Shown here in pieces: positions 1 to 64,000 of a stretch of DNA of 64,000 bases (position 1 is the stretch's first letter; each line of letters starts with the position of its first letter). The notes beneath the pieces are model-generated. The model was given only the letters and a program-made list of their open reading frames with translations. It was not told the origin of the DNA and made no database searches. Position numbers and translations under genes: made by a program. The stretch lies in assembly GCA_034003325.1 (NCBI GenBank), contig JAVEYW010000002.1, forward strand, positions 315,662 to 379,661, read 5' to 3'. The stretch is from Desulfobacterales bacterium (GTDB lineage Bacteria; Desulfobacterota; Desulfobacteria; Desulfobacterales; JAFDDL01).

Positions 1-1
1 G

Positions 2-448
2 CCCGGGGTCAAAGGTAAAACACTTCAAACGAAGGATTACCGGCTGGGTATTCAGATTTGCTATGAGATGATCTTTCCAGGTCTTTCCAGAAAATTGGTA
101 CAAAACGGCGCGAATTGCATCGTCAATATCACCAATGACGCCTGGTATGGCACCTCAAGCGCCCCCTATCAGCTCTTTTCTATGGCGGTTTTTCGCGCCG
201 TTGAAAACCGGCGCACCGTTATTCGCGCCGCCAACACGGGAATCAGCGGTTTTATTGACCCGGTTGGTCGCATTCTCGGCACCACGGGCTTATTTAAAGA
301 TGCCGCCATGACGCAGCCCGTTCCCATGCTGACCAAAACAAGTCCCTATACCCGATGGGGGGATAGTTTCGCCTTGATATGCTTGGCAACAACGATCATA
401 CTCGTTTTCAGTGGGATGGTACCCCCAAAAAAGCGAGCGCATCATTAA
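2..448 (+). CDS. lnt: apolipoprotein N-acyltransferase, C-terminal part (5' end outside window)
   Basis: The frame is open from the window edge. The translation 'GIQICYEMIFPG...NITNDAWYGTSSAPYQLFSMAVFRAVENRRTVIRAANTGISGFIDPVGRI' is the CN-hydrolase domain typical of Lnt, followed by a hydrophobic tail. Confidence 0.85.
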   Translation, partial: PGVKGKTLQTKDYRLGIQICYEMIFPGLSRKLVQNGANCIVNITNDAWYGTSSAPYQLFSMAVFRAVENRRTVIRAANTGISGFIDPVGRILGTTGLFKDAAMTQPVPMLTKTSPYTRWGDSFALICLATTIILVFSGMVPPKKRAHH

Positions 449-516
449 CGGCGCCGAACCGATCGCCCTGATTCAACGAACCTAACAGACGAATCATCAG
501 AAAAAGGAGGCTTTTT

Positions 517-1621
517 ATGTCATACGAAACCAAACAGACGATCAAGGAACTTGAAGCGGCCATTCAACAGATTCGAGGTTATCTTTGACCTGCCGGGCAA
601 AGAAAACCGCTTAAAAGAAATCGAGCACCTGATATCCCGTGACGGTTTCTGGGACAGCCCCGAGCAGAGTAAATCCATATTAAAGGAAAGAACCGTGCTT
701 ACCAATAAGGTGGGCGCTTTTTACAAGCTGAAAAACAATCTGGAAGACTGCCGGTTGCTTCATGAAATGGCTGTCGAGGAATCGGATGACGATACCCTTG
801 CCGAAGTGACTCAGCAACTCCTTGAACTGGAACAAAGCGTAAAAAAGTTTTCACTGAGCCTGATGCTCACCGGTGAGACGGATTTTAATAATGCCATTAT
901 TTCCATCAACGCCGGGGCCGGCGGCACCGAAGCCCAGGACTGGGCGGAGATGCTGTTTCGAATGTATCTAAGATGGGCGGAGCGAAAAGGATATAAAACC
1001 GAATTAATTGATCTGCAACCCGGAGACGAGGCCGGCATTAAAAGCGCCACGTTTACAGCCGGCGGTGATTATGCGTATGGCTACTTAAAAAGTGAAATCG
1101 GGGTTCACCGGCTGGTCCGCATTTCCCCTTATAATGCCAACGGCAAACGCCATACCTCCTTTGCATCGGTTTTCGTATTTCCCGAGTTGGACAATGAAAT
1201 CGAAATAGATGTCAACGAAAAGGATCTGCGCATTGATGTGTTTCGCGCCTCCGGAGCCGGCGGGCAGCATGTGAATAAAACAAGCAGTGCGGTTCGCATT
1301 ACGCATCTGCCGACGGGAATCGTTGTTCAATGCCAGCAGGAAAAATCCCAACACCGCAACCGCGATCTTGCCATGAAGGTGCTGAAGGCAAGGCTCTACC
1401 AGCACGAAAAACAAAAGCAGGACGATAAACTTCAGGCGCTTCATGACAGTAAAGACGACATTGCATGGGGAAGTCAAATTCGTTCCTATGTCCTGCACCC
1501 GTACCAGATGGCCAAGGATCATCGCATCGGATTGGATATCGGTAATGTGAGCGCCGTATTGGATGGGGATATAGACCCGTTTATTGAAGGCGTGCTTCTC
1601 TCCGGTAAGAGCCGGGGGTAG
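517..1621 (+). CDS. prfB: peptide chain release factor 2, needs programmed +1 frameshift at 586
   Basis: A short frame-0 ORF, ATG(517)...TAT CTT TGA(586-588), joins the 551..1621 ORF by a +1 shift. The product carries the RF2 hallmarks 'SGAGGQHVNKTSSAVRITHLPTG' (GGQ) and 'RISPYNANGKRHTSF' (SPF-type tripeptide region). Confidence 0.95.
575..589 (+). promoter_or_regulatory. RF2 autoregulatory +1 frameshift site (SD-like GAGGT, then TAT CTT TGA C)
   Basis: The sequence cGAGGTTATCTTTGAC has the same architecture as the classical E. coli prfB site AGGGGGTATCTTTGAC: an internal SD-like element, a slippery CUU, and a UGA followed by C. Confidence 0.85.
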
Positions 1622-1622
1622 C

Positions 1623-2171
1623 ATGGTGGACCCCATTGAGATTATTAAAGCGTATTATCCGCCCGAATCCAAAAGTTTTGGCATTCTCCTTGCCCACGGT
1701 CAAAGCGTTGCGGCAAAAGCCCTGAGCGTTGCGAATCGACTCTCGGGGGTCGCTCTGAACCGCACGTTGATAGAAGAGGCCGCCTTGCTGCACGATATCG
1801 GCATCTTTATGACCCGAGCACCGGATATCGGCTGCTTTGGGAATCATCCCTATATCTGCCACGGCTATTTCGGAAGACAGTTGTTGGAAAAAATAGGGCT
1901 TTTTGAGCACGCACGGGTTTGCGAACGGCATGTGGGGGTGGGCATCAGCGCCGAGGAAATTCGCTGGCATCAGCTTCCACTGCCGGAGCGGGATATGCGG
2001 CCGGTTTCCCTGGAAGAAGAGATCATCTGCTATGCGGATAAATTTTTTTCCAAATCCGCAAATGAGACGGCCAACAAAAAATCCGTGGAAGAAATCGTAA
2101 GGACACTCACGCCTTACGGGAAGGGAAAAGTGACTACCTTTCTTTCCTGGGTGAACCGGTTCGGAGGCTGA
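1623..2171 (+). CDS. HD-domain phosphohydrolase (HDIG-like)
   Basis: Translation shows 'EEAALLHDIGIF', 'ICHGYFG' and 'CERHVGVGI', a typical small HD-superfamily hydrolase. The ATG at 1623 lies just after the prfB stop. Confidence 0.75.
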   Translation: MVDPIEIIKAYYPPESKSFGILLAHGQSVAAKALSVANRLSGVALNRTLIEEAALLHDIGIFMTRAPDIGCFGNHPYICHGYFGRQLLEKIGLFEHARVCERHVGVGISAEEIRWHQLPLPERDMRPVSLEEEIICYADKFFSKSANETANKKSVEEIVRTLTPYGKGKVTTFLSWVNRFGG

Positions 2172-2173
2172 TC

Positions 2174-3781
2174 GTGTTGCCGACCATGCTGACAAAAGGG
2201 CTGCGATTTTGCTGCATCATCGGGTTTGGGCATGCCGGGCTATGTGCCGAAGCACAAGCAAAAGCCGCGTTGCGCGCCGGCGCCACCATGCTTCGTGTTG
2301 CAACTGGCGCCTTTTCACTCTCCCATTTTAAGGAACTGCTGACGATTCGCAATCTCTGCCTCGCCAACGGCGTTTTGCTTCTCGTTGACAATGATCCGGT
2401 TCTCGCCAGAGCCATCGATGCCGACGGCGTCCATTTGGCGGAATCGACGGAAACGATCGAAACGGTAAGAATAATCATCGGTGAGCACGCCCTTCTCGGT
2501 ATGAGTGCACCGTTGCATCACTTGCCGGATAGCAGTATTCTGCACAGCCTTGATTTTCTGTCAGTGAGCACTCCGGTAATATCGCGAAAGGGAAAAAAGG
2601 ATACGGCCGCCATCCTATCCCAACTGAAGATCTGCGCATCCGGCATTCCGCTTCCCCTATCGGTGGTAACCGGACCGGACGCCTGCGAGGCCTGTCTATA
2701 TATCGAAAACGGAGCCGCCGGTGTTACGTTGTATTTGCCCTCCTTGCCGAAACCCCCAACCCATGAGGCCCTTATCCTAAAAATGGGGCAGGGGTTGACT
2801 TGTGTCCCGAGACCGGTGCTTGCGCTGCCATGGCGGGACGAATTTGGGTTGATCGCCCGATTGACCGGCAGTGAAATCGGCTTGAATCGGCATCATACGG
2901 CTGTGCGTGTGCCGCCCGGAGATGATGCCTGCCTGCTTGATACATTGCGGCATCCGGTCGTTACGACGGACACGCACCGCGAGGGTGTTCATTTCCGTTT
3001 CGACTGGCAAACACCGGAGGAAGTCGGCGAAAAAGCCGTCAGCGTAACCTTGAGCGATTTGGCGGCTTCCTATGCGAAGCCGGCGGCACTCTTTATCAAC
3101 CTGAGCTTGCCGGAAGGCTTATCGGAAGAAACCGTGGTCGGTGTTTATCGCGGGATTGCCAGGGCGGTCAGCGCATACGATTGTGCTCTGGGGGGTGGCA
3201 ACATCTCAAGGGGCGACGCCTTTGCCCTTGATCTCTTTGCCGTCGGGGAAGGCCGCGAGGATATCTTCCCCACTCGATCAACGGCCCGCCCCGGATTCGG
3301 CCTCTACATCACTGGCGCGCTGGGACTGGCCAGGGCCGGCCTGGAAGCATTGCAACGCAAAGATGCCGGGTTTCCCGAACTGGTTAAACGGTTCAAGGCG
3401 CCGCGCGCCCGGTTTGACGCGGCCGCCGTGCTGGCGGATCATGGCGTAATGTGCGTAATGGACATCAGCGACGGGCTTGCCGGAGATGCCCGTCACTTGG
3501 CGGCGGCTTCCGGCGTCAGCATCGAAATCGAAGTAAAGGATATTCGAGTGGAAGATGAAATGACGGCCTTTTGCCGAAAATACGAGTTGTCTCCCCAAAC
3601 CATGATGATTGCGGGAGGAGAAGACTATGAGCTGCTGTTCGCCTGCCCGCCTGAAACCTTTGACCTAATCAACAAGGCGTTGCCTTGCGCCTTTCAGGTC
3701 GGAAAAATAACAGGCTTTCAGGGGCAACACCTTGTTGGGAACGCGGCGAATATTTCATCTTTTCAGCATGGCCTGCGATAG
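2174..3781 (+). CDS. thiL: thiamine-monophosphate kinase with N-terminal degenerate ThiE-like (thiamine-phosphate synthase fold) domain
   Basis: The C-terminal ~300 aa, 'PPGDDACLLD...VVTTDTHREGVHFRFDW...GEKAVSVTLSDLAA...GGGNISRG...GGEDYELLF', is ThiL/AIR-synthase-like. The N-terminal ~230 aa, 'LLLVDNDPVLARAIDADGVHLAES...GAAGVTLY', resembles ThiE. The start is a GTG. Confidence 0.8.
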   Translation: MLPTMLTKGLRFCCIIGFGHAGLCAEAQAKAALRAGATMLRVATGAFSLSHFKELLTIRNLCLANGVLLLVDNDPVLARAIDADGVHLAESTETIETVRIIIGEHALLGMSAPLHHLPDSSILHSLDFLSVSTPVISRKGKKDTAAILSQLKICASGIPLPLSVVTGPDACEACLYIENGAAGVTLYLPSLPKPPTHEALILKMGQGLTCVPRPVLALPWRDEFGLIARLTGSEIGLNRHHTAVRVPPGDDACLLDTLRHPVVTTDTHREGVHFRFDWQTPEEVGEKAVSVTLSDLAASYAKPAALFINLSLPEGLSEETVVGVYRGIARAVSAYDCALGGGNISRGDAFALDLFAVGEGREDIFPTRSTARPGFGLYITGALGLARAGLEALQRKDAGFPELVKRFKAPRARFDAAAVLADHGVMCVMDISDGLAGDARHLAAASGVSIEIEVKDIRVEDEMTAFCRKYELSPQTMMIAGGEDYELLFACPPETFDLINKALPCAFQVGKITGFQGQHLVGNAANISSFQHGLR

Positions 3782-3787
3782 GCCACA

Positions 3788-4063
3788 TCAGGCCGAGCCG
3801 GGCTGCTTTCGCATGGCCCGAATGATCGGTGTGTTCACGATCAGTGCCGAGACGTTCTTTTCTCTTTGAATATCCAGCTTGATCGCGTCTTCGTCAATCA
3901 CGAAATAACGGGAAATAACGGCAACCACGTCCCGCTGAAGGCTGTCCAATATGTCCTCCGATACTTCCATCTGGTCATAGATAAGTGCGAATTGGAGGCG
4001 CTTTTTGGCGACATCCTTACTTTTATTTTTGCCAAGTATCTTTTCAAAAAAACCATTGAGCAT
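3788..4063 (-). CDS. minE: cell division topological specificity factor MinE
   Basis: The product is 91 aa with 'SKDVAKKRLQFALIYDQ...LDSLQRDVVAVISRYF', and the gene lies directly downstream of minD. Confidence 0.9.
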   Translation of the reverse strand: MLNGFFEKILGKNKSKDVAKKRLQFALIYDQMEVSEDILDSLQRDVVAVISRYFVIDEDAIKLDIQREKNVSALIVNTPIIRAMRKQPGSA

Positions 4064-4075
4064 GGGAGCGCCTCC

Positions 4076-4876
4076 TTAATTCCTACTCGCGATTTTCAGG
4101 CCGAACCTTCCCCAGAAGCCCTTTCGGTATCTGGGCACTTCGATAGGAAGATCCGCCTGGCCGTTGAGTCGCATGGCAATACGCCACATGGCCTCCCCCG
4201 CCTTGCACCCGCTTCTGGCAACCAGCGGCTGCCCGGTGTTGGTGGATATGACGACCTGCTCATCCATCGGTATCAATCCCAGTAATTCGATGGATAACAC
4301 ATCCATTACATCTTCATGGCTGAGCATGTCACCTCTTTGCACCATTTCCGGAACAATCCGATTAATAACGAGTTTGGGCGTGATTTGCCTGGCATACAGC
4401 AAACCGATCACCCGATCTGCATCCCGAATGGAAGAGACTTCCGGCGTGCAGACAACCACCGCCTCATCCGCGCCGGCAACGGCATTCTCGAACCCTCTTT
4501 CAATTCCGGCCGGGCAATCCATCAGAATAAAATCAAATTCCTTTCGCATTCGGTTGCAAAATGTAACCATTTCCTCAGGCTTCAGTACATCCTTGTTGTC
4601 GCTTTGAGAGGCGGGAATCAGAAAAAGATTGTCAATTCTTCGATCCTTGATGGCCGCCTGTTTAATCTGGCATCGGCCCTTGACGGCATCGACTACTGTA
4701 AAGACAATCCGGTTCTCAAGCCCGAGAATGACATCCAGATTTCGAAGCCCGATGTCCATATCCACAACCGCAACCCGCTTGCCATCCATTGCGAGGGCAG
4801 CGCCGATATTCGCCGTAGCCGTGGATTTTCCCACGCCGCCTTTGCCTGACGTGATCACAATAGTTTTTCCGACCAA
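4076..4876 (-). CDS. minD: septum site-determining ATPase MinD
   Basis: It has the deviant Walker A 'SGKGGVGKST', 'VVDMDIGLRNLD', and a C-terminal amphipathic tail. Confidence 0.95.
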   Translation of the reverse strand: MVGKTIVITSGKGGVGKSTATANIGAALAMDGKRVAVVDMDIGLRNLDVILGLENRIVFTVVDAVKGRCQIKQAAIKDRRIDNLFLIPASQSDNKDVLKPEEMVTFCNRMRKEFDFILMDCPAGIERGFENAVAGADEAVVVCTPEVSSIRDADRVIGLLYARQITPKLVINRIVPEMVQRGDMLSHEDVMDVLSIELLGLIPMDEQVVISTNTGQPLVARSGCKAGEAMWRIAMRLNGQADLPIEVPRYRKGFWGRFGLKIASRN

Positions 4877-4939
4877 TTTTCACCTCACGGTTTTATAGGG
4901 TAATTTTTGTAGATAATACATACCGTTTCCGAATGGACA

Positions 4940-5641
4940 CTATCGAAGCTCCGGCCAAGGCAATTTGCTGTAGGGATCCACCTTAAGGTAATCTTCCACC
5001 AGAATGCTGCCTTCTTCCACATGGGCAAATTCCGCACCTTTTTCCGATCTGGGCGGAAGACCGGCTGCGACAAAACCGCCGATCTGAACCTGGGTCGGTC
5101 GAAAATCAAGCGCCATGACGATCGCGGTTTCATTATCCGGATAACCCGCTATCGCGTTCCCACAAAGGCGTCCCATAATCAGTATATCGCCGCCGGCTGT
5201 CACCTGCCCACCGGGATTCACATCGCCGAGCAGCACCAGATGCTTTCTCGCCTCTATTTTCTGGCCCGAGCGGACCCGTCCGGAGATCATCAGCACGTCG
5301 CTGCGGCGGTAGCGCCATGCATCATCCATCTCTTTTTTCCGATGGCTTTCGGCCTGAATAGTTCGCTTCTTCGGCGGCGCCGTCACCATCCCTACATCAA
5401 AACTTTCTTTTAAATACGCAGCCAGATCCCCTATCAATACGTCATGACCGTTCTCTTCTCCGGGATCGAGAATCACCCTGGCATTAACCGCCAGATGGCG
5501 CAACCGTTCAAAAATTCGCTTCAGCTCATCCTTCAGCCGGTCCCGGGATTGCGTGGGGTCAAAGGTTACCCACAAGCTATCCCCAACGCCTTTGAGCCGT
5601 GCGGGAATTTGTTCCTGACCCGAAGATTCCATTAGCCCCAT
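4940..5641 (-). CDS. minC: septum site-determining protein MinC
   Basis: The C-terminal beta-helix motif 'SGQKIEARKHLVLLGDVNPGGQVTAGGDILIMGRLCGNAIAG' is present and the gene sits upstream of minDE. The start is uncertain; the ORF is open to 5722. Confidence 0.85.
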   Translation of the reverse strand: MGLMESSGQEQIPARLKGVGDSLWVTFDPTQSRDRLKDELKRIFERLRHLAVNARVILDPGEENGHDVLIGDLAAYLKESFDVGMVTAPPKKRTIQAESHRKKEMDDAWRYRRSDVLMISGRVRSGQKIEARKHLVLLGDVNPGGQVTAGGDILIMGRLCGNAIAGYPDNETAIVMALDFRPTQVQIGGFVAAGLPPRSEKGAEFAHVEEGSILVEDYLKVDPYSKLPWPELR

Positions 5642-5992
5642 AAAAAAATAATGTTCTTGTGATATGGCACCCAAAAGAGGGCGCAACCTGATCGTAAGGT
5701 TCGGGAAAACCCCCATTCCCATTTGTTGATGATTCTGTTATGGGGATATAGATGAACTTGGCTTGTGTGTCAAGATGGAAAAAACAACAACATATTGTGC
5801 CATACTTTCATTATTTATTAAAAACCTTTAAAATTTAACCCCTTCTTTAAAAAAGACTTGCAAAATATAAAAAAAAAATTATAACCCTACAGATCACGCT
5901 ATATTTAAAATTATTCTTTTTGGAAACAGCCGGGATATCAGGATTCCTGAATTGATATTAGCGTAAAGCCTTACCATTTCGACATTTAATTA

Positions 5993-6021
5993 TTGACAAT
6001 GCACATATCTTCTTGTAATCA
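5993..6021 (+). promoter_or_regulatory. candidate sigma70-type promoter for the HU gene within a ~300 bp AT-rich intergenic region
   Basis: TTGACA (5993-5998) is followed about 17 nt later by TAATCA. A second candidate is TTGCAA (5858) ... TATAAC (5880). These are pattern matches only. Confidence 0.35.
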
Positions 6022-6080
6022 GACCAAAAAGAGGTGAGTGGATCTTTTTTCAACACAAACCTTAAGCGTAGGAGGGGTAA

Positions 6081-6353
6081 ATGACCAAAGCGGAATTAGT
6101 CGAAAAGATGGCAGAAGACGCTGGTATCTCTAAAGTGGCGGCTGCGGCGGCGCTAGATTCGTTTGTCGGCAATGTCACCAAGGCATTGAAGAAAAAAGAC
6201 GGCAAGGTTACGCTAGTGGGATTCGGCACCTTCCTCAAAGTCCGCCGCAAAGCGCGAGTCGGCCGCAATCCTCAAACCGGTGAAGAAATCAAGATCAAGG
6301 CTGCCAATGTTATCAAATTCAAACCGGGTAAAAAGTTGAAAGAAGCAGTTTAA
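6081..6353 (+). CDS. hup: DNA-binding protein HU
   Basis: The product is 90 aa, 'MTKAELVEKMAE...GFGTFLKVRRKARVGRNPQTGEEIKIKAANVIKFKPGKKLKEAV', with a strong RBS (taggaggggtaa) before the ATG. Confidence 0.95.
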   Translation: MTKAELVEKMAEDAGISKVAAAAALDSFVGNVTKALKKKDGKVTLVGFGTFLKVRRKARVGRNPQTGEEIKIKAANVIKFKPGKKLKEAV

Positions 6354-6381
6354 GGCACAGCCTTGACAAGATTGACGCCGG

Positions 6382-6426
6382 GGGCGGTTTTCCGTAGTGA
6401 AGGTAAAACCGCCCTCCCTTTTGTTG
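6382..6426 (+). terminator. rho-independent terminator after hup
   Basis: The stem GGGCGGTTTT (6382-6391) pairs with AAAACCGCCC (6405-6414) and is followed by tcccTTTTgttg. Confidence 0.6.
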
Positions 6427-6506
6427 TGCCCCGGTGTCGCCAATCAGCGAGCGAATACACCCCCGGAATTTGGGCTGCCGCTCTTTCTCAAATGGGCGAC
6501 AGAAAA

Positions 6507-7328
6507 TCATAGCACGGCTTTCTCCACGTCCATCAGCAGGCTGACAGCCAGGTTCGCTTGTTGCCCGGCGGTAATACTGACCCGCGGCGCCATCAAACCC
6601 CTGCCGGGCGCGGCTGCGCTGACGAGATCGCCCACCACATAAACCGAATCGGCAAGTTTTCTCGTTTGAATACTGTTATTGTCCCCATAGCCGGCAAGCC
6701 CGGAGGCGGTAATAATCAACGCATCGGGCAAGCGTTCCGATACGGTCTCAATGAGCAATACTTTTTGCTCCGCCCGGTCAAAGCACTCGATTACGATACG
6801 GGCGGATTGAAAAATAACGGGGATATTTTCCCTATTCAGAAGCACCCGATGCGGGATTACCTTTAGATAGGGGTTTATCTTTTCCAGTATCGTCACCATG
6901 GCATCGGTTTTATAGCAACCGATATGTTCGACGAAATACTGCTGGCGATTGAGATTGCTCGGCTCGACCACATCAAAATCAGCCATGATCAGGGTCCCCA
7001 CCCCCATGCGGGCAAGGCTGACAGCTACATGAGAGCCGAGTCCGCCAAGGCCCGCGATGCCGACGACCGCCCTTTTCATCACGTCGTGAACCCCGGGCGT
7101 ATGCCGCGCCACCATCAGGGATTCAAGGTCCTCCCGCGACGGAATTTCTCCCCGCTGAATCAATACGACGTGATCACCTGCCTGGAGTATGGTTTCCGGT
7201 GCGCAGGGCGCTCCGTTAAGAATCAGTACGTCCGCCATGGGCTTCACGGAATTACGCAGCGCGCCTGCGCTTTGCCCGCAAGGGATCTCCATGCATAGCT
7301 CATTGACAAAAACGCTTATTTTTTCCAT
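6507..7328 (-). CDS. thiF: ThiF-family adenylyltransferase with N-terminal ThiS-like ubiquitin-fold domain
   Basis: The N-terminus 'ISVFVNELCMEIP...ILNGAPCAPETILQAGDHVVLIQRGE' is ThiS-like. It is followed by 'VVGIAGLGGLGSHVAVSLARMGVGTLIMADFDVVEPSNLNRQQY', the E1-like nucleotide-binding fold. Confidence 0.8.
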   Translation of the reverse strand: MEKISVFVNELCMEIPCGQSAGALRNSVKPMADVLILNGAPCAPETILQAGDHVVLIQRGEIPSREDLESLMVARHTPGVHDVMKRAVVGIAGLGGLGSHVAVSLARMGVGTLIMADFDVVEPSNLNRQQYFVEHIGCYKTDAMVTILEKINPYLKVIPHRVLLNRENIPVIFQSARIVIECFDRAEQKVLLIETVSERLPDALIITASGLAGYGDNNSIQTRKLADSVYVVGDLVSAAAPGRGLMAPRVSITAGQQANLAVSLLMDVEKAVL

Positions 7329-7354
7329 CGGCCGTCCCTTTCGGGTTTGTGCTC

Positions 7355-7392
7355 AAAAAAAGCCGGCGCAACCCAAGCGGCCGGCCGGCTTT
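7355..7392 (-). terminator. rho-independent terminator after nfnB
   Basis: On the minus strand the stem AAAGCCGGC/GCCGGCTTT is followed by a T-run (plus-strand A-run at 7355-7361). Confidence 0.6.
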
Positions 7393-7426
7393 CTCTTGAT
7401 GTCTTCTCAACGATAAGCGGCCGCGG

Positions 7427-8839
7427 TTACCACCCCATGGTGAGGTATTTATGAATCGAGTTGGCGGCCTTCCTGCCTGCCCCCATGGCAAGGATAACCG
7501 TTGCGGCGCCGGTAACAATGTCTCCACCGGCCCAAACGCCTTTTTTGGTGGTTTTACCGGTTTCAGGATCTGCAATAATATATCCCCGTTTATTCAATCC
7601 CAGCTCCGGCGTGGACGTTGTCAGTAGCGGATTCGCACCGGAACCGACCGCCACGATGACCAGATCGCATTCCATTTTAAACTCGGAGCCTTTTTTGGGA
7701 ATGGGGCGCCGTCGGCCCGAATCATCCGGCTCGCCCAATTCCATTTGAATACATTCCATTCCGGTCAGCCGTCCCTTTTCGTTACCGATATAGCGCACTG
7801 GGTTGGTCAACAAGAAAAATTCAATGCCTTCTTCCTCCGCATGGTGAATTTCAGCGGTCCGCGCCGGCATTTCGTCCCGGGACCGGCGATAAACAATCCG
7901 TACGCGGTTCGCCCCTAAACGCATCGCTGTTCGAGCTGAATCCATGGCCACGTTTCCGGCGCCGAGGACGACCACATCTTTGCCCCGGGGAATCGGGGTA
8001 TCATATTCTGGAAACCGATAAGCCTTCATCAGATTCGCACGGGTCAGGTATTCGTTGGCAGACAGTATTCCCACCAGGTTCTCGCCGGGAATATTCATGA
8101 ATCGCGGCAACCCCGCACCCACTCCGATGTAAATCGCGTCATACCCCTCGTCAAACAACTCGTCCAAACTCACAGTCCGGCCAACCACAGCGTTGCATTC
8201 CACCTTAACGCCCAATCTTTCAAGAAAGTTAACTTCCTGAGCCACGATCGCCTTGGGCAAGCGAAATTCCGGAATTCCGTACACAAGTACGCCACCCGGT
8301 TTGTGAAACGCTTCCAGAACCGTCACGGCGTGGCCTTTTTGAATCAAATCCCCGGCAACCGTCAAACCGGAGGGACCTGAACCGACAACCGCCACTTTCT
8401 TGCCGGTGGGCGCCTGGACCGGCGGTAAGGCGCCCGTCCCATGGAGGCGTTCATAATCGGCGGCAAAGCGTTCCAGGTTCCCGATGGCGACCGGCGCTCC
8501 CTTTTTCGCCAGAATACATTCTCCCTCGCACTGAATTTCCTGGGGGCAGACTCGCCCGCAAACGGCGGGAAGCGCATTCTGTGTCCATATATGCCGAATG
8601 GCTTCCGTGTATTTCTTTTCACAAATGAGCTTGATAAAGCCGGGAATATCTACTCCGACCGGACATCCTTTAACGCACCCCGGGTTTTTGCACTGCAAAC
8701 AGCGATCGGCTTCCGTGATCGCCAACTCCGGAGTATACCCCAACGGCACTTCTTCAAAATTACGCCGCCTTATTTCAGGCGCCTGTTCGGGCATGGCCTG
8801 ACGCGGTTTCTTGTCCTTTTTTTTCGATTCTTCCGACAT
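7427..8839 (-). CDS. nfnB: NADPH-dependent glutamate-synthase-small-subunit-like oxidoreductase (NfnB/SudA type)
   Basis: It has the N-terminal 2x[4Fe-4S] Cys pattern 'CLQCKNPGCVKGCP...CGRVCPQEIQCEGEC' and two Rossmann motifs, 'VAVVGSGPSGL' and 'VVVLGAGNVAMD'. It is paired with the nfnA-like gene upstream. Confidence 0.85.
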   Translation of the reverse strand: MSEESKKKDKKPRQAMPEQAPEIRRRNFEEVPLGYTPELAITEADRCLQCKNPGCVKGCPVGVDIPGFIKLICEKKYTEAIRHIWTQNALPAVCGRVCPQEIQCEGECILAKKGAPVAIGNLERFAADYERLHGTGALPPVQAPTGKKVAVVGSGPSGLTVAGDLIQKGHAVTVLEAFHKPGGVLVYGIPEFRLPKAIVAQEVNFLERLGVKVECNAVVGRTVSLDELFDEGYDAIYIGVGAGLPRFMNIPGENLVGILSANEYLTRANLMKAYRFPEYDTPIPRGKDVVVLGAGNVAMDSARTAMRLGANRVRIVYRRSRDEMPARTAEIHHAEEEGIEFFLLTNPVRYIGNEKGRLTGMECIQMELGEPDDSGRRRPIPKKGSEFKMECDLVIVAVGSGANPLLTTSTPELGLNKRGYIIADPETGKTTKKGVWAGGDIVTGAATVILAMGAGRKAANSIHKYLTMGW

Positions 8840-9041
8840 AATTTCCTCCTGAAAAGTCCCGATGAAAACAGCTAAGAGGCGTTATCGACCCAACCAACGC
8901 TTGCAACTGTGAAAAGCGAAAAGTTGTACCCGCCTAACCCGGCAAAACCGGAAGCGGGGCGGCTGGACTGCTTGGCAGTCAATGCCCTTCTTTAAATGAT
9001 ACGCGCTTAAAAGGCTTTAGAATAGATCCACACATGACAAA

Positions 9042-9875
9042 TCACACGCCGGTCAAGCGGCAGTAATCATTATAGCATTGCTTTTCCTCATCACAGTATG
9101 CCTGCAGCCGAAGCATCAATTCATCGAAATCAACCGCATGCCCATCAAACTCCGGCCCGTCCACGCATGCAAATTTCATTTCGCCTCCCACGGATACCCG
9201 GCAGCCGCCGCACATGCCCGTACCATCCACCATGATGGGATTAAGGCTTACGATCGTTTTGACGCCGAACTCCTTGGTCATTTTGGAAACGAACTTCATC
9301 ATGGGAACCGGACCGATGGCCACCACCAGTTTCACGTCCTCCTTTTCAAGGACTTTTTTCAACACCTCTGTTACAAAGCCGTGGTGCCCGTATGATCCAT
9401 CATCGGTGCATATGTGCAATTCGGTAGAAGCCGCCCGCATGCGATCTTCCAGTATCAGCAAGTCCTTGGTGCGGGCACCGATGATGCCGATCACATGATT
9501 GCCGACCTGCTTTAATGCCCGGGTAATCGGATGCATGACTGCCACGCCGGTGCCGCCACCGACACAGACCACCGTTCCTACTTTTTCAAGGTGGGTGGCT
9601 TTGCCCAACGGACCGATCACGTCCTGATAGGCATCGCCTTCTTTTAGGTCTCTAAAAACACTGGTGCCTTTTCCTACCACCATATAAATAACGGTGATGG
9701 TGCCGTTTTCCGGATTTGTATCCGCCATGGTCAACGGAATTCGCTCGCCGGTTTCATGGGCTTTTAGAATGACGAACTGGCCGGGTTTGGCTTTTTTCGC
9801 AATTAAAGGTGCGGCGATTTCATTGAGAATCACCGTCCCGCCGGCCATTTCTTCCCGTTTTACGATTGTAAACAT
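9042..9875 (-). CDS. nfnA: sulfide/dihydroorotate-dehydrogenase-like FAD/NAD-binding subunit (NfnA/SudB type)
   Basis: The product is 277 aa with 'PGQFVILKAHETGERIPLT', 'VCVGGGTGVAV', and the C-terminal [2Fe-2S] pattern 'GTGMCGGCRV...ACVDGPEF'. Confidence 0.85.
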   Translation of the reverse strand: MFTIVKREEMAGGTVILNEIAAPLIAKKAKPGQFVILKAHETGERIPLTMADTNPENGTITVIYMVVGKGTSVFRDLKEGDAYQDVIGPLGKATHLEKVGTVVCVGGGTGVAVMHPITRALKQVGNHVIGIIGARTKDLLILEDRMRAASTELHICTDDGSYGHHGFVTEVLKKVLEKEDVKLVVAIGPVPMMKFVSKMTKEFGVKTIVSLNPIMVDGTGMCGGCRVSVGGEMKFACVDGPEFDGHAVDFDELMLRLQAYCDEEKQCYNDYCRLTGV

Positions 9876-10259
9876 AACATAGCCCCCTCATTAAATGTTC
9901 AAAGTAGAGCAATCCCGCTTGTGATAGCAAGCACACCGTTATCCGCGGCCACCGGCTGGCGCAATGCAGGTTTCATTCGGTTAAACACCAATGGCAAACA
10001 CATGCGGCCGACGATTGATAACTAACCGATAAAACAGATAATGACTCGCCTCGTGCCGCTATCAAACCTTTTTTCTTTAAGATGATAGTATTATATGTTC
10101 CGATATGCTAATTCAAGCGAAAAACCGCAACTTGCCCGCTTGGTTCCGGGTAAGAATCGTGATGCGGTGATTTCGGACGGATCACCCACAATTGTTTCCG
10201 CATACCGATTTACTGAAAATCACTTAAGTTAACTGCATCAAAAAGGAACGCCTTTTTTT

Positions 10260-11063
10260 ATGAAGATTTTTGACAGCCACTGCCATCTGGATGATCCCGT
10301 TTTTAAAAAGGACTTAGACGTGGTGATAGATCGATTTAGAGCCTCGGGCGGCACAGGCTTGATGATTGCCGGGGTGGACGAAAACACATGCCGACAGGCA
10401 ATCGCTCTGTGCGAAAAATTCGCCATTTGTTTTGCCGCCGTCGGTATTCATCCGCACCATGCGAGCCAATGCACGGAAAAAGCGCTTGCCTCGCTTCAAC
10501 GGCTCGCCAGCCATTCCAAAGTACGTGCATGGGGGGAAATCGGCCTTGATTTCAACCGCATGTATTCTTCGATTCCGGATCAGGAGACCGGGTTCATTCA
10601 GCAACTTAAGGCGGCCGCAGATTCTGCTCTGCCCGTCATTTTCCACGAAAGAGACACAAAGGGCCGCTTGCTGGCGCTTTTAAAACAACACGCTTCCCCC
10701 GATCTCAAGGGGGTCATTCACTGCTTCAGCGGCAATCGTGCGGAACTGGAAGCCTATCTGGAATTGGGTCTCTCCATTGGTGTAACCGGTATTGTCACCA
10801 TGGCAAAACGCGGCGCCGAGCTCAGAAAGCTGGTTCCGCTCATTCCGGCGACGCGCCTGCTGGCCGAAACCGATGCGCCCTGGTTAACACCGACGCCTGA
10901 GAGAAATCACCACCATCGCAACGAACCCGCCTTTGTGCGATCCGTGGTGCTTAAACTCGCTGAGGTACGAGGGGAAGCTCCCGAGGCCATGGCGAATACG
11001 CTTCATGAAAACGCCTGCCGGTTATTTAAAATTAAACTGACGGGAAAAACGGCTCAGGACTGA
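10260..11063 (+). CDS. tatD: TatD-family metal-dependent hydrolase
   Basis: Translation shows 'MKIFDSHCHLDD', 'GEIGLDF', 'IFHERD', 'GVIHCFSG' and 'ETDAPWLTP'. Confidence 0.9.
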   Translation: MKIFDSHCHLDDPVFKKDLDVVIDRFRASGGTGLMIAGVDENTCRQAIALCEKFAICFAAVGIHPHHASQCTEKALASLQRLASHSKVRAWGEIGLDFNRMYSSIPDQETGFIQQLKAAADSALPVIFHERDTKGRLLALLKQHASPDLKGVIHCFSGNRAELEAYLELGLSIGVTGIVTMAKRGAELRKLVPLIPATRLLAETDAPWLTPTPERNHHHRNEPAFVRSVVLKLAEVRGEAPEAMANTLHENACRLFKIKLTGKTAQD

Positions 11064-11172
11064 AGGGGGAAAAGGCCGCATTCCAGTCAGGCGGCCTCAG
11101 ACCGATTGGATACGTGTCGTTTCAGCGGGTTTACCCTTGAAAAACCCGCTTTATTTATATAAATTGCCTTTT

Positions 11173-11919
11173 ATGGGGCATATATTCACTTTCAATGATG
11201 TCAAGGTTTACAAAACATGGGCGGATTTTCCGGTCAATCAAGCGGCCCTTCAACGGGAAACCCGGCTGATGATGGGACTTCTCAAGCCTTTGCCGGGTAG
11301 ACGCTTGCTGGATATCGGTTGCGGCGCAGGCGGCAGTCTTCTCGGGTTAAGGGATTCGGGCCTGTCTCTAACCGGTATCGATCCATCCCCGTATATGCTG
11401 GATGCGGCGAAGGCCGTGCTGGGTAACCGCGTTGATCTGCATCGCGGCGTAGCGGAAGATCTTCCGTTTGAAGATAACGCCTTTCATTATGTCTTGATTG
11501 TAAAATCGCTTGAATTTGTTGATTATCCAAAAATGGCCATCGCAGAGGCATGCCGGGTGGCCAAGGACCGTGTGTTTATAGGTATCATGAGCCGGCACGC
11601 CATCAAAAAAACCCAACGACAATTGAAAAAGGCGCACGAAGAATCCTTTATGGACAAGGCGAACCCTGTCAGCCTTCGCGAGCTGAAAGAAACCGTGCAC
11701 GAAATACTGGGAAAAGTACCGGTCGCCTGGCGATCACTGTGCAACATTCCCATCGGCTCCGAAAATATCGCCCGATGCCTTGAAGAATCCTTTTGGTTGC
11801 ATCACTGCCCCTTCGGCAATTTTACCGGCATGGTCATCACGCCCACCCCCCGGTTTAGAACCCGTCCGTTAAGTGTTCCCTGCACTGCAAACCAGGGTCC
11901 CGAAAGTGCCATCATCTAG
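11173..11919 (+). CDS. class I SAM-dependent methyltransferase
   Basis: It has motif I 'LLDIGCGAGGSLLGL' and 'PFEDNAFHYVLIV'. An alternative TTG start lies at 11137. Confidence 0.75.
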   Translation: MGHIFTFNDVKVYKTWADFPVNQAALQRETRLMMGLLKPLPGRRLLDIGCGAGGSLLGLRDSGLSLTGIDPSPYMLDAAKAVLGNRVDLHRGVAEDLPFEDNAFHYVLIVKSLEFVDYPKMAIAEACRVAKDRVFIGIMSRHAIKKTQRQLKKAHEESFMDKANPVSLRELKETVHEILGKVPVAWRSLCNIPIGSENIARCLEESFWLHHCPFGNFTGMVITPTPRFRTRPLSVPCTANQGPESAII

Positions 11920-11958
11920 CACCGACGCGGTCCGTTTCAAAAAAGAGGAGAATCGGGT

Positions 11959-12326
11959 ATAGAAGCCTACCTTTATGAGCGCCGCATAGAGGCCTCGCGT
12001 GTTAAATGCAATCTCTGCTCATCACCGCTGCCGAATAAAACCCGGACAAAGGGGCCTCTGCGGGGTCGAGAAAATCGCGACGGCATTCTGACGGGTCTGT
12101 GAAACGGGCTCGAAAAATCGGGCTTGAAGCGGGACTTAAATATGTCTATATGGGAAACGCGCCCACAGAGGGCGGAGACAACACGGCCTGCCCCGCGTGC
12201 GGCAAAAACCTGATCGACCGGGTCGGCTTTGTGGTTCGAAAGAATCGAATTCAAAACGGCAAATGCCCGGCGTGCGGATTTGTGATTTCAGGGCTCGATA
12301 TGAGCGGCGCCGAAGGAGAAAAATGA
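11959..12326 (+). pseudogene. decayed radical-SAM gene (AmmeMemoRadiSam AmrS / PflA-activase-like): N-terminal ~35 codons with frameshifts fused to the last ~75 codons
   Basis: Positions 11962-12098 read 'EAYLYERRIEASRVKCNLC'. The expected 'HHRCRIKPGQRGLCGV' appears only in the +1 frame, then 'RENRDGILTGL*' back in the first frame. Positions 12099-12326 read 'KRARKIGLEAGLKYVYMGN...CPACGKNLIDR...GKCPACG', the usual C-terminus. The CxxxCxxC radical-SAM core is absent. Confidence 0.6.
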
Positions 12327-13225
12327 AGTCCGGTACAGAGATCAATAGCTTACATTCATGTGAAACTGCGTGGACACGGGTGCTTACCTACGGTCGAATG
12401 ATCAAGTTTTCACACACCGTCTTTGCCCTTCCCTTTGCGCTCTGCGCCGTGGTCCTGGCGCAACGAACGCACCCGCTCACCCTTTGGCAGATGCTTTGGC
12501 TTCTGGGCGCCATGGTCGGCGCGCGCTCAGCCGCTATGGGATTTAACCGCATCGCCGATGCCCATTTGGATGCCAAAAACCCGAGAACCGCCGCCAGAGA
12601 AATCCCTTCCGGCCGCCTGACCCGACATGCCGCGATGGGGTTTGTGATGCTGTCTTCGGGGCTTTTTATTTTATCCGCAGCCATGCTCGGCCCTCTGTGT
12701 TTTTATCTTTCGGTTCCGATTTTATTGTTGATGTTCTTATATTCCTATGCCAAGCGATTCACCTTTTTGTGCCATCTCTACTTAGGCGCGGTTATCGCGC
12801 TGGCGCCGCTGGGTGCCTGGATCGCCCTTACCGGCGCGTTTTCCCCCGCCATCACGCTTCTCTCGGTGGCCTTGATGGCCTATATTGCCGGATTTGATAT
12901 TTTATACGCCTGTCAGGACGTAGATTTCGATCGACAGACGGGTCTCCATTCCATTCCGGCCCGGTTCAACGTGCCAAGCGCGCTTGCCATTGCCGGATGC
13001 CTGCATGTGGTTTCATTTGTGTTTTTCCTTTTCGTTTATTTCGCGTTTGACATGGGAGGCGTTTATCTCGGGGCCGTTGGCATCATCGGCGGGTTGATGA
13101 TCGCGGAGCATCGAATGGTGAAACCCCATGATCTTAGCCGGGTCAACATCGCCTTTTTCCATATGAACGCCGTGATTTCCGTTACCCTGTTTATCGGGGT
13201 GTTGCTGGATGAGCTCATTAAATAA
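12323..13225 (+). CDS. UbiA-family aromatic prenyltransferase (UbiA/MqnP-like)
   Basis: It is a multi-TM protein with 'NRIADAHLDAKNPRTAAREIPSG' and a second Asp-rich motif, 'YACQDVDFDRQTG'. It sits next to a UbiD-family gene. Confidence 0.85.
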   Translation: MKSGTEINSLHSCETAWTRVLTYGRMIKFSHTVFALPFALCAVVLAQRTHPLTLWQMLWLLGAMVGARSAAMGFNRIADAHLDAKNPRTAAREIPSGRLTRHAAMGFVMLSSGLFILSAAMLGPLCFYLSVPILLLMFLYSYAKRFTFLCHLYLGAVIALAPLGAWIALTGAFSPAITLLSVALMAYIAGFDILYACQDVDFDRQTGLHSIPARFNVPSALAIAGCLHVVSFVFFLFVYFAFDMGGVYLGAVGIIGGLMIAEHRMVKPHDLSRVNIAFFHMNAVISVTLFIGVLLDELIK

Positions 13226-13276
13226 CTGCCGCGTCGCCGCCTTTTTTTAAATCTTTGATAGGGAGACATACGCCTC

Positions 13277-15067
13277 TTGTATAAAAACTTAAGGGAATTT
13301 CTCAACCGGCTTGAACGTGCCGGCGAGCTGAAGCACATTCGACAGGTGGTCTCTTCATATCTTGAGATCAGCAAATTGACGGACCGGGAATCCAAAAGCC
13401 CGCATGGCGGCGCGGCCCTATTATTTGAAAATGTTCAAAACTCGGCCTTTCCGGTTGCTACGAACATCTTCGGCAGTCCCAAACGCATTTGCATGGCCTT
13501 GGGGGTCGAGCATCTGGATGACCTTGCGGAACGGGTTCGCGCCTATATTAACATGAATCCGCCAAAGACCCTTAAAGCGGCGCTGGGCATGCTGCCCCTG
13601 GCGATTGGTTTGACCCGGTTTTTCCCCCGCACCTTTAAAGGAAAAACCCCGCCGTGCCGGGAAGTGGTCTTAACCGGCGAGCAGATTGATTTGTCCAAAT
13701 TGCCCGTGCTTCACTGCTGGCCAAAAGATGCCGGTCCCTTTATCACCCTGCCTCTGGTGTTTACCCGCAGCCTGGAAACCGGCCGGCAGAACCTGGGCAT
13801 GTACCGCATGCAGGTGTTCGACAAAACCACCACCGGCATGCACTGGCACATTCACAAGGACGGCTCTCATTATTTCAACGAATATCGGCGCGCCGGAAAA
13901 AGAATGCCCGTATCTGTCGCCATTGGCGCGGACCCCGCGACCATATACGCAGCCACGGCACCCATGCCCAGAGGCATTGATGAAATCCTGCTGGCCGGCT
14001 TTATTCGTCAAAAGCCGGTGATCATGACCCGATGCCTCACCAACGACCTTAACGTGCCGGCGGAAGCTGAATTTATACTGGAAGGGTATGTGGATCCGAA
14101 CGAATTGCGATGGGAGGGTCCTTTCGGCGATCATACCGGCTATTATTCTCTGGCGGATCATTACCCCGTGTTTCATGTCACGGCGATCACCCATCGCAAC
14201 AATCCGATCTACAATGCCACGCTGGTGGGCCGCCCGCCCATGGAAGACTGCTATCTGGCGGAAGCCACCGAACGGTTGTGCCTGCCGCTGCTTCAAACCG
14301 TCATGCCGGAGGTCGAAGACTATTGGCTTCCCTGGGAAGGGGTCTTTCATAACAGTGTGGTAGTATCTCTCGACAAGGAATATGCCGGCCATGCGCATAA
14401 ACTGGTCAGCGGACTTTGGGGCCAGGGGCAGATGAGTTTCTGTAAAACCATTACCGTCGTGGATCGGGATGTATCCCCGCGGGATCGCAGCACGTTGATC
14501 GATCTCTTGCTGACCCGGCTGGATCTGTCATCGGATATCATTCAAACCAAGGGCGTGCTGGACGTACTGGATCATAGCGCATCCGCGGCCAATTTCGGCG
14601 CCAAAATCGGCATTGACCTCACGACACGCTTTCCGGGAGAGCCCGATCGGCACCCCCTTCCCCTGCCGGCCCCGCCGCAACCCCCCTTGAATGCTTCGGC
14701 CGTTCAGCGGTTGGTTGCGGAGGTGCGAAATTGCCGTTTTCTTTTTTCAGAGAAACCCGAGACGAACCGGACCGTTAATCGCCTGTTGGCCCTGTCGGTG
14801 GAAAAAGGCGAAACCCAAAGCGGCCGGGAGATCAGCGATAAATTGGCCACGACGCAAGCGCTTACCCCTTTCAATGTGCTAATCTTTTTCGACGCGGATA
14901 TCGACCTTTCGGACGGCAGTCTGATGCTATGGAAGATTTTCAACAACGTGGATCCGAGCCGGGATATGGTGTTTTACGATAGCCGCGTCATCATCAATGC
15001 GTGTAAAAAGGGACCGGCCGACGGTCATGTGCGCCCGTGGCCGGAGGATCTCACCTTTGATGAATAA
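13277..15067 (+). CDS. UbiD-family (prFMN-dependent) decarboxylase, menaquinone/ubiquinone-biosynthesis type
   Basis: The product is 596 aa with 'LREFLNRLERAGELKHI', 'NLGMYRMQV' and 'WHIHKDG...', and a long C-terminal extension. The start is a TTG. Confidence 0.85.
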   Translation: MYKNLREFLNRLERAGELKHIRQVVSSYLEISKLTDRESKSPHGGAALLFENVQNSAFPVATNIFGSPKRICMALGVEHLDDLAERVRAYINMNPPKTLKAALGMLPLAIGLTRFFPRTFKGKTPPCREVVLTGEQIDLSKLPVLHCWPKDAGPFITLPLVFTRSLETGRQNLGMYRMQVFDKTTTGMHWHIHKDGSHYFNEYRRAGKRMPVSVAIGADPATIYAATAPMPRGIDEILLAGFIRQKPVIMTRCLTNDLNVPAEAEFILEGYVDPNELRWEGPFGDHTGYYSLADHYPVFHVTAITHRNNPIYNATLVGRPPMEDCYLAEATERLCLPLLQTVMPEVEDYWLPWEGVFHNSVVVSLDKEYAGHAHKLVSGLWGQGQMSFCKTITVVDRDVSPRDRSTLIDLLLTRLDLSSDIIQTKGVLDVLDHSASAANFGAKIGIDLTTRFPGEPDRHPLPLPAPPQPPLNASAVQRLVAEVRNCRFLFSEKPETNRTVNRLLALSVEKGETQSGREISDKLATTQALTPFNVLIFFDADIDLSDGSLMLWKIFNNVDPSRDMVFYDSRVIINACKKGPADGHVRPWPEDLTFDE

Positions 15068-15304
15068 TTAACCGATCGGTTTTGCCACGCATCGCCGCTC
15101 GACATAGCCGCCGGTCTGGGAGTCCAATACGGCTTCGTTTTCATGAATAAATTTGGGGCCGCCTTCCCAGGTTCCGCAGGCCACCACCGCCGTTTCACCC
15201 AATTCGAATTTTCGGCCGCAGGCAGCGCAGCCTTCCGAATTGAGTTCGTTTAGTTTCGCCAGGTCTATGATGACTTTATACTTGCTTTGGAGTGTTGATT
15301 TCAT
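15068..15304 (-). CDS. small Cys-containing hypothetical protein (78 aa)
   Basis: A clean ORF with an RBS (aaaggaggataag) before the ATG. It contains 'CAACGRKF...ACGTWEGGPKF...RRC'. I recognise no family. Confidence 0.5.
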   Translation of the reverse strand: MKSTLQSKYKVIIDLAKLNELNSEGCAACGRKFELGETAVVACGTWEGGPKFIHENEAVLDSQTGGYVERRCVAKPIG

Positions 15305-15520
15305 CTTCTTATCCTCCTTTTGGTTGAAGGACCTTTGCCATGAAGGGGAACCGGAGCTACCTATTACCCTTAACTTTCAGTCTTAATGCAAGATTGTCAA
15401 GCAGGGGGCTGCAAACCCGCACGGGCTGGGTAACTGCCTGCGAAGAGAACCGCGATTGCCTCAAAAGGTGAAGGTTTCGAGGGTTGTATCCCCTGCTCAA
15501 ATCAGATATGGTGTTCGCGT

Positions 15521-16147
15521 ATGGACACACAATCCAAGCTAAAGCGTTTAAAGACCTTATTATATGTTATCCTTGCCATTTGTGCGTTTCCAATCGGCTG
15601 GGCGGCCTTTCTTATGGGCAGCGTTGCGTTGTATTCGTATCGGGTGTCCGACATCAACGCCGATGCAGCGATCGTTCTCGGCGCTGCGGTGGCCAGATCA
15701 GTGCCAACGCCGGTATTCGAGCAGCGCATTCGCCATGCAATCAACCTCTATCATGACAAAAAAGTAAAAAAACTGGTACTGACGGGAGGCGTCGGGTCGG
15801 GCGACACGCTTGCTGAATCGGAAGCGGCGCGGAATTACTGCCTGAAACAAGGGGTTCCGGAAAACGACATGCTGCTGGAGGTCCGGTCCCATTCGACCCT
15901 TCAGAACCTGCTGGAAGCAAAGCCGATTCTTCAGGCCAACGGCCTTGAGACGGTTCTGATCGTCAGTGACCCGCTGCACATGCGGCGGGCGATCACCTTT
16001 GCCCACGACCTTGGGATTGAAGCCTATCCGTCACCGACACCGACAAGCCGATTCAAGGGCTTTGAAAGCAGATGGCGGTTCTTGACGCGGGAAAGCTATT
16101 TTTACGGCCGCTATCTGCTTCTTGACCGGAAAAACCCCCTTAAATGA
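15521..16147 (+). CDS. DUF218 / YdcF(ElyC-SanA)-family membrane-anchored protein
   Basis: An N-terminal TM segment is followed by 'VLGAAV', 'KLVLTGGVG...ESEAARNYCLKQGVP' and 'VLIVSDPLHMRRA'. Confidence 0.8.
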   Translation: MDTQSKLKRLKTLLYVILAICAFPIGWAAFLMGSVALYSYRVSDINADAAIVLGAAVARSVPTPVFEQRIRHAINLYHDKKVKKLVLTGGVGSGDTLAESEAARNYCLKQGVPENDMLLEVRSHSTLQNLLEAKPILQANGLETVLIVSDPLHMRRAITFAHDLGIEAYPSPTPTSRFKGFESRWRFLTRESYFYGRYLLLDRKNPLK

Positions 16148-16310
16148 TTGTTGCCTGTGTTAAACCTCAAAAACCAGTGCAATTGGTCTTGATCTATCCT
16201 TTCAGTTCCATTAATAGTTCAAAATTCTATGATTCATCTTTTAAATTTCGTTACCCGTTTCAATATGAAACCTAATACGTGATCTGATTAAACAAAGGAG
16301 AGAGAATAAC

Positions 16311-16634
16311 ATGGCAGATTTTTACATTAATGTGTTTCTGGATGATGAAAAACTCGGAAAAATAACTGCTGCCGGCCTTGCGGATAAGGTGGTTGAAATT
16401 GACGGGAAAAAAGCGGTAACGGTCGAAATGAACGCCAAGGAACAGAAAAAACTGGTTAAAGGCTTTACAGATCTTGCATTCGACGCGAACAATGCTTGTG
16501 TACTTCCGGCTGAGGCCAGTGATAAGCTGCTTGACATCATTGCTGATACCAAAACATTGGACGTGATGAAATTCGCCATTATGAAGCTTTACAATCCGCT
16601 TGCCGGAAAGGCGCCGCGCTCAGCCTTACGATAA
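16311..16634 (+). CDS. hypothetical protein (107 aa)
   Basis: An ORF with a good RBS (aaaggagagagaataacATG). I recognise no motif. Confidence 0.5.
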   Translation: MADFYINVFLDDEKLGKITAAGLADKVVEIDGKKAVTVEMNAKEQKKLVKGFTDLAFDANNACVLPAEASDKLLDIIADTKTLDVMKFAIMKLYNPLAGKAPRSALR

Positions 16635-16650
16635 AAAACACCGCTGTGAC

Positions 16651-16679
16651 GGCACAGCCGGATCAAATTCGGCTGTGCC
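16651..16679. terminator. hairpin between convergent genes (bidirectional terminator candidate)
   Basis: A perfect 10-bp stem, GGCACAGCCG (16651-16660) pairing with CGGCTGTGCC (16670-16679), with a 9-nt loop. Confidence 0.5.
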
Positions 16680-16683
16680 CGCG

Positions 16684-17886
16684 CTACCCTTTTGACATTG
16701 CAAAACGATTCAGCAGTCGGCCAACACCTTGAGAAAAATTCGCGGGTTCCGGCAACAGGCTCAGCACCACCATCCCGTCCCGAGAAAAATCATAAAAAAA
16801 CCCGGGATGAATCAGCGTATCCTCCTTTTCGAGCATCAACAGGGCGCGGGCGTCATCCAATACGCCGTCACGAATCTCCATAATGCCATACCATCCGCCC
16901 TCCCGTATCAGCATTCGGCAGTTTCGAGTTTGATCGGTTTGGTTTTTCAGAAACCGGCTGTTTTCGATGATTCGGGCATTGATCTGTTGTTGAATCGCGA
17001 ATCGGCCCGCCAGTAGCCGCTTTAACCCGTGTTGAACCGGCGTGGACACGGAGAGGTAAAAATCAAGCAGTGCCTCCAGGCGGTCGATGGCAAGATTTGC
17101 CAAATGTGGATCGCCGCCGACAATGATCCAGGCCAGCTTCATCTGCGGCAGGCCCAGTGTCTTTGAAATGCCGTTGAGCACAAAGGTGAGCGCGTTGGTT
17201 TTGGTTACCACCGTTTTTTCTCTGCCGGGCACCGAAACCGCCTCAAAATCCGAGAACACTTCATCCACGATCAGAGCCATATTGTGCCGGCGACAAAGGG
17301 AATCGATTTGCGCCAGTTCATCTGTTTTTATGTAGGAACCGGTCGGGTTGTTGGGATTGACAATGATAATGGCGCGGCTTTGGGGCGTGATGAGTGCGCT
17401 GAGAACCTCGACATCGATTGACCACCCGCTGTCATCCGCATAGCGAAGCGGATAGGAATGGCAGTAGAGCCCCTCAAATCTGGCCAGATAAGACAACAGG
17501 GGGTATCCCGGTGCGGGGACGAGAATCTCATCGCCGGGATTTGAAAGAAGCTTAAACAAAAATCCGTATGCTTCGCTGGTGCCGGCCGTCAACAGGACGG
17601 CATCCGGGTCGATGCGTTGTCCCAAGGGTTTATAATATTCCGTCACGGCCTGCCGGGCGCAGGGCGTTCCTCGCGGATCGGAATCATAGCGCAAGGATTC
17701 GGGACGGGATAGGGCGGACAAAATGGCATCCGCCTCAAAGTGAAATCCCACCCGTGTGGGGTTGGATTCGGTCAGATCCATTATCGGTTTGCCGCTGGCG
17801 CGTTTTTCCGCAAGCAGCTTGCCAAAGAGGGTGGGGGAATCCTCCCAGTTGAATCGTTCTGAAAACATTCGCCGCGCTACTTGCAT
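16684..17886 (-). CDS. PLP-dependent aminotransferase, class I/II
   Basis: Translation shows 'LTAGTSEAYGFLFKLLSNPGDEILVPAPGYP', 'NPNNPTGSY' and 'SKTLGLPQMKLAW' (PLP lysine region). The start overlaps the stop of the RND gene (TGATG). Confidence 0.85.
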   Translation of the reverse strand: MQVARRMFSERFNWEDSPTLFGKLLAEKRASGKPIMDLTESNPTRVGFHFEADAILSALSRPESLRYDSDPRGTPCARQAVTEYYKPLGQRIDPDAVLLTAGTSEAYGFLFKLLSNPGDEILVPAPGYPLLSYLARFEGLYCHSYPLRYADDSGWSIDVEVLSALITPQSRAIIIVNPNNPTGSYIKTDELAQIDSLCRRHNMALIVDEVFSDFEAVSVPGREKTVVTKTNALTFVLNGISKTLGLPQMKLAWIIVGGDPHLANLAIDRLEALLDFYLSVSTPVQHGLKRLLAGRFAIQQQINARIIENSRFLKNQTDQTRNCRMLIREGGWYGIMEIRDGVLDDARALLMLEKEDTLIHPGFFYDFSRDGMVVLSLLPEPANFSQGVGRLLNRFAMSKG

Positions 17887-20800
17887 CAGCGGGAAGCAAC
17901 GGCCGTCTCCGTTGTTGCTTCCGAAGCCGGCGTATTTTTGAGCGGTTCTTTGGAATGATCTCTTGCGATCAACATGTAAATCGATGGAATCACAAATAAG
18001 GTAAAGAAGGTGCCGATGGCCATGCCGCCCACGAGCACCAGGCCGATGGAGTTTCTGGCGGCAGCGCCCGCGCCGGTAACGAGCGTCAAGGGAAAGTGAC
18101 CGGCAATCGTAGCCCCGGTGGTCATCATAATGGGCCGAAGCCGAGTCAGAGCCGCTTCAAAAACCGCCTCGCGTTTGGAAAGCCCCTTGGCCTGAAGCTT
18201 GTTGGCAAATTCGACGATGAGAATGCCGTTTTTGGAGACCAACCCCACCAGGGTGACCAGCCCCACCTGGGAATAAATATTCAAGGTTGTGGTCCAGCCC
18301 TGTGTCCAAAACGGGACATTGGGGTCCGGCATTTTAAGGAAGGTAAAGATCAACGCACCGAACATTGCCAACGGTACGGATCCGGCCAAAATAACAAAGG
18401 GATCCTTAAAGCTGTTGAACTGGGCCGCCAGCACCAGAAAAATGAGCACCACGGCCAGTGCAAAGGCGGGCAGAAACTTATTGCCTTCCGCGCGAAGCTG
18501 GCGGGATTCGCCCGTGTAGTCGAGAACATACCCTTTGGGAAGAATTTTGGCCGCCTCATCTTCCAGAAAGCGTAGTGCCTCGTCCAGAGGACGTACGGCC
18601 ACCCCGCTGATCTTTACAGCATTTAGCTGTTGAAACCGGTTTAAGGACCGCGGTACCGTCGTGTTTTGAATGGAAGCTACCGTGCTAAAGGGTACAAGAT
18701 TGCCGTCCGGGCCGGTGATATAAATATCCTTGAGCTGTTCCGGGTTGAGCCGATCCATCCGCTTGATCTGAGGAATCACCTTATAGCTGCGGCCGTCGAT
18801 ATTAAAGCGGTTCACAAAATTGCCGCTCAGCATGGACGCAATGTCCGCCCCCACCTGTTCGAGACTGAGGCCCAGATCCGCTACCCGGTTCCGGTCGATC
18901 ATGAACTCGGCCTGAGGCTGATCGACTTTCACATCGATCAGCGGCGGGAAGGCAAACATGCCGCTTTGCATGGCCTTAAGCTGTATTTGTTGCGCAAAGT
19001 CAAGAATCTGTTCCGAGTCGGCGGTGGAGGCCAGGATAAATTCAACGGGAAAATCGCCGCCACCCGGAAGCGCGGGCGGCGTAACCGGAAAGATGCGAAC
19101 GCCGGGTATCGCGGAGAGCTTTTGCTGCACCTCCGGCAGGATTTGAAAAATATTGCGGTTCCGCTCATTCCAGGGAACCGTGGCCATTCCGGCAAAGCCC
19201 GATGCGGGGTTTGTCACCTGAAAGGTGTGATTCGTCTCCGGAATGCTGAAATAGGCCTCGTTGACGGCAGCAGCGGATAGACTGGTTTGATCAAGCGTGG
19301 CATTGGCCGCCGCATCGATGATGCCGAAAATAACTCCCTGATCCTCGGAAGGCGCCAGCTCCACCGGCGACATGATGAACATGGGGACGGCCAGCAGGCT
19401 GACCATCAGCCATACCAGGTAAACGGCCGGCCTGGCATTCAAGGTCGCAGTCAACAGCCGTCCGTATACCCCCTTGAATCGGTTGAAGTCACGCGAGATT
19501 TTTCCGGCGAAACCCCGCTCGGAAATGCCGGGCTTCAGTATTTTAGAAGACATCATGGGGGAGAGCGTCAGGGCAACGATTCCGGAGATCGTAACCGCGC
19601 CCGCCAATGTAAAGGCAAATTCCCTGAACAGCGACCCGGTCAGCCCGCCCTGTAATCCGATGGGCAAATACACCGCGGCCAGGGTTATGGTCATGGCAAT
19701 GATCGGTCCTACCAGTTCACGGGCGCCCAATAACGCGGCATCAACGGGCGAAAGCCCTTCGCTTAAATGCCGTTCGACGTTTTCCACCACCACGATGGCA
19801 TCATCCACGACAAGCCCCACGGAAAGAACGATGGCCAGCAACGTCAGAAGGTTGATGGTAAAGCCGAAGACCTGCATTAAAAACACCGCGCCGATTAAAG
19901 ACAGCGGAATGGCGATCACCGGAATCAATGCGGAACGAATGGACCCGAGAAACAAAAAAATGATGACGATGACGATGAGCAGCGTTTCCCCCAACGTTTT
20001 GGTCACCTCTTGAATCGCATCGGTGATATATTTGGTGCCGTCATAGGCAATGCGGGCGTCCATACCGGTGGGAAGCGATTTTTTAATATTATCCATCTCG
20101 ACGTGAATGCGTTTTAGCACATCGACCGAGTTGGCATTCGGAAGGGGCCAGATTCCCATGAAAACAGCCGTTTGTCCGTTAAACTTGACTTCCGCGTCAT
20201 AATTTTCAGCTCCCAGCACCACATCGGCGATATCTTCCAACCGAATGATGGCGCCGTTTTGCTGCCGAATGACCAGGCGCTTAAATTCCGCCAACGATTG
20301 CAAGTCCGTATTGACCGTGAGATTCACCTGAATGAGAGACCCCTTGGTGTGTCCCACTGCGGCCAGATAGTTGTTGGCGGAAAGCGCCCGGCGCACCTGC
20401 ACGGGGCTGACGTTAAACGCCGCCATGCGATCGGCTTTCAACCAAATCCGCATGGCAAAGGTTCTGCCGCCCAGAATATCGGCGCGCTGCACCCCTTCCA
20501 CCGCGGAAAGCCGGGGCTGCACAACCCGGACCAGATAATCGGTAATCTGGTTCTGCATTAACACATCGGACGTAAAACTGAGGTATGCCGATGCAATCCG
20601 GCTTTCCGCCGACTCCACATTGATGGTCGGAACCTCCGCCTCAGGCGGCAGATCGTTTCTCACCTGATCCACCTTGGCGCTGATCTCGGACAGGGCTTGA
20701 ATCGCATCGTAATTGAGTTTCAGGCGAACACTGATGGTGGATAAGCCCAGTGAGCTTTGAGATTCGATATACTCGATGCCGTCGGCTGCGGCGATGGCCC

Positions 20801-21005
20801 GCTCCAGAGGCGTGGTAATAAAGCCGCGCACCAGATCGGCGCTGGCGCCCACATAGATGGTGGTAACCGTCACCACGGAGTTTTCGTTTCGGGGGTACTG
20901 GCGCACATTCAAGGAGCGTATCGCCTGCAAGCCGGCAATGATAATCATCAAATTGATAACCAGGGCGAGCACGGGGCGTCGAACAAAAAGATCGGTAAAG
21001 TTCAT
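17886..21005 (-). CDS. RND efflux transporter permease (AcrB/HAE1-like)
   Basis: The product is ~1040 aa starting 'MNFTDLFVRRPVLALVINLMII' with a 12-TM RND architecture. The track ORF extends to 21068, but the conserved start is at 21005. Confidence 0.9.
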   Translation of the reverse strand: MNFTDLFVRRPVLALVINLMIIIAGLQAIRSLNVRQYPRNENSVVTVTTIYVGASADLVRGFITTPLERAIAAADGIEYIESQSSLGLSTISVRLKLNYDAIQALSEISAKVDQVRNDLPPEAEVPTINVESAESRIASAYLSFTSDVLMQNQITDYLVRVVQPRLSAVEGVQRADILGGRTFAMRIWLKADRMAAFNVSPVQVRRALSANNYLAAVGHTKGSLIQVNLTVNTDLQSLAEFKRLVIRQQNGAIIRLEDIADVVLGAENYDAEVKFNGQTAVFMGIWPLPNANSVDVLKRIHVEMDNIKKSLPTGMDARIAYDGTKYITDAIQEVTKTLGETLLIVIVIIFLFLGSIRSALIPVIAIPLSLIGAVFLMQVFGFTINLLTLLAIVLSVGLVVDDAIVVVENVERHLSEGLSPVDAALLGARELVGPIIAMTITLAAVYLPIGLQGGLTGSLFREFAFTLAGAVTISGIVALTLSPMMSSKILKPGISERGFAGKISRDFNRFKGVYGRLLTATLNARPAVYLVWLMVSLLAVPMFIMSPVELAPSEDQGVIFGIIDAAANATLDQTSLSAAAVNEAYFSIPETNHTFQVTNPASGFAGMATVPWNERNRNIFQILPEVQQKLSAIPGVRIFPVTPPALPGGGDFPVEFILASTADSEQILDFAQQIQLKAMQSGMFAFPPLIDVKVDQPQAEFMIDRNRVADLGLSLEQVGADIASMLSGNFVNRFNIDGRSYKVIPQIKRMDRLNPEQLKDIYITGPDGNLVPFSTVASIQNTTVPRSLNRFQQLNAVKISGVAVRPLDEALRFLEDEAAKILPKGYVLDYTGESRQLRAEGNKFLPAFALAVVLIFLVLAAQFNSFKDPFVILAGSVPLAMFGALIFTFLKMPDPNVPFWTQGWTTTLNIYSQVGLVTLVGLVSKNGILIVEFANKLQAKGLSKREAVFEAALTRLRPIMMTTGATIAGHFPLTLVTGAGAAARNSIGLVLVGGMAIGTFFTLFVIPSIYMLIARDHSKEPLKNTPASEATTETAVASR

Positions 21006-21006
21006 G

Positions 21007-22143
21007 TTATGCGTCCGCCGGTGTCGGTGATTTCTTGAATTCGGGCGAAAGCGTATTGTCCACCACAACGGCCTGGCCGTTTCTCAGCTTGAATACGCCG
21101 GTGCTGACAACCGTCTCCCCGCCTTTCAGGCCCGAGACTACCGAAACAAAATCACCGCGCTTTTCGCCGGTTCGAATAAACTGCTGGCGCAAAAACAGGC
21201 CCGATGAGGCCGCTCCTTCCGCTTTTTTCTCCTCCACCACGAAAACGGAATCGCCGTACGGCGCATACAACACCGCAGTGGCCGGTACCGCAAGGACCTC
21301 AACCGTTTCCGGCAACACCAGCGTGACATTGACGTACATACCGGGCCGCAGATTTTCTTCCGGATTGGCCACTGTGGCTTGAATGCGGAAATTACGCGTG
21401 GCATCGTCCACCAGGGGGTTGATGGTCGTAATTACTCCCTCAACCATTTGCCCGGGAAGCGCATCCATGGCCAACCGCACGCGCAACCCTTTTTTCACCT
21501 GAGCAAGTTGTTGTTGCGGCATCAGGAAATTGGCATAAATCGGATCCATGGTTTGCAAGGTCACGATCGGCTCGCCTTCCTTGAGATTCTGGCCCAGATT
21601 CACTTGCCGAATGCCCAGACGCCCGGAAAAAGGCGCCCGAATGGTTTTTTTGGCAACGATCGCGTTAATGTTGTCCAATTGCGCTTCGGCCTGTTTGAAC
21701 TGCGTGTCTGCGTTATCGAAAGTCGACTGGGAAATGGTTTTGGTCGCCACCAATTCCCGGGCACGCGCCAGGTTCAACCGGGCAAGCGCCACAGCCGCCT
21801 CGGCCGCTCTCTGCTGCGCCAATTCAACGGAGGTGTCTTGTTGCACCAGAAGCTCTCCGGCGGAAACCTTTGTTCCCGGCTCAAAGGCGATGCGTACCAC
21901 CTTTCCGGGAAGCTCCGCTGTGACCTCCACCCCCTGCACCGCTTCAAGCGAACCGACCGCGGTTAAAAAAGACTCCCACCGATCGGCTTTCACCCCGGCC
22001 GTTGTAACGACGCCCGGCGGCGGCACAAAATTTTGCCCCTGAGCAATCATTCCCTTGATTTGGAAATACTTGGCGCCGGCCAAGGCACCGACCACGACAG
22101 CCAAACCCAGCAGGGCAAGCACGATTCGTTTAAACAGGAACAT
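21007..22143 (-). CDS. RND efflux periplasmic adaptor (MFP) subunit
   Basis: A signal-anchor 'MFLFKRIVLALLGLAVVVGALAG' is followed by a coiled-coil hairpin and beta-barrel motifs. It lies immediately upstream of the RND pump. Confidence 0.85.
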   Translation of the reverse strand: MFLFKRIVLALLGLAVVVGALAGAKYFQIKGMIAQGQNFVPPPGVVTTAGVKADRWESFLTAVGSLEAVQGVEVTAELPGKVVRIAFEPGTKVSAGELLVQQDTSVELAQQRAAEAAVALARLNLARARELVATKTISQSTFDNADTQFKQAEAQLDNINAIVAKKTIRAPFSGRLGIRQVNLGQNLKEGEPIVTLQTMDPIYANFLMPQQQLAQVKKGLRVRLAMDALPGQMVEGVITTINPLVDDATRNFRIQATVANPEENLRPGMYVNVTLVLPETVEVLAVPATAVLYAPYGDSVFVVEEKKAEGAASSGLFLRQQFIRTGEKRGDFVSVVSGLKGGETVVSTGVFKLRNGQAVVVDNTLSPEFKKSPTPADA

Positions 22144-22342
22144 AAGTTTGTTTGCCGGCCTGTTGATGCCGGCCTCCGGTTTGTAGCGTTGATGCAACTT
22201 GGACGATAACGAAAAAATCGAAAACGGTCTGTGGCCTTTCAATAAGTTTTTCTTAATACAAGATTTGCTGAACACATTCAAGGAAATTGAGCCATTCCCC
22301 TTGCATTCTGCGGGATCGCGTGAGCCTCCGTGGCAATTTTAT

Positions 22343-23470
22343 TTACGACAATGTTTTCTTGAATCGCACCGAGGCGATCAGAATAAACGACAAGGACAAA
22401 AGGCTTTGGGCGATGATCTCGGGCCAGAGGATCTCAATGCCCACGCCCTTCATAACGATACCCCTTAGCACCTGAAGGAACCATCGCATGGGGTTTAAAA
22501 AGGTGGCGTATTGAACCGATTCGGGCATGTTATGAATCGGAAACATGAACCCGCTGAGCATGACACAGGGCATCATCACCAGAAAGCTGGTCAGCATCGC
22601 CTGCTGCTGGGTCGATGCCGAAGCGCTGATGATCAACGCAATGCCCATATTGCCGCATAAATAGATGCCCGCCAGAAGGTAGAGAAGGAGAAAGCTGCCC
22701 TTTACATGGACGCCGAACACGATCATCGCAGCCAAGAGCATAATCGTCATGGAGATGTAGCCAGTGATCATATAGGGGATGGTCTTTCCCAGAATAAACT
22801 CGATGCCGCGAATCGGCGTCACCATCACCTGTTCGATGGTGCCGATTTCTTTTTCCTTCACGATGCCGATACTGGTCAGCAGCAGGCTGAAGATAAAAAG
22901 CATCACCGCGATCAAAGACGGAACATAGTAATATTTACTTTCCTGGTTGGGATTGAACCAGGCCCGGGCAACGGTTTCAACCGGCACGGGATCGGCTTGA
23001 AGGCCGGATGCCACCACCTGTTCCAGGCGCAGTTGGTTGAAATGGGCGGCGACGATCGAATTGGCGTACCCGAGGGCGATGCCGGTGCTGTTGCTGTCCG
23101 TTCCATCGGTAATGATCTGCACGGCGGCGGAGCGGCCGGAGGAGATCGCTGTTTCAAAGCCTGAGGGAATTTGAAGGATGGCCCTGACCTCCCCGCGATC
23201 CATCAGCGGCGCAATTTCCCGCTGCGATACGAGATACCGGGAGATCCGGAAATAACCGCCCCCACTAAAATCCGCGATCAGTGCTCTGGATGCGGGCGTT
23301 TTATCCATATCGAGCACGGCCGTGCGAATGTTCATAACATCCGTTGTCAGCGCAAACGCCATGACCATCATTTGCACCACTGGAAGCCCGAAAATCACCA
23401 CCCGCATGCGCGGATCCCTGAGCATCTGCAAAAATTCCTTCACGAGCATTCGTTTGATGCGCTGAATCAA
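22343..23470 (-). CDS. ABC-2 type transporter permease (YbhR/YbhS-like)
   Basis: The product is 375 aa with an N-terminal TM, a large periplasmic loop and a C-terminal ABC-2 membrane domain. Confidence 0.85.
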   Translation of the reverse strand: MIQRIKRMLVKEFLQMLRDPRMRVVIFGLPVVQMMVMAFALTTDVMNIRTAVLDMDKTPASRALIADFSGGGYFRISRYLVSQREIAPLMDRGEVRAILQIPSGFETAISSGRSAAVQIITDGTDSNSTGIALGYANSIVAAHFNQLRLEQVVASGLQADPVPVETVARAWFNPNQESKYYYVPSLIAVMLFIFSLLLTSIGIVKEKEIGTIEQVMVTPIRGIEFILGKTIPYMITGYISMTIMLLAAMIVFGVHVKGSFLLLYLLAGIYLCGNMGIALIISASASTQQQAMLTSFLVMMPCVMLSGFMFPIHNMPESVQYATFLNPMRWFLQVLRGIVMKGVGIEILWPEIIAQSLLSLSFILIASVRFKKTLS

Positions 23471-23474
23471 GGGC

Positions 23475-24608
23475 TTACTCCAGCTTGAAGTTGAATTTGC
23501 GGTTGGCCAACGCCACCATGATCACCGTGTAAAAGCCCAGGAGTAAGGCATCGAGCCAGAGAATCTCCAGCCCGATGCCCTTCAGATAAATACCGCGCAA
23601 AATAGTGATAAAATAACGGGCCGGAACGATGTAGGTGAGGCATTGAATCGGAACGGGCATATTGTCAATGGCGAACACAAATCCGCTTAGAATCAGGGTC
23701 GGCAAAAACCCAGCCACAATGGCGATCTGATTGGCCATTACCTGGGATTTTAGTATGATGCTCAGCGTCATGCCGAAAAAAAGGGCGCCGGTGAGAAATA
23801 GGGCCGATAGGGCAAATAGAAGGCCCGCGTTTCCCACAACGGGCACATCAAAGATCCACTTGCCCATCGCAACGGCAAGGGCGACATCCGATAAGCCGAT
23901 GACAAAATAGGGTATCACCTTGCCGAAAATCAACTCCGGGCCCCGCAAGGGGGTGCTGATCAGTTGTTCCATGGTGCCGGTTTCCCACTCGCGGGCGATG
24001 GTGACACTGGTCAGCATCGCCGCTACAACGATCATCACCAGGGCGATGATCCCCGGAATCAGCACATTCTGACTTCTTAAATCCGGATTGTACCAGGCGC
24101 GCTGAATCAGTTCTACGGGTTGGACCCGATCGCCCATGCCGGATAGTCGTATGCGGTTGATGGCGATATCGGTTGAATAAATGATTCCCACGCCTTCGGC
24201 ATAGCTCATGGCAAGCCGGGAGGTATTGGCATCACTGCCGTCAGCAATCACCTGAATGCCGACGGGTTTTCCGGCATGCACCCGGTTCGCGAAATCACCG
24301 GGCACGATGATGGCGAGCATGGCGCTTCCCCGGTCCAGCGCGCTCTGAAGATCCCGGTAATTATCGCCGTACGCGGTGACGGCAAAATAGGGAGAGCCTT
24401 GAAACAAACTCAGCAACTCCCGGCTTTCCGGTGTGCGGGACTGATCCCAAATCACCGTGGGCACGTGTCTCAGATCCAACGTCAAGGCATATCCATAGAG
24501 CAAAATCAGGAAAATCGGAATGGCGACGGCAAGAAACAGGCTTCGCCAGTCTCGAAGGACATGAATAAATTCTTTTCTGGCAACGGCCAACAGGCGTATG
24601 GGGTTCAT
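23475..24608 (-). CDS. ABC-2 type transporter permease (YbhS/YbhR-like)
   Basis: It is a paralogue of the neighbouring permease. Its start overlaps the stop of the ATPase gene (ATGA). Confidence 0.85.
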   Translation of the reverse strand: MNPIRLLAVARKEFIHVLRDWRSLFLAVAIPIFLILLYGYALTLDLRHVPTVIWDQSRTPESRELLSLFQGSPYFAVTAYGDNYRDLQSALDRGSAMLAIIVPGDFANRVHAGKPVGIQVIADGSDANTSRLAMSYAEGVGIIYSTDIAINRIRLSGMGDRVQPVELIQRAWYNPDLRSQNVLIPGIIALVMIVVAAMLTSVTIAREWETGTMEQLISTPLRGPELIFGKVIPYFVIGLSDVALAVAMGKWIFDVPVVGNAGLLFALSALFLTGALFFGMTLSIILKSQVMANQIAIVAGFLPTLILSGFVFAIDNMPVPIQCLTYIVPARYFITILRGIYLKGIGLEILWLDALLLGFYTVIMVALANRKFNFKLE

Positions 24609-26575
24609 TCTGCCAGCCTCCCTTTTCCCGCTTTTTCCGCGGCCGCCCGGTTGACCTGCTCGATCAGGGAGACGAAAACATCTTCCATGCCGGGCGGTAT
24701 GATTTCCAAGGAGGTGGTTTCAATTCCCAGCGCTTTCATCTTTTCCGTGATCGCCCGTTTTGCCGCCGCGGCGTTTCCGGTCACAAGATGAAGCCCTGCA
24801 CCGAAGAGGGCCACATCCCGAACCTCGGGCAAAGCTGAAAGCGGCTCAATGAGCACTTGCGGTGCCGCACACCGAAGATCCAAAATCTGATCCCGCATGA
24901 AACGGGTTTTCAGTTCCATGGGCGTTCCCATGGCGATCATGTTGCCGCCGTAGATCAGCGCGATCCGGTCGCAGTACTCCGCCTCTTCCATATAGTGCGT
25001 GGTCACAAAGATCGTGATGCCCCGATCCGCCATGTCATAAATCATCTCCCAAAAGCGCCGTCTGCTGATGGGGTCCACGCCGCTGGTGGGCTCATCGAGA
25101 AAGAGGATGGGCGGCTCGTGAAGAATGGCACACGCCAGCGCCAGACGCTGCTTCCATCCCCCGCTGAGAACCGCGGTCAGGCTGGTGCGATGCGCCTTTA
25201 GTCCCGCCATATTTACCGCCCATTCTTTCCGTGCCGAAAGGGCTGCGCGGGATAGCCCGTATATGCCGCCATAAAAATCGATATTTTCCGTCACGGTCAG
25301 ATCTTCATACAGGGAAAATTTCTGACTCATATACCCGATATGCCGTTTGATCTGCTCCGCCTCGCGCCCGACATCATAGCCGGCGACTGTTCCGCCGCCG
25401 GAAGAGGGCTTCAGCAATCCGCACAGCATGCGAATGGTAGTGCTTTTCCCGGCGCCGTTGGGACCGAGAAACCCGAAAATCTCGCCTTTGGGTACTTTGA
25501 AACTCACATCGTTCACCGCCGTGAAGTCCCCGAAGCGGCGGGTCAGATGATCTACCGTTACGGCCGGCGGCGCGGGTTTAGTCTCAGCAAGACGTGCGGA
25601 AGCCAAATTCGAACCAACTTCAGCCTCCGTTTCAGGCGGTGTTGCCTCCCCATCCCCCAGCACGCTGACAAACACATCCTCCAGGCTCGGGAGCACCTCC
25701 CGAATCTCATCATGGGCAAGCCCTGCCGTTGCCATCATCTTTTGAGCCGTTTCTTTCATTTTTTCCGCATCGGCGCAGACCAGGTGGACCGTATCGCCAA
25801 ACACATTGACGCTCAGCGCGAAAGGCGCATGTTGAAGCAATCGATGAATGGTTCTGGCCTGGCTGCTTCGAATTGCCAGAATTTTTCCGCGCATGAGCTG
25901 TTTGATTTCGGCCGGCGTGCCAAGGGCGATGATTTTTCCGTGATCCATCAGCGCCAGCCTGTCGCAACGCTCGGCCTCGTCCAGATAAGCCGTCGTTACC
26001 AGTATCGAAACATTTTCCTTGAGCAACTGGTAAAGAATTCGCCAGAAATCCCGACGGCTCACCGGATCAACCCCATTGGTCGGCTCATCGAGAAGCAGCA
26101 CGCGCGGGATATGAATGAGCGCGCAAACGAGTTGAAGCTTTTGCTTCATTCCGCCGGACAGATTCCCGGCCCGTCGCTTTTTAAAGGGGCGCATTTGGCT
26201 GAAATCAAGCAGTTCATCCACGCGCGTGTCTCTGCCCTTTTGGGGCACGCCGTAAAGATCGGCATAAAAGCCGATATTTTCCATCACGGTCAAATCCGGG
26301 TAAAGCCCGAACTTCTGGCTCATGTAAGCCAGAGAATCTTTTACGGCGAACGCCTCGGTGGCGACATCGAATCCGGCGATGCTCGCCTTTCCGGTGCTCG
26401 GCGCCATAATGCTTGCAAGCATTCGAAGGGTTGATGTTTTTCCGGCGCCGTCCGGCCCCACCAGGCCGAAAATTTCCCCCGCATTCACATGAAAACTAAC
26501 ATCCTTCACCGCCGTGACGTCACCGAAGCGTTTCGTGAGAAGCTCCGCTCGAATCGCCGGCGTGTTTTCCGCCAT
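24605..26575 (-). CDS. ABC transporter ATP-binding protein with two fused nucleotide-binding domains (YbhF-like)
   Basis: There are two Walker A sites ('GPDGAGKTS', 'GPNGAGKST') and two signature motifs ('LSGGMKQKL', 'LSGGWKQRL'). Confidence 0.9.
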   Translation of the reverse strand: MAENTPAIRAELLTKRFGDVTAVKDVSFHVNAGEIFGLVGPDGAGKTSTLRMLASIMAPSTGKASIAGFDVATEAFAVKDSLAYMSQKFGLYPDLTVMENIGFYADLYGVPQKGRDTRVDELLDFSQMRPFKKRRAGNLSGGMKQKLQLVCALIHIPRVLLLDEPTNGVDPVSRRDFWRILYQLLKENVSILVTTAYLDEAERCDRLALMDHGKIIALGTPAEIKQLMRGKILAIRSSQARTIHRLLQHAPFALSVNVFGDTVHLVCADAEKMKETAQKMMATAGLAHDEIREVLPSLEDVFVSVLGDGEATPPETEAEVGSNLASARLAETKPAPPAVTVDHLTRRFGDFTAVNDVSFKVPKGEIFGFLGPNGAGKSTTIRMLCGLLKPSSGGGTVAGYDVGREAEQIKRHIGYMSQKFSLYEDLTVTENIDFYGGIYGLSRAALSARKEWAVNMAGLKAHRTSLTAVLSGGWKQRLALACAILHEPPILFLDEPTSGVDPISRRRFWEMIYDMADRGITIFVTTHYMEEAEYCDRIALIYGGNMIAMGTPMELKTRFMRDQILDLRCAAPQVLIEPLSALPEVRDVALFGAGLHLVTGNAAAAKRAITEKMKALGIETTSLEIIPPGMEDVFVSLIEQVNRAAAEKAGKGRLAE

Positions 26576-26579
26576 GGCC

Positions 26580-27782
26580 CTAATCCCTTGCCGAGGAGGC
26601 GGTTAGTGATATCTCGGCATCGGCCGGCATTCCCGGCTTCAAGTCTTCGGCTGAATTTTCCACCTCGATCTTGATGCGAAACATCAGTTTCACACGCTCT
26701 TCAAAGGTTTGGACGGCCTTGGGCGTAAATTCCGCCTGACTGCCGATAAAACTGACACGTCCGGAATAGGTTTTTCCCGGAAACGAATCAGTCGTAAGGG
26801 TGGCCGGATCATTCAGGTGAATCCTTCCGATATCCTTTTCGTTAATATAAGCTCTTAGCCAGGGATGGTGAATATCTCCGATCAAGACCACGGGGGCGGC
26901 GGGATTCAAGTACTCCCCGGGTTCGGCGGACTTACTGAGGACACGTCCTGCCATGGGAGAGAAAAGCTCGGTGTACGCCAGCTGCTGTTTTGCCTGGTTG
27001 AGGCGTTCTTCTGCAGCCTTGGCTTCGGCCGCGGCCTGAGATATTTTCTCTTTTCTCGGGCCTTCCTTAACCAACGAATACTGCGCCTCGGCCGCTTTCA
27101 GGGCGGCACGGGCATTGTCAATCTGCTCCTGCCGCGGGCCTTCCACTCGCAGACTAAGCCCTTCGGAAGCACTTTTCAACACCGCCAGTGCTTCGTTTTC
27201 GGCATTTTTAGCGCTTTCATACCGGGTGCGAACCAACTCATATTGCTCCTGACTGACTCCGCCGTCCTTGAAAAGGTCCTTGTAGCGATGATAATCCGCC
27301 TTTGCCTGATCAAGCTGAACCTCGGCGGTTTTTACCAGGGCGGCGGCCCTGGCCCGCTCGGCCCTCGCGCTTTCAATTTCCTGCTTTCGGCTGCCGTTGG
27401 TCAGCTCGGCCAGTAAGGCTTTTGCTTGCAGCATATTGGCAAAGGAGCGTTCGATCTCGGCAGGCCGGCTGCCCGCCTCAAGTTCCGAAAGAACCGCTTG
27501 GGCATGGGCGAGATTTGCCGCGGCAGCCGCAACGGCAATTTCCTGATCCGTTTTTTCAAGGGTTGCGATCAACTGCCCTTTAGCCACCCGATCCCCTTCG
27601 TCGACAAGGCGCTTTTCAAGCCGGCCGGGAATCCTGAAACTCATCTGCGCATCGGTCACCTCGATATTTCCCGAAACCCGAAGTGGGCCTGCCTTGTTTT
27701 GTCCCTTTAGATAGTTGAATCCGATCCGCCCGCCGGCAAGGATCAAAACCAGCACCATCATCAATCGCAACCATTTCTTCAT
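26580..27782 (-). CDS. HlyD-family secretion/adaptor protein (YbhG-like)
   Basis: It has a signal-anchor, a long Ala/Glu-rich coiled coil and C-terminal beta domains. It is the first gene of the ABC efflux block. Confidence 0.85.
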   Translation of the reverse strand: MKKWLRLMMVLVLILAGGRIGFNYLKGQNKAGPLRVSGNIEVTDAQMSFRIPGRLEKRLVDEGDRVAKGQLIATLEKTDQEIAVAAAAANLAHAQAVLSELEAGSRPAEIERSFANMLQAKALLAELTNGSRKQEIESARAERARAAALVKTAEVQLDQAKADYHRYKDLFKDGGVSQEQYELVRTRYESAKNAENEALAVLKSASEGLSLRVEGPRQEQIDNARAALKAAEAQYSLVKEGPRKEKISQAAAEAKAAEERLNQAKQQLAYTELFSPMAGRVLSKSAEPGEYLNPAAPVVLIGDIHHPWLRAYINEKDIGRIHLNDPATLTTDSFPGKTYSGRVSFIGSQAEFTPKAVQTFEERVKLMFRIKIEVENSAEDLKPGMPADAEISLTASSARD

Positions 27783-27977
27783 GACACCTCCAGGGGCACG
27801 GTGATTAAGACCTTAGCGCTATCCGTAACGGCAAAAAAAGCAACCCCATCCTAATGCCTTCATGGAATGCCTGTCAATGAGAGGTTCGCCACACGCGCGG
27901 TCTAACCAGAAAACGCATGCGCGGTTGCGAAGTCGGGGGTTATGACATATGGATATCTAAAAAAGGAGCAGCGATTA

Positions 27978-29213
27978 ATGAATTTTCCCCATCATTCGCC
28001 AAAAAACAGCATCGCACCGCACTACGGTTGGGTGATCGTATGGACCGGCATGGCGGTTCTTTTCTCGTGCCTCGGACTCGGACGCTTTTCGCTTGGCATG
28101 CTGCTGCCGGCTATGGGCACTTCCCTCGGTCTGACCTACTCCCAGATGGGCCTTATCAGCACCGGTAATTTCATCGGGTACATGGTTTCGGTGGTGGTGG
28201 CGGGAATCATCGCGGAAAGGATCGGCGCCCGGGCCACGATCACGATCGGCCTGTTGCTGGTGGGGGGATCCATGGGCTTGATCAGCTGCGCCGTAACCTT
28301 TGCGGAAGTGCTGACGTTTTATATCGCAACCGGCGCCGGCAGCGGTCTTGCCAATGTCCCCCTGATGGGAATGGTTTCACATTGGTTTCTTAAAAGCACG
28401 CGAGGTCGTGCGGCCGGCACCATGATATCCGGAAATGGTATCGCCATTGTATTTGCCGGGTTTTATGTGCCCTATATCAATGCCGGACTCGGTGCGGAAG
28501 GGTGGCGTACCGGTTGGGTTACCATGAGCATCGTGAGTATGGCAGTTGCCGTCCTGGCGGCAATCCTTCTTCGCAATACGCCCGGCGAAAAAGGCCTTGC
28601 GCCGATGGGACACCCGGACGTGCCCCCCGTTGTCCCCGCCGCCGGTGCGCCGAAAAGCAATCCCTCGAATCGCCGGGCGATTGTGCACCTGGGCGGAATC
28701 TATTCGCTCTTCGGCAGCACGTATGTGGTTTACGCCACCTTTATCGTCACTGCAATGGTGAAAGAAAGAGGCTTTGGTGAAAGCACGGCCGGCGCTTTCT
28801 GGGCGGTCGTCGGCGGCCTGAGTATCTTCTCCGGACCGCTGTTCGGATGGGTATCCGACCGCTTCGGGCGAAAAGCGGGCTTGATGGTCGTCTTCACCTT
28901 GTTCACCCTCTCCTATGTATTGGTAGCCGCGGAACTGCCGATAGCGTGTCTCTATGCCTCCATCGCCATTTTCGGCCTTTCCGTGTGGAGTATTCCCACC
29001 ATCATGTCGGCGGCTGTTGGCGACTATATGGGTCCGGCCCAGGCAACCAAATCCTTTGGGGTTATCACCTTGTTTTTCGGAGGCGGGCAGATTATCGGGC
29101 CTTCGGTAGCCGGTTATCTCGCAGACACCACCGGCACGTTCAGCATCGCCTTCTGGCTATGCGCCGCGTTGACCGCCGGTGCCGTTGCCTTGACGGCATT
29201 TCTACAAAAATGA
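27978..29213 (+). CDS. MFS transporter
   Basis: A 12-TM-like hydrophobic profile with a start after the RBS aaaaggag. The track ORF begins at 27942. Confidence 0.8.
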   Translation: MNFPHHSPKNSIAPHYGWVIVWTGMAVLFSCLGLGRFSLGMLLPAMGTSLGLTYSQMGLISTGNFIGYMVSVVVAGIIAERIGARATITIGLLLVGGSMGLISCAVTFAEVLTFYIATGAGSGLANVPLMGMVSHWFLKSTRGRAAGTMISGNGIAIVFAGFYVPYINAGLGAEGWRTGWVTMSIVSMAVAVLAAILLRNTPGEKGLAPMGHPDVPPVVPAAGAPKSNPSNRRAIVHLGGIYSLFGSTYVVYATFIVTAMVKERGFGESTAGAFWAVVGGLSIFSGPLFGWVSDRFGRKAGLMVVFTLFTLSYVLVAAELPIACLYASIAIFGLSVWSIPTIMSAAVGDYMGPAQATKSFGVITLFFGGGQIIGPSVAGYLADTTGTFSIAFWLCAALTAGAVALTAFLQK

Positions 29214-29231
29214 TAGGGGGCGCCCATTTGC

Positions 29232-29266
29232 TCAACCAAAGAAAAAAGGGGCTAAGATTTTCATCT
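29232..29266 (+). repeat. left direct repeat (attL candidate)
   Basis: TCAACCAAAGAAAAAAGGGGCTAAGATTTTCATCT matches 53524-53557 except for one substitution and A6 versus A5. Confidence 0.8.
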
Positions 29267-29396
29267 GAATGATGCGGCGCGGGCACTGCTTGAAAACCAT
29301 CCGCGGGGTAGCGAATATGTATTTCCCGGGCGCGGCGGCCGGCGGCGAACTGATGTGAACCATCAGTTAAACCGAATCAAGGCGGCGGCCGGATGA
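29265..29396 (+). pseudogene. tyrosine recombinase (phage integrase family) internal fragment
   Basis: The translation 'LNDAARALLENHPRGSEYVFPGRGGRRRTDVNHQLNRIKAAAG*' matches the segment just before the catalytic core of tyrosine integrases. There is no N-terminus and no R..HxxR..Y core. Confidence 0.65.
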
Positions 29397-29548
29397 AAGA
29401 GCCATTTTAAACGCCGAATTGTTTGCCTTCAGATGGTTCAGCAAAAGCTTTGGATGCATAATGTATTTTAAATTTTCCATCAGGGGTGACCGGCTCTGGA
29501 TTGTTTCGTTACATGAAAATAGAGCCATAGGTGGGAAAGGGGGCAACG

Positions 29549-30361
29549 ATGGATTGTCCGAATGAACATGGGAAAATGGTCATTAAGGCCATGAAAAAAG
29601 AGGTGACTTTTCGCGACAAGCGAATTGAATATGATGCGGAGCACTATGTTTGCCCTGTTTGCGGCACTGAAGTGGATGATTTGGTGCTTGCGGCTGAAAA
29701 CCAAAAAAGAATATCCGATGCTTACCGGAAGGCCGTCAACCTGTTGACTGGCCAAGAGATTGTGATTGGAAGGAAAAAGCTTAAGTGGAGCCAAGCCCGC
29801 CTTGCAGAGGCAATGAGCGTTGGTATTGCCAGTGTGAAAAGGTGGGAAACCGGCCAGATACAGACCAAGCCCATGGATGATACCTTGCGTCGGGTTTTAT
29901 CCGGGAAGCCATCGGGAAATAACCCATACGCCGGCAACAGAAGCCTATCGCTTCAAAGAATAAAACGGGTTTTGCACCAGTTCAGCAAAACACTTGACCG
30001 GGATATGTTGAAAGATGATCCGGGGGACGTGCTTCTTTATGAGGCAAAATACATTTGGCTTGCTGACATAATTTCATTTCGGGAAACCGGCCGGGGAATG
30101 ACCGGGGCCACTTATGCCCGATTACCCCAAGGCCCTCAATTGAATAATTATAGGGATTTGGTTCCCATGATTAAAGCCGCTAATGAAGACGAAGCGGAGC
30201 CTCTTACTGATCACGAAATCAGAATTATTTCCCGGATTGCCGCCGCATACCCTACCAATAAGAGCATTTATGATGCATCTCATAACGAAGATGCTTACAA
30301 AACAAGAAGAGATGGCGAGCTTATGCTCTATACGGATGCCGAGAGTGTAAGGGCATTATGA
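29549..30361 (+). CDS. antitoxin-like protein: MqsA-type Zn-ribbon + HTH fused to Panacea/SocA (DUF4065) domain
   Basis: 'CPNEHGK...YVCPVCGTE' is a Zn ribbon and 'LTGQEIVIGRKKLKWSQARLAEAMSVGIASVKRWETG' is an HTH_XRE. 'LLYEAKYIWLADIISFRETGRGMTGATYARLPQGPQLNNY' has the DUF4065 pattern. Confidence 0.75.
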   Translation: MDCPNEHGKMVIKAMKKEVTFRDKRIEYDAEHYVCPVCGTEVDDLVLAAENQKRISDAYRKAVNLLTGQEIVIGRKKLKWSQARLAEAMSVGIASVKRWETGQIQTKPMDDTLRRVLSGKPSGNNPYAGNRSLSLQRIKRVLHQFSKTLDRDMLKDDPGDVLLYEAKYIWLADIISFRETGRGMTGATYARLPQGPQLNNYRDLVPMIKAANEDEAEPLTDHEIRIISRIAAAYPTNKSIYDASHNEDAYKTRRDGELMLYTDAESVRAL

Positions 30362-30389
30362 AGTCTATAAAGCCGGTTTCCGCCCGGCC

Positions 30390-30827
30390 TTGCCCCTCTC
30401 ACATCATGCGGGCGCTATCGAACGGAGGATAGTCCAAGTCCATGCCACAGATCATACCAAAGACCCCTATGCCTTAAATAAGCTTGTTTTATCTGGAGCG
30501 CGACCGGAAGAGAGCCATACTAAATGGATAGCCTGCTGGGAATTATTAAACGAGGGGCTCAAGCCCTTTGAGCTTTTCTGTTTTTTTAGGGATGGACATC
30601 TTCATCCACGACACCCAATTAATGGAGCTAAAATCATAAATCTTGATACAGTGGAGCGACAACCTAAACACTCCTTTGAAGAACTTTTTAATTCGTCCAT
30701 TGGCCATCCTCCTTCTGGTGTTGGATGGCTCTTTACCCACCCCATTTCGCCCTTCGAAGTTAAGCACGCTTGCCGGAATGACACATTCAAACCTGAATAC
30801 ATCAACCAAGCCTATGTCGCGTGTTAA
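30390..30827 (+). CDS. hypothetical protein, candidate toxin partner of the Panacea antitoxin
   Basis: A 145-aa ORF lying 28 nt after the antitoxin stop and 3 nt before the next gene. Only a TTG start is available and there is no clear RBS. I recognise no domain. Confidence 0.4.
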   Translation: MPLSHHAGAIERRIVQVHATDHTKDPYALNKLVLSGARPEESHTKWIACWELLNEGLKPFELFCFFRDGHLHPRHPINGAKIINLDTVERQPKHSFEELFNSSIGHPPSGVGWLFTHPISPFEVKHACRNDTFKPEYINQAYVAC

Positions 30828-30830
30828 GAG

Positions 30831-31199
30831 ATGGGCGCGACCGATAGGCATTTGGCGAGATTATTCGGGGTTTGCAGAACCGCCGTCCAGACTTGGGCAA
30901 GAGAAAATTCTGAATTTCTGAGCGCCATAAAAAGAGGCCGCGATAAATATGATTCCGAGGTGGTTGAAAAGGCGTTACTAAAACGGGCAAATGGCTACCA
31001 ATTCACGGAAACCACCCTGGAATCAGACAAAACCGGAAAAATGGTTATTACCAAGCTGGTTCGAAAACAAATGGTACCCGACGTTACCGCCCAAATCTTT
31101 TGGTTGAAGAACCGGAACCCGGCGCGATGGCGAGATGCAAAATATATTGATGGATCGTTGCGGATATCGCATGAAGCAGCGTTGGCGGCGCTGGAATAA
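30831..31199 (+). CDS. HTH protein resembling phage small terminase subunit (TerS-like)
   Basis: 'TDRHLARLFGVCRTAVQTWARENSEFLSAIKRG...VEKALLKRANGY...VPDVTAQIFWLKNRNPARWRD' follows the pattern I associate with small terminase / DNA-packaging HTH proteins. Confidence 0.5.
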   Translation: MGATDRHLARLFGVCRTAVQTWARENSEFLSAIKRGRDKYDSEVVEKALLKRANGYQFTETTLESDKTGKMVITKLVRKQMVPDVTAQIFWLKNRNPARWRDAKYIDGSLRISHEAALAALE

Positions 31200-31694
31200 T
31201 ATCACCCCTGCTTGGTCAGTGCCCCCCTTCCCGAGGAAGGGTATAAACAGCGCTGTTTACCACCTACCAGAAAACCACTCCCCGGCAGGCAAACCGCCTC
31301 AGAAAATGAACCCGGAACCTGCCGGACCGGACCCTCTGCATATAGGGGCAGTGTCCAAAAAAATCTTAATGCCACATTTATTCAACAATTGGATATTACA
31401 GACGTATCCAAGGTTTTAGGATGTGGGAATATCCTTTGGGTTTGAAAAGATTTCTAGCGTGACCATTTTCAATCACCGACCCACCGCCTGCCCTCGACCG
31501 AATGGAGGGCTTCTGCCCTCTGCGGGTACAGCATATACCGTTGGGTGCAAAAGGTAGCGGCTATATAGCCCAAGGCGCTGCTGTTTCTCTGTGGCGCTAC
31601 TGCGTAGCTTGTTTGAAACAGGCAAACAGCTCGTCTCTGGCGTGTGATAGTAAGCTCCCTTAATAAAAGATCGGCATAAATCGGCAAAGATCGT

Positions 31695-31724
31695 TTGACA
31701 TGCGGTTGCCAATTCATTTATCTT
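31695..31724 (+). promoter_or_regulatory. candidate promoter for the BREX operon, bracketed by an 11-bp inverted repeat
   Basis: The pattern is TTGACA (31695-31700), N18, TATCTT. GAAACAGGCAA (31615-31625) and its reverse complement TTGCCTGTTTC (31757-31767) flank it. Pattern match only. Confidence 0.3.
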
Positions 31725-31830
31725 TCCCATTCGAGTTGGCCCACACAGGGAAACCCTTGCCTGTTTCCTAAACAAATTCGTTTTTGACAAGCGTATGGCG
31801 TAACCCAATCGCCCACGAGGAGCTTATAAA

Positions 31831-32043
31831 ATGGCCGAGATGGAAGATCGTTGGTTATCGATTAGCGAGATATGCAAATACCTCGGGGTTAGCAACGATA
31901 CCGTTTACAAGTGGATTGACAGGCATGGCATGCCTTCCCACCGCATGGGCCGTCTCTGGAAGTTCAAAAAAGACGAAGTTGACAAATGGGTGAAGGCCGG
32001 CGGCGCGGCTATGCACGGAAAAGGGAATCAAGGCCTGAAATGA
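31831..32043 (+). CDS. excisionase-family / MerR-like HTH DNA-binding protein
   Basis: The product is 70 aa with 'WLSISEICKYLGVSNDTVYKWIDRHGMPSHRMGRLWKFKKDEVDKWV', with the RBS gaggag. Its stop overlaps the first ATG of brxA (ATGA at 32040-32043). Confidence 0.8.
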   Translation: MAEMEDRWLSISEICKYLGVSNDTVYKWIDRHGMPSHRMGRLWKFKKDEVDKWVKAGGAAMHGKGNQGLK

Positions 32044-32654
32044 AGAATGAAAGATACATCATGTCACTTACAACGGGCGGTCTTTTTCTCCGCGAGTCGA
32101 TAAAGTTGGCGGCGCTCTTTCTTGAGCAAAGTGACTGGAATGCGATTAGAGAAAAGGTTCTTTCCGAAAACCTGTTGCAAACGAGAACGCTGAGCACCTC
32201 AAAACGATTCTGTCGGGAAATCATCTCCAGGCTAAAAACACTCGACCCCCGTGAGATTGACTTACTGGTTCACGGTAGCGGTCAGGAGCAAGGCTGTCTT
32301 TTGTGGATCGCGGTTTGCCGTCGTTACAAATTCATTGCCGAGTTTGCCGTAGAGATTATTCGGGAACGTTACATCAGTCTCAAGACCGATCTTCACTATG
32401 AAGACTTTGATTCCTTCTTTAACCGGAAATCAGAGTGGCATCCCGAGCTTGATATAATTAAGCCGGCGACTCGAAATAAGCTCCGTCAGGTGTTGTTCAA
32501 AATTCTGCGAGAAGCCGAACTTCTGACCAACGATTATACCATCAATGCCGCCATGTTGAGCCCCCGGCTCTTGGAAGCCATTTCGCACAATAGTCGTGAG
32601 GCTGTTCTGTTTTTTCCTGCTTTTGAGTCCGATTTAATAGGGAGGGCGCGATGA
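32040..32654 (+). CDS. brxA: BREX protein BrxA (DUF1819)
   Basis: 'SLTTGGLFLRESIKLAALFLEQSDWNAIREKVLSENLLQTRTLSTSKRFCREIISRL' is the DUF1819 pattern. It occupies the first position of a brxABC-pglX-pglZ-brxL array. An alternative start lies at 32061. Confidence 0.85.
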   Translation: MKNERYIMSLTTGGLFLRESIKLAALFLEQSDWNAIREKVLSENLLQTRTLSTSKRFCREIISRLKTLDPREIDLLVHGSGQEQGCLLWIAVCRRYKFIAEFAVEIIRERYISLKTDLHYEDFDSFFNRKSEWHPELDIIKPATRNKLRQVLFKILREAELLTNDYTINAAMLSPRLLEAISHNSREAVLFFPAFESDLIGRAR

Positions 32655-33262
32655 TTTCGGGTATCGAGAAGAAATCCATGCAAGAAAGATTTCAGCATCT
32701 GTTTGATGTGATCTCCGGAAAACGGTTTCTTCAGAAGCAAGGTCTCGGGAACGAAGTTCCTTTCTTCATTTGCCCTTTCAGACCGGAAGAGTGCGTCGAG
32801 ATGGAACGGCTGCAACGGCAGCTTGTCAACAGTCTTTCGCATGCGGGTGTCCGCGTGCTCGAAATTAACCTCTATGATCTTTCCATCGAGATTCTTAAAG
32901 GACGGGACCTCTGGGAACAAATCCTCGATATAGAAAACTCGGTGTCCAAGGAACAGCTCAGGGAGTTACTCCAAGGGGTGTTAGATCCCGAAGCCCATTT
33001 GGTCCCCGCCATCGCCGCCAAGCTTGCGAACAATGAATTTGACGTGCTGTTTCTGGCCGGCGTCGGTGCGGTTTTTCCCTATATCCGATCTCACAATGTG
33101 CTGAACAACCTGCAAAGCACGGCAAAAGAAAAACCGACCGTCATGTTCTTTCCGGGGGCCTATACCCACTCCCTGGAATCGGGCGCATCGCTCGATCTTT
33201 TTGGAAGATTGCATGACGATAAATACTACCGGGCGTTCAACATCTTTCACTGCGAAGCCTAA
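32651..33262 (+). CDS. brxB: BREX protein BrxB (DUF1788)
   Basis: Translation shows 'GNEVPFFICPFRPEE...', 'VLFLAGVGAVFPYIRSHNVLNNLQ' and 'VMFFPGAY'. There is an ATGA overlap with brxA. Confidence 0.85.
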   Translation: MISGIEKKSMQERFQHLFDVISGKRFLQKQGLGNEVPFFICPFRPEECVEMERLQRQLVNSLSHAGVRVLEINLYDLSIEILKGRDLWEQILDIENSVSKEQLRELLQGVLDPEAHLVPAIAAKLANNEFDVLFLAGVGAVFPYIRSHNVLNNLQSTAKEKPTVMFFPGAYTHSLESGASLDLFGRLHDDKYYRAFNIFHCEA

Positions 33263-33276
33263 ACGAAGGAAACACG

Positions 33277-36200
33277 ATGACGCTGAAAACTATTTTTAAT
33301 AAGCCTGTTGACCGACCGATTGAAGGGGTCATCAAAGCCGACGATGAAGAAAGCCTTCTCCTTGAAACCGAAGAGTATGTGCTGACCAATGAGGTGGAAA
33401 AGCGCTTGGAGTCATTCCTGGATGCTTACAACACCTACGAGGGGGCCAACGGGGTTTGGGTTTCCGGCTTCTTCGGGTCCGGGAAATCTCATCTGTTGAA
33501 GATGCTGGCACTGCTTCTGGAGAACCGGCGGATCGACGGCGTTTCCGCTCTCGATTTGTTTCTTCCCAAGTGCGGCGATAACGAGATTCTCCGAGGGGAT
33601 CTCAAGCGGGCCGTTGCGATTCCCTCAAAAAGTATCCTGTTCAACATCGACCAGAAGGCGGATGTTATCAGCAAAACCCAGATCGATGCGCTCCTTGCCG
33701 TATTCGTCAAGGTGTTCGACGAAATGTGTGGCTACTACGGCAAGCAGGGTCATATTGCTCAATTTGAGCGCGATCTCGACAGCCGGGGGCATTATGAGGC
33801 GTTCAAATCGGCTTATCAAACTCTTGCCGGGAAAAGCTGGGAAAAAGGGCGCGAACAGGCATTGCTGGAGTCACAGAATATCGCCAAGGCCTATGCCCGG
33901 GCCACCGGCGGCGAGGATACCTCGGCAATGGGGATTCTCGATAAATACAGAAGCCAGTATCGGGTCTCGATCGAGGACTTCGCCGATCAAATAAAGGCCT
34001 ATGTGGACCGGCAATCTCCCGAGTTCCGGCTGAACTTCTTTGTTGACGAGGTCGGACAGTACATCGCCGGAAACGTGAAGCTGATGACGAACCTTCAAAC
34101 CATCGCCGAAAGCCTTGCCACCAAGTGCCGGGGCCGAGCCTGGATCATGGTGACCGCTCAGGAGGACATGAATTCGGTTGTCGGTGAAATGAGTAACCAG
34201 CAGGGTAACGATTTTTCCAAGATTCAGGCCCGTTTTGCCAACCGGATGAAACTTACCAGCGCCGATGTGGCCGAAGTGATTCAAAGGCGCCTGTTATTGA
34301 AAAACGATGAGGGGGTTCGACTGCTGTCAGACGTTTATCATGCGGAGGTGAACAACTTCAAAACCCTCTTTGACTTTGCGGACGGCTCGCCGATCTACCG
34401 CAATTTCCAGGACCGGGACCATTTCATTCACAGCTATCCCTTTATCCCTTACCAGTTCGTGCTGTTCCAGTCCGCAATTCAGAACTTATCCCAACATAAT
34501 GCCTTTGAAGGAAAACACAGCTCGGTCGGTGAGCGCTCCATGCTGGGCGTATTCCAGCAGGTGGCCATTCAAATCGGAGATCATCAAATCGGACAGCTTG
34601 CAACCTTTGACCTGATGTTTGAAGGGATTCGAACGGTTCTGAAATCCAATATTCAGCGCTCCATCCTGCAATCCGAAAAGCAGCTCGACAACCCATTTGC
34701 CATTCGGCTGCTGAAAACGCTTTTTCTCGTCAAGTACGTCAAGGAATTTAAGCCGACAGTCCGCAACCTGTGCGTGCTGATGCTGGATCACTTCAAGCAG
34801 GATCTGCCCCAACTGCGCCGGCAGGTTGAAGAGGCGCTCAACCTGCTGGAACTTCAGACCTACATTCAACGCCATGGAGACCTCTACGCGTATCTCACCG
34901 ACGAGGAAAAGGATGTCGAGCAGGAGATCAAAAACACCGAAGTTGAATCCACCGAGATCGCCGCAGAGCTTGAAAAGATCATTTTTGATTATGTCATCAA
35001 GAACCGAAAGATTCGCTACGACGAGAAAGGGCAGGACTACCCCTATTCCAGGAAACTCGATGACCGCCTTCACGGTCGGGAATATGAGCTTTCGATCAAT
35101 GCGATAACCCCTTTTCACGAATTTGCGGGAAATGAGCAAACCTTGCGAAGTCACTCGTTCAACCGGGAAGAGCTGCTGGTCGTGATGCCGCCGAATGATC
35201 GACTGGTGCGCGATATTCTGATGTACAAGCGAACTGAAAAATACATCAAGCAGAACATTTCCATCACTCAGCAGGAAGGGGTCAAACGTATCCTGACCGA
35301 TAAGGGCTTCCAGAACGCGGATCGCTATGCGGAGTTGAAGCAGCTTATCCAGATGCTTCTTGGCAAAGCCAAACTTTTTGTGGCGGGCAATGAGGTCGAG
35401 ATCGGTGGAGAAGATCCCCAGGCCCGAATCACCAAGGGGTTTCAACAACTTATTATACGCGCTTATCCGAACCTGCGCATGCTGCGCGGAATTGCCTACA
35501 CCGAAAACGATGTCGTTAAATGCCTCAAACAGTCCAAGGAGGGGCTGTTCGGTAATGATGTGACATCACTGGCCGAATCAGAGCAGGAATTGCTTGCTTT
35601 CATCCAGAGCAACATCCGCGGCGGCGTGCGCACGACCCTGAAGAGCCTGCTGGAAAAGTTTGAGCGCAAGCCTTATGGCTGGCCTTATGCGGCCGTTCTC
35701 TGCACACTTGCTCATCTTTGCGCCCGGGGCAAGGTAGAGGTTCGGACTGACGGAACAATCCTTGAGGAAGACGACCTCGAACGCGCGCTTCGCAACACGC
35801 ACAGCCATGGCAATGTTGTGCTGGAACCACAGGTCGATTTTACCCCATCCCAGGTTCGCAGCCTCAAGGAGTTCTATGAGGATTTTTTCGATAGCCCGCC
35901 CCGTGCCACTGAAGCAAAGGCACTTGCCAAGGAGACCGGTGCTGCCTTGAAGGACATGATACAGGACCTAAACCCCCTGGCGGCGCAGTCGGCGCAGTAT
36001 CCTTTCCTGAATGTGCTGACCCCGGTTCTTGAGAAGCTGAAAGGACTCGCCGGCAAACCCTACGCTTGGTATCTGACCGGGCTGCTGTGTGAGGATAATG
36101 CCCTGATTGCGCTGAAGGAAAAGGTCATTGACCCGGTTCGAAAGTTCATGAACGGGCCGCAAAAGGGTATTTTCGACGCTGCCCGTAAATTTGTGCAGGA

Positions 36201-36867
36201 GCAGGAGCCGAATTTTGACTACATCAGAGAAAGGGGAAGTGGGAAGCTCGAAGTGAAAGAGGGCTCACCCTACGGTTTTACGCCTGATACCTTGCTTCAG
36301 GCTTTGGCTGATCCCGAATGTTTTAAGGGTAATGGCATGCAGCAGGTGAAAACCCTGGTGGACACGCTGCAAGAAAAGGTGACGGCACGGATCGCGGCAG
36401 AGATCAAAAAAGCTTTAGATACCGTTGCGGCACTCAAGGACCGTCTTTGTGATATGGCCGAATTTGCCGCGCTAAAGCCAAGCCAGCAGGAGCAAATCAC
36501 TCGGTCATTCATCGAGTTTTCTCAGTCGATTGAACAACAAAAACTGATCGCCGTGATTCGCGATAACCTGCGGCGCTTTGAAGAATCCGACTACCAACGG
36601 CTGCTTTCCCAAATGGCTTCCTGGGCAAAACCCACACCAAAGCAAACCCCTTCGGGGGGAAGCGAACCGGCGCAAGCTTCAGGAAAGGAAACGGCAGTAA
36701 CACCGATTGAACCGGAAGCCCCTGTTGAATACGTGTCAGGCCGAAATCTCAGGTTTTCCTTTGATAAAGCCTGGCTTGCTGATGATTCGGATGTGGACCG
36801 GTACCTCAAGGCCATGCGGGAGGCGCTTTTGGCTGAGATCCGGAAAGGGAAGCGGATACAGATTTAG
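33277..36867 (+). CDS. brxC: BREX system P-loop ATPase BrxC
   Basis: The product is 1196 aa with the Walker A 'GFFGSGKSHLLKML', 'FFVDEVGQYI', and the size and position typical of BrxC. Confidence 0.9.
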   Translation: MTLKTIFNKPVDRPIEGVIKADDEESLLLETEEYVLTNEVEKRLESFLDAYNTYEGANGVWVSGFFGSGKSHLLKMLALLLENRRIDGVSALDLFLPKCGDNEILRGDLKRAVAIPSKSILFNIDQKADVISKTQIDALLAVFVKVFDEMCGYYGKQGHIAQFERDLDSRGHYEAFKSAYQTLAGKSWEKGREQALLESQNIAKAYARATGGEDTSAMGILDKYRSQYRVSIEDFADQIKAYVDRQSPEFRLNFFVDEVGQYIAGNVKLMTNLQTIAESLATKCRGRAWIMVTAQEDMNSVVGEMSNQQGNDFSKIQARFANRMKLTSADVAEVIQRRLLLKNDEGVRLLSDVYHAEVNNFKTLFDFADGSPIYRNFQDRDHFIHSYPFIPYQFVLFQSAIQNLSQHNAFEGKHSSVGERSMLGVFQQVAIQIGDHQIGQLATFDLMFEGIRTVLKSNIQRSILQSEKQLDNPFAIRLLKTLFLVKYVKEFKPTVRNLCVLMLDHFKQDLPQLRRQVEEALNLLELQTYIQRHGDLYAYLTDEEKDVEQEIKNTEVESTEIAAELEKIIFDYVIKNRKIRYDEKGQDYPYSRKLDDRLHGREYELSINAITPFHEFAGNEQTLRSHSFNREELLVVMPPNDRLVRDILMYKRTEKYIKQNISITQQEGVKRILTDKGFQNADRYAELKQLIQMLLGKAKLFVAGNEVEIGGEDPQARITKGFQQLIIRAYPNLRMLRGIAYTENDVVKCLKQSKEGLFGNDVTSLAESEQELLAFIQSNIRGGVRTTLKSLLEKFERKPYGWPYAAVLCTLAHLCARGKVEVRTDGTILEEDDLERALRNTHSHGNVVLEPQVDFTPSQVRSLKEFYEDFFDSPPRATEAKALAKETGAALKDMIQDLNPLAAQSAQYPFLNVLTPVLEKLKGLAGKPYAWYLTGLLCEDNALIALKEKVIDPVRKFMNGPQKGIFDAARKFVQEQEPNFDYIRERGSGKLEVKEGSPYGFTPDTLLQALADPECFKGNGMQQVKTLVDTLQEKVTARIAAEIKKALDTVAALKDRLCDMAEFAALKPSQQEQITRSFIEFSQSIEQQKLIAVIRDNLRRFEESDYQRLLSQMASWAKPTPKQTPSGGSEPAQASGKETAVTPIEPEAPVEYVSGRNLRFSFDKAWLADDSDVDRYLKAMREALLAEIRKGKRIQI

Positions 36868-36921
36868 TGCCTTATGGATTATTTTCTTGTTATTTTAAAA
36901 AGAAAATAATCCATAAGGCAC
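36867..36921. repeat. perfect 22-bp inverted repeat (hairpin) immediately after brxC stop
   Basis: GTGCCTTATGGATTATTTTCTT (36867-36888) and AAGAAAATAATCCATAAGGCAC (36900-36921) are separated by an 11-nt loop. No downstream T-run follows. Confidence 0.85.
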
Positions 36922-36951
36922 TTATCCCGGCGCCGGGGTTAGGAGTTACAC

Positions 36952-38625
36952 ATGAACGTAAGTGAACAGGAAGTCCTTGATCTGATTCGGCAAGGTGAAA
37001 ACCTGACCATTGAATTTAAAAGTGACCGGAAAAAGCTGTCTGACAGCGACCTGGTCGCTGCCATCGTCGCTCTGACAAACACGGAATGCGGCGTCCTTAT
37101 TTTGGGCGTGGAAGACGATGGGGCCATCACAGGGCTTCATGCATCCCACCGGGATACGCTTGGGATGGCCGCCCTAATTGCGAACCGCACCAATCCACCG
37201 CTTTCCGTCGGGATAGAACAAATTAAAGTTCAAGATATACCAGTCGTTCTCCTCCGTGTTCCCAAATCCAGACAACTGGTTTCTACCTCTGATGGATTGA
37301 TTCAGCGAAGGCGATTAATGGCAAACGGCAACCCCGAAGCCGTACCTTTTTACCCGCATGAATTTATTCAAAGACAATCTTCAATGGGATTGACCGACCC
37401 TTCCGCGATGCCCATCCAGGAATTACCCATCGATGAATTAAACCCCCTGGAAAGGCACCGAATACGCGAAGCTATTCGAAAATTCGGGGGCGATCAATCC
37501 TTGTTGCCGCTTGCGGACAATGAGTTGGATGGGGCTCTCGGGTTGACCAGGATTTCCGGTGGATCACTGTGCCCGACTTTGGCCGGGTTGCTGCTGCTTG
37601 GGCGCGAAGAACATCTGCGGCAATACTTGCCGGCATATGAAGTTGCCTTCCAAGTCCTTGAGGGTACGGATGTCAGGGTCAATGAGTTTTTCAGAAAACC
37701 GCTGTTACAAACTTTCGAGGCGGTAGAGCAGCTTTTTAGGGTACGTGTTACTGAGCAAGAGATTCAAATGGGGCTTTTCAGGGTTGCGGTTCCCAATTTT
37801 GATCGCCGCGCCTTCCGGGAAGCGTTTGTCAACGCGCTAGTTCATCGGGATTATTCCAGATTAGGCGCTGTCCATGTCCGTTTGGATGACGATGGCATCA
37901 CCCTTTCCAATCCCGGAGGCTTTGTTGAAGGTGTCACCTTGCAAAACCTGCTGGTTGTTCCTCCACGTGCACGAAATCCACTACTTGCGGATATTGTAAA
38001 GCGCATCGGCTTGGCGGAAAGGACAGGCCGCGGGATCGACCGTATTTATGAAGGAATGCTTCGATACGGACGCCCGGCGCCGGACTATGGCATGTCCGAT
38101 GCCACCTCTGTAGTGCTGTCCCTGTCCGATGTAGACCCTGACTTCAAATTTTTGGAAATGATCCTGAACCAGGAAAGCCGGACAGGATCCGCCCTGCCTA
38201 TTGACAGCTTGATTCTGCTTTCCCGTCTACGGAATGAACGCCGCCTTTCCATAGCAGAACTCACGCCGGAAATCCAAAAATCGGATCAAGCCACCAGGCG
38301 GGTCCTTGAAAAACTGGTGGAAGCGGGGCTGGTTGAGGCCCACGGTGTCGGTCGTGGCCGCACATACACGCTGAGCGTCAAGGTTTACCAGCAATCCGGG
38401 CAGAAAGCGGCATATGTCCGTCAGGCTGGGTTTGATCCCATTCAGCAGGAACAGATGGTTTTGAACTACATTGACGCGCATGGTTCCATTAAACGAGCGG
38501 ATGTGATTGAGCTTTGTCGATTAACCAAGGATCAGGCCGCGAAGCTTTTAAAACGGCTTATTTTTAAAGGGAATATAGAAAAGCATGGCGAGCGCAGGTG
38601 GACTCACTATGTGCGCAAATCATAA
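36952..38625 (+). CDS. AlbA_2 (Schlafen-like 'divergent AAA') + HATPase_c_4 + C-terminal winged-HTH protein (COG2865-type)
   Basis: The N-terminus 'EQEVLDLIRQGENLTIEFKSD...AIVALTNTECGVLILGVEDDGAITGL' is AlbA_2. The middle, 'FREAFVNALVHRDYS...VRLDDDGITLSNPGGF...RNPLLADIVKRIGLAERTGRGIDRI', is HATPase_c_4. The C-terminus has two HTH-like repeats. Confidence 0.8.
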   Translation: MNVSEQEVLDLIRQGENLTIEFKSDRKKLSDSDLVAAIVALTNTECGVLILGVEDDGAITGLHASHRDTLGMAALIANRTNPPLSVGIEQIKVQDIPVVLLRVPKSRQLVSTSDGLIQRRRLMANGNPEAVPFYPHEFIQRQSSMGLTDPSAMPIQELPIDELNPLERHRIREAIRKFGGDQSLLPLADNELDGALGLTRISGGSLCPTLAGLLLLGREEHLRQYLPAYEVAFQVLEGTDVRVNEFFRKPLLQTFEAVEQLFRVRVTEQEIQMGLFRVAVPNFDRRAFREAFVNALVHRDYSRLGAVHVRLDDDGITLSNPGGFVEGVTLQNLLVVPPRARNPLLADIVKRIGLAERTGRGIDRIYEGMLRYGRPAPDYGMSDATSVVLSLSDVDPDFKFLEMILNQESRTGSALPIDSLILLSRLRNERRLSIAELTPEIQKSDQATRRVLEKLVEAGLVEAHGVGRGRTYTLSVKVYQQSGQKAAYVRQAGFDPIQQEQMVLNYIDAHGSIKRADVIELCRLTKDQAAKLLKRLIFKGNIEKHGERRWTHYVRKS

Positions 38626-38636
38626 GTTATGCGTCA

Positions 38637-38698
38637 GGCTCATAGCTTATGAGCCGGCTCATAGGAGGCTCATAGGAGGCTCATAGGAGGCTCATATC
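38637..38698 (+). repeat. GGCTCATA motif array: one 8-bp-stem palindrome plus 3.5 tandem copies of an 11-bp unit (GGCTCATAGGA)
   Basis: The sequence reads GGCTCATAgctTATGAGCC, then GGCTCATAGGA x3 (38656-38688), then GGCTCATAtc. It lies directly after the stop of the AlbA_2 gene, ~190 bp upstream of pglX. Confidence 0.9.
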
Positions 38699-38890
38699 TC
38701 GAATGCTTCCATGAAAAAAAATTCGAGAGACAAATATAAATACGACGCTGAATAGAGTGACCATCTTCCTGCGCCGGGAAAATGGTCAAGTTGGTAAGCA
38801 AAGCGGCAAATATCAATGTAACAAATAGAAACTACAAAGTAAAATGCTTAATAATAGGTTGGGGAAATCACCGGCGACAAAGGAAGATGG

Positions 38891-41800
38891 ATGGAAACTT
38901 CGAAGCTGAAAAAATTTGCACAGTATGCGCGCCGAAACTTAATAGAGCAGGTTTCCGCCAAGCTGAAGCTGGTATTGGCCGAGGACAGCGCGGCCCGGCG
39001 CGAGAATGCCCCAGCCGTTAAAAAGCTTGAAGAGCAGATCGGGGAAACTGGCGAAAGCCAAGTGATCGAAAAGGTCGCCTATACCTGGTTTAATCGTTTC
39101 TGCGCGCTGCGTTTCATGGATGTGAACCGTTATACCCGGATTGGTGTGGTGTCGCCTGCAGAAGGGCAGTTTCAGCCTGAGATTTTGGCCGAGGCCAAGA
39201 TGGGCCATATCGACGAGAGCATGGTACCCGAGAAAACCCGGCAGAAGGTTTTTGCATTGCTGGATGGCAAGGTTCCCAGTAATGATCCGCAGACTGAGGC
39301 TTACCGACTCCTCGTGGTTGCCGTTTGTAACGACTACCACGATGCCATGCCCTATCTGTTTGAGCGGATTGCCGATTACACCGAACTGCTGATGCCCGAT
39401 GATCTGCTTTCGGGAAACTCTATCCTGGCCTACACCCGCGAGGCGATGACGCCTAATGCCTGCCAGGACGTGGAGGTCATCGGATGGCTCTACCAGTTTT
39501 ATATCAGCGAGAAGAAGGACGAGGTCTTTGACGGCCTGAAGAAAAACAAGAAAATCACCCCCGAAAATATTCCGGCAGCGACACAGCTCTTCACCCCGCA
39601 CTGGATCGTGCGGTATCTGGTTGAAAATTCCCTCGGTCGTCTCTGGATGCTGAACCGTCCCGATTCGAGATTGATTGAACGGATGGACTACTACATCAAG
39701 CCCGAAGAGGCGGAAACCGATTTCCTGCGCATCAGCAAGCCGGAAGAACTGAAGATCTGCGATCCGGCCTGCGGCTCCGGGCACATGCTGACTTATGCCT
39801 TCGACCTGCTCCATGCCATTTATGAGGAAGAAGGCTATGAACCTGCGGAGATCCCGGAAAAGATCCTCACCCACAACCTCTACGGCATCGAGATCGATGA
39901 ACGCGCCGGGGAACTGGCTGCCTTTGCCCTGACCATGAAGGCCCGCGCCAAACATCGCCGCTTTTTCAGAAAGAAGGTGGTCCCCAATATCTGCGTGCTG
40001 GAAAATATCCGGTTCAATGAGGGCGAGCTAAAGAGTTACATGGATTTTGTCGGGCGGGATCTTTTTACCGCGCCTTTGCAAACCACCCTGCGGCAGTTTG
40101 AAGAGGCGGATAACTTCGGGTCTCTGATTCGCCCTAAGGTAAGCGATGTGGCGTGGATATTAAAAACGCTGAAAGAGAAGAATGTCTCTGGACAAATTTT
40201 TCTGAGCAAGACCCATCTGAAGGTATTGAAGGTCTTGCGGCAGGCCGACTATTTCAGCCCCCAGTATCATGTGGTGATTGCTAATCCGCCGTATATGGGG
40301 GGCAAGGGGATGAATGGGCGTCTGGGTGCTTGGCTTAAAGATAACTATCCAGATGTGAAGTCTGATTTGTTTTCGGCCTTTATGGTTCGAAATACTGAGC
40401 TTGCTTTGCCGAAAGGCCAATTGGGTTTCATGTCGCCATTTGTATGGATGTTTATTTCATCTTTCGAAAGGCTACGCAATTTCCTCATTAATCAGAAAAC
40501 GATCACTTCACTTGTCCAGCTCGAATACTCCGGCTTTGATGGAGCAACGGTGCCAATTTGCACTTTCACTGTGGAGAACACACATCATCCCGATTTTAAG
40601 GGAGGGTATGTACGCCTTTCCGATTTTCGTGGGTCAGAATACCAAGGCCCAAAAACGCTCGAAGCCATTAATAATCAAAATTGTGGCTGGTTTTACCGAT
40701 CTTCCGGCACCAACTTCAAGAAAATACCCGGCAGTCCTATCTCTTATTGGCTGAGCGAAAAGTTGTTGAATAGCTTCACTAAAGCAAAGGAATACCTTTC
40801 AGATTCTGGAACTATACGTGAAGGTATAACAACTGGAGACAATGACCGTTTCTTGAGACTGTGGTATGAGGTTGGTCAATCTCATACGCAACTTGAATAT
40901 GATCAAGGCAACAGTTCTTATAAATGGTTTCCGCATAGAAAAGGGGGGGGCTATAGAAAATGGGCTGGGAATATGGAGTATTTTCTTAATTGGAAGGATA
41001 ACGGTACAGACATTCATGTGTTTCATGCGTTGCCACTTGACTATAATGGCGCACCAGTTCGTGGCAAAGCATATTTTTTTAGAGAGGCATTGTCTTGGAG
41101 TCGTATTAGCTCAGGAAAATTTTCATTGCGTTACCATAAAGCGGGCTCAACATATGACTCAACTGCGCCATCAGTATTCACAAGTTCCGACCGAAAAAAT
41201 CAAACGCTCGCTTTTTTGAATGGGAAAATTGTTGCTCATCTCTTGGCTGCGATAAGTCCAACCCTTGACTTCAGAATTACTAATCTCGGCAGATTGCCGT
41301 TGCTCTCTATCAACTCGTCCAGTCTGTCAAAAATTAATGCAAACACCATAGCTTTGGTTCGTTCTGGGCAAGTGGATTGGGATTCCTACGAAACCTCTTG
41401 GGATTTTAATGACCTGCCGCTACTTCGACCCGATTATTGGCAACCAACTTTGAACACCACTTACCAGAAGCTCCGCGCCCACTGGCAGGAAATGGCACTT
41501 GAAATGCAACGTCTCGAAAAAGAGAACAACCGCATCTTTATTGAGGCCTATGGCCTGCAAGATGAGCTAACACCCGACGTCCCTCTAAGTGAAATCACCC
41601 TGACCTGCAATCCCCACTACCGCTACGGTAACAACAAGAGCGAAGACGAGCTGGAAACCTTGCTCCTGGCCGACACCATGAAGGAGTTTATCTCCTACGC
41701 CGTGGGCTGCATGTTCGGCCGCTATTCGCTGGATAAACTGGGGCTAATTCTTGCCAACCAGGGCGAAACCATTGAGGATTATCTGAAGCAAATCCCCGAA

Positions 41801-42406
41801 CCGATCTTCCCGGCGGATGCCAACAACGTCATCCCCATGCTCGACGGCGACTGGTTCACCGACGACATCGCCGAGCGCTTCCGCAAATTCCTGCGCGTCA
41901 CTTTTGGCGAGGAGCACTATGAGGAGAACCTCAAGTTCCTCGAAAAGGCCCTGGGTAAAGACATCCGCAAGTATTTTCTTAAAGATTTTTATAACGACCA
42001 TGTTCGCCGGTACAAAAAGCGGCCCATTTACTGGCTGTTTTCAAGCCCAAAGGGCAGTTTCAATGCTCTCATCTACATGCACCGCTATCGCCCGGATACG
42101 GTGAGCGTGGTGCTCAATGATTATCTGCGCGAGTTCCGCGCTAAACTGATCGCCCGAAAGGATCATCTTGAGGCGGTGAGTATCAGCGCCGGTGCCTCCT
42201 TGGGAGAAAAAACCAAGGCGCTAAAAGAGATCGAAACCTTAAAAAAGATGATAAACGAGCTGAGCGCCTATGAACGCGAGGTGCTCTATCCGCTTGCTAC
42301 CCAGCAAGTGGCAATTGAGCTTGACGACGGGGTGAAGGTGAATTACCAGAAATTCGGCGCGGCCTTAAAGAAGATTCCGGGTCTGGATGCGAAAGGTGAG
42401 GAGTGA
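38891..42406 (+). CDS. pglX: BREX-1 N6-adenine DNA methyltransferase PglX
   Basis: The product is 1171 aa with the SAM motif 'ICDPACGSGHML', the catalytic 'VIANPPYMG', and a conserved C-terminal region 'RPIYWLFSSPKGSFNALIYMHRY'. Confidence 0.92.
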   Translation: METSKLKKFAQYARRNLIEQVSAKLKLVLAEDSAARRENAPAVKKLEEQIGETGESQVIEKVAYTWFNRFCALRFMDVNRYTRIGVVSPAEGQFQPEILAEAKMGHIDESMVPEKTRQKVFALLDGKVPSNDPQTEAYRLLVVAVCNDYHDAMPYLFERIADYTELLMPDDLLSGNSILAYTREAMTPNACQDVEVIGWLYQFYISEKKDEVFDGLKKNKKITPENIPAATQLFTPHWIVRYLVENSLGRLWMLNRPDSRLIERMDYYIKPEEAETDFLRISKPEELKICDPACGSGHMLTYAFDLLHAIYEEEGYEPAEIPEKILTHNLYGIEIDERAGELAAFALTMKARAKHRRFFRKKVVPNICVLENIRFNEGELKSYMDFVGRDLFTAPLQTTLRQFEEADNFGSLIRPKVSDVAWILKTLKEKNVSGQIFLSKTHLKVLKVLRQADYFSPQYHVVIANPPYMGGKGMNGRLGAWLKDNYPDVKSDLFSAFMVRNTELALPKGQLGFMSPFVWMFISSFERLRNFLINQKTITSLVQLEYSGFDGATVPICTFTVENTHHPDFKGGYVRLSDFRGSEYQGPKTLEAINNQNCGWFYRSSGTNFKKIPGSPISYWLSEKLLNSFTKAKEYLSDSGTIREGITTGDNDRFLRLWYEVGQSHTQLEYDQGNSSYKWFPHRKGGGYRKWAGNMEYFLNWKDNGTDIHVFHALPLDYNGAPVRGKAYFFREALSWSRISSGKFSLRYHKAGSTYDSTAPSVFTSSDRKNQTLAFLNGKIVAHLLAAISPTLDFRITNLGRLPLLSINSSSLSKINANTIALVRSGQVDWDSYETSWDFNDLPLLRPDYWQPTLNTTYQKLRAHWQEMALEMQRLEKENNRIFIEAYGLQDELTPDVPLSEITLTCNPHYRYGNNKSEDELETLLLADTMKEFISYAVGCMFGRYSLDKLGLILANQGETIEDYLKQIPEPIFPADANNVIPMLDGDWFTDDIAERFRKFLRVTFGEEHYEENLKFLEKALGKDIRKYFLKDFYNDHVRRYKKRPIYWLFSSPKGSFNALIYMHRYRPDTVSVVLNDYLREFRAKLIARKDHLEAVSISAGASLGEKTKALKEIETLKKMINELSAYEREVLYPLATQQVAIELDDGVKVNYQKFGAALKKIPGLDAKGEE
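40943..40950 (+). repeat. G8 homopolymer tract inside pglX (codons GGG GGG GGC)
   Basis: Read directly: aaaaGGGGGGGGctat, in frame with pglX ('HRKGGGYRKW'). Confidence 0.95.
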
Positions 42407-42413
42407 ACCGGAT

Positions 42414-43574
42414 ATGAGTGACAAGAACACCACGCAACCTGCATTGGACTTCGGACAACTGGTCGGTGTCATCCGTCAAGTCCATGACAAGTTGGCAGCC
42501 CAGGTAAGCCGGGCTGTCAATACCAGCCTCACCCTTCGCAACTGGATGATTGGGTTCCACGTTGAGGAGTATGAGCGCCGGGGCGTTGATCGTACCGAAT
42601 ACGGCGACAAGTTGATGGACATGCTCGCCGATAGTCTGACCCAGCTTGGCGTATCGCGTTGTGATCGGCGGGAAATTTACCGCTATCGCCAGTTGTATCT
42701 GACTTACCCGCAGATTGTGGAGATAGTGACTCCACAATTGCAGCCTCTGATAGGGCAGGTATGTTTGGCTGGTGCCGATTCTTCATCCGATGCCGCTGCC
42801 CCAACGATTGTGGAGACGTCTCCACAGTTCAGAATCGATGGTAAGACCCTGATTTCGCGCCTATCGTTTTCGCATATCGTGGAATTGCTCAACCTGGAAG
42901 ATGCCACCAAGCGCACGTTCTATGAGGTGGAGTGCATCCAGGGCAACTGGTCGGTTCGTGAATTGAGACGACAAATCCACAGCCTCTACTATGAACGTTG
43001 CGGCCTTTCGATAGATAAAAAGAAGCTTTCGGAACTTGCCCGGCAAGGCGCGGAGCAGGTGTCACCCGCCTTGCCGGTGCGCGACCCGTATATATTCGAG
43101 TTCCTGGGCCTGACGCCTCGAGAGGTGATGAGCGAATCACATCTCGAAGACCAGCTTATCAGTAAGATTGAAGAATTCCTTTTGGAGCTGGGCCACGGAT
43201 TCTGCTTTGAAGCCCGGCAAAAACGAATCCTGATCGGGGACGAGCATTATTTTATTGATCTGGTTTTCTATCACCGCATCCTGAAGTGCCATGTGCTGGT
43301 GGAGTTGAAACTGGCCGAGTTCAGCCATGAAAACATTGGCCAGCTCAATACCTACGTAAGCTGGTACAGAAAAAACATGATGCTTGAGGACGATAACCCG
43401 CCCATTGGCATCCTGCTTTGCACCCACAAGAAGCACTCTCTGGTCGAGTTCGCGCTGGCAGGTATGGATAACCGGCTATTTGTATCCAAGTACCAGATGG
43501 AGCTGCCCAAGCGGGAGGAAATCGAGCGGTTTCTTGCTGAAAAGCTCCATGAAGCAGGGGGCGTGGATGAGTGA
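42414..43574 (+). CDS. DUF1016 / YhcG-family PD-(D/E)XK nuclease
   Basis: The N-terminal helical domain reads 'LTLRNWMIGFHVEEYE...YGDKLMDMLADSL'. The C-terminus, 'RDPYIFEFLGL...HLEDQLISKIEEFLLELGHGFCFEARQKRILIGDEHYFIDLVFYHRILKCHVLVELKLAEF...GQLNTYVSWY', contains the D...ExK motif. The start is 7 nt after the pglX stop. Confidence 0.85.
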   Translation: MSDKNTTQPALDFGQLVGVIRQVHDKLAAQVSRAVNTSLTLRNWMIGFHVEEYERRGVDRTEYGDKLMDMLADSLTQLGVSRCDRREIYRYRQLYLTYPQIVEIVTPQLQPLIGQVCLAGADSSSDAAAPTIVETSPQFRIDGKTLISRLSFSHIVELLNLEDATKRTFYEVECIQGNWSVRELRRQIHSLYYERCGLSIDKKKLSELARQGAEQVSPALPVRDPYIFEFLGLTPREVMSESHLEDQLISKIEEFLLELGHGFCFEARQKRILIGDEHYFIDLVFYHRILKCHVLVELKLAEFSHENIGQLNTYVSWYRKNMMLEDDNPPIGILLCTHKKHSLVEFALAGMDNRLFVSKYQMELPKREEIERFLAEKLHEAGGVDE

Positions 43575-43677
43575 AAAAGGGGACTTATAAATGAAAATTA
43601 ACAGGTTGAGGTTAACCCTGAATTTACAGATATCCATGAAAGATCCCGAAAATAGAAACCGAAGGCGGCAATAGAAT

Positions 43678-46182
43678 ATGAATGATCGCATTGTCCAGGC
43701 ACTGACCAAGCTATTTGAGCGTTACCGCATCGTCTTCTGGTATGACGCCAAAAAGGAACTGCGTGCTGATTTCGAGGCGCTGGCGTTGGACGGGATTGAG
43801 AAGGTGGAGCTCACCAACAATGAGTTCGGGGTGAAACACCGGATTCTGCGGGAGCAACCGGAGCAGAAGTTTCTCCTCTACCGCGAAGGCCCACAGCCCG
43901 ACGACTTGGACAACTGGCTGCTGGATGTTCAGTTGGCCCATGGTGAATTCCGGACCGATCAGGCCGCGATCTGGCTCTCCGAGTTGGAGCTGGGACTTGA
44001 GTTTACCGATGTAGTGCAGGCTCATGCGGAGTTCTATCAGGCGGCTAAGCGAAAGGATGCACTTAAGCAGATCCTTAAACCCGATGATACCCCCGGCATG
44101 ATCCGCCTGAAGATGCTGGCGGTGTGCGCGGGATGTAAAACGGACCCGCGCATGGATGCCGTGGTGGAAAACCTGCTCGCGGAACTGGCCGATGAGCGGG
44201 ACGATAAGATGAAACTGATCGGCCGTTGCAATCTGGAGGGTTTTCTCTGGGAGCAGATGACCCGCTGCTACGGTTACAAGTCCGATGAGCCGGGCATACG
44301 CGATTTTGTTATCGAACTCTTTAAATCCTGCTATGCCATGGGGACCGATGGCGAGATCCGCCTGACCGGGGATGCCCTCGTGTTCCTCAAACACTGGAAA
44401 GACAGCCGTTCGTTTGAAGCGAGTTTTGAAACGCTCTCCGCTGAGTGTGCCGATGTGATCGGCATCGAACAGGATCTGGCCAAGCGGGATTACCGTGAAT
44501 TGATCGAGCTGGATTACTTCCCCCTGATTGATCAGAAAATTATCAGCGAGCTGGTTAAGGCCGTGGCATCCCGGACCGTATCAAGCGGCGATGTAGCGCT
44601 TTGGGTTCGTCCGCGCCGGCAGGGCCACTGGTTCGGAGAGTATCGCCACCTCTACGAAGCCGTTGATTTTGCCGCACAGTTCATGCAGACCATGGATGAG
44701 GCGGTATTAACCATGGTCAGTCTGGCGGATGGCGTTCAGCGTTACAGCCGTTTCTGGTTCCCATTGGATCAACTCTACCGAAAGTTCACTTACCATGTCC
44801 GCATGTCGGGGCAGGCCTCTCTAATGGGGGCATTATCCGAGCGAATTGAGAACCTCTATTCAAATAATTATCTGCTGAAGGTCAATGACCACTGGCAGTC
44901 TTTCGTCGACGAAACGGGCAAATGGGAGGCCCCTCCCGTCCCGCTGCAAAAGGACTTTTTCAGTCGCTGGGTACAGCCTTTTCTGAAGAAGGACAACAAG
45001 GTCTGTGTCATCATTTCGGACGCCTTACGCTATGAGATCGGCGACGAGTTATTGAGCCTCATTCGCCGGGAGGATCGATTCGAGGCGCATCTGGAACCCG
45101 CCTTGACCCTGTTACCGAGCTATACCCAGCTGGGCATAGCGGCGCTATTGCCCCATAGGGAATTGGCTCTGGCCGACAACGAAACTGGAGTTGTTCTCGC
45201 GGACGGCCAAAGCTCTCAAGGCACGGCCAATCGCATCAAGATCCTGGCGCAGGCCATTTCCCAACGGGCCACCGCGGTGAAGGCTGATGAATTAATGGGG
45301 TTAAATAAAGAGGATTGCAGAGGGTTAATTCGGGATCACGATGTGGTCTACGTATATCATAACCACATTGATGCAATCGGCGGCAAACGCGAAACGGAAG
45401 AACGCGTATTCGAGGCCGTGGAAGAGACCCTGCAGGATCTGATTCGATTGATTAAAAAACTCACCGGAGCCAACGCCAACAACCTGCTCATAACCTCGGA
45501 CCATGGTTTCATCTATCAGAACCGGGCCATCGAGGAGAGCGATTTTTCCGGTTGCGATGCCGTTGGGGACCTGATTCTGTTCCGTGACCGGCGTTTTGTG
45601 TTGGGCAAGGGGTTGAAGGAGGTTTCGGGCCTTCGCAAGTTTCAATCCGCCCAGCTTGGACTGGTCGGCGATGTGGAAGTGCAGATCCCGAAATCAATTA
45701 ACCGGCTGCGACTGAAGGGTTCGGGAAGCCGATTCGTCCACGGGGGCGCATCGCTTCAGGAGGTGGTGGTTCCGGTCCTTAAGATCAACAAAAAGCGGCA
45801 GAGCGATATTTCGTCAGTTGAAGTTGATATTTTACGAGGATCAAGCTCTGTGATCACCTCCGGTCAGCTCGCTGTCGCGCTCTACCAGGCGCAACCGGTA
45901 ACCGACAAGGTGCAGCCGAGAATCCTCCGGGCGGGTATCTTCACCCAGGCGGGCAATCTGATTTCCGATAGCCACGAGCTGACGTTTGACCTGGCATCCA
46001 ACAACCCGAGGGAAAGGGAGCAACAGGTGCGTTTTCTCCTGACCCGCAAGGCGGATGAGGCCAATGGCCAGGAGGTGATCCTGAAACTGGAGGAAAAACA
46101 TGTCGGGACCTCTCATTACAAAGAGTATAAGTCGCTCCGGTATATGATGCGGCGCTCATTTACCAGCGATTTTGACTTTTAA
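43678..46182 (+). CDS. pglZ: BREX-1 alkaline-phosphatase-superfamily protein PglZ
   Basis: The product is 834 aa with 'RIVFWYDAKKELR' at the N-terminus and a PglZ core 'VCVIISDALRYEIGDEL...TSDHGFIYQ...FVHGGASLQEVVVPV'. Confidence 0.9.
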   Translation: MNDRIVQALTKLFERYRIVFWYDAKKELRADFEALALDGIEKVELTNNEFGVKHRILREQPEQKFLLYREGPQPDDLDNWLLDVQLAHGEFRTDQAAIWLSELELGLEFTDVVQAHAEFYQAAKRKDALKQILKPDDTPGMIRLKMLAVCAGCKTDPRMDAVVENLLAELADERDDKMKLIGRCNLEGFLWEQMTRCYGYKSDEPGIRDFVIELFKSCYAMGTDGEIRLTGDALVFLKHWKDSRSFEASFETLSAECADVIGIEQDLAKRDYRELIELDYFPLIDQKIISELVKAVASRTVSSGDVALWVRPRRQGHWFGEYRHLYEAVDFAAQFMQTMDEAVLTMVSLADGVQRYSRFWFPLDQLYRKFTYHVRMSGQASLMGALSERIENLYSNNYLLKVNDHWQSFVDETGKWEAPPVPLQKDFFSRWVQPFLKKDNKVCVIISDALRYEIGDELLSLIRREDRFEAHLEPALTLLPSYTQLGIAALLPHRELALADNETGVVLADGQSSQGTANRIKILAQAISQRATAVKADELMGLNKEDCRGLIRDHDVVYVYHNHIDAIGGKRETEERVFEAVEETLQDLIRLIKKLTGANANNLLITSDHGFIYQNRAIEESDFSGCDAVGDLILFRDRRFVLGKGLKEVSGLRKFQSAQLGLVGDVEVQIPKSINRLRLKGSGSRFVHGGASLQEVVVPVLKINKKRQSDISSVEVDILRGSSSVITSGQLAVALYQAQPVTDKVQPRILRAGIFTQAGNLISDSHELTFDLASNNPREREQQVRFLLTRKADEANGQEVILKLEEKHVGTSHYKEYKSLRYMMRRSFTSDFDF

Positions 46183-46196
46183 AGGATGATCGAGCG

Positions 46197-48284
46197 ATGA
46201 ACGAACTTGACCAGAAAATAAACAAACACTTTCAAGGCCTTGTTGTTCGAAAAGATCTCGTCAAGACCGTCAAGGGCAACGCCATTGTTCCCTCCTACGT
46301 GCTTGAATATCTGCTGGGGCAATATTGCGCGACCAGCGACGAGGCTTCAATTGCGACAGGTATCGAGACCGTCAAGGAGATCCTGCGCAAGCACTATGTG
46401 CATCGAAACGAAGCGGGCCTGGTCCGTTCCAATATTAAGGAAAAGGGGCGCTATAAGGTCATTGACAAGATTAGCGTCGTGTTGAATGACAAGACGGATG
46501 CTTACGAGGCGGAGTTTTCCAATCTTGGTATCAAAAAGGTGCTGGTAGATTCCGGGACAGTGAAAGCGCACCCCAAGCTCTTGGTCAGCGGCGTCTGGTG
46601 CATCGCCGATATCGAATACGAGTTCACCGAGGAAAAAAATGCCACCCCCTGGATTTTATCAACGCTAAAACCGATCCAGCTGTCTCACTTTGATTTTGAT
46701 GGCTATGTTGAAGCCAGGAAACAATTTAACACCGACGAGTGGATCGATCTTTTGATCCAGAGCATCGGTTTCAACCCGGAGATGTTTGGCCGGCGGAGCA
46801 AGCTTTTGCAACTGATCCGGCTCATCCCCTTCTGCGAGCGCAACTACAACCTGATCGAACTCGGCCCCAAGGGGACGGGGAAATCCCATATCTATTCGGA
46901 GTTTTCACCCCACGGCATTCTGCTCTCCGGCGGTGAGGTAACCGTTCCCAAGCTATTTGTAAATAACGCCTCCGGTAAGATCGGCCTTGTCGGCTACTGG
47001 GATGCAGTCGCCTTCGATGAGTTCGCTGGGAAACAAAAGAAGGTGGATAAGGCGCTTGTGGATATCCTGAAAAATTACATGGCCAATAAGTCCTTCTCAA
47101 GGGGCGTTGAAACCCTCGGCGCGGAGGCATCCATGGTTTTTGTCGGGAATACCCGGCACACCGTGCCTTACATGCTCAAGCATTCAGATCTGTTCGACGA
47201 GCTGCCCGAAAAGTTCTATGACTCCGCATTCCTTGACCGTATTCATTTTTACATTCCCGGCTGGGAAGTGGATATCATCCGTGGCGAGATGTTTTCCAAT
47301 GGCTATGGTTTTGTGGTGGATTACCTTGCGGAGATCCTCCGGTCTCTGCGCAACCACGATTATTCGGACCGTTACAAAGAGCACTTTTCGCTTTCCACCG
47401 ATATCTCGACCCGCGACCGGGACGGTATCCATAAAACGTTTTCAGGCCTGATGAAGATCCTTTTCCCGGATGGAGGCGCATCCAAGGAGGAGATCGAGGA
47501 ACTGCTGAAGTTCGCCATTGAAGGCCGAAAGCGCATCAAAGATCAATTGCTGCGAATAGATACCACTTACCCAAGGGTGAAATTTGCCTATTTGGATACC
47601 ACGGGAAAAACCCGGCTGGTGAAAACACTCGAAGAAGAGGAGTATCCCCATTGCTACCACAAGACCGTTGCTGAAGAGGAAGCCGGAGCAACTGATACCG
47701 ACATCGATTCCCAAGAAATTCCAGATTCCCCACACGGAGATTCTTCCGATGCCCAACCTGCCGTCAAGGAACAACATCTGACTTTCCAGGAAAACCAGAG
47801 GGGCATCTCTTTTGACACCTTGCTTGGCCCATATCTGCGCGGCGCAAGCCGGATTACCATGACAGACCCCTATATCCGCCTGTTTTATCAAATGCGTAAC
47901 TTCATGGAATTCCTTGAAACAGTCGCAAAAAACAAGCCCAAGGACGAAGAGGTCACTGTTCACCTGGTAACAACAGAAGACGAGTTCAAAGGGGCACAAC
48001 AGAAAGAAAATTTCGAGAAGATAAAGGAATCCTGCGGCGCCGTTGGTATTGACTTTACCTGGGAATTTGACGCAACCGGGACTATTCACGCTCGCCACAT
48101 CGTGACCGATCATGGATGGAAGATCCTTCTGGATCGAGGCCTGGATATCTTCCAGCACTATGAGATGAACGATGCCTTCACTTTTGCCAACCGCCTTCAG
48201 CAATATCGGTCTTGTAAGGCCTTCGAGGCTACATTTATTAAAAATGAAATCTGTTCACATAGCACTGCTGCGGCAAAATCATGA
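46197..48284 (+). CDS. brxL: BrxL-family ATPase (Lon_2-type N-terminal + AAA core) with non-canonical C-terminal MIT_C/PLD-fold domain
   Basis: The N-terminus 'MNELDQKINKHFQGLVVRKDLVKTVKGNAIVPSYVLEYLLGQY' and the Walker A 'GPKGTGKSH' with 'WDAVAFDEFAG' are BrxL-like. The last ~170 aa, 'GISFDTLLGPYL...TDPYIRLFYQMRNFMEFLE...VHLVTT...IHARHIVTDHGWKILLDRGLDIF', align by eye with the MITD1 C-terminal domain. Confidence 0.8.
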   Translation: MNELDQKINKHFQGLVVRKDLVKTVKGNAIVPSYVLEYLLGQYCATSDEASIATGIETVKEILRKHYVHRNEAGLVRSNIKEKGRYKVIDKISVVLNDKTDAYEAEFSNLGIKKVLVDSGTVKAHPKLLVSGVWCIADIEYEFTEEKNATPWILSTLKPIQLSHFDFDGYVEARKQFNTDEWIDLLIQSIGFNPEMFGRRSKLLQLIRLIPFCERNYNLIELGPKGTGKSHIYSEFSPHGILLSGGEVTVPKLFVNNASGKIGLVGYWDAVAFDEFAGKQKKVDKALVDILKNYMANKSFSRGVETLGAEASMVFVGNTRHTVPYMLKHSDLFDELPEKFYDSAFLDRIHFYIPGWEVDIIRGEMFSNGYGFVVDYLAEILRSLRNHDYSDRYKEHFSLSTDISTRDRDGIHKTFSGLMKILFPDGGASKEEIEELLKFAIEGRKRIKDQLLRIDTTYPRVKFAYLDTTGKTRLVKTLEEEEYPHCYHKTVAEEEAGATDTDIDSQEIPDSPHGDSSDAQPAVKEQHLTFQENQRGISFDTLLGPYLRGASRITMTDPYIRLFYQMRNFMEFLETVAKNKPKDEEVTVHLVTTEDEFKGAQQKENFEKIKESCGAVGIDFTWEFDATGTIHARHIVTDHGWKILLDRGLDIFQHYEMNDAFTFANRLQQYRSCKAFEATFIKNEICSHSTAAAKS

Positions 48285-48347
48285 TTATTCATTTTGAATG
48301 ACACCAATGCTGAATCGGAAATTCCACTTCGATAATAAGGATAGAAT

Positions 48348-50006
48348 ATGAGAAAAGAGACATTACCCGTTCCATTTCCAAGATCGTACTGGGTTATCCC
48401 TGGCGTATTCATGGCCGGAGAATTTCCAGGTGCGCAAAGCCAGATTGAGGCAGACCATAAGCTTATCAAACTGATTGATTGCGGAATTCAGCACATCATT
48501 TGTTTGATGCAGCCGGATGAAACCGATCATAGTGGAAATCCCTTTAACGAATATGAAGATAGTGTCTTAAGGTTAGCAGAAAAGAAAAAAGTGACCGTGT
48601 CCTGTTTCAGGTTTCCCATAGCCGATCAGAATGTGCCAGGGGAATCTGAAATGAAGGTAATTCTTGATGCTATCACAATCAGCATCGAAAACCGGAAACC
48701 CGTCTACGTTCATTGTTGGGGCGGCATCGGTCGTACAGGCACAGTAGTAGGCTGTTTTTTATTGAAAAACGGGCTCGCTACTTCCGGCGATGTATTGCAA
48801 ACCATAGCCGATTTGCGAAAAGACGATCCGAAGAAACACCGAATCTCCCCCGAAACGGATGCCCAGCGAAAATATGTTAAATCTTGGCTCGATAGAGATA
48901 ATGGGCAACCAACAAACCTTTCGCGGACCATTGGGTGCATGTTGGGTGGCGCCGTCGGAGACGCATTGGGCGCCCCTGTTGAGTTTATGAAACGAGAGGA
49001 TATCCTGCGTCGTTTTGGGCCGGATGGAATTACCAGCTACGCACCGGCTTACGGAGGCTTGGGCACCATTACCGACGATACCCAGATGACGCTTTTTACC
49101 GCAGAAGGTTTAATTCGAGGTGATGTCCGAGGCCGCCACAAGGGCATTACGACGTACACAGGCATGACCGAAAACGCTTACCAGCGCTGGCTTTACACTC
49201 AAGGGGAGCGGTCTGCTAAATATATCGATATTAGCGGTGAAGGAGCGGGATGGCTGATCCAGCAACAGGCTTTGCACAACCGCCGGGCACCGGGGAACAC
49301 CTGCATTTCAGCTCTTAAGGAGATGTCGAAAACCGATAAACCAGCCCGTAATAACAGCAAGGGATGTGGCGGGGTGATGCGGATGGCGCCGGCCGGATTG
49401 TTTCACTGGCGCCTGAAAAACTACCATTCACCGCAGGAAACCTTCCAACTCGGAAAGGAACTGGCAGCGCTAACTCACGGTCACCCTACCGGAGCGCTTA
49501 CTGGTGGGGTGCTGGCTATTCTGATCTTAGCGCTGGCAGATGGTGCGACACTACCGGACGCTCTTTCATTGGCTAAAACCTTATTACGTCAGGAACGCCA
49601 GCATGAAGAAACGCTGTTGGCCATACAGCTTGCCGAAGAATATTCGAAGGCTGACATGCCCCATGAAGTTGCTATTTCTAAAATCGGCTTGGGATGGATC
49701 GCCGAAGAAGCGCTTGCCATCTCGATTTATTGTGCTCTCGTTGCCCGCGATTTTCGGGATGGTATCATTCTGGCGGTGAATCACGATGGTGATTCAGACT
49801 CGACGGGTTCGATTACTGGCGATCTTCTTGGCACTGTTTATGGCGCAAATGCCATTCCGCATGAATGGCTAGAGCCTCTTGAGTTAAGGGCGGTGATAAC
49901 CGAGTTGGCCCAAGATCTGTATGTTTTTCGCAACTGGAATATTGGCGAGTACTCAAATAACGAGGAATTAAACAAGTACATCTGGGAAAAATATCCTGGA
50001 TACTAA
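48348..50006 (+). CDS. fusion protein: CX5R (dual-specificity/PTP-like) phosphatase domain + ADP-ribosylglycohydrolase (ARH/DraG family) domain
   Basis: The N-terminal ~185 aa carry the P-loop 'VHCWGGIGRTGTVVG'. The C-terminal ~360 aa read 'GCMLGGAVGDALGAPVEF...TITDDTQMTLFTAEGL...GCGGVMRMAP...HGHPTG...AVNHDGDSDSTGSITGDLLG', the typical ARH metal-binding signatures. Confidence 0.85.
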   Translation: MRKETLPVPFPRSYWVIPGVFMAGEFPGAQSQIEADHKLIKLIDCGIQHIICLMQPDETDHSGNPFNEYEDSVLRLAEKKKVTVSCFRFPIADQNVPGESEMKVILDAITISIENRKPVYVHCWGGIGRTGTVVGCFLLKNGLATSGDVLQTIADLRKDDPKKHRISPETDAQRKYVKSWLDRDNGQPTNLSRTIGCMLGGAVGDALGAPVEFMKREDILRRFGPDGITSYAPAYGGLGTITDDTQMTLFTAEGLIRGDVRGRHKGITTYTGMTENAYQRWLYTQGERSAKYIDISGEGAGWLIQQQALHNRRAPGNTCISALKEMSKTDKPARNNSKGCGGVMRMAPAGLFHWRLKNYHSPQETFQLGKELAALTHGHPTGALTGGVLAILILALADGATLPDALSLAKTLLRQERQHEETLLAIQLAEEYSKADMPHEVAISKIGLGWIAEEALAISIYCALVARDFRDGIILAVNHDGDSDSTGSITGDLLGTVYGANAIPHEWLEPLELRAVITELAQDLYVFRNWNIGEYSNNEELNKYIWEKYPGY

Positions 50007-50059
50007 AGGGGAAATATGGCTCCTGTATTTCAGCGGCCATATTTGATCAAGGTGCCTTG

Positions 50060-50761
50060 ATGTCAATTTTTTCTTCTATAAAAGGTTTCGATGGCGAGTT
50101 AACTGGGTGGTTGTCCAAAAAACTGTTTCTCGATAGTGAAATTTATAAAGATTTTAACAACGTCACCATTAATACAAACAGTGGCACCACGCAAATTGAT
50201 CAGATAATCGTTTCCAAATTCGGGATTTTTGTCATTGAGGTTAAAAATTTAAAAGGTTGGATTTTTGGGGATGAAAAAGCTGCAAAATGGACACAAGCCC
50301 TTAATGGGAAAAAATATCAGTTCCAGAATCCATTGCGGCAGAATTTCAGACACACAAAAGCGTTATCTGCGTTTCTTGGTATAGACCACTCCAAGATTTA
50401 TTCCGTGGTGATGTTTTGGGGAGAGTGTGAATTCAAGACACCTATGCCGGAAAATGTCATGATGCGCGGCTGGACCAAGTATGTTAAATCCAAGTCGAAG
50501 ATAATGTTCACAGATGATGAAGTCGTCCAAATCGGTGAAGCTATCATGACCGGCCGTCTCCCAGCGACCTGGAACACAAAAAAGGCTCACCTTCAATCAC
50601 TGAAGGAGAGACACCAAGACGATGGCGTTTGCCCTAAATGCGGCCGTGGTCTCGTTTTGAGAACCGTTAGAAAAGGCCCCGAAATTGGAAGTCAGTTTTA
50701 CGGATGTTCAGGATTTCCTCAGTGCCATTTCACAAAAGCCGCCAAAATTGCAAACGGATGA
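50060..50761 (+). CDS. NERD-domain protein with C-terminal topoisomerase-type C4 zinc finger
   Basis: 'QIDQIIVSKFGIFVIEVKNLKGWIFGDEKAAKWTQ...QFQNPLRQNFRHTKAL' is NERD, and 'CPKCGRGLVLRTVRKGPEIGSQFYGCSGFPQCHF' is zf-C4_Topoisom-like. The gene is markedly AT-rich. Confidence 0.8.
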   Translation: MSIFSSIKGFDGELTGWLSKKLFLDSEIYKDFNNVTINTNSGTTQIDQIIVSKFGIFVIEVKNLKGWIFGDEKAAKWTQALNGKKYQFQNPLRQNFRHTKALSAFLGIDHSKIYSVVMFWGECEFKTPMPENVMMRGWTKYVKSKSKIMFTDDEVVQIGEAIMTGRLPATWNTKKAHLQSLKERHQDDGVCPKCGRGLVLRTVRKGPEIGSQFYGCSGFPQCHFTKAAKIANG

Positions 50762-51239
50762 AGTCGAGTTTTGGTATCTGATGAAGATCACAGCCTGACC
50801 CAACTCTGCGATAAGAGAATAATATGGTGTGATATTGGAATGTTGTAAACTCCATTTGCCAATCCATTTTGATTGATCACAATATATTGAAATGCTCTGC
50901 GGGCAGTCCTAATTCCAGGCAATTGCAAAGTAAAACCGGTTTTTCACCTATCCGATTTTCTTGTTATAATCTCAATGTACGGCAAATATGCACCACCAAC
51001 TCAAAGGCCCTTTATGTTCGTGACAAGCGGAAGAAAAAATAGATTGAAAATTCTAACAATACAAATGCTGCCAAATTGTAAAATCGCAGCTGATTTTTGC
51101 CATTCGGCGGATTGCGATCACCCGCAAATTCCTGCTCCAGGAGAAACTCATGACAAGAAGAAACCAAAACGCAAACCGACCGCGGGGCCTTCCCGGCCCG
51201 TCGCACAGCGACATGGACGAAACGGAATATGACCGGGAA

Positions 51240-52319
51240 ATGACCGGGACGCATCTATTCAGATCGCTGAGTATCCGCGCTGTCACCTTTCGTAATCGCA
51301 TCGTCATGTCGCCCATGTGCCAGTACAGTGCCGAAGAGGGGTTGGCAAACGACTGGCACCTTGTTCATCTCGGCAGCCGAGCGGTCGGTGGGGCCGCACT
51401 AGTGATGGTGGAAGCGACCGCCGTAACTCGCGATGGCCGCATCTCTCCCGGTGACCTGGGCATTTGGGACGACAAACATGTTGAGCCGCTGGCCCGGATT
51501 GCCCGTTTTATCCACTCCCAGGGTGCCGTCGCCGGCATTCAATTGGCTCATGCCGGGCGAAAGGCAAGTTGCGAGCGGCCGTTCTTGGGCGGTGCCAGCC
51601 TCAAAACGCCTGAAAGCGGCGGCTGGACCGTTATCGGCCCCAGCCCGCTTCCGTTTGCCGATGGCTATCCGGTCCCGGTGGAACTCGATGAGGTAGGGAT
51701 CGACGGCATTGTTGCCGCCTTTGAGACAGCCGCTCGCAGAGCACTCAATGCAGGGTTCCGGGTGATCGAGATTCACGCAGCCCACGGTTACCTGTTACAT
51801 GAATTCTTGTCCCCTCTGAGCAACCATCGGGCAGATCGATATGGTGGGAGTCTGGAGAATCGAATGCGACTGCCCTTGCGGGTCGCCGAGCGCCTTCGCA
51901 ACGTGATGCCCGATGCTCTGCCGCTGTTCATGCGTATCTCGGCGACCGACTGGGTGGACGGCGGCTGGGATATTGAGCAGTCAGTCGTGTTCGCTCGTCA
52001 CGCGAAAAACCTCGGGGTTGACCTGATCGATGTCTCTTCCGGGGCATTGGTCCCGAATGCGCAAGTCCCGGTGGCAAGGGGTTATCAGATTCCGCTATCC
52101 CGCCGAATTCGCGACGGGGCGAATATCAGGACGGGCGGTGTTGGGTTGATCACCGAAGCTTATCATGCCGATGAGATCTTGACTGGCGGAGATGCTGACA
52201 TGGTGTTCATCGGCCGTGAGTTGTTGCGAGAGCCCTACTGGGCTCTAAAGGCTCAACACGAACTGGGGGAGGAGCCGATTTGGCCGCCTCCTTACGGGTA
52301 CGCAGTCAAGAGGAAATAG
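51240..52319 (+). CDS. namA: NADH:flavin oxidoreductase / NADPH dehydrogenase (Old Yellow Enzyme family, NamA-like)
   Basis: Translation shows 'LFRSLSIRAVTFRNRIVMSPMCQYS', 'HLGSRAVGGAALVMVEATAV', 'IQLAHAGRKAS', 'IEIHAAHGYLLHEFLSPLSNHRADRYGGSLENR'. The track ORF starts earlier, at 51150. Confidence 0.9.
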   Translation: MTGTHLFRSLSIRAVTFRNRIVMSPMCQYSAEEGLANDWHLVHLGSRAVGGAALVMVEATAVTRDGRISPGDLGIWDDKHVEPLARIARFIHSQGAVAGIQLAHAGRKASCERPFLGGASLKTPESGGWTVIGPSPLPFADGYPVPVELDEVGIDGIVAAFETAARRALNAGFRVIEIHAAHGYLLHEFLSPLSNHRADRYGGSLENRMRLPLRVAERLRNVMPDALPLFMRISATDWVDGGWDIEQSVVFARHAKNLGVDLIDVSSGALVPNAQVPVARGYQIPLSRRIRDGANIRTGGVGLITEAYHADEILTGGDADMVFIGRELLREPYWALKAQHELGEEPIWPPPYGYAVKRK

Positions 52320-53078
52320 AGCAGGGGCGAATTCAAACGCCCAATCCCAATGCCGCAAGCCCGGTTCACGGCTTTTCAGTCCAAAAACGGAGATGGAGAT
52401 AGGGTTGATGGGTCACAGCTACATTCCAGCCCTTTGATATGATAATAATTTCAAAAAGAAAGCCTACAATTTAAAATCCGGAGTAATGGTGTTATCCGCT
52501 CTCTGCCCGGATTGGCCGGCGGATCGGCAGAAACATTTGACGAGGGTATTGGATGATTTGCGGCGGCAAATTAAACATAGGCCGGCTTTCCATCAGGGGC
52601 ATTTGGGTATGAACGGATTTTCGTCCTGACCGTGGTGTCATATTTTTAGCAATGGTAACCAGTGGCAGCCCGATAAATAAAATTATCAAATACGCCGGAA
52701 CGGTTAATTCTGAAAAAATTGATGATGGTGCTCTTAACGATGGTTGCTCTTAATTGACTTTCACCTACCATTCGGTTAATTTTGAATCAAGAAGGCTGCG
52801 ATTCGCATCTATCCCCGGTAAACTAAGGCCGGTAAGATTATGCGCGATTGCGGCCTTTGTTATTTCTATGTCGGAAATGAAAGTGAGATGAAGTGCTCTG
52901 TGTGTATTCTCAGCCAGACCTTTCCTTCCGACAACCTATTTGCCGCCCCATGCCATTTCAAAGGAAAGGTGGCCGGCATGAATATCATAAAAGGATGATC
53001 TGATTTGCGGCCTTGCCTCGCTGATTGATTCCGGCTTGCCTGCCCTGAGCGCATCCTTCCCGGTAATCCGGTAATCGG

Positions 53079-53285
53079 TTATCCCTGGCAGATCTCCGCT
53101 CTTACTATTTCGTCCGCCTCGTAATCCCTCAGGCCGCTTTCCATCAACTGGTTTTTCCGCTCCTGCGCCTGTCTGCTCCTTTCCAGACAATGGCGTTCCA
53201 GGTCCTTTGCAACCTTCAGTTCCTTGTAAAATTTCTTGTCTCGATTCTTCAGATATTCCTTCCTCAATTCGGCGAATCTGTCCAT
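53079..53285 (-). CDS. small TnpV-like protein (68 aa), mobile-element associated
   Basis: 'MDRFAELRKEYLKNRDKKFYKELKVAKDLERHCLERSRQAQERKNQLME' resembles the central region of transposon protein TnpV ('R..YLKEHRP.LY..L..SGKL..HL......AQER'). It has an RBS (aaaaaggaggatagcc). Confidence 0.4.
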   Translation of the reverse strand: MDRFAELRKEYLKNRDKKFYKELKVAKDLERHCLERSRQAQERKNQLMESGLRDYEADEIVRAEICQG

Positions 53286-53523
53286 GGGCTATCCTCCTTT
53301 TTTTAATCAGGGGTCTTGATCAGGCTATCCGGCCTGGGCACGGGGTGTCAAGCTGGATTGTTTGGGGAAGGTTGTGGGTACGGGTTCAGGTCATGGTCCG
53401 GAGAGTGATCGGAAGAAAGTGGGGTTGAAGCGTTTTTTTAGGCGTGGGTGATGTCGCACGGTTAATCCACCCGAAAAGGATGTTTCTTTGCAGCAGGTTG
53501 GAAATTTGGTTGGAAAAGGATTT

Positions 53524-53557
53524 TCACCCAAAGAAAAAGGGGCTAAGATTTTCATCT
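53524..53557 (+). repeat. right direct repeat (attR candidate)
   Basis: TCACCCAAAGAAAAAGGGGCTAAGATTTTCATCT matches 29232-29266. Confidence 0.8.
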
Positions 53558-53575
53558 TAACCCCTTGATTTTTTT
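53530..53575. terminator. bidirectional rho-independent terminator downstream of tRNA-Asp
   Basis: The stem GGGGCTAAGAT (53539-53549) pairs with ATCTTAACCCC (53554-53564) over 11 bp with one C.A mismatch, around the loop TTTC. T-runs lie on both strands: ttgaTTTTTTT on plus, and the minus-strand reading of AAAGAAAAA. Confidence 0.7.
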
Positions 53576-53576
53576 G

Positions 53577-53654
53577 TGGCGGGGACGGCGAGACTTGAAC
53601 TCGTGACCTCTGGCTTGACAGGCCAGCGCTCTAACCAAACTGAGCTACGCCCCC
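53577..53654 (-). tRNA. tRNA-Asp (anticodon GUC), CCA encoded
   Basis: Hand-folded cloverleaf: GGGGGCG-TA-GCTC-AGTTTGGTTA-GAGC-G-CTGGC-CTGTCAA-GCCAG-AGGTC-ACGAG-TTCAAGT-CTCGC-CGTCCCC-G-CCA. Confidence 0.9.
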
Positions 53655-53698
53655 TTATTTAAAATGGGATAACAGAAAGTTGCCCTGTCGCGTTCATA

Positions 53699-53774
53699 TG
53701 GTAGGCGGAACAGGGCTTGAACCTGTGACCCTCGGCTTGTAAGGCCGATGCTCTCCCAACTGAGCTACCCGCCC
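53699..53774 (-). tRNA. tRNA-Val (anticodon UAC), CCA encoded
   Basis: Hand-folded: GGGCGGG-TA-GCTC-AGTTGGGA-GAGC-A-TCGGC-CTTACAA-GCCGA-GGGTC-ACAGG-TTCAAGC-CCTGT-TCCGCCT-A-CCA. The acceptor stem has two G.U pairs. Confidence 0.85.
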
Positions 53775-53861
53775 ACAAATCTTCTCCTTCGGGAAGGAAA
53801 CGTCTGACTACCAGTAATAAGTAAGCATGTCAAGCAAAAAAAGCAAAAAAGCGCTACGATG

Positions 53862-56297
53862 TTAAATCAGCGGTGTTTCTTTGGGCGCTTCTTTTCCAGC
53901 TATATCCATAGGGATATCAACTTGTTGAAATGCAATTTGGCCCTCTTTTGTGATCAGTGCATATGAGAGAACCTCATCCATATGTTCCACTGGTAGAATT
54001 TCTATCTGTTTGGAAATGCTACCCGGAATGTCTTTGAGGTCTTTTTCGTTTTCTTTGGGAATGATGACTTTTTTAATTCCCCCCCTGTGTGCGGCAAGCA
54101 CTTTTTCTTTTAAGCCGCCAATCGGCAGCACCCGGCCCCGAAGGGTGATTTCGCCGGTCATGGCAATTTCATGGCGCACGGGACTTCTGGTCAGTGCCGA
54201 AGTGATGGCGGTACACATGGAGATACCGGCAGAAGGACCGTCTTTGGGAATGGCGCCTTCCGGAATGTGAATATGAATATCGACCTTTTTATTAAACGCC
54301 TTATCGAGCTTCAAATTCTCGGCGCGGGAGCGCACATAGCTTACGGCAGCCTGGGCCGATTCTTTCATGACATCACCGAGCTTGCCGGTGATGATCAGAT
54401 CGCCTTTTCCCGGCATAATCAACGCTTCCACGCAGAGCAGCTCACCGCCCACCTGTGTCCAGGCCAATCCGGTCACCATACCGATCTGGTCGGTTTCCTC
54501 TACCTGGCCATGCTTGAAACGTGCGGGCCCCAAGTACTTTTGTATGGAGTTGGTGTTGACGGAAAAAACACTCTTTTCACCGCGTTTCAGCGCCTCGCGG
54601 GCTATCTTTCGGCAGATGGCCGCGATTTCACGTTCCAGGTTTCTGACTCCCGCTTCCCGGGTGTAGGCGCGAATGATGGTCATGACCGCATTTTTAGAGA
54701 ACTGAAGCTGAATGTTTTCAAGCCCGTTGGCGCTGATCTGTTTGGGAATCAGAAAATGTTCGGCGATGCTGTATTTTTCCAATTCCGTGTAACCCGGTAG
54801 CCGAATAACTTCCATTCGATCCTGAAGCGGCAGCGGAATATCCGGAAGGGTATTGGCCGTGGTGATAAACAGAATATCGGAAAGATCATAGTCGACATCA
54901 AGATAGTGGTCGTTGAAATTGTAGTTTTGTTCCGGATCGAGAACTTCCAGCAGCGCCGCGGACGGATCCCCCCTGAAATCCATACTCATTTTATCCACTT
55001 CATCGAGGCAAAAGACCGGGTTGTTGACGCCGATCTTTTTAAGGGATTGAATAATTTTTCCGGGCAGCGCGCCAATGTAGGTACGTCGATGCCCCCGAAT
55101 TTCGGCTTCATCGCGGACACCCCCCAGGGATAGGCGAACAAATTGCCTTCCCGTGGCTCGGGCCACGGACTTTGCCAGAGAGGTTTTTCCAACGCCCGGC
55201 GGGCCGACAAGACATAAAATCGGTCCCCGAATTTTCTTTACCAGGGATTGTACCGCCAGATATTCCAGTATGCGCTCTTTGGGCTTTTCAAGGCCGTAAT
55301 GGTCTTCGTTTAAAATTTCCTCAGCCTTGTCTATATCTTTTTGAACCCTGCTTTTTTCGAACCAGGGCAGGCTGATCAACCAGTCGATGTAATTGCGCAC
55401 CACGGTGGCTTCAGCGGACATGGGTGTCATGAGTTTGAGTTTTTTAAACTCCTGGCGGACTTTCATGGCCGCTTCTTTGGAAAGCTTCTTTCGTTTGATG
55501 CGTTTTTCCAGCTCGTTGAGCTCGTCGGCCATATCATCATCGGAGCCCATCTCCTTTTTGATCGCCCGCATCTGCTCATTCAAATAATAATTCTTCTGGG
55601 TCTTCTCCATCTGCTTTTTGACGCGCCCTTTAATACGCTGATCCACCTGAAAAATCTCGGTTTCAAGTTTAATCAGCTCCACCAGAATTTCCAGCCGTCT
55701 AGCAGGCGAGACGGTTTCGAGCAAGCGTTGCTTATCCGGAATTTTAAATGAAAAATGAGCTGCCACCGTATCTGATAGCCGCGAAGGATCGGTAATGGCA
55801 TTGATGTTCCGTATAAGGTCTTTGGAGATGCTTTTATCGAGTTTGGCGTAATTTTCAAAGCTTTCTAACGTCGCCCGGCATAAGACCTCAATTTCAACCT
55901 TGGATTCATCGGGAGAGAGCAAGGGCTCGACTTCAACCCGAAAAAAGTCGCTTCCGGGGATAAACTGATGAATCATTGCGCGTTGCTTGCCCTCTACGAG
56001 TGCTTTGACGGTTCCATCCGGAAGCCGAAGCAACTGCAGTACCGAGCCGATGGTGCCGATCGTATTAATGTCTTTCTCTTTCGGCTGATCGATGCCCGCC
56101 TTTCTTTGCGTGGATAAAAAGACGTGTTTGTCCCGGTTCATGGCATCCGTAAGTGCTTTTACGGATTTATCGCGGCCGACAAAAAGCGGAGCGACCATGT
56201 GAGGGAAGACAACAATATCTCTCAGCGGCAGCAGGGGAAGGATTTCCCTGGCCGGCACGGTGTCATCCTGTTTGAAAAATTTGGGTATAGTTACCAT
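53862..56297 (-). CDS. lon: ATP-dependent protease Lon
   Basis: The product is 811 aa with '[23 protein letters not shown]', the Walker A 'GPPGVGKTS', and the protease domain '[15 protein letters not shown]'. Confidence 0.97.
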
Positions 56298-56315
56298 TGT
56301 CCCCTACGGCAATCT

Positions 56316-57560
56316 TCAAGCCTGTTTTTGGGTTTGCTCATAAAGCAGTATCGGCTGTTCCTTGTGCAGAATGACATCTTCTCCGATGACGCATTCTTTC
56401 ACATTTTCGATGGAAGGAATTTCATACATGATTTCGAGCATGCTTTCTTCTATAATGGCGCGAAGCCCGCGTGCGCCGGATTTGCGCTTGATCGCCTCGG
56501 AGGCCACCGCTGTTAACGCACTGTCCGTGAACCTTAAATTGACCCCTTCCAGTTCAAACAACTTTTTGAATTGTTTGATCAGGGCATTTTTGGGTTCGGT
56601 GAGGATTCGCACGAGGGCCGGCTCATTTAGCTCTCCCAAGGTGGCGACAACGGGCAGTCGTCCTAAAAATTCCGGAATGAGGCCATATTTGATCAGGTCT
56701 TCGGACTGAACCATCTGCAGGGTCTCACCGGGGGTGCGGTCGCTTTTTTTAACGATTTTGGCGCCGAAGCCTAGAGATTTAGCCCCAAGGCGGCGTTCGA
56801 TAATCTTATCGAGCCCGTTGAAGGTGCCTCCGCAGATAAACAAAATGTTGGTGGTATCCACCTTCACAAAATCCTGCTGGGGATGCTTTCGGCCACCTTT
56901 GGGTGGAACGCTGGCCGTGGTGCCTTCGATGATTTTAAGCAGCGCCTGTTGCACACCCTCGCCTGATACATCCCTTGTTATGGACGGGTTGTCCGATTTG
57001 CTGGCAATTTTGTCGATTTCATCAATGTAGACAATGCCGCGTTTGGCTTTTTCAACATCATAGTCGGCTTTCTGAAGCAGGGATAAAATGATGTTTTCAA
57101 CATCCTCGCCGACATAACCGGCTTCCGTGAGGCTGGTGGCATCGGCAATGGTAAACGGAACGTTTAAAAAACGTGCCAGGGTTTGGGCCAGAAGCGTTTT
57201 TCCACATCCGGTGGGGCCGATCAAAAGGATGTTGCTTTTTTGGAGTTCAACATCGCCCGTGTTGACCATGGTGTCAAGCCGCTTGTAATGGTTGTGAACG
57301 GCGACTGCCAGAACTTTTTTAGCGGCATCCTGTTCGATGACATATTCATCGAGTTTCGCTTTAATATCTTTTGGCAACAGGGAGTGTACCAGCTTTTGGG
57401 CGTCTTTCTCGCTTTCTTCATCAATAATTTCGCCACAAAGCTGAATACATTCATCGCAGATATAGACCGCGGGGCCGGCAATGAGCTTTTTTACTTCTTT
57501 CTGATTTTTTCCGCAAAAAGAGCAAAAAAGGTTGTCACCAGCGTCTCCTTTTTTGGCCAT
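56316..57560 (-). CDS. clpX: ATP-dependent Clp protease ATP-binding subunit ClpX
   Basis: It has the Zn finger '[27 protein letters not shown]', the Walker A '[11 protein letters not shown]', and 'IFICGGTF'. Confidence 0.97.
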
Positions 57561-57698
57561 GTTATACCTCCGTTGGTTGTTTTGGAACCAACCGCGCGCT
57601 GAGCAAACGGTTGTAATCTTAATTAATTAGAGACAGTTCGTCTCTTTCCCCTTGGCGGTTTTCGGCCCCAAGGGCTGCCCGCCCGCATGGAAGGGCGG

Positions 57699-58301
57699 TC
57701 ACGCTATTTTGTCCAGATCATCCCGATTGGTGATAACATGATCAATAAGGCCATATTCCTTGGCTTCCAGGCCCGACATGAAAAAATCACGATCTGTATC
57801 CGTTTGAATCGCTGTGATATCTTTGCCCGTATGAGACGCCAGAATCTGGTTCAGTGTTTCTTTCATTCGCAGAATTTCTTTGGCCTGTATGGCAATATCG
57901 GATGCCTGCCCCTGAAAGCCGCCCATGGGTTGATGAATAAGAATTCTGGAATTGGGCAGGGAATAACGTTTGCCAGCCTTGCCAGCGGCAAGCAGCACAG
58001 CTCCCATGCTGGCGGCTTGACCGATGCAGACGGTCGCGATGTCGGGTTTGATGTATTGCATCGTGTCATAGATCGCCATGCCGGCGGTTACCACGCCACC
58101 TGGAGAATTAATATAAAAATTAATATCTTTATCGGGATCTTCCGACTCCAGGAAAAGCAACTGGGCGATCAGGAGATTGGCGACTTCATCATTGATGGCC
58201 GTGCCCAGGAAAATAATTCTGTCTTTGAGAAGTCTGGAATAAATGTCGTAGGCGCGCTCGCCCCGACTGCTCTGTTCGATGACCATGGGTATTAACGGCA
58301 C
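57699..58301 (-). CDS. clpP: ATP-dependent Clp protease proteolytic subunit ClpP
   Basis: Translation shows '[27 protein letters not shown]', '[11 protein letters not shown]' and 'RILIHQP'. Confidence 0.97.
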
Positions 58302-58407
58302 AAAGTCCTCCTTTTATCAGTACGCCTTCAGGAAAAGGCCAATAACATTTTAACCAGCATATCGCTTTATTTGGGTTGGAGCAACAAAACGTTGCGCCAA
58401 CCCCTGA

Positions 58408-59730
58408 TTATGGGGTGTCCGTTTCAGCCGTTTCATCCGGCGCAACTGTTTCAACCTCATTATTATCAATTATAAGTTGTATGGCCTTTTTTTCAAGCAG
58501 GGTTTCTTTAAAAAACGATAAACGGTCTGGCTGCGAGACAAAAAATTTCTTCAGTTCCTCGAACGGTTGCTGATAGGCATCCGCCATCTCGCGAATGCCG
58601 TTGTCGGTCTCATCCTCAGCGACGGTCAGCTTTTCCTGGGAAACGATTTTGGATAGAATCATATGCCTGCGCGCCTGTTTTTCGGCAACATCATGGTATG
58701 TTTTGGCCATCATATCCCTTGAGAGTCCAACTTCTTCCAATGTGAGATTGCGTTGGGCAAAGGATCGTTCCGTATCCGAAATGATATGATCCAATTCATA
58801 CTCAATGAGCGGGGCGGGTACTTCAAACGAGGATTTTTCAATCAGGCTTGTAAAGATTTGTTCGTTGAGTTCCTGTTCCGTGCGCTTTTCATACCCTTGA
58901 TTGAGGTTGTCGCGAATGGTTTGTTTAAGGTTTTCCAAGGATTCAAAAGGCCCCAGTTTTTTAGCCAATTCATCATCTATGGCGGGCAGGAGTTCTTCCC
59001 TGATTTCATTGAGGGTCACTTGAAAATCAACGGTTTGACCGGCGAGCTTTTCATTGGCATGATCATCGGGAAATGTTACCCGAATTTCTTTGCTTTCTCC
59101 CGCATTCATACCGGGAATCTGATCGTCAATTTCCTTGGCGATAATGTTTTTTCCCAGCTCCATCGTGAAATTTTCAGTTTTTTGGGTTTCGCTGAATGGC
59201 TTGCCGTCCTGAAACCCCTCATAATCAATTAGCAAAAAATCACCGGTTTGAGCGGGACGAGCCGTTTCGATGGGTTTAAGCTGTGCCATATTTTTCTGCA
59301 GCATCTTCAGTTGCCGTTCCACCGATTCGTCATCCACGGTATAGTTCGTTTTTTTCAGCGTCAAGCCCTTGAAATCAATATCGGCGATTTCAGGATGAAC
59401 ATCTACCACGGCATCATATTTATACGGGCCGGATGGGTCGAGTTCCGGGGGGTCGATTTCCGGCGTGCCGATGATATTCAAGTCGCTCTGCTTTAAAGCA
59501 TCCATGAAAGAGGTTTGAATAAGTTTAGCGGAAACATCGGAATGGACGTCCTTGCCATAAAGCCTTTCCAAAACACCGCGGGGCGCCTTGCCGGGGCGAA
59601 AGCCTTTGACTTTAGCTGTTTTTTTTAAATCATTATAGGCACTATCCAGCTCTTGTTTGATTTTATCGGCGGAAAGCTCAATATGTAAAATCTTTTTAAC
59701 AGAGCTTACGTCCTCAAGTGATACTTGCAT
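58408..59730 (-). CDS. tig: trigger factor
   Basis: 'MQVSLEDVSSVKKILHIEL...VKGFRPGKAPRGVLERLYG' matches trigger factor and the gene sits upstream of clpPX-lon. The track ORF extends to 59778. Confidence 0.95.
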   Translation of the reverse strand: MQVSLEDVSSVKKILHIELSADKIKQELDSAYNDLKKTAKVKGFRPGKAPRGVLERLYGKDVHSDVSAKLIQTSFMDALKQSDLNIIGTPEIDPPELDPSGPYKYDAVVDVHPEIADIDFKGLTLKKTNYTVDDESVERQLKMLQKNMAQLKPIETARPAQTGDFLLIDYEGFQDGKPFSETQKTENFTMELGKNIIAKEIDDQIPGMNAGESKEIRVTFPDDHANEKLAGQTVDFQVTLNEIREELLPAIDDELAKKLGPFESLENLKQTIRDNLNQGYEKRTEQELNEQIFTSLIEKSSFEVPAPLIEYELDHIISDTERSFAQRNLTLEEVGLSRDMMAKTYHDVAEKQARRHMILSKIVSQEKLTVAEDETDNGIREMADAYQQPFEELKKFFVSQPDRLSFFKETLLEKKAIQLIIDNNEVETVAPDETAETDTP

Positions 59731-59809
59731 GATCATCCTTTCTTGGCGGCCTTTAACAGCCAAATGCCTGAAGCGCATCGTCCTCAGGCATTCTGGAAAA
59801 AAAATGGTT

Positions 59810-59896
59810 TGGTGCGAGAGGGGAGACTTGAACTCCCATTCTGTTGCCAGAGCTGGATCCTAAGTCCAGTGCGTCTACCAATTCCGCCACTCTCGC
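59810..59896 (-). tRNA. tRNA-Leu (anticodon UAG), class II long variable arm, CCA encoded
   Basis: Hand-folded: GCGAGAG-TG-GCGGAATTGGTAGACGC-A-CTGGA-CTTAGGA-TCCAG-(variable arm CTCTGGCAACAGAAT)-GGGAG-TTCAAGT-CTCCC-CTCTCGC-A-CCA. Confidence 0.9.
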
Positions 59897-60432
59897 AAAG
59901 AGTTGTTCTGCTATTGTGTCAATTTCAAAAAACAGTCTATAATATTTTAACAGGCGGCATTCTGCATTCGGCGGTATCTATAACTGCGTGGGTACCGATT
60001 TTCATCGAGTTTGCAGTGAACCGATGGGAGAAAAAGGATCCTTTCATTTTTTACCCAAGGGAACCCTTCCGCGAGGAGAGGATTGCCGCAAAGCCGCGAA
60101 GATGAACAGAGAATGGCGCCAGCACCTTGACTTTATTGGAAAATATAATAAATAGTCAACAAAGTGCCATTCGGAAAATAATATCAAACCCGGTTGGTGT
60201 CAAGAAAATTTAGAAAGCGCTTGTTATGTCAAGATATTGTAAAAAAGATAACCAGCCGTTGGGTATCCGATATACCATACTGCCTGTTTTGCTGCCGTTT
60301 ATTATGAGGTGCCCGCAAAGCGGATATTTTCAAGCGAGGCGGCGGTGAATTGCGCCCTTGATCCGGTCGATTATCTCGTCAATAGACTTGCGCCAATAAT
60401 AAAAGCATGGTAACAACCCGGCCCGTATATGT

Positions 60433-60509
<77 letters not shown>

Positions 60510-60615
60510 GTAAAATCAATGGCTTGCGGTTAATTCGTAAGCCTTTTTTATTGGTTTTCTGATTGGGGAAATAGTCAATTTTTCCCTGGTTGACGGGCTT
60601 CGGATGATAGAAATT

Positions 60616-61713
60616 ATGACACGCCGGAAGTTTATTAACCATATGGTACGGGGAATGCAGTCTCTGGTGATGATGCGGCTGCTGGCGCCTTTAACGTCGA
60701 TAGGTGCGTCCCGTGATGCGGCAGAGATACCCGCGCATTATACGCCGCTGAGCGGGCGCAGTTTAAAAGAGTTGGCGCTAAAAAAACTGCATCACGGCAA
60801 CGGCCGCTTTTTAAACCCCTTCGGAGTCCCACTGAAAGGACGGTTCTGGGAATTAATCCGATGGAAATTCAGTGGCAATGCGTTTGAAAAGTTTATCGAC
60901 GAACAACCGATCCAACCGATCGACATCAATTGGCTGCCTGTCATAAATCACTCGGGTCTCTCCATCACTTTCCTGAAACACGCCGGGCTGATAATAAAAG
61001 ACCGTGAACAAACCTATTATATTGATCCGGTATTTGATGATATCGGGTTCTTTTTAAAAGATTTCACTCCGCGTCAGTTTGGCTTGAGGCAGATTCCCGA
61101 GGCCAACCACATTTTGATCACCCATGGTCATTTTGATCATCTGGATACCGGTTCTTTAAGACATTTTGAATCGGGTACGCATGTGATCAGCCCCCTGGGA
61201 TACGACGGTGTGTTCCGCCACCTGGGAATGAAAAACCGCAGCCGGTTGGATTGGTACGAAACAATCGAAAGCGACAAACGGCGAGTGACATTATTACCTT
61301 CCAATCACTGGACGATGCGCAATCCGCTGGAAGGCCCCAATCGGTCCCTGTGGGGCTCGTTCCTGCTTGAAACCCAAAGCGGATTCACTATTTATGTGTC
61401 AGGCGATACGGCCTATTTTGACGGTTTCGAGCAGATCGGCGATCAATTCGATATTGATCTTGCCATCTTCAATCTGGGGGCCTATGAGCCTCGCTGGTTT
61501 ATGGCCCAGAGCCACACCAACCCGATGGAGACGGTGCAGGCCTTTACCGAATTAAAGGCCAAGCGCTTGATGATTGTGCATTGGGGAACCTTCCAGTTGG
61601 GAGATGAGCCGGTACATTTTCCGCCACGTGATATAAAAATGGCTCTCCAAAAAGAGGGCTTGCTGGACCGTCTGATTGATATAAAACACGGTGAAACATT
61701 TTTTGTCGATTAG
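60616..61713 (+). CDS. MBL-fold metallo-hydrolase with Tat-like signal peptide
   Basis: It has 'MTRRKFINHMVRG' and the metal motif 'ILITHGHFDHLD'. The overall look is NAPE-PLD / beta-lactamase-fold. Confidence 0.8.
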   Translation: MTRRKFINHMVRGMQSLVMMRLLAPLTSIGASRDAAEIPAHYTPLSGRSLKELALKKLHHGNGRFLNPFGVPLKGRFWELIRWKFSGNAFEKFIDEQPIQPIDINWLPVINHSGLSITFLKHAGLIIKDREQTYYIDPVFDDIGFFLKDFTPRQFGLRQIPEANHILITHGHFDHLDTGSLRHFESGTHVISPLGYDGVFRHLGMKNRSRLDWYETIESDKRRVTLLPSNHWTMRNPLEGPNRSLWGSFLLETQSGFTIYVSGDTAYFDGFEQIGDQFDIDLAIFNLGAYEPRWFMAQSHTNPMETVQAFTELKAKRLMIVHWGTFQLGDEPVHFPPRDIKMALQKEGLLDRLIDIKHGETFFVD

Positions 61714-62226
61714 GCGATTGTCCCCCCACCGTGTGTTTGTGGTCATTGCGACAAAGCGCGCTTATTCAGAGGAGACACTATCTTTACCGGTGCTTAGGTC
61801 GATAGACCGTTTCAAGAATACCTGTCCGTCAACAATGGCATACAGATTCTCACAGCTCACCTTGCTGAAAAACACAACCCCGCCTTTAGTGGTGGTTAAT
61901 CGGCGAAGCCTCGCGATCTTCTCGATCTGAATTTTTTCAACCCCCTAAAGATTCAATTTGCCAAAGCATCGTTGATTTCAGAGCGTTCCATGCGCCACCT
62001 CTCGCTTGATGAGTTGTTGGCGCCAATGGCAGTGGAATTTTGACGCTGCTTCAACTTGCTCGTTTCCCCCGCACGTCACAGGGACATTGACCGGCAGCTT
62101 TTTTTTCGACAACTTGTGGCATTTTTATTGCATTATCTCTTACAAACAATTTGGTCTTTACTTACCGAGCTTGTAACAGGTATAGTCATGGGCCATATAC
62201 CGCCGTCCTCAAGGATAAAAGGAACT

Positions 62227-62790
62227 ATGCGATTCGGAGATAACTTCAAATACAGCCGTCGGCATTTCTTGAAAATCGGATTTTTCGCGTCGTGCGCCTT
62301 GTTCAGACCAGTCAGCCTTTTTGCCGGAGCAGCCCATAAAGCCCTCCCCGAAAGATCCCTTGCATTTTACAATACGCATACCGACGAATACCTTAAAACG
62401 GTCTATTGGGCCAATAGGCAATATCAGCCCGATGCACTGGAACAAATCAACTGTATTTTTCGCGACCACCGTTCCGGTGAAATAAAGCCTATTAGTCCGC
62501 AATTATTGGATATTCTGTATTATGTTTGCAACAAAAGTTTATCCAAAAAACCAATCCATATTATTTCAGGGTATCGATCACCCGAAACCAATGCCCTTCT
62601 TCGAAGACAAAGTGGGGGTGTCGTTAAAAAAAGTTACCACCTGAAAGGTCAGGCTATCGACTTTTGCTTGCCGGACTGCGGGCTTTCCAGGTTGCGCCGC
62701 ATTGCCATTGGTTTGAAAGCTGGTGGCGTGGGGTACTATCCTGAAAGTAATTTTGTGCATGTGGATATTGGACCTGTTCGTTCTTGGTAG
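62227..62790 (+). CDS. mepK: DUF882 (YcbK/MepK-like, peptidase M15 fold) protein with Tat signal
   Basis: Translation shows 'SRRHFLKIGFFAS', 'LAFYNTHTDE', 'ISGYRSPETNA' and 'SYHLKGQAIDF...GGVGYYPESNFVHVDIGPVRSW'. Confidence 0.8.
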   Translation: MRFGDNFKYSRRHFLKIGFFASCALFRPVSLFAGAAHKALPERSLAFYNTHTDEYLKTVYWANRQYQPDALEQINCIFRDHRSGEIKPISPQLLDILYYVCNKSLSKKPIHIISGYRSPETNALLRRQSGGVVKKSYHLKGQAIDFCLPDCGLSRLRRIAIGLKAGGVGYYPESNFVHVDIGPVRSW

Positions 62791-62805
62791 AGGAAACATC
62801 CATGT

Positions 62806-64000
62806 TCAAAGCCGCTTAGGGCGCTGTTGGGCGATGGGCTCTTTTAGCGCCGCATACAACCGGCGATCACGTCCATATACATCGTCCCTGAATTGTGCTG
62901 TTCCATCCGAATCAACCCAGGCGGTGAAATACAATATATAAACCGGAATGGGCTGCTGAATCGGAATTACCTTTGTTTCCATGCGCTTGATGGTTTCCAG
63001 TATCTTTTCGCGGGACCAATTCGAATTGTCCTTTACGAGATAGACCGCCAGGTCAACCGGATTTTCAATGCGAATACACCCTGAACTGAAATTTCGTTTC
63101 TCCCTTTTGAACAGGTGCCTCGAAGGCGTATCATGAAGATAGACACTGAATTTGTTTGGAAACATGAATTTAAATCGTCCCAGCGCATTGAAAGGCCCCG
63201 GTTCCTGCACCAGTTTGTAAGAAAAGTTCTTTTCGTTCACCTGGTGCCAGTTGACTGAATTCGGGTTGATTTCCGGCGCATTGTCTTTCCAGCTTTCGAA
63301 AACACGAATTCGCTTTTTGTTAAAAAGGTCTTTGTCCGCCCTGATTTGTGGCAGGAAATCCTCTACGGCAAGTTTGTGGGGAATCCGCCAGAAAGGGTTC
63401 AGCACCATGTAAGACAGCTGTTCCGTGAATACCGGCGTGGGCCGATAATCCTTTCCCACAACCACGCGCATTTTGAGAACCTGTGTGTCATTGTCCATCA
63501 CCCTTAGCTGAAACTGAGCGATATTGATCAGAATATGGCGGTTGCCAAGGTTACGGGGCCCCCACCGCAGGCGCTCCATATTGACCAGAATCTGCTTGAC
63601 GCGATCCGCCGCCGACACATTCAAGGCTGACAAAGTAGCCGGTCCCACAACGCCGTCCGCGGTCAGCCCATATCTTTTTTGAAATTTTAAAACCGCCTGT
63701 TCCATAGCGGCGCCGAAGATTTCGGAATCAGATTCTTCGGTCGGGTTCAGATCACCGGACTGGATCAACCGGATGCGCAACGCAGACACCCTTTCACCCT
63801 GATCCCCCTTCTGAATGTTAGGGCCGTGGGATATGGTGGGCCACCCGCCCTTTTCAGTTATTTGGCGGTAATCTGCAAGAGCCTTTTTCAGTCGCGAATA
63901 CTGCTCATCTTGAGGCGATAATTCATTTAACACTTCTTTAATCGCATGGTGTTTCAGGGCGTGGTTGGCGAGTTGAATGAGATCAACCTTTCGGGGATCG
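62806..64000 (-). CDS. ldtD: L,D-transpeptidase (YcbB/LdtD-like), N-terminus outside window
   Basis: A PG-binding repeat 'AVLKFQKRYGLTADGVVGPATLSALN' is followed by the YkuD catalytic 'YLHDTPSRHLFKREKRNFSSGCIRIENP'. The frame stays open upstream of the GTG at 63933 to the window edge. Confidence 0.85.
   Translation of the reverse strand, partial: DPRKVDLIQLANHALKHHAIKEVLNELSPQDEQYSRLKKALADYRQITEKGGWPTISHGPNIQKGDQGERVSALRIRLIQSGDLNPTEESDSEIFGAAMEQAVLKFQKRYGLTADGVVGPATLSALNVSAADRVKQILVNMERLRWGPRNLGNRHILINIAQFQLRVMDNDTQVLKMRVVVGKDYRPTPVFTEQLSYMVLNPFWRIPHKLAVEDFLPQIRADKDLFNKKRIRVFESWKDNAPEINPNSVNWHQVNEKNFSYKLVQEPGPFNALGRFKFMFPNKFSVYLHDTPSRHLFKREKRNFSSGCIRIENPVDLAVYLVKDNSNWSREKILETIKRMETKVIPIQQPIPVYILYFTAWVDSDGTAQFRDDVYGRDRRLYAALKEPIAQQRPKRL

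Follow-up and report, generated by a model that had tools for sequence, protein, structure and literature searches.

The YhcG/DUF1016 proteins (Pfam PF06250 and PF17761; COG4804; PDC-S02), which carry the family motif E-D-E(I/L/V)K, were predicted to be PD-(D/E)XK nucleases by Kinch and co-workers in 2005 (PMC1189080). The family has been placed among the restriction endonucleases in a survey of Tn7 cargo. Moreover, enrichment of DUF1016 (odds ratio 17) has been described for the neighbourhood of programmed-inversion targets, mainly specificity genes (HsdS, PglX), and a type I operon was found to contain a DUF1016 gene (PMC9881135). By now, YhcG/DUF1016 is a regular candidate defence gene in the output of automated tools.

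Amongst the auxiliary effectors that BREX loci harbour, embedded PD-(D/E)XK nucleases are the most frequent (PMC12839542, NAR January 2026). The same study cites BrxU as complementing BREX; YhcG, DUF1016 and PF06250 are not mentioned in its main text or six supplementary files. Within the BREX core, a metal-dependent nuclease activity of PglZ was demonstrated in 2025 (PMC12205998). An effector within a restriction operon is also known from the EcoprrI type Ic locus, in which PrrC, an ABC-ATPase-regulated tRNase, is silenced by the R-M enzyme (PMC1484252). Both the candidate status of PDC-S02 and the embedding of PD-(D/E)XK nucleases in BREX are already known, and the gene analyzed here represents no new mechanism. 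Here, we show that the distribution of YhcG extends over type I, type III, type IIG and BREX-3 systems.

A YhcG gene inside a type 1 BREX operon

The window, i.e., the whole stretch of 64,000 nucleotides of Desulfobacterales DNA that was analyzed, contains a full type 1 BREX operon on the + strand, and its six core genes were all identified by Pfam. These are brxA (31986-32654; BrxA, 7e-56), brxB (32651-33262; BrxB, 1e-41), brxC (33277-36867; BrxC domains), the BREX-1 methyltransferase gene pglX (38891-42406; Eco57I and N6_Mtase, together with NCBIfam BREX_1_MTaseX at 1450 bits), pglZ (43678-46182; PglZ, 3e-65) and brxL (46197-48284; BrxL_ATPase, 6e-131). The YhcG/DUF1016 gene (42414-43574, + strand), an open reading frame whose translation comprises 386 amino acids plus stop, lies between pglX and pglZ, a position that was confirmed to be real and well above chance. 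A second embedded cargo gene was found by Pfam between brxC and pglX (36952-38625, + strand), with Schlafen/AlbA_2, HATPase_c_4 and wHTH domains. In at least 1017 taxa, genes of this Schlafen-kinase-wHTH class are reported to adjoin core genes of BREX (PMC12839542).

The YhcG gene is tightly placed. Its ATG at 42414 follows the pglX stop codon TGA (42404-42406) after 7 nt, and its stop codon precedes the pglZ ATG (43678) by 103 nt, in agreement with a previous sequence-only reading that had put the two gaps at 7 and about 100 nt. A ribosome-binding site containing AGGAG, GGTGAGGAG (42395-42403, + strand), was read off the sequence within the end of pglX, 10 nt 5' of the YhcG ATG. A second in-frame ATG is present at 42387, and the start at 42414 is backed by the N-termini of homologues and by a public gene call, i.e., the 386-amino acid protein P0001 from a Desulfobacterales MAG, which is 100% identical to the YhcG of the window. 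The spacing of 7-8 nt from pglX recurs in four related loci (L003, L085, L087, L088). By composition (GC 0.525, GC3 0.64), YhcG resembles the adjoining BREX genes, and no mark of a recent insertion was seen when GC and GC3 were compared with these neighbours.

The 103-nt spacer between YhcG and pglZ (43575-43677, + strand) is AT-rich (GC 0.36), and neither a stable RNA fold (z-score -0.18) nor a terminator-like site was found in it. A scan for promoters and terminators from 31.2 to 51.1 kb yielded counts within shuffled expectation, with the flanks of YhcG bare. The spacer is unlike that of L003 and is missing in L085, L089, L001 and L169, in which the YhcG stop overlaps the pglZ start. Given that this overlap is found in most BREX-1 relatives, the spacer in the window is not ancestral, and we rejected it as a functional element on account of its lack of RNA fold and of conservation with L003. 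YhcG is probably co-transcribed with the BREX operon, with translation starting from a ribosome-binding site of its own.

Domain architecture and active site

Pfam assigned two domains to the protein. The N-terminal domain, DUF1016_N, spans residues 21-195 (42474-42998, + strand; 8e-25, 88 bits against a cut-off of 32.8) and is all-helical in the AlphaFold2 model, whilst the PD-(D/E)XK nuclease domain, YhcG_C, spans residues 222-369 (43077-43520, + strand; 4.2e-55, 186.3 bits against a cut-off of 32.5), covers profile positions 4-151 of 157 and has an alpha/beta core in the model. PADLOC matched residues 10-380 to positions 10-341 of 351 of the PDC-S02 profile PDLC04807 (E 7.5e-125). No model was matched in an NCBIfam profile search, and a sequence search of the PDB gave no match at E values of up to 1.

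The catalytic motif, identified by match to that of the family, extends over 43209-43355 on the + strand. It comprises E266 (codon at 43209-43211), D282 (43257-43259), E297-L-K299 (43302-43310) and Q310xxxY314 (43341-43355); the segment FIDLVFYHRILKCHVLVELK (residues 280-299, 43251-43310) holds D282, E297 and K299. Amongst 152 full-length homologues taken from the 164 loci described below, the E was kept in 151, the D, the E/D and the K in all 152, the Q in 150 and the Y in 151. Hence, the claim of the sequence-only reading that the gene encodes a DUF1016/YhcG nuclease with a D...ExK core was borne out by both Pfam domains and by the presence of E266, D282, E297 and K299, and its catalytic residues stood up to alignment in at least 150 of the 152 homologues. 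With these residues intact, an inactive pseudo-nuclease was rejected.

Comparison of the window YhcG with seven orthologues of its BREX clade gave dN/dS values of 0.05-0.11, with synonymous sites near saturation, which shows strong purifying selection. The nuclease core is the most conserved part of the protein, with 93% pairwise identity within the clade. A hypervariable linker, which splits the N-terminal domain at residues 108-142 (42735-42839, + strand) and is predicted to be disordered (pLDDT below 50), exhibited 44% pairwise identity, as against 83-93% for the rest of YhcG.

The full-length AlphaFold2 model (pLDDT 77) has a helical N-terminal half and an alpha/beta C-terminal domain. In a Foldseek search of the PDB it gave weak matches, all for the C-terminal domain, to Cas4 SSO0001, MGME1, NucS and Hjc (E of 2e-3 or higher), the top pair being Cas4 SSO0001 and MGME1 (E 2e-3 to 4e-3, TM approximately 0.35). 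When modelled alone, the N-terminal domain (pLDDT 81, pTM 0.73) was helical throughout and matched nothing in the PDB significantly; its best hits, C3PO, Noc and ParB, had E values of 0.5-1 and were taken as noise.

Two other nuclease families were considered and rejected. Pfam gave YhcG_C and DUF1016_N only, which speaks against Shedu (SduA, DUF4263), and amongst the best 25 of 30 PADLOC matches there was no Shedu model, these being PDC-S02 models and one CRISPR-associated PD_DExK model. A type IV enzyme of the GmrSD/BrxU kind was discarded as neither DUF262 (GmrSD_N) nor DUF1524 (GmrSD_C) was found by Pfam or PADLOC.

Settings of YhcG in BREX-1 and in other systems

The YhcG/DUF1016 family is very large, with 15,745 clusters at 50% identity that match with an E value of 0.001 or lower. 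Phages hardly carry it, with matches in 15 of 50,697 genome records. The loci that we surveyed (n = 164) came from two exact-protein look-ups, each of which returned one long contig and one short duplicate contig, from 80 species-representative genomes (homologues of 41-67% identity) and from 80 metagenome contigs (59-85%). Neighbouring ORFs were called and clustered, and the clusters were named by Pfam and PADLOC. Together with the window, 165 loci were classified, using crude ORF calling and cluster-based labels, which left 72 of the 165 with unclassifiable neighbours.

Relatives with 62-89% identity to the window YhcG fill the slot between pglX and pglZ in at least 11 other BREX-1 loci. In eight of these (L001, L003, L085-L089, L139) the YhcG immediately 5' of pglZ is at least 80% identical; in L128 and L158 the identity is approximately 62%, and in the annotated plasmid pLM6 of Methylomonas koyamae LM6 (NZ_CP023670.1, with BREX-1 at 56.8-72.5 kb) it is 64%. 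The core proteins of L128 and L158 are 71-84% identical to those of the window, with YhcG at only 62-63%, which suggests that a separately acquired YhcG lineage occupies the same slot. In a neighbour-joining tree, the BREX-1 members formed three separate groups, one of which was represented by L018, with YhcG in the slot between brxC and pglX. The tree therefore suggests at least three independent acquisitions of YhcG by BREX-1. The sister of the main BREX clade was L090, in which a 79% identical YhcG sits beside a type III-like Mod, so that YhcG lineages switch host system at approximately 79% identity.

We also sampled four BREX-1 loci with a PglZ approximately 80% identical to that of the window, and YhcG was present in none of them (0/4). 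In L167 (Acidithiobacillus) and L168 (Desulfovibrio) the junction between pglX and pglZ was an empty 12 nt; it was filled by a GmrSD/HEC-06 nuclease in Geobacter sulfurreducens (L165) and by the three-gene Nsn system (NsnABC) in Nitrosomonas (L166). Core genes of BREX-1 are present in all or nearly all loci, and YhcG does not belong to them. Occupants can also be stacked. In L001, Nsn genes and other cargo lie between pglX and YhcG, the stop of which overlaps the pglZ start, and in L089 a GmrSD gene is found between pglX and YhcG, which is still coupled to the pglZ start. The slot between brxC and pglX is similarly variable, with a PD-T4-4/PDC-M47 (PD-T4-4/AriA-like) pair in L003 and a Bro-N gene in L168. 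With variable occupants at both junctions, the BREX-1 of the window's lineage thus has two cargo slots, and YhcG is one amongst several interchangeable occupants of the slot between pglX and pglZ.

An association of the whole YhcG family with BREX was rejected, with only one of the 80 species-representative homologues residing in a BREX-1 locus. Type I genes were present in 34 loci, typically in the order hsdM-YhcG-hsdS. Other arrangements were type III Mod-YhcG-Res in L093 (PADLOC MTase_III and REase_III), BrxF-BrxC-YhcG-PglXI in the BREX type 3 locus L131, a ResIII/endonuclease gene followed by YhcG and an N6_N4 methyltransferase, and SNF2 plus PLD followed by YhcG and a type IIG gene. YhcG was also found solitary in plasmid defence islands, as well as beside integrases. 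In 35 of 142 loci (25%) a recognised methyltransferase gene was located at position -1, and in 13 of 143 (9%) at +1, as compared with a background of 7 of 589 genes (approximately 1%) at positions ±4 to ±8. Such a gene directly adjoined YhcG in 42 of the 129 loci with genes on both sides, a lower bound, as only clustered methyltransferases served as references. YhcG is strongly enriched beside methyltransferase genes in general.

These settings bear directly on the sequence-only reading, which had anticipated a statistical tie of DUF1016 to pglX or other methyltransferases, and had offered both a partner governed by PglX methylation and an independent module hitch-hiking on BREX expression. 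The tie is there at 25% and 9% against approximately 1%; it holds, however, for methyltransferases generally and not for PglX alone, as the types concerned are unrelated. The hitch-hiking module fits the variability of the slot, the embedding in multiple systems and the hops between lineages. The PglX partner, in which YhcG would be the cleaving arm, recruited or licensed at unmethylated PglX sites, is in our judgement quite improbable. It would account for the 7 nt between the pglX stop and YhcG, a spacing conserved in the clade, for the methyltransferase being the commonest immediate neighbour family-wide, and for every host system found being methylation-based. Nevertheless, BREX-1 loci with an approximately 80% identical PglZ have no YhcG or have unrelated cargo in the slot, other defence genes separate YhcG from pglX in L001 and L089, and the neighbouring HsdM, type III Mod, PglXI, type IIG and PglX are structurally unrelated, with different motifs. 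A partnership specific to PglX is made unlikely by these unrelated methyltransferases, by the separability of YhcG from pglX and by the host switches with little change in sequence. In addition, BREX-1 is described as six conserved proteins (PMC13081857). The sequence-only reading had started both of its alternatives from BREX-1 lacking any known nuclease; this premise is outdated, since PglZ already supplies one (PMC12205998), and for the same reason YhcG should not be taken for the long-sought BREX nuclease.

We consider it more improbable still that YhcG is a selfish gene resembling a homing endonuclease at R-M junctions, or a repair or recombination nuclease carried along with the shuffling of specificity genes. 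Exact intergenic insertions with tight junctions in many operons, frequent host switches, enrichment beside the target genes of programmed inversion (PMC9881135) and, in several loci of Bacteroidota and on plasmids, an integrase directly beside YhcG are all in keeping with such a gene. The strong purifying selection and the long co-inheritance with BREX in one clade argue against it, as does the fact that the other occupants of the slot are recognised defence systems. Furthermore, a non-systematic look revealed neither flanking repeats nor signatures of a target site, and the target junctions of the unrelated operons have no obvious common sequence.

Predicted role and comparison with known systems

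Slot variability, embedding across systems and the switching of lineages between systems mark YhcG as modular cargo. Our preferred reading, to which we assign a probability of about 0.55, is that YhcG is an accessory cargo gene of BREX-1 encoding an autonomous, second-layer DNA nuclease that is neither a core component nor specific to PglX. The predicted Mg2+-type PD-(D/E)XK nuclease would cut DNA as a second layer beside BREX and would act regardless of the host system that carries its gene. The N-terminal helical domain and its hypervariable loop might serve in target choice or in sensing of a trigger, and the C-terminal E-D-ExK-QxxxY site would perform the cutting. The PglX motif would not be what separates self from non-self, given that the same YhcG lineages adjoin unrelated methyltransferases. 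The gene would ride on the BREX operon for its expression and co-transfer.

The fully autonomous nuclease explains the preference for the methyltransferase side only partly, and the usual overlap of the YhcG stop with the pglZ start in the main BREX clade is also compatible with a physical partnership. In addition, one other PDC-S02 representative was assayed as a stand-alone gene in E. coli B, and the four candidates that gave protection against T4, T5 or T7 did not include it. This could mean that the putative anti-phage role needs a partner system or a specific trigger.

It is possible, though rather unlikely, that YhcG is instead a general companion nuclease of NTP-dependent methylation-based systems and inert alone. 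Such a companion might finish off DNA on which the translocating machines of these systems have stalled or which they have nicked, or it might fire once phage anti-restriction proteins disable the host system. It would explain the placement on the methyltransferase side, the failed protection by the lone gene and the repeated re-acquisition in the same BREX slot. The systems covered by this reading are type I, type III, type ISP/IIG, BREX-1 and BREX-3.

We hold a comparably tentative view of YhcG as a guard or back-up effector like PrrC or PARIS, latent whilst the methylation-based system of the host is intact. Anti-restriction factors, i.e., an Ocr-like DNA mimic, a SAM lyase or an Stp-like peptide, would unleash the nuclease, leading to degradation of DNA and abortive infection. 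Its position inside the operon recalls that of PrrC in the EcoprrI type Ic locus (PMC1484252, PMC2610378), PARIS-like OLD-ABC modules occur in BREX loci (PMC12839542), and L003 carries the PD-T4-4/AriA-like pair. A guard would also accord with the adjacency of YhcG to methyltransferase genes across unrelated systems, with the lack of protection against T4, T5 and T7 by the lone PDC-S02 representative, and with a hypervariable, disordered loop in the N-terminal domain, as expected of an arms-race surface. However, YhcG is without an ATPase or sensor domain of the PrrC or AriA kind, solitary YhcG genes exist, and 72 of the 165 classified loci have no recognised R-M neighbour. The move between BREX-1 and a type III-like system at 79% identity is likewise hard to square with a specific silencing contact. 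Although it has Ocr, T7 was unrestricted in the single published test; this counts weakly, as the host system was absent there.

From the survey, YhcG emerges as a passenger that recurs inside the operons of methylation-based systems, and BREX-1 as an operon with two well-defined cargo slots. Predictions are on offer from these two slots, from the repeated acquisition and from the methyltransferase adjacency in five kinds of system. An experimental handle would be provided by isogenic BREX with and without YhcG, e.g., in the cultured Methylomonas koyamae LM6 with its plasmid pLM6.

With respect to its own family, the protein of the window has the full two-domain architecture and the canonical motif; nothing sets it apart, other than its belonging to a sublineage that travels with BREX-1. 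Flanked by BREX core genes on both sides, it falls exactly into the class of auxiliary or backup PD-(D/E)XK REases of PMC12839542. E-D-ExK and QxxxY motifs also occur in the Cas4/RecB-family/MGME1 nucleases, which are the best, though weak, structural matches to its C-terminal domain; its N-terminal domain is different. BrxU/GmrSD is likewise a single-gene nuclease embedded in BREX-1, and GmrSD uses the very same slot in L165. The folds are, however, unrelated: GmrSD combines a DUF262/ParB-like domain with an HNH-type DUF1524 domain, whereas YhcG joins an all-helical domain to a PD-(D/E)XK domain. Moreover, GmrSD/BrxU is a type IV nuclease, and nothing points to a dependence of YhcG on modification.

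Like YhcG, PrrC is the product of an optional nuclease gene set amongst the core genes of a methylation-based restriction operon. Embedding of this kind was found for YhcG in pglX-YhcG-pglZ and, elsewhere, in hsdM-YhcG-hsdS, Mod-YhcG-Res and BrxC-YhcG-PglXI. PrrC differs in being a tRNase regulated by an ABC-ATPase (PMC1484252), whereas YhcG, in which Pfam detected no NTPase domain, regulatory or otherwise, has an active site of the DNA-nuclease type. Should YhcG prove to be a companion or guard of its host systems, it would provide the PrrC and PARIS paradigm with a counterpart that acts as a DNA nuclease.

Borders and surroundings of the defence island

The defence island extends over approximately 21 kb (29.5-50.8 kb). 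The genes on its two sides, one for an MFS transporter and the other for an OYE reductase, have a higher GC content (0.57-0.60) than the island itself (approximately 0.50). The region 3' of the island presents a housekeeping context, comprising genes for tRNA-Asp and tRNA-Val (53577-53774, reverse strand), lon (53862-56297, reverse strand) and two further tRNA genes (59810-59896 and 60433-60509).

At the upstream end, an MqsA-family HTH antitoxin-like gene (29531-30361, forward strand; NCBIfam TIGR03830, 1.5e-22) is separated from brxA by 1.6 kb, in which three forward-strand ORFs were called i.e., 30390-30827, 30831-31199 and 31135-31419. Searches of these ORFs against Pfam gave no match. A promoter scan placed a promoter-like site at 31695-31724, upstream of brxA. 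The genes in 29531-31985 could represent a regulator or additional cargo.

Directly 3' of brxL, after a gap of 63 nt, lies a forward-strand gene (48348-50006) encoding a 552-aa fusion protein, in which Pfam identified a dual-specificity PTP-like phosphatase part (PTP-SAK, Tc-R-P) and an ADP-ribosylglycohydrolase part (9e-76). PADLOC returned no match for this product. In related BREX loci, the same post-brxL position is occupied by PDC-S06 and SbcCD-like genes rather than by such a fusion. The fusion gene may represent a BREX-associated accessory gene that has not yet been described. A gene of low GC content (0.42; 50057-50761, forward strand) lies at the island's distal edge, and its product was shown by Pfam to combine a NERD nuclease domain with a topoisomerase-type zinc ribbon. 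By PADLOC/NCBIfam, its NERD part is similar to the N-terminus of PglW from BREX type 2, as well as to MADS6.

Variation and settings of YhcG

The N-terminal domain of YhcG is split by a predicted-disordered, hypervariable loop (residues 108-142; 42735-42839). Within the BREX clade of YhcG, identity falls to 44% in this loop, as compared with 83-93% in the rest of the protein, and across the family the loop also varies in length.

YhcG homologues were also observed in other settings. In two related loci (L157 and L159; YhcG at 10001-11098), the neighbours are very large radical-SAM/B12-binding genes (2125, 570 and 1123 aa), with no R-M operon; this YhcG lineage nests beside the second BREX-1 group (L128/L158). 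In eight loci (L107, L108, L111-L114, L125 and L134), a conserved ORF of approximately 97 aa lies directly upstream of YhcG, at position -1. This ORF, for which Pfam gave no match, was seen in one metagenomic YhcG sublineage, at about 61-62% identity, and may encode a small partner or regulator. In a metagenome contig (L139, 149-1226), the YhcG orthologue 5' of pglZ is broken into two overlapping frames, with segments 80% and 85% identical; the gene is a pseudogene with a frameshift, or else the contig was misassembled here.

Passenger genes and the Schlafen gene between brxC and pglX

The operon-internal positions in which YhcG occurs also host other recurrent passengers (L131, 14853-15659; L103, L117, L129, L156 and others), namely RhuM, ORF6N and the 23S rRNA-intervening-sequence protein family, as well as an AriA/HEC-01A-like ATPase located after PglXI in a BREX-3 locus. 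R-M and BREX operons seem to share a common pool of cargo genes.

A second embedded gene occupies the brxC-pglX junction (36952-38625, forward strand). Its 557-aa product contains Schlafen/AlbA_2, HATPase_c_4 and C-terminal wHTH domains (Pfam); PADLOC assigned it to no system, yielding only partial Argonaute-associated and Csa3-like matches. A class described as "Schlafen RNase + minimal histidine kinase + wHTH" has been reported from at least 1017 taxa as a neighbour of BREX core genes (PMC12839542), and the product of 36952-38625 fits this class.

Follow-up and report, generated by a model that had tools for sequence, protein, structure and literature searches.

At positions 48348 to 50006 of the window (the whole 64,000-nt stretch of DNA that was analysed), one open reading frame joins a cysteine-based phosphatase to an ADP-ribosylglycohydrolase (ARH), between a type 1 BREX operon and a gene for a NERD-zinc-ribbon protein. 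The features of the locus are as follows.

31986..48284, + strand: type 1 BREX operon, context and not part of the gene (Pfam, PADLOC)
48337..48341, + strand: Shine-Dalgarno-like AAGGA, 6 nt 5' of the ATG (read directly from the sequence)
48348..50006, + strand: phosphatase-ARH fusion ORF, 552 aa, ATG start, stop codon included
48384..48785, + strand: Cys-based DSP/PTP domain (rhodanese-phosphatase superfamily), aa 13-146 (Pfam, profile search)
48624..48626, + strand: codon of D93, the predicted general acid, 30 residues N-terminal of the catalytic Cys (alignment)
48708..48740, + strand: P-loop V121-HCWGGIGRTG-131, with C123 as nucleophile and R129 (sequence, alignment)
48933..49862, + strand: ADP-ribosylglycohydrolase domain, aa 196-505 (Pfam, alignment, Foldseek)
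49863..50003, + strand: C-terminal tail, …EYSxNxxLNxxIWxKYPGY (alignment)
50012..50044, + strand: 14-nt inverted repeat (AAATATGGCTCCTG / CAGCGGCCATATTT, 5-nt loop) in the spacer between the fusion and NERD genes (sequence)
50060..50761, + strand: NERD plus C4 Top1-type zinc-ribbon protein, 233 aa from the ATG at 50060 (Pfam)

The fusion gene begins 63 nt past the brxL stop at 48284. An earlier reading of the DNA made without database searches (the sequence-only reading) had described a single gene of 552 aa uniting the two enzymes, with its own ribosome-binding site and this short gap after brxL, and all of this was borne out, at the exact coordinates and with both Pfam domains found. The N-terminal half matched PTP-SAK (PF22784) over aa 13-146 (E 1.4e-18, 67.8 bits against a cut-off of 27), and the C-terminal half matched ADP_ribosyl_GH (PF03747) over aa 196-505 (E 9.3e-76, 255.7 bits against 26.2), covering profile positions 1-286 of 287. 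Both matches are far beyond chance. The ARH metal ligands are contained in the motifs GDALG (D205), TDDTQM (T242, D243 and D244) and GDSDSTG (D482, D484 and S485, followed by T486), together with E212, and a TH motif is formed by T376 and H377. Both active sites were invariant in an alignment of 16 full-length orthologues with 52-71% identity, including D93, C123 and R129 of the phosphatase and D205, E212, T242-D244, T376-H377 and D482/D484/S485/T486 of the ARH. Every one of the motifs quoted in the sequence-only reading (VHCWGGIGRTG, GDALG, DDTQM and GDSDSTG) is therefore present, and the catalytic residues, for which it had proposed a proper alignment, are all kept, with none missing.

The HCX5R(S/T) P-loop (H122, C123, R129 and T130) and D93, invariant in the same 16 orthologues, align to the solved small PTPs, with D93 falling on their PxxD. 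Combined with the PTP-SAK score, this P-loop and general-acid Asp identify the N-terminal half as a Cys-based PTP/DSP, with an activity predicted from these signatures. A profile search with this half recovered the small DSPs 25xa, ShufPTP, DUSP23 and SsoPTP. Like DUSP23/VHZ, SsoPTP, TkPTP and 25xa, the domain is minimal (~150 aa) and has the HCX5R(T) P-loop with a general-acid Asp ~30 residues upstream. Unlike them, its clade carries an N-terminal PFPRSYWV and a C-terminal SPET..Q motif, and its members are fused or adjacent to an ARH, to ARPP-1 or to an unannotated 350-aa domain.

Foldseek comparison of the AF2 model of the fusion protein (pLDDT 82.5, pTM 0.90) gave a probability of 1.00 to MJ1187, Tri1, DraG, ARH1 and ARH3 (TM (target) 0.6-0.79), with MJ1187, Tri1, Lmo0067 and DraG at TM (target) 0.65-0.79. 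As modelled, the C-terminal half is a complete all-alpha ADP-ribosylglycohydrolase fold and a predicted hydrolase. DraG (dinitrogenase reductase-activating glycohydrolase) has the same fold and binuclear metal site and aligns across the whole domain; unlike DraG, the fusion stands outside any DraT or nitrogenase context and has an added phosphatase domain and the C-terminal tail. This tail is common to the ~625-aa and standalone ARH relatives and absent from some orthologues. The protein scored 88.9 bits against the DraG equivalog TIGR02662 (cut-off 337.05) and 80.3 bits against the Tri1 equivalog NF041672 (cut-off 490), and is an orthologue of neither.

Tri1 is the immunity ARH of the Tre1-Tri1 type VI secretion pair. 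Among the closest solved structures, Tri1 from Serratia (6dre) ranked second and Lmo0067 (8za7), an ART-ARH immunity protein of Listeria, ranked third. Both share the fold and metal-site architecture of the fusion's ARH and are likewise ARHs of biological conflict that reverse the mark of a foreign transferase, but their genes adjoin that of the cognate ART toxin, they have no phosphatase domain, and their sequence identity to the fusion's ARH is low (22-23%). These matches would be consistent with the fusion being an orphan, Tri1-like immunity protein against interbacterial ADP-ribosyltransferase toxins, the mark being delivered by competitor bacteria and not by phages. The phosphatase half also matched Tc-R-P (6e-15, 56.1 bits against 27), described in Pfam as 'Polymorphic toxin system DSP-PTPase'. 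Furthermore, the fusion has no adjacent cognate ADP-ribosyltransferase gene, as would be expected of an orphan immunity gene: it is flanked by brxL and the NERD gene, there is no ART or SIR2 Pfam family among the window neighbours from 27.9 to 52.3 kb (small unannotated ORFs fall outside this search), and none of the neighbours annotated in 14 other orthologue contexts carries an ART or sirtuin domain. However, the Tri1 equivalog score lies far below its cut-off, and the neighbours are anti-phage genes (BREX, CRISPR, AbiE, TIR), not secretion-system or polymorphic-toxin loci, with no effector or immunity arrays seen in the contexts. We regard this interbacterial immunity role as unlikely.

All six type 1 BREX core genes are located upstream of the fusion gene, in the order brxA, brxB, brxC, a Schlafen/AlbA_2-HATPase_c_4-wHTH gene, pglX, a DUF1016/YhcG PDDEXK gene, pglZ and brxL. 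The immediate neighbour is BrxL (PADLOC, 1219 bits), which carries a C-terminal MIT_C/HKD domain. The fusion protein itself matched no PADLOC family and showed no homology to the BREX core (BrxA, BrxB, BrxC, PglX, PglZ, BrxL). A catalogue of BREX-linked auxiliary or backup effectors (NAR 2026, PMC12839542) likewise describes non-core genes directly beside core BREX genes, and the Schlafen-HK-wHTH insert, the PD-(D/E)XK insert and the BrxL-HKD variant of the window are of types catalogued there. The catalogue differs from the present case in consisting of nucleases only, with 0 occurrences of ADP-ribosyl hydrolases and PTP phosphatases.

Fifteen orthologue contexts were compared, the window and 14 others, and BREX or PglZ stands beside the orthologue in four of them. 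Two of these orthologues lie directly after brxL (the window, and L088 with a 75-nt gap), a third is divergently adjacent to brxA (L005) and the fourth is 1.8 kb from a BrxH-PglZ system (L086). The two BREX loci with the gene after brxL are deeply diverged, with 37% identity for BrxL and 28% for PglZ but 51% for the phosphatase-ARH fusion, and simple co-inheritance with BREX was rejected on these values. The placement of the fusion beside BREX appears not to have been described before. This recurrence, and the lack of a strong terminator between brxL and the fusion gene, where the spacer holds only weak consensus matches to transcription signals, would be consistent with a dedicated BREX accessory that protects or regulates the system, for example by removing ADP-ribose or phosphate marks with which phages would disable exclusion from BREX proteins or from DNA. 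On the other side, 11 of the 15 contexts are without BREX within reach, including that of the closest orthologue (L001), and we know of no phage ART that targets BREX. The 3' ends of BREX loci are also known landing sites of unrelated auxiliary genes (PMC12839542). An accessory role of this kind is quite unlikely in our judgement. A more specific form, in which the fusion is a genuine accessory, repeatedly recruited after brxL, that restores BREX by two-step deconjugation of phage ADP-ribosylation, seems very unlikely; some phages would then use ADP-ribosylation to disable BREX or to mark host DNA and proteins, possibly on or beside a phosphate.

Defence genes lie near the orthologues in about nine of the 15 contexts (BREX, CRISPR-Cas, AbiE, AbiL/RloB, RhuM, TIR, SLATT, Lamassu-like), which agrees with the defence-island setting claimed from the sequence, and most of the non-BREX contexts are in other defence or mobile-element islands. 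Other neighbours include an LmuA-like protein, Fic, integrases, resolvases and IS elements. About a third of the contexts look non-defensive (L002, L090, L092, L170 and L171), as does that of a plasmid homologue (L242). Orthologues among metabolic genes (L002, L092, L170, L171 and L172) and distant plasmid homologues in non-defence settings might reveal a housekeeping regulatory ARH, DraG-like, that reverses the endogenous ADP-ribosylation of a metabolic enzyme and sits in the island incidentally. The DraG equivalog score far below its cut-off and the lack of a DraT-like transferase nearby argue against this, as do the patchy distribution of the orthologues and their variable contexts with IS elements, resolvases and integrases. 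The gene is also near defence systems much more frequently than would be normal for a housekeeping gene, and we find such a role highly improbable.

The gene downstream of the fusion, separated from it by 53 nt, encodes a protein that matched the Pfam families NERD (2.1e-27) and Zn_ribbon_Top1 (8e-11), with a PD-(D/E)xK-type motif, D47…E60-x-K62, read by eye. Its start at 50060 is confirmed by L001, in which the NERD protein is 89% identical over aa 1-102 and then jumps to aa 180 in another frame; this copy is decayed by an internal deletion and a frameshift. The inverted repeat in the spacer has no T-run behind it and is not conserved in L001. Searches by tblastn and phmmer against 176 related loci recovered the NERD gene in L001 only, and the NERD protein was rejected as an obligate partner. 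In the neighbourhood comparison proposed in the sequence-only reading, BREX or PglZ recurs in four of 15 contexts and the pairing with NERD is confined to the window and its closest orthologue. The NERD-zinc-ribbon protein is possibly a facultative nuclease partner.

Relatives of the two modules place the fusion in a wider pattern. The same domain order with the same ARH clade occurs in the window, L001-5, L008, L086-92 and L170-173, and the reverse order with this clade in L026 and L073. The phosphatase is also fused to a second ARH clade in both orders (L006, L079, L054, L047 and L078) and to a third (L027), and phosphatase-ARPP-1 fusions lie beside a separate ARH gene in L017, L018, L023 and L028. 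The link between phosphatase and ARH is therefore recurrent and of independent origin, with at least three ARH clades, both domain orders and gene adjacency. In a set of 150 immediate neighbours of the phosphatase module, the Pfam family that occurs most often is ADP_ribosyl_GH, with nine members. Most relatives of this module stand alone, as proteins of ~180 aa, and lack a nearby ARH, so the phosphatase is not strictly dependent on the ARH. The nearest relative of the ARH (P0052, 69% identical) lies in an operon of a BrxR-type WYL regulator, an HD_4 phosphatase and the ARH (L176), and a NERD gene lies 3 kb from it. The L170 orthologue follows a Nudix gene, and REase-ARP (PF22558) occurs in the L001 locus. 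The other-clade fusions of L054 and L006 abut type IV-restriction-like (mREase_IV-like) helicase-nucleases, with gaps of 0 and 53 nt, and these neighbours match the published REase/helicase effector layer. Two partner domains, the ~270-aa N-terminus of the ~625-aa ARH relatives and a C-terminal domain of ~350 aa that the phosphatase carries in Planctomycetes, had neither a Pfam match nor a PDB sequence match at E ≤ 1.

The sequence-only reading had raised the possibility of an undescribed system. The combination was in fact predicted in 2022, when Iyer, Burroughs, Anantharaman and Aravind (Viruses 2022, PMC9503650, section 3.8) defined computationally ART-less "ARG-centric" conflict systems in which an ARH and a phosphatase of the rhodanese-phosphatase superfamily, fused or adjacent, are associated with restriction-endonuclease-fold effectors, and it is echoed in the Pfam names ARPP-1, REase-ARP and PTP-SAK, which reflect the published ARG vocabulary and were matched here or in orthologue loci. 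The fusion has exactly the architecture of this prediction and belongs to the class, and the combination itself is not new. These systems were proposed to reverse phage ADP-ribosylation (PMC9503650), which was also a candidate function in the sequence-only reading. In the searched literature we found no experimental test of any class member. The window shares with the published systems the ART-less ARH joined, here in one polypeptide, to a rhodanese-phosphatase-superfamily Cys phosphatase, as well as a restriction-endonuclease-fold effector nearby, here the NERD protein, and the ARH clade of the window is also that of the WYL/HD/ARH operon in L176, a textbook example of the class. According to the same study, a Nudix or WYL-HTH negative regulator is found in ~42% of the systems and is thus not obligatory, and a peptide-binding chaperone gene (vWA, SseB, TY-Chap) is frequent but not obligatory (PMC9503650). 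Since neither a Nudix or WYL regulator adjacent to the fusion nor a chaperone gene was found among the window neighbours, the fusion represents a minimal, one- or two-gene version. It differs from the published description in its location at a BREX 3' end; the terms BREX, PglZ and NERD have 0 occurrences in PMC9503650.

The reading we prefer, and to which we give about an even chance, is that the fusion is a compact, single-polypeptide member of the ARG-centric class, an ART-less, two-headed 'eraser' encoded immediately 3' of a type 1 BREX operon within a defence island. The metal-dependent ARH domain would hydrolyse ADP-ribosyl bonds set on host macromolecules by a foreign ADP-ribosyltransferase, most likely phage-encoded and Alt/ModA/ModB-like, thereby releasing ADP-ribose and restoring the target. 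The nearest solved ARH relatives suggest that these bonds are most likely N-glycosidic and of the arginine type. The Cys-phosphatase may then strip a terminal phosphomonoester either from the modified substrate or from the ADP-ribose-derived product once it is free, and the downstream NERD-zinc-ribbon nuclease could serve as an optional second-line effector. We know of no citable biochemical precedent for a Cys-PTP acting on ADP-ribose-derived phosphates. In this scheme, what each domain acts on, which reaction comes first and any anti-phage effect are our inference. The two domains may process one phosphorylated ADP-ribose species, as the sequence-only reading predicted, or each may remove a mark of its own, phosphorylation in one case and ADP-ribosylation in the other.

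The same chemistry could also be directed at soluble ADP-ribose-derived nucleotides, such as cyclic ADPR isomers, 2'-phospho-ADPR from NADP or ADPR-1''-phosphate, the fusion then degrading or resetting an ADPR-based signal or by-product, with no macromolecule deconjugation. Consistent with this, the phosphatase half matched PTP-NADK (1.1e-8, 35.1 bits against 27), a clade fused to NAD kinase, and a TIR protein occurs in the L089 neighbourhood. However, neither Thoeris nor CBASS nor any other gene that makes a signal adjoins the fusion in the window or the orthologues in most contexts, and sequenced phages, in which one would expect enzymes that degrade signals, almost entirely lack the fusion. 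Characterised ARH enzymes, moreover, mostly work on macromolecular adducts. The 2022 study, which argued from phyletic patterns that ARGs prefer such adducts, also reported that HAD, HD and calcineurin-like phosphatases are swapped into ARG-centric operons (PMC9503650); such nucleotide-type phosphatases, with HD_4 in L176 as an example here, and the Nudix gene of L170 would favour a soluble substrate. On balance, we consider a processor of soluble nucleotides distinctly unlikely.

If the published prediction is true, this class would be the first bacterial defence to act by erasing a modification imposed by a phage, and not through an attack on the phage or the death of the cell. The present fusion is compact, is encoded by one gene next to a well-studied system and has both active sites intact; it provides a convenient entry point for testing that prediction, and the orthologue series can be used for mutagenesis design. 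The fusion could also define what a cysteine phosphatase does in ADP-ribose chemistry. Its recurrence at the borders of BREX loci is a minor new finding, and it could mean that phages use ADP-ribosylation as a counter-measure against BREX; were the fusion the repeatedly recruited BREX accessory described above, phages would have an anti-BREX strategy of a new class, and the fusion would be the first 'anti-anti-defence' eraser known from a host.

A phage-borne counter-defence gene was also considered and is unlikely, with no match covering at least 80% of the protein in 50,697 phage records; IMG/VR gave only a few two-domain matches, at ~35% identity. The JGI gene call for the same sequence begins 21 codons further 3', and the 552-aa start is favoured because of the conserved, clade-specific PFPRSYWV motif at aa 9, just ahead of the phosphatase domain. 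The gene had been described from the sequence as AT-richer than the BREX genes, which holds for GC3 (0.50 against 0.53-0.67 in the BREX core genes) and for the phosphatase half (GC 0.454) but not for the gene as a whole, whose GC of 0.497 equals that of brxL. The NERD gene is clearly AT-richer, with a GC of 0.418.

The gene directly 3' of brxL was read from the sequence as a single open reading frame:

Window 48348..50006, + strand: 552-aa open reading frame with an ATG start, encoding the phosphatase-ADP-ribosylglycohydrolase (ARH) fusion.

It starts 63 nt past the brxL stop, with AAGGA located 6 nt 5' of the ATG, and the sequence-only reading had parsed this frame, its spacing and its two domains correctly. 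JGI called the gene in the identical sequence at 531 aa; we preferred the 552-aa reading because the conserved N-terminal PFPRSYWV sits upstream of the JGI start. The claim that the gene is AT-richer than the BREX genes held in part: its overall GC (0.497) equals that of brxL, but its GC3 (0.50; BREX core genes, 0.53-0.67) and the GC of its phosphatase half (0.454) are lower. The GC of the downstream NERD gene is 0.418.

Pfam searches revealed a phosphatase domain at aa 13-146, with PF22784 ('PTP-SAK, Swiss Army Knife protein DSP-PTPase') as best model (1.4e-18) and PF22785 (Tc-R-P) and PF22741 (PTP-NADK) also above cut-off, followed by a full-length ADP-ribosylglycohydrolase domain (PF03747, aa 196-505, 9.3e-76). 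Across 16 aligned full-length fusion orthologues (52-71% identity), the predicted general acid D93 and the P-loop H122-C123-x5-R129-T130 were invariant in the phosphatase half, as were D205, T242-D243-D244, T376-H377 and D482/D484/S485/T486 in the ARH half. The phosphatase-half profile matched minimal dual-specificity and archaeal-type PTPs (25xa, ShufPTP, TkPTP, DUSP23, SsoPTP), with whose catalytic Asp and P-loop its own line up. The solved proteins nearest to the ARH half by sequence were MJ1187, Lmo0067, DraG, Thermus ARH and Tri1, and Foldseek with an AlphaFold2 model built from the orthologue alignment (pLDDT 82.5, pTM 0.90) ranked MJ1187, Tri1 (6dre), Lmo0067 (8za7) and DraG above ARH1 and ARH3. 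Orthology to DraG (88.9 bits; cut-off 337) and to Tri1 (80.3 bits; cut-off 490) was ruled out.

The fusion had been proposed as the possible effector of an undescribed system; the combination, however, is already in section 3.8 of Iyer, Burroughs, Anantharaman and Aravind (Viruses 2022, PMC9503650), and the window fusion is a member of this computationally described class. These 'ARG-centric' host systems contain an ADP-ribosylglycohydrolase (ARG, here ARH) without a coupled transferase, joined in more than 55% of cases to a phosphatase, in the same polypeptide or an adjacent gene and most commonly of the rhodanese-phosphatase superfamily (PMC9503650). Frequent partners are Nudix- or WYL-HTH regulators, chaperones, Macro/NADAR and ARPP, besides restriction-endonuclease-fold effectors with helicases (PMC9503650). 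Compared with these systems, the window version is minimal, consisting of the fusion and the NERD nuclease without a regulator or chaperone. Among its orthologue loci, L170 has a Nudix gene 5' of the orthologue and L001, the closest orthologue locus, contains a PF22558 REase-ARP.

The ARH half shares approximately 70% identity with a very large family (P0027, P0052 and about 50 other matches; one 90% cluster has 1009 members), some standalone and most of about 625 aa, with an unannotated N-terminal domain of approximately 270 aa that had neither a Pfam nor a PDB match. The P0052 ARH (69% identity) lies in an operon of the published layout, whose other genes encode a BrxR-type WYL regulator (divergent), a 554-aa protein of unknown type and an HD_4 phosphatase; a 470-aa NERD gene is 3 kb away. 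ARH-phosphatase fusions of another clade abut, with gaps of 0 and 53 nt in L054 and L006 respectively, type IV-restriction-like helicase-nucleases of about 1030-1070 aa with matches to the PADLOC mREase_IV and PbeA models.

Locus L176, 8001-9875: P0052-type ARH gene of the WYL/554-aa/HD_4/ARH operon.
Locus L054, 9065-13648: other-clade fusion and helicase-nuclease.
Locus L006, 6720-11533: other-clade fusion and helicase-nuclease.

In L054, brxA and brxB lie 8 kb from the pair.

Iyer et al. proposed computationally that ARG-centric systems strip ADP-ribose that phage transferases put on host macromolecules, and suggested that the phosphatase further processes the freed ADP-ribose (PMC9503650); the leading function guessed from the sequence coincides with this prediction, for which no experimental follow-up was found in the searched literature. 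The best-supported reading, to which we give an even chance of being correct, is a transferase-less eraser; the analysis showed what the two domains are, that their sites are intact, that they have been coupled repeatedly and independently, that no transferase is a neighbour, and that the gene lies in a defence island or beside BREX. The ARH head would take foreign ADP-ribosylation off, the Cys-phosphatase head would take a terminal phosphate off the ADP-ribose-derived moiety, released or still attached, and NERD would act as an optional nuclease back-up, with substrates, reaction order and phenotype as we infer them. Two rival explanations are orphan immunity against interbacterial ART toxins and turnover of soluble ADPR-derived nucleotides by the fusion. 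The fusion protein had no PADLOC match, and no two-domain match over ≥80% of the query was found among 50,697 phage genomes; IMG/VR gave only a few two-domain matches (about 35% identity), and of three plasmid homologues (36-37% identity) the one inspected had a non-defence setting beside an IS.

Fifteen distinct contexts of the phosphatase-ARH clade were assembled, four of them with BREX or PglZ adjacent: in the window the fusion is directly 3' of brxL, in L088 an orthologue (51% identical) is likewise directly 3' of brxL after a 75-nt gap, in L005 the orthologue is divergent from brxA, with a 1356-aa neighbour that has an LmuA-like N-terminus, and in L086/L087, a conjugative element, BrxH and PglZ are 1.8 kb upstream. 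Other defence or mobile-element surroundings hold AbiL/RloB, AbiE, Fic and an IS transposase (L001), RhuM, CHAT and KAP NTPase (L003), Cas1/Cas3, resolvase, SLATT and TIR-TPR (L089), and HTH-M78, a second ARH, Fic and GIY-YIG (L173). Approximately five contexts (L002, L090, L092, L170, L171) look metabolic or are too short for judgement, and DraG-like housekeeping regulation is a further rival to the eraser reading. An accessory role specific to BREX is another, on which the shared post-brxL position bears. Between the window and L088, BrxL (37%) and PglZ (28%) are less identical than the fusion, and simple vertical co-inheritance with BREX was therefore rejected as the source of that position. 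A 2026 survey of auxiliary genes linked to BREX (PMC12839542) lists nucleases at the boundaries of BREX loci but never mentions ADP-ribosyl enzymes, and PMC9503650 never mentions BREX; the placement therefore seems not to have been described previously. Its recurrence, in three of 14 independent contexts, is suggestive rather than established and constitutes a modest new observation.

The BREX operon upstream is a complete type 1 operon (brxA, brxB, brxC, pglX, pglZ, brxL) with two inserted genes, closed by BrxL (PADLOC, 1219 bits). Features of the island in the window are:

29531-30361, + strand: gene joining an MqsA-like HTH to a SocA/Panacea antitoxin-type domain, upstream of BREX.
30831-31199: small open reading frame with an HTH/terminase-small-subunit-like look.
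31831-32043: 70-aa excisionase/AlpA-like HTH, overlapping the brxA start.
36952-38625, + strand: Schlafen/AlbA_2, HATPase_c_4 and winged-helix gene, inserted between brxC and pglX.
42387-43574, + strand: DUF1016_N and YhcG PD-(D/E)XK nuclease gene, inserted between pglX and pglZ.
46197-48284, + strand: BrxL with an MIT_C/PLD-like (HKD) C-terminus (aa 536-681) in place of the Lon-protease domain.
50012-50044: 14-nt inverted repeat, 86% complementary, 5-nt loop, in the fusion-NERD spacer.
53577-53774, - strand: tRNA-Asp and tRNA-Val genes, 2.8 kb past the NERD gene.

The 2026 survey lists the Schlafen-type combination among BREX-linked modules, as a backup RNase that is widespread (PMC12839542), and a weak homologue occurs in L006 (12683-14185), two genes past the other-clade fusion. 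The DUF1016_N/YhcG gene start overlaps the pglX end by 20 nt. The L088 BrxL has the same MIT_C/HKD C-terminus despite its low identity to that of the window. The 1.6 kb at 30362-31985 holds small open reading frames only, and these, with the MqsA-like HTH-SocA gene, may be mobile-element remnants or regulators. The tRNA region may mark the island edge; between it and the NERD gene lies a gene for an Old-Yellow-Enzyme-type flavin oxidoreductase, GC-rich at 0.595.

The NERD gene product combines a NERD nuclease-related domain with a Top1-type C4 zinc ribbon (Pfam), and NERD was found 3' of the fusion in just two loci, the window and L001 (fusion identity 71%). Residues 1-102 of the L001 NERD (11708-12162) are 89% identical to those of the window, whereas residues 103-179 are deleted internally with a frameshift, the sequence resuming at aa 180 in another reading frame, which probably reflects either a pseudogene or an error in the assembly. 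Because NERD is better conserved than the fusion and the settings differ (BREX precedes the pair in the window, a transposase in L001), we conclude that the pair has moved as one cassette to two unlike locations, with the nuclease apparently dispensable or decaying in L001. This fits NERD as part of an effector layer that is variable and optional, more than as the obligate partner in a two-gene system. The inverted repeat in the spacer is followed by no T-run, and the matching L001 spacer is without the repeat.

With the phosphatase half alone as query, at least 492 relatives from many phyla were found in one genome per GTDB species, and at least 565 more in a metagenome scan. Our own ORF calling and HMM searches on 160 retrieved loci showed that standalone proteins of about 180-200 aa are the majority, and that the module is joined to the ARH clade of the window in the order phosphatase-ARH and in reverse (L026, L073), to a second ARH clade, again in both orders (L006, L079; L054, L047, L078), and to a third (L027). 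ADP_ribosyl_GH was the commonest Pfam family among immediate neighbours of the module (9 of 150; 80 genomes), followed by CN_hydrolase (5 of 150). In several standalone loci of Syntrophobacterales-like genomes (L025, L032, L035, L039 and others), upstream genes of about 266, 158 and 117 aa keep a conserved order; given this order and the CN_hydrolase neighbours, a subset of the module may have a different role without an ARH link. In Planctomycetes, a conserved domain of approximately 350 aa follows the module C-terminally in the same protein (L036, L037, L055, L067, L069, L123, L162, L167), for example:

Locus L036, 10574-11647: Planctomycetes fusion of phosphatase and ~350-aa domain.

This domain had no Pfam match and no PDB sequence match at E ≤ 1; among its motifs (QFNLLEMVSPS, TQGPACAIACGAGT, LLGGGAFGN), GGGAFGN suggests a macro/PARG-like fold.
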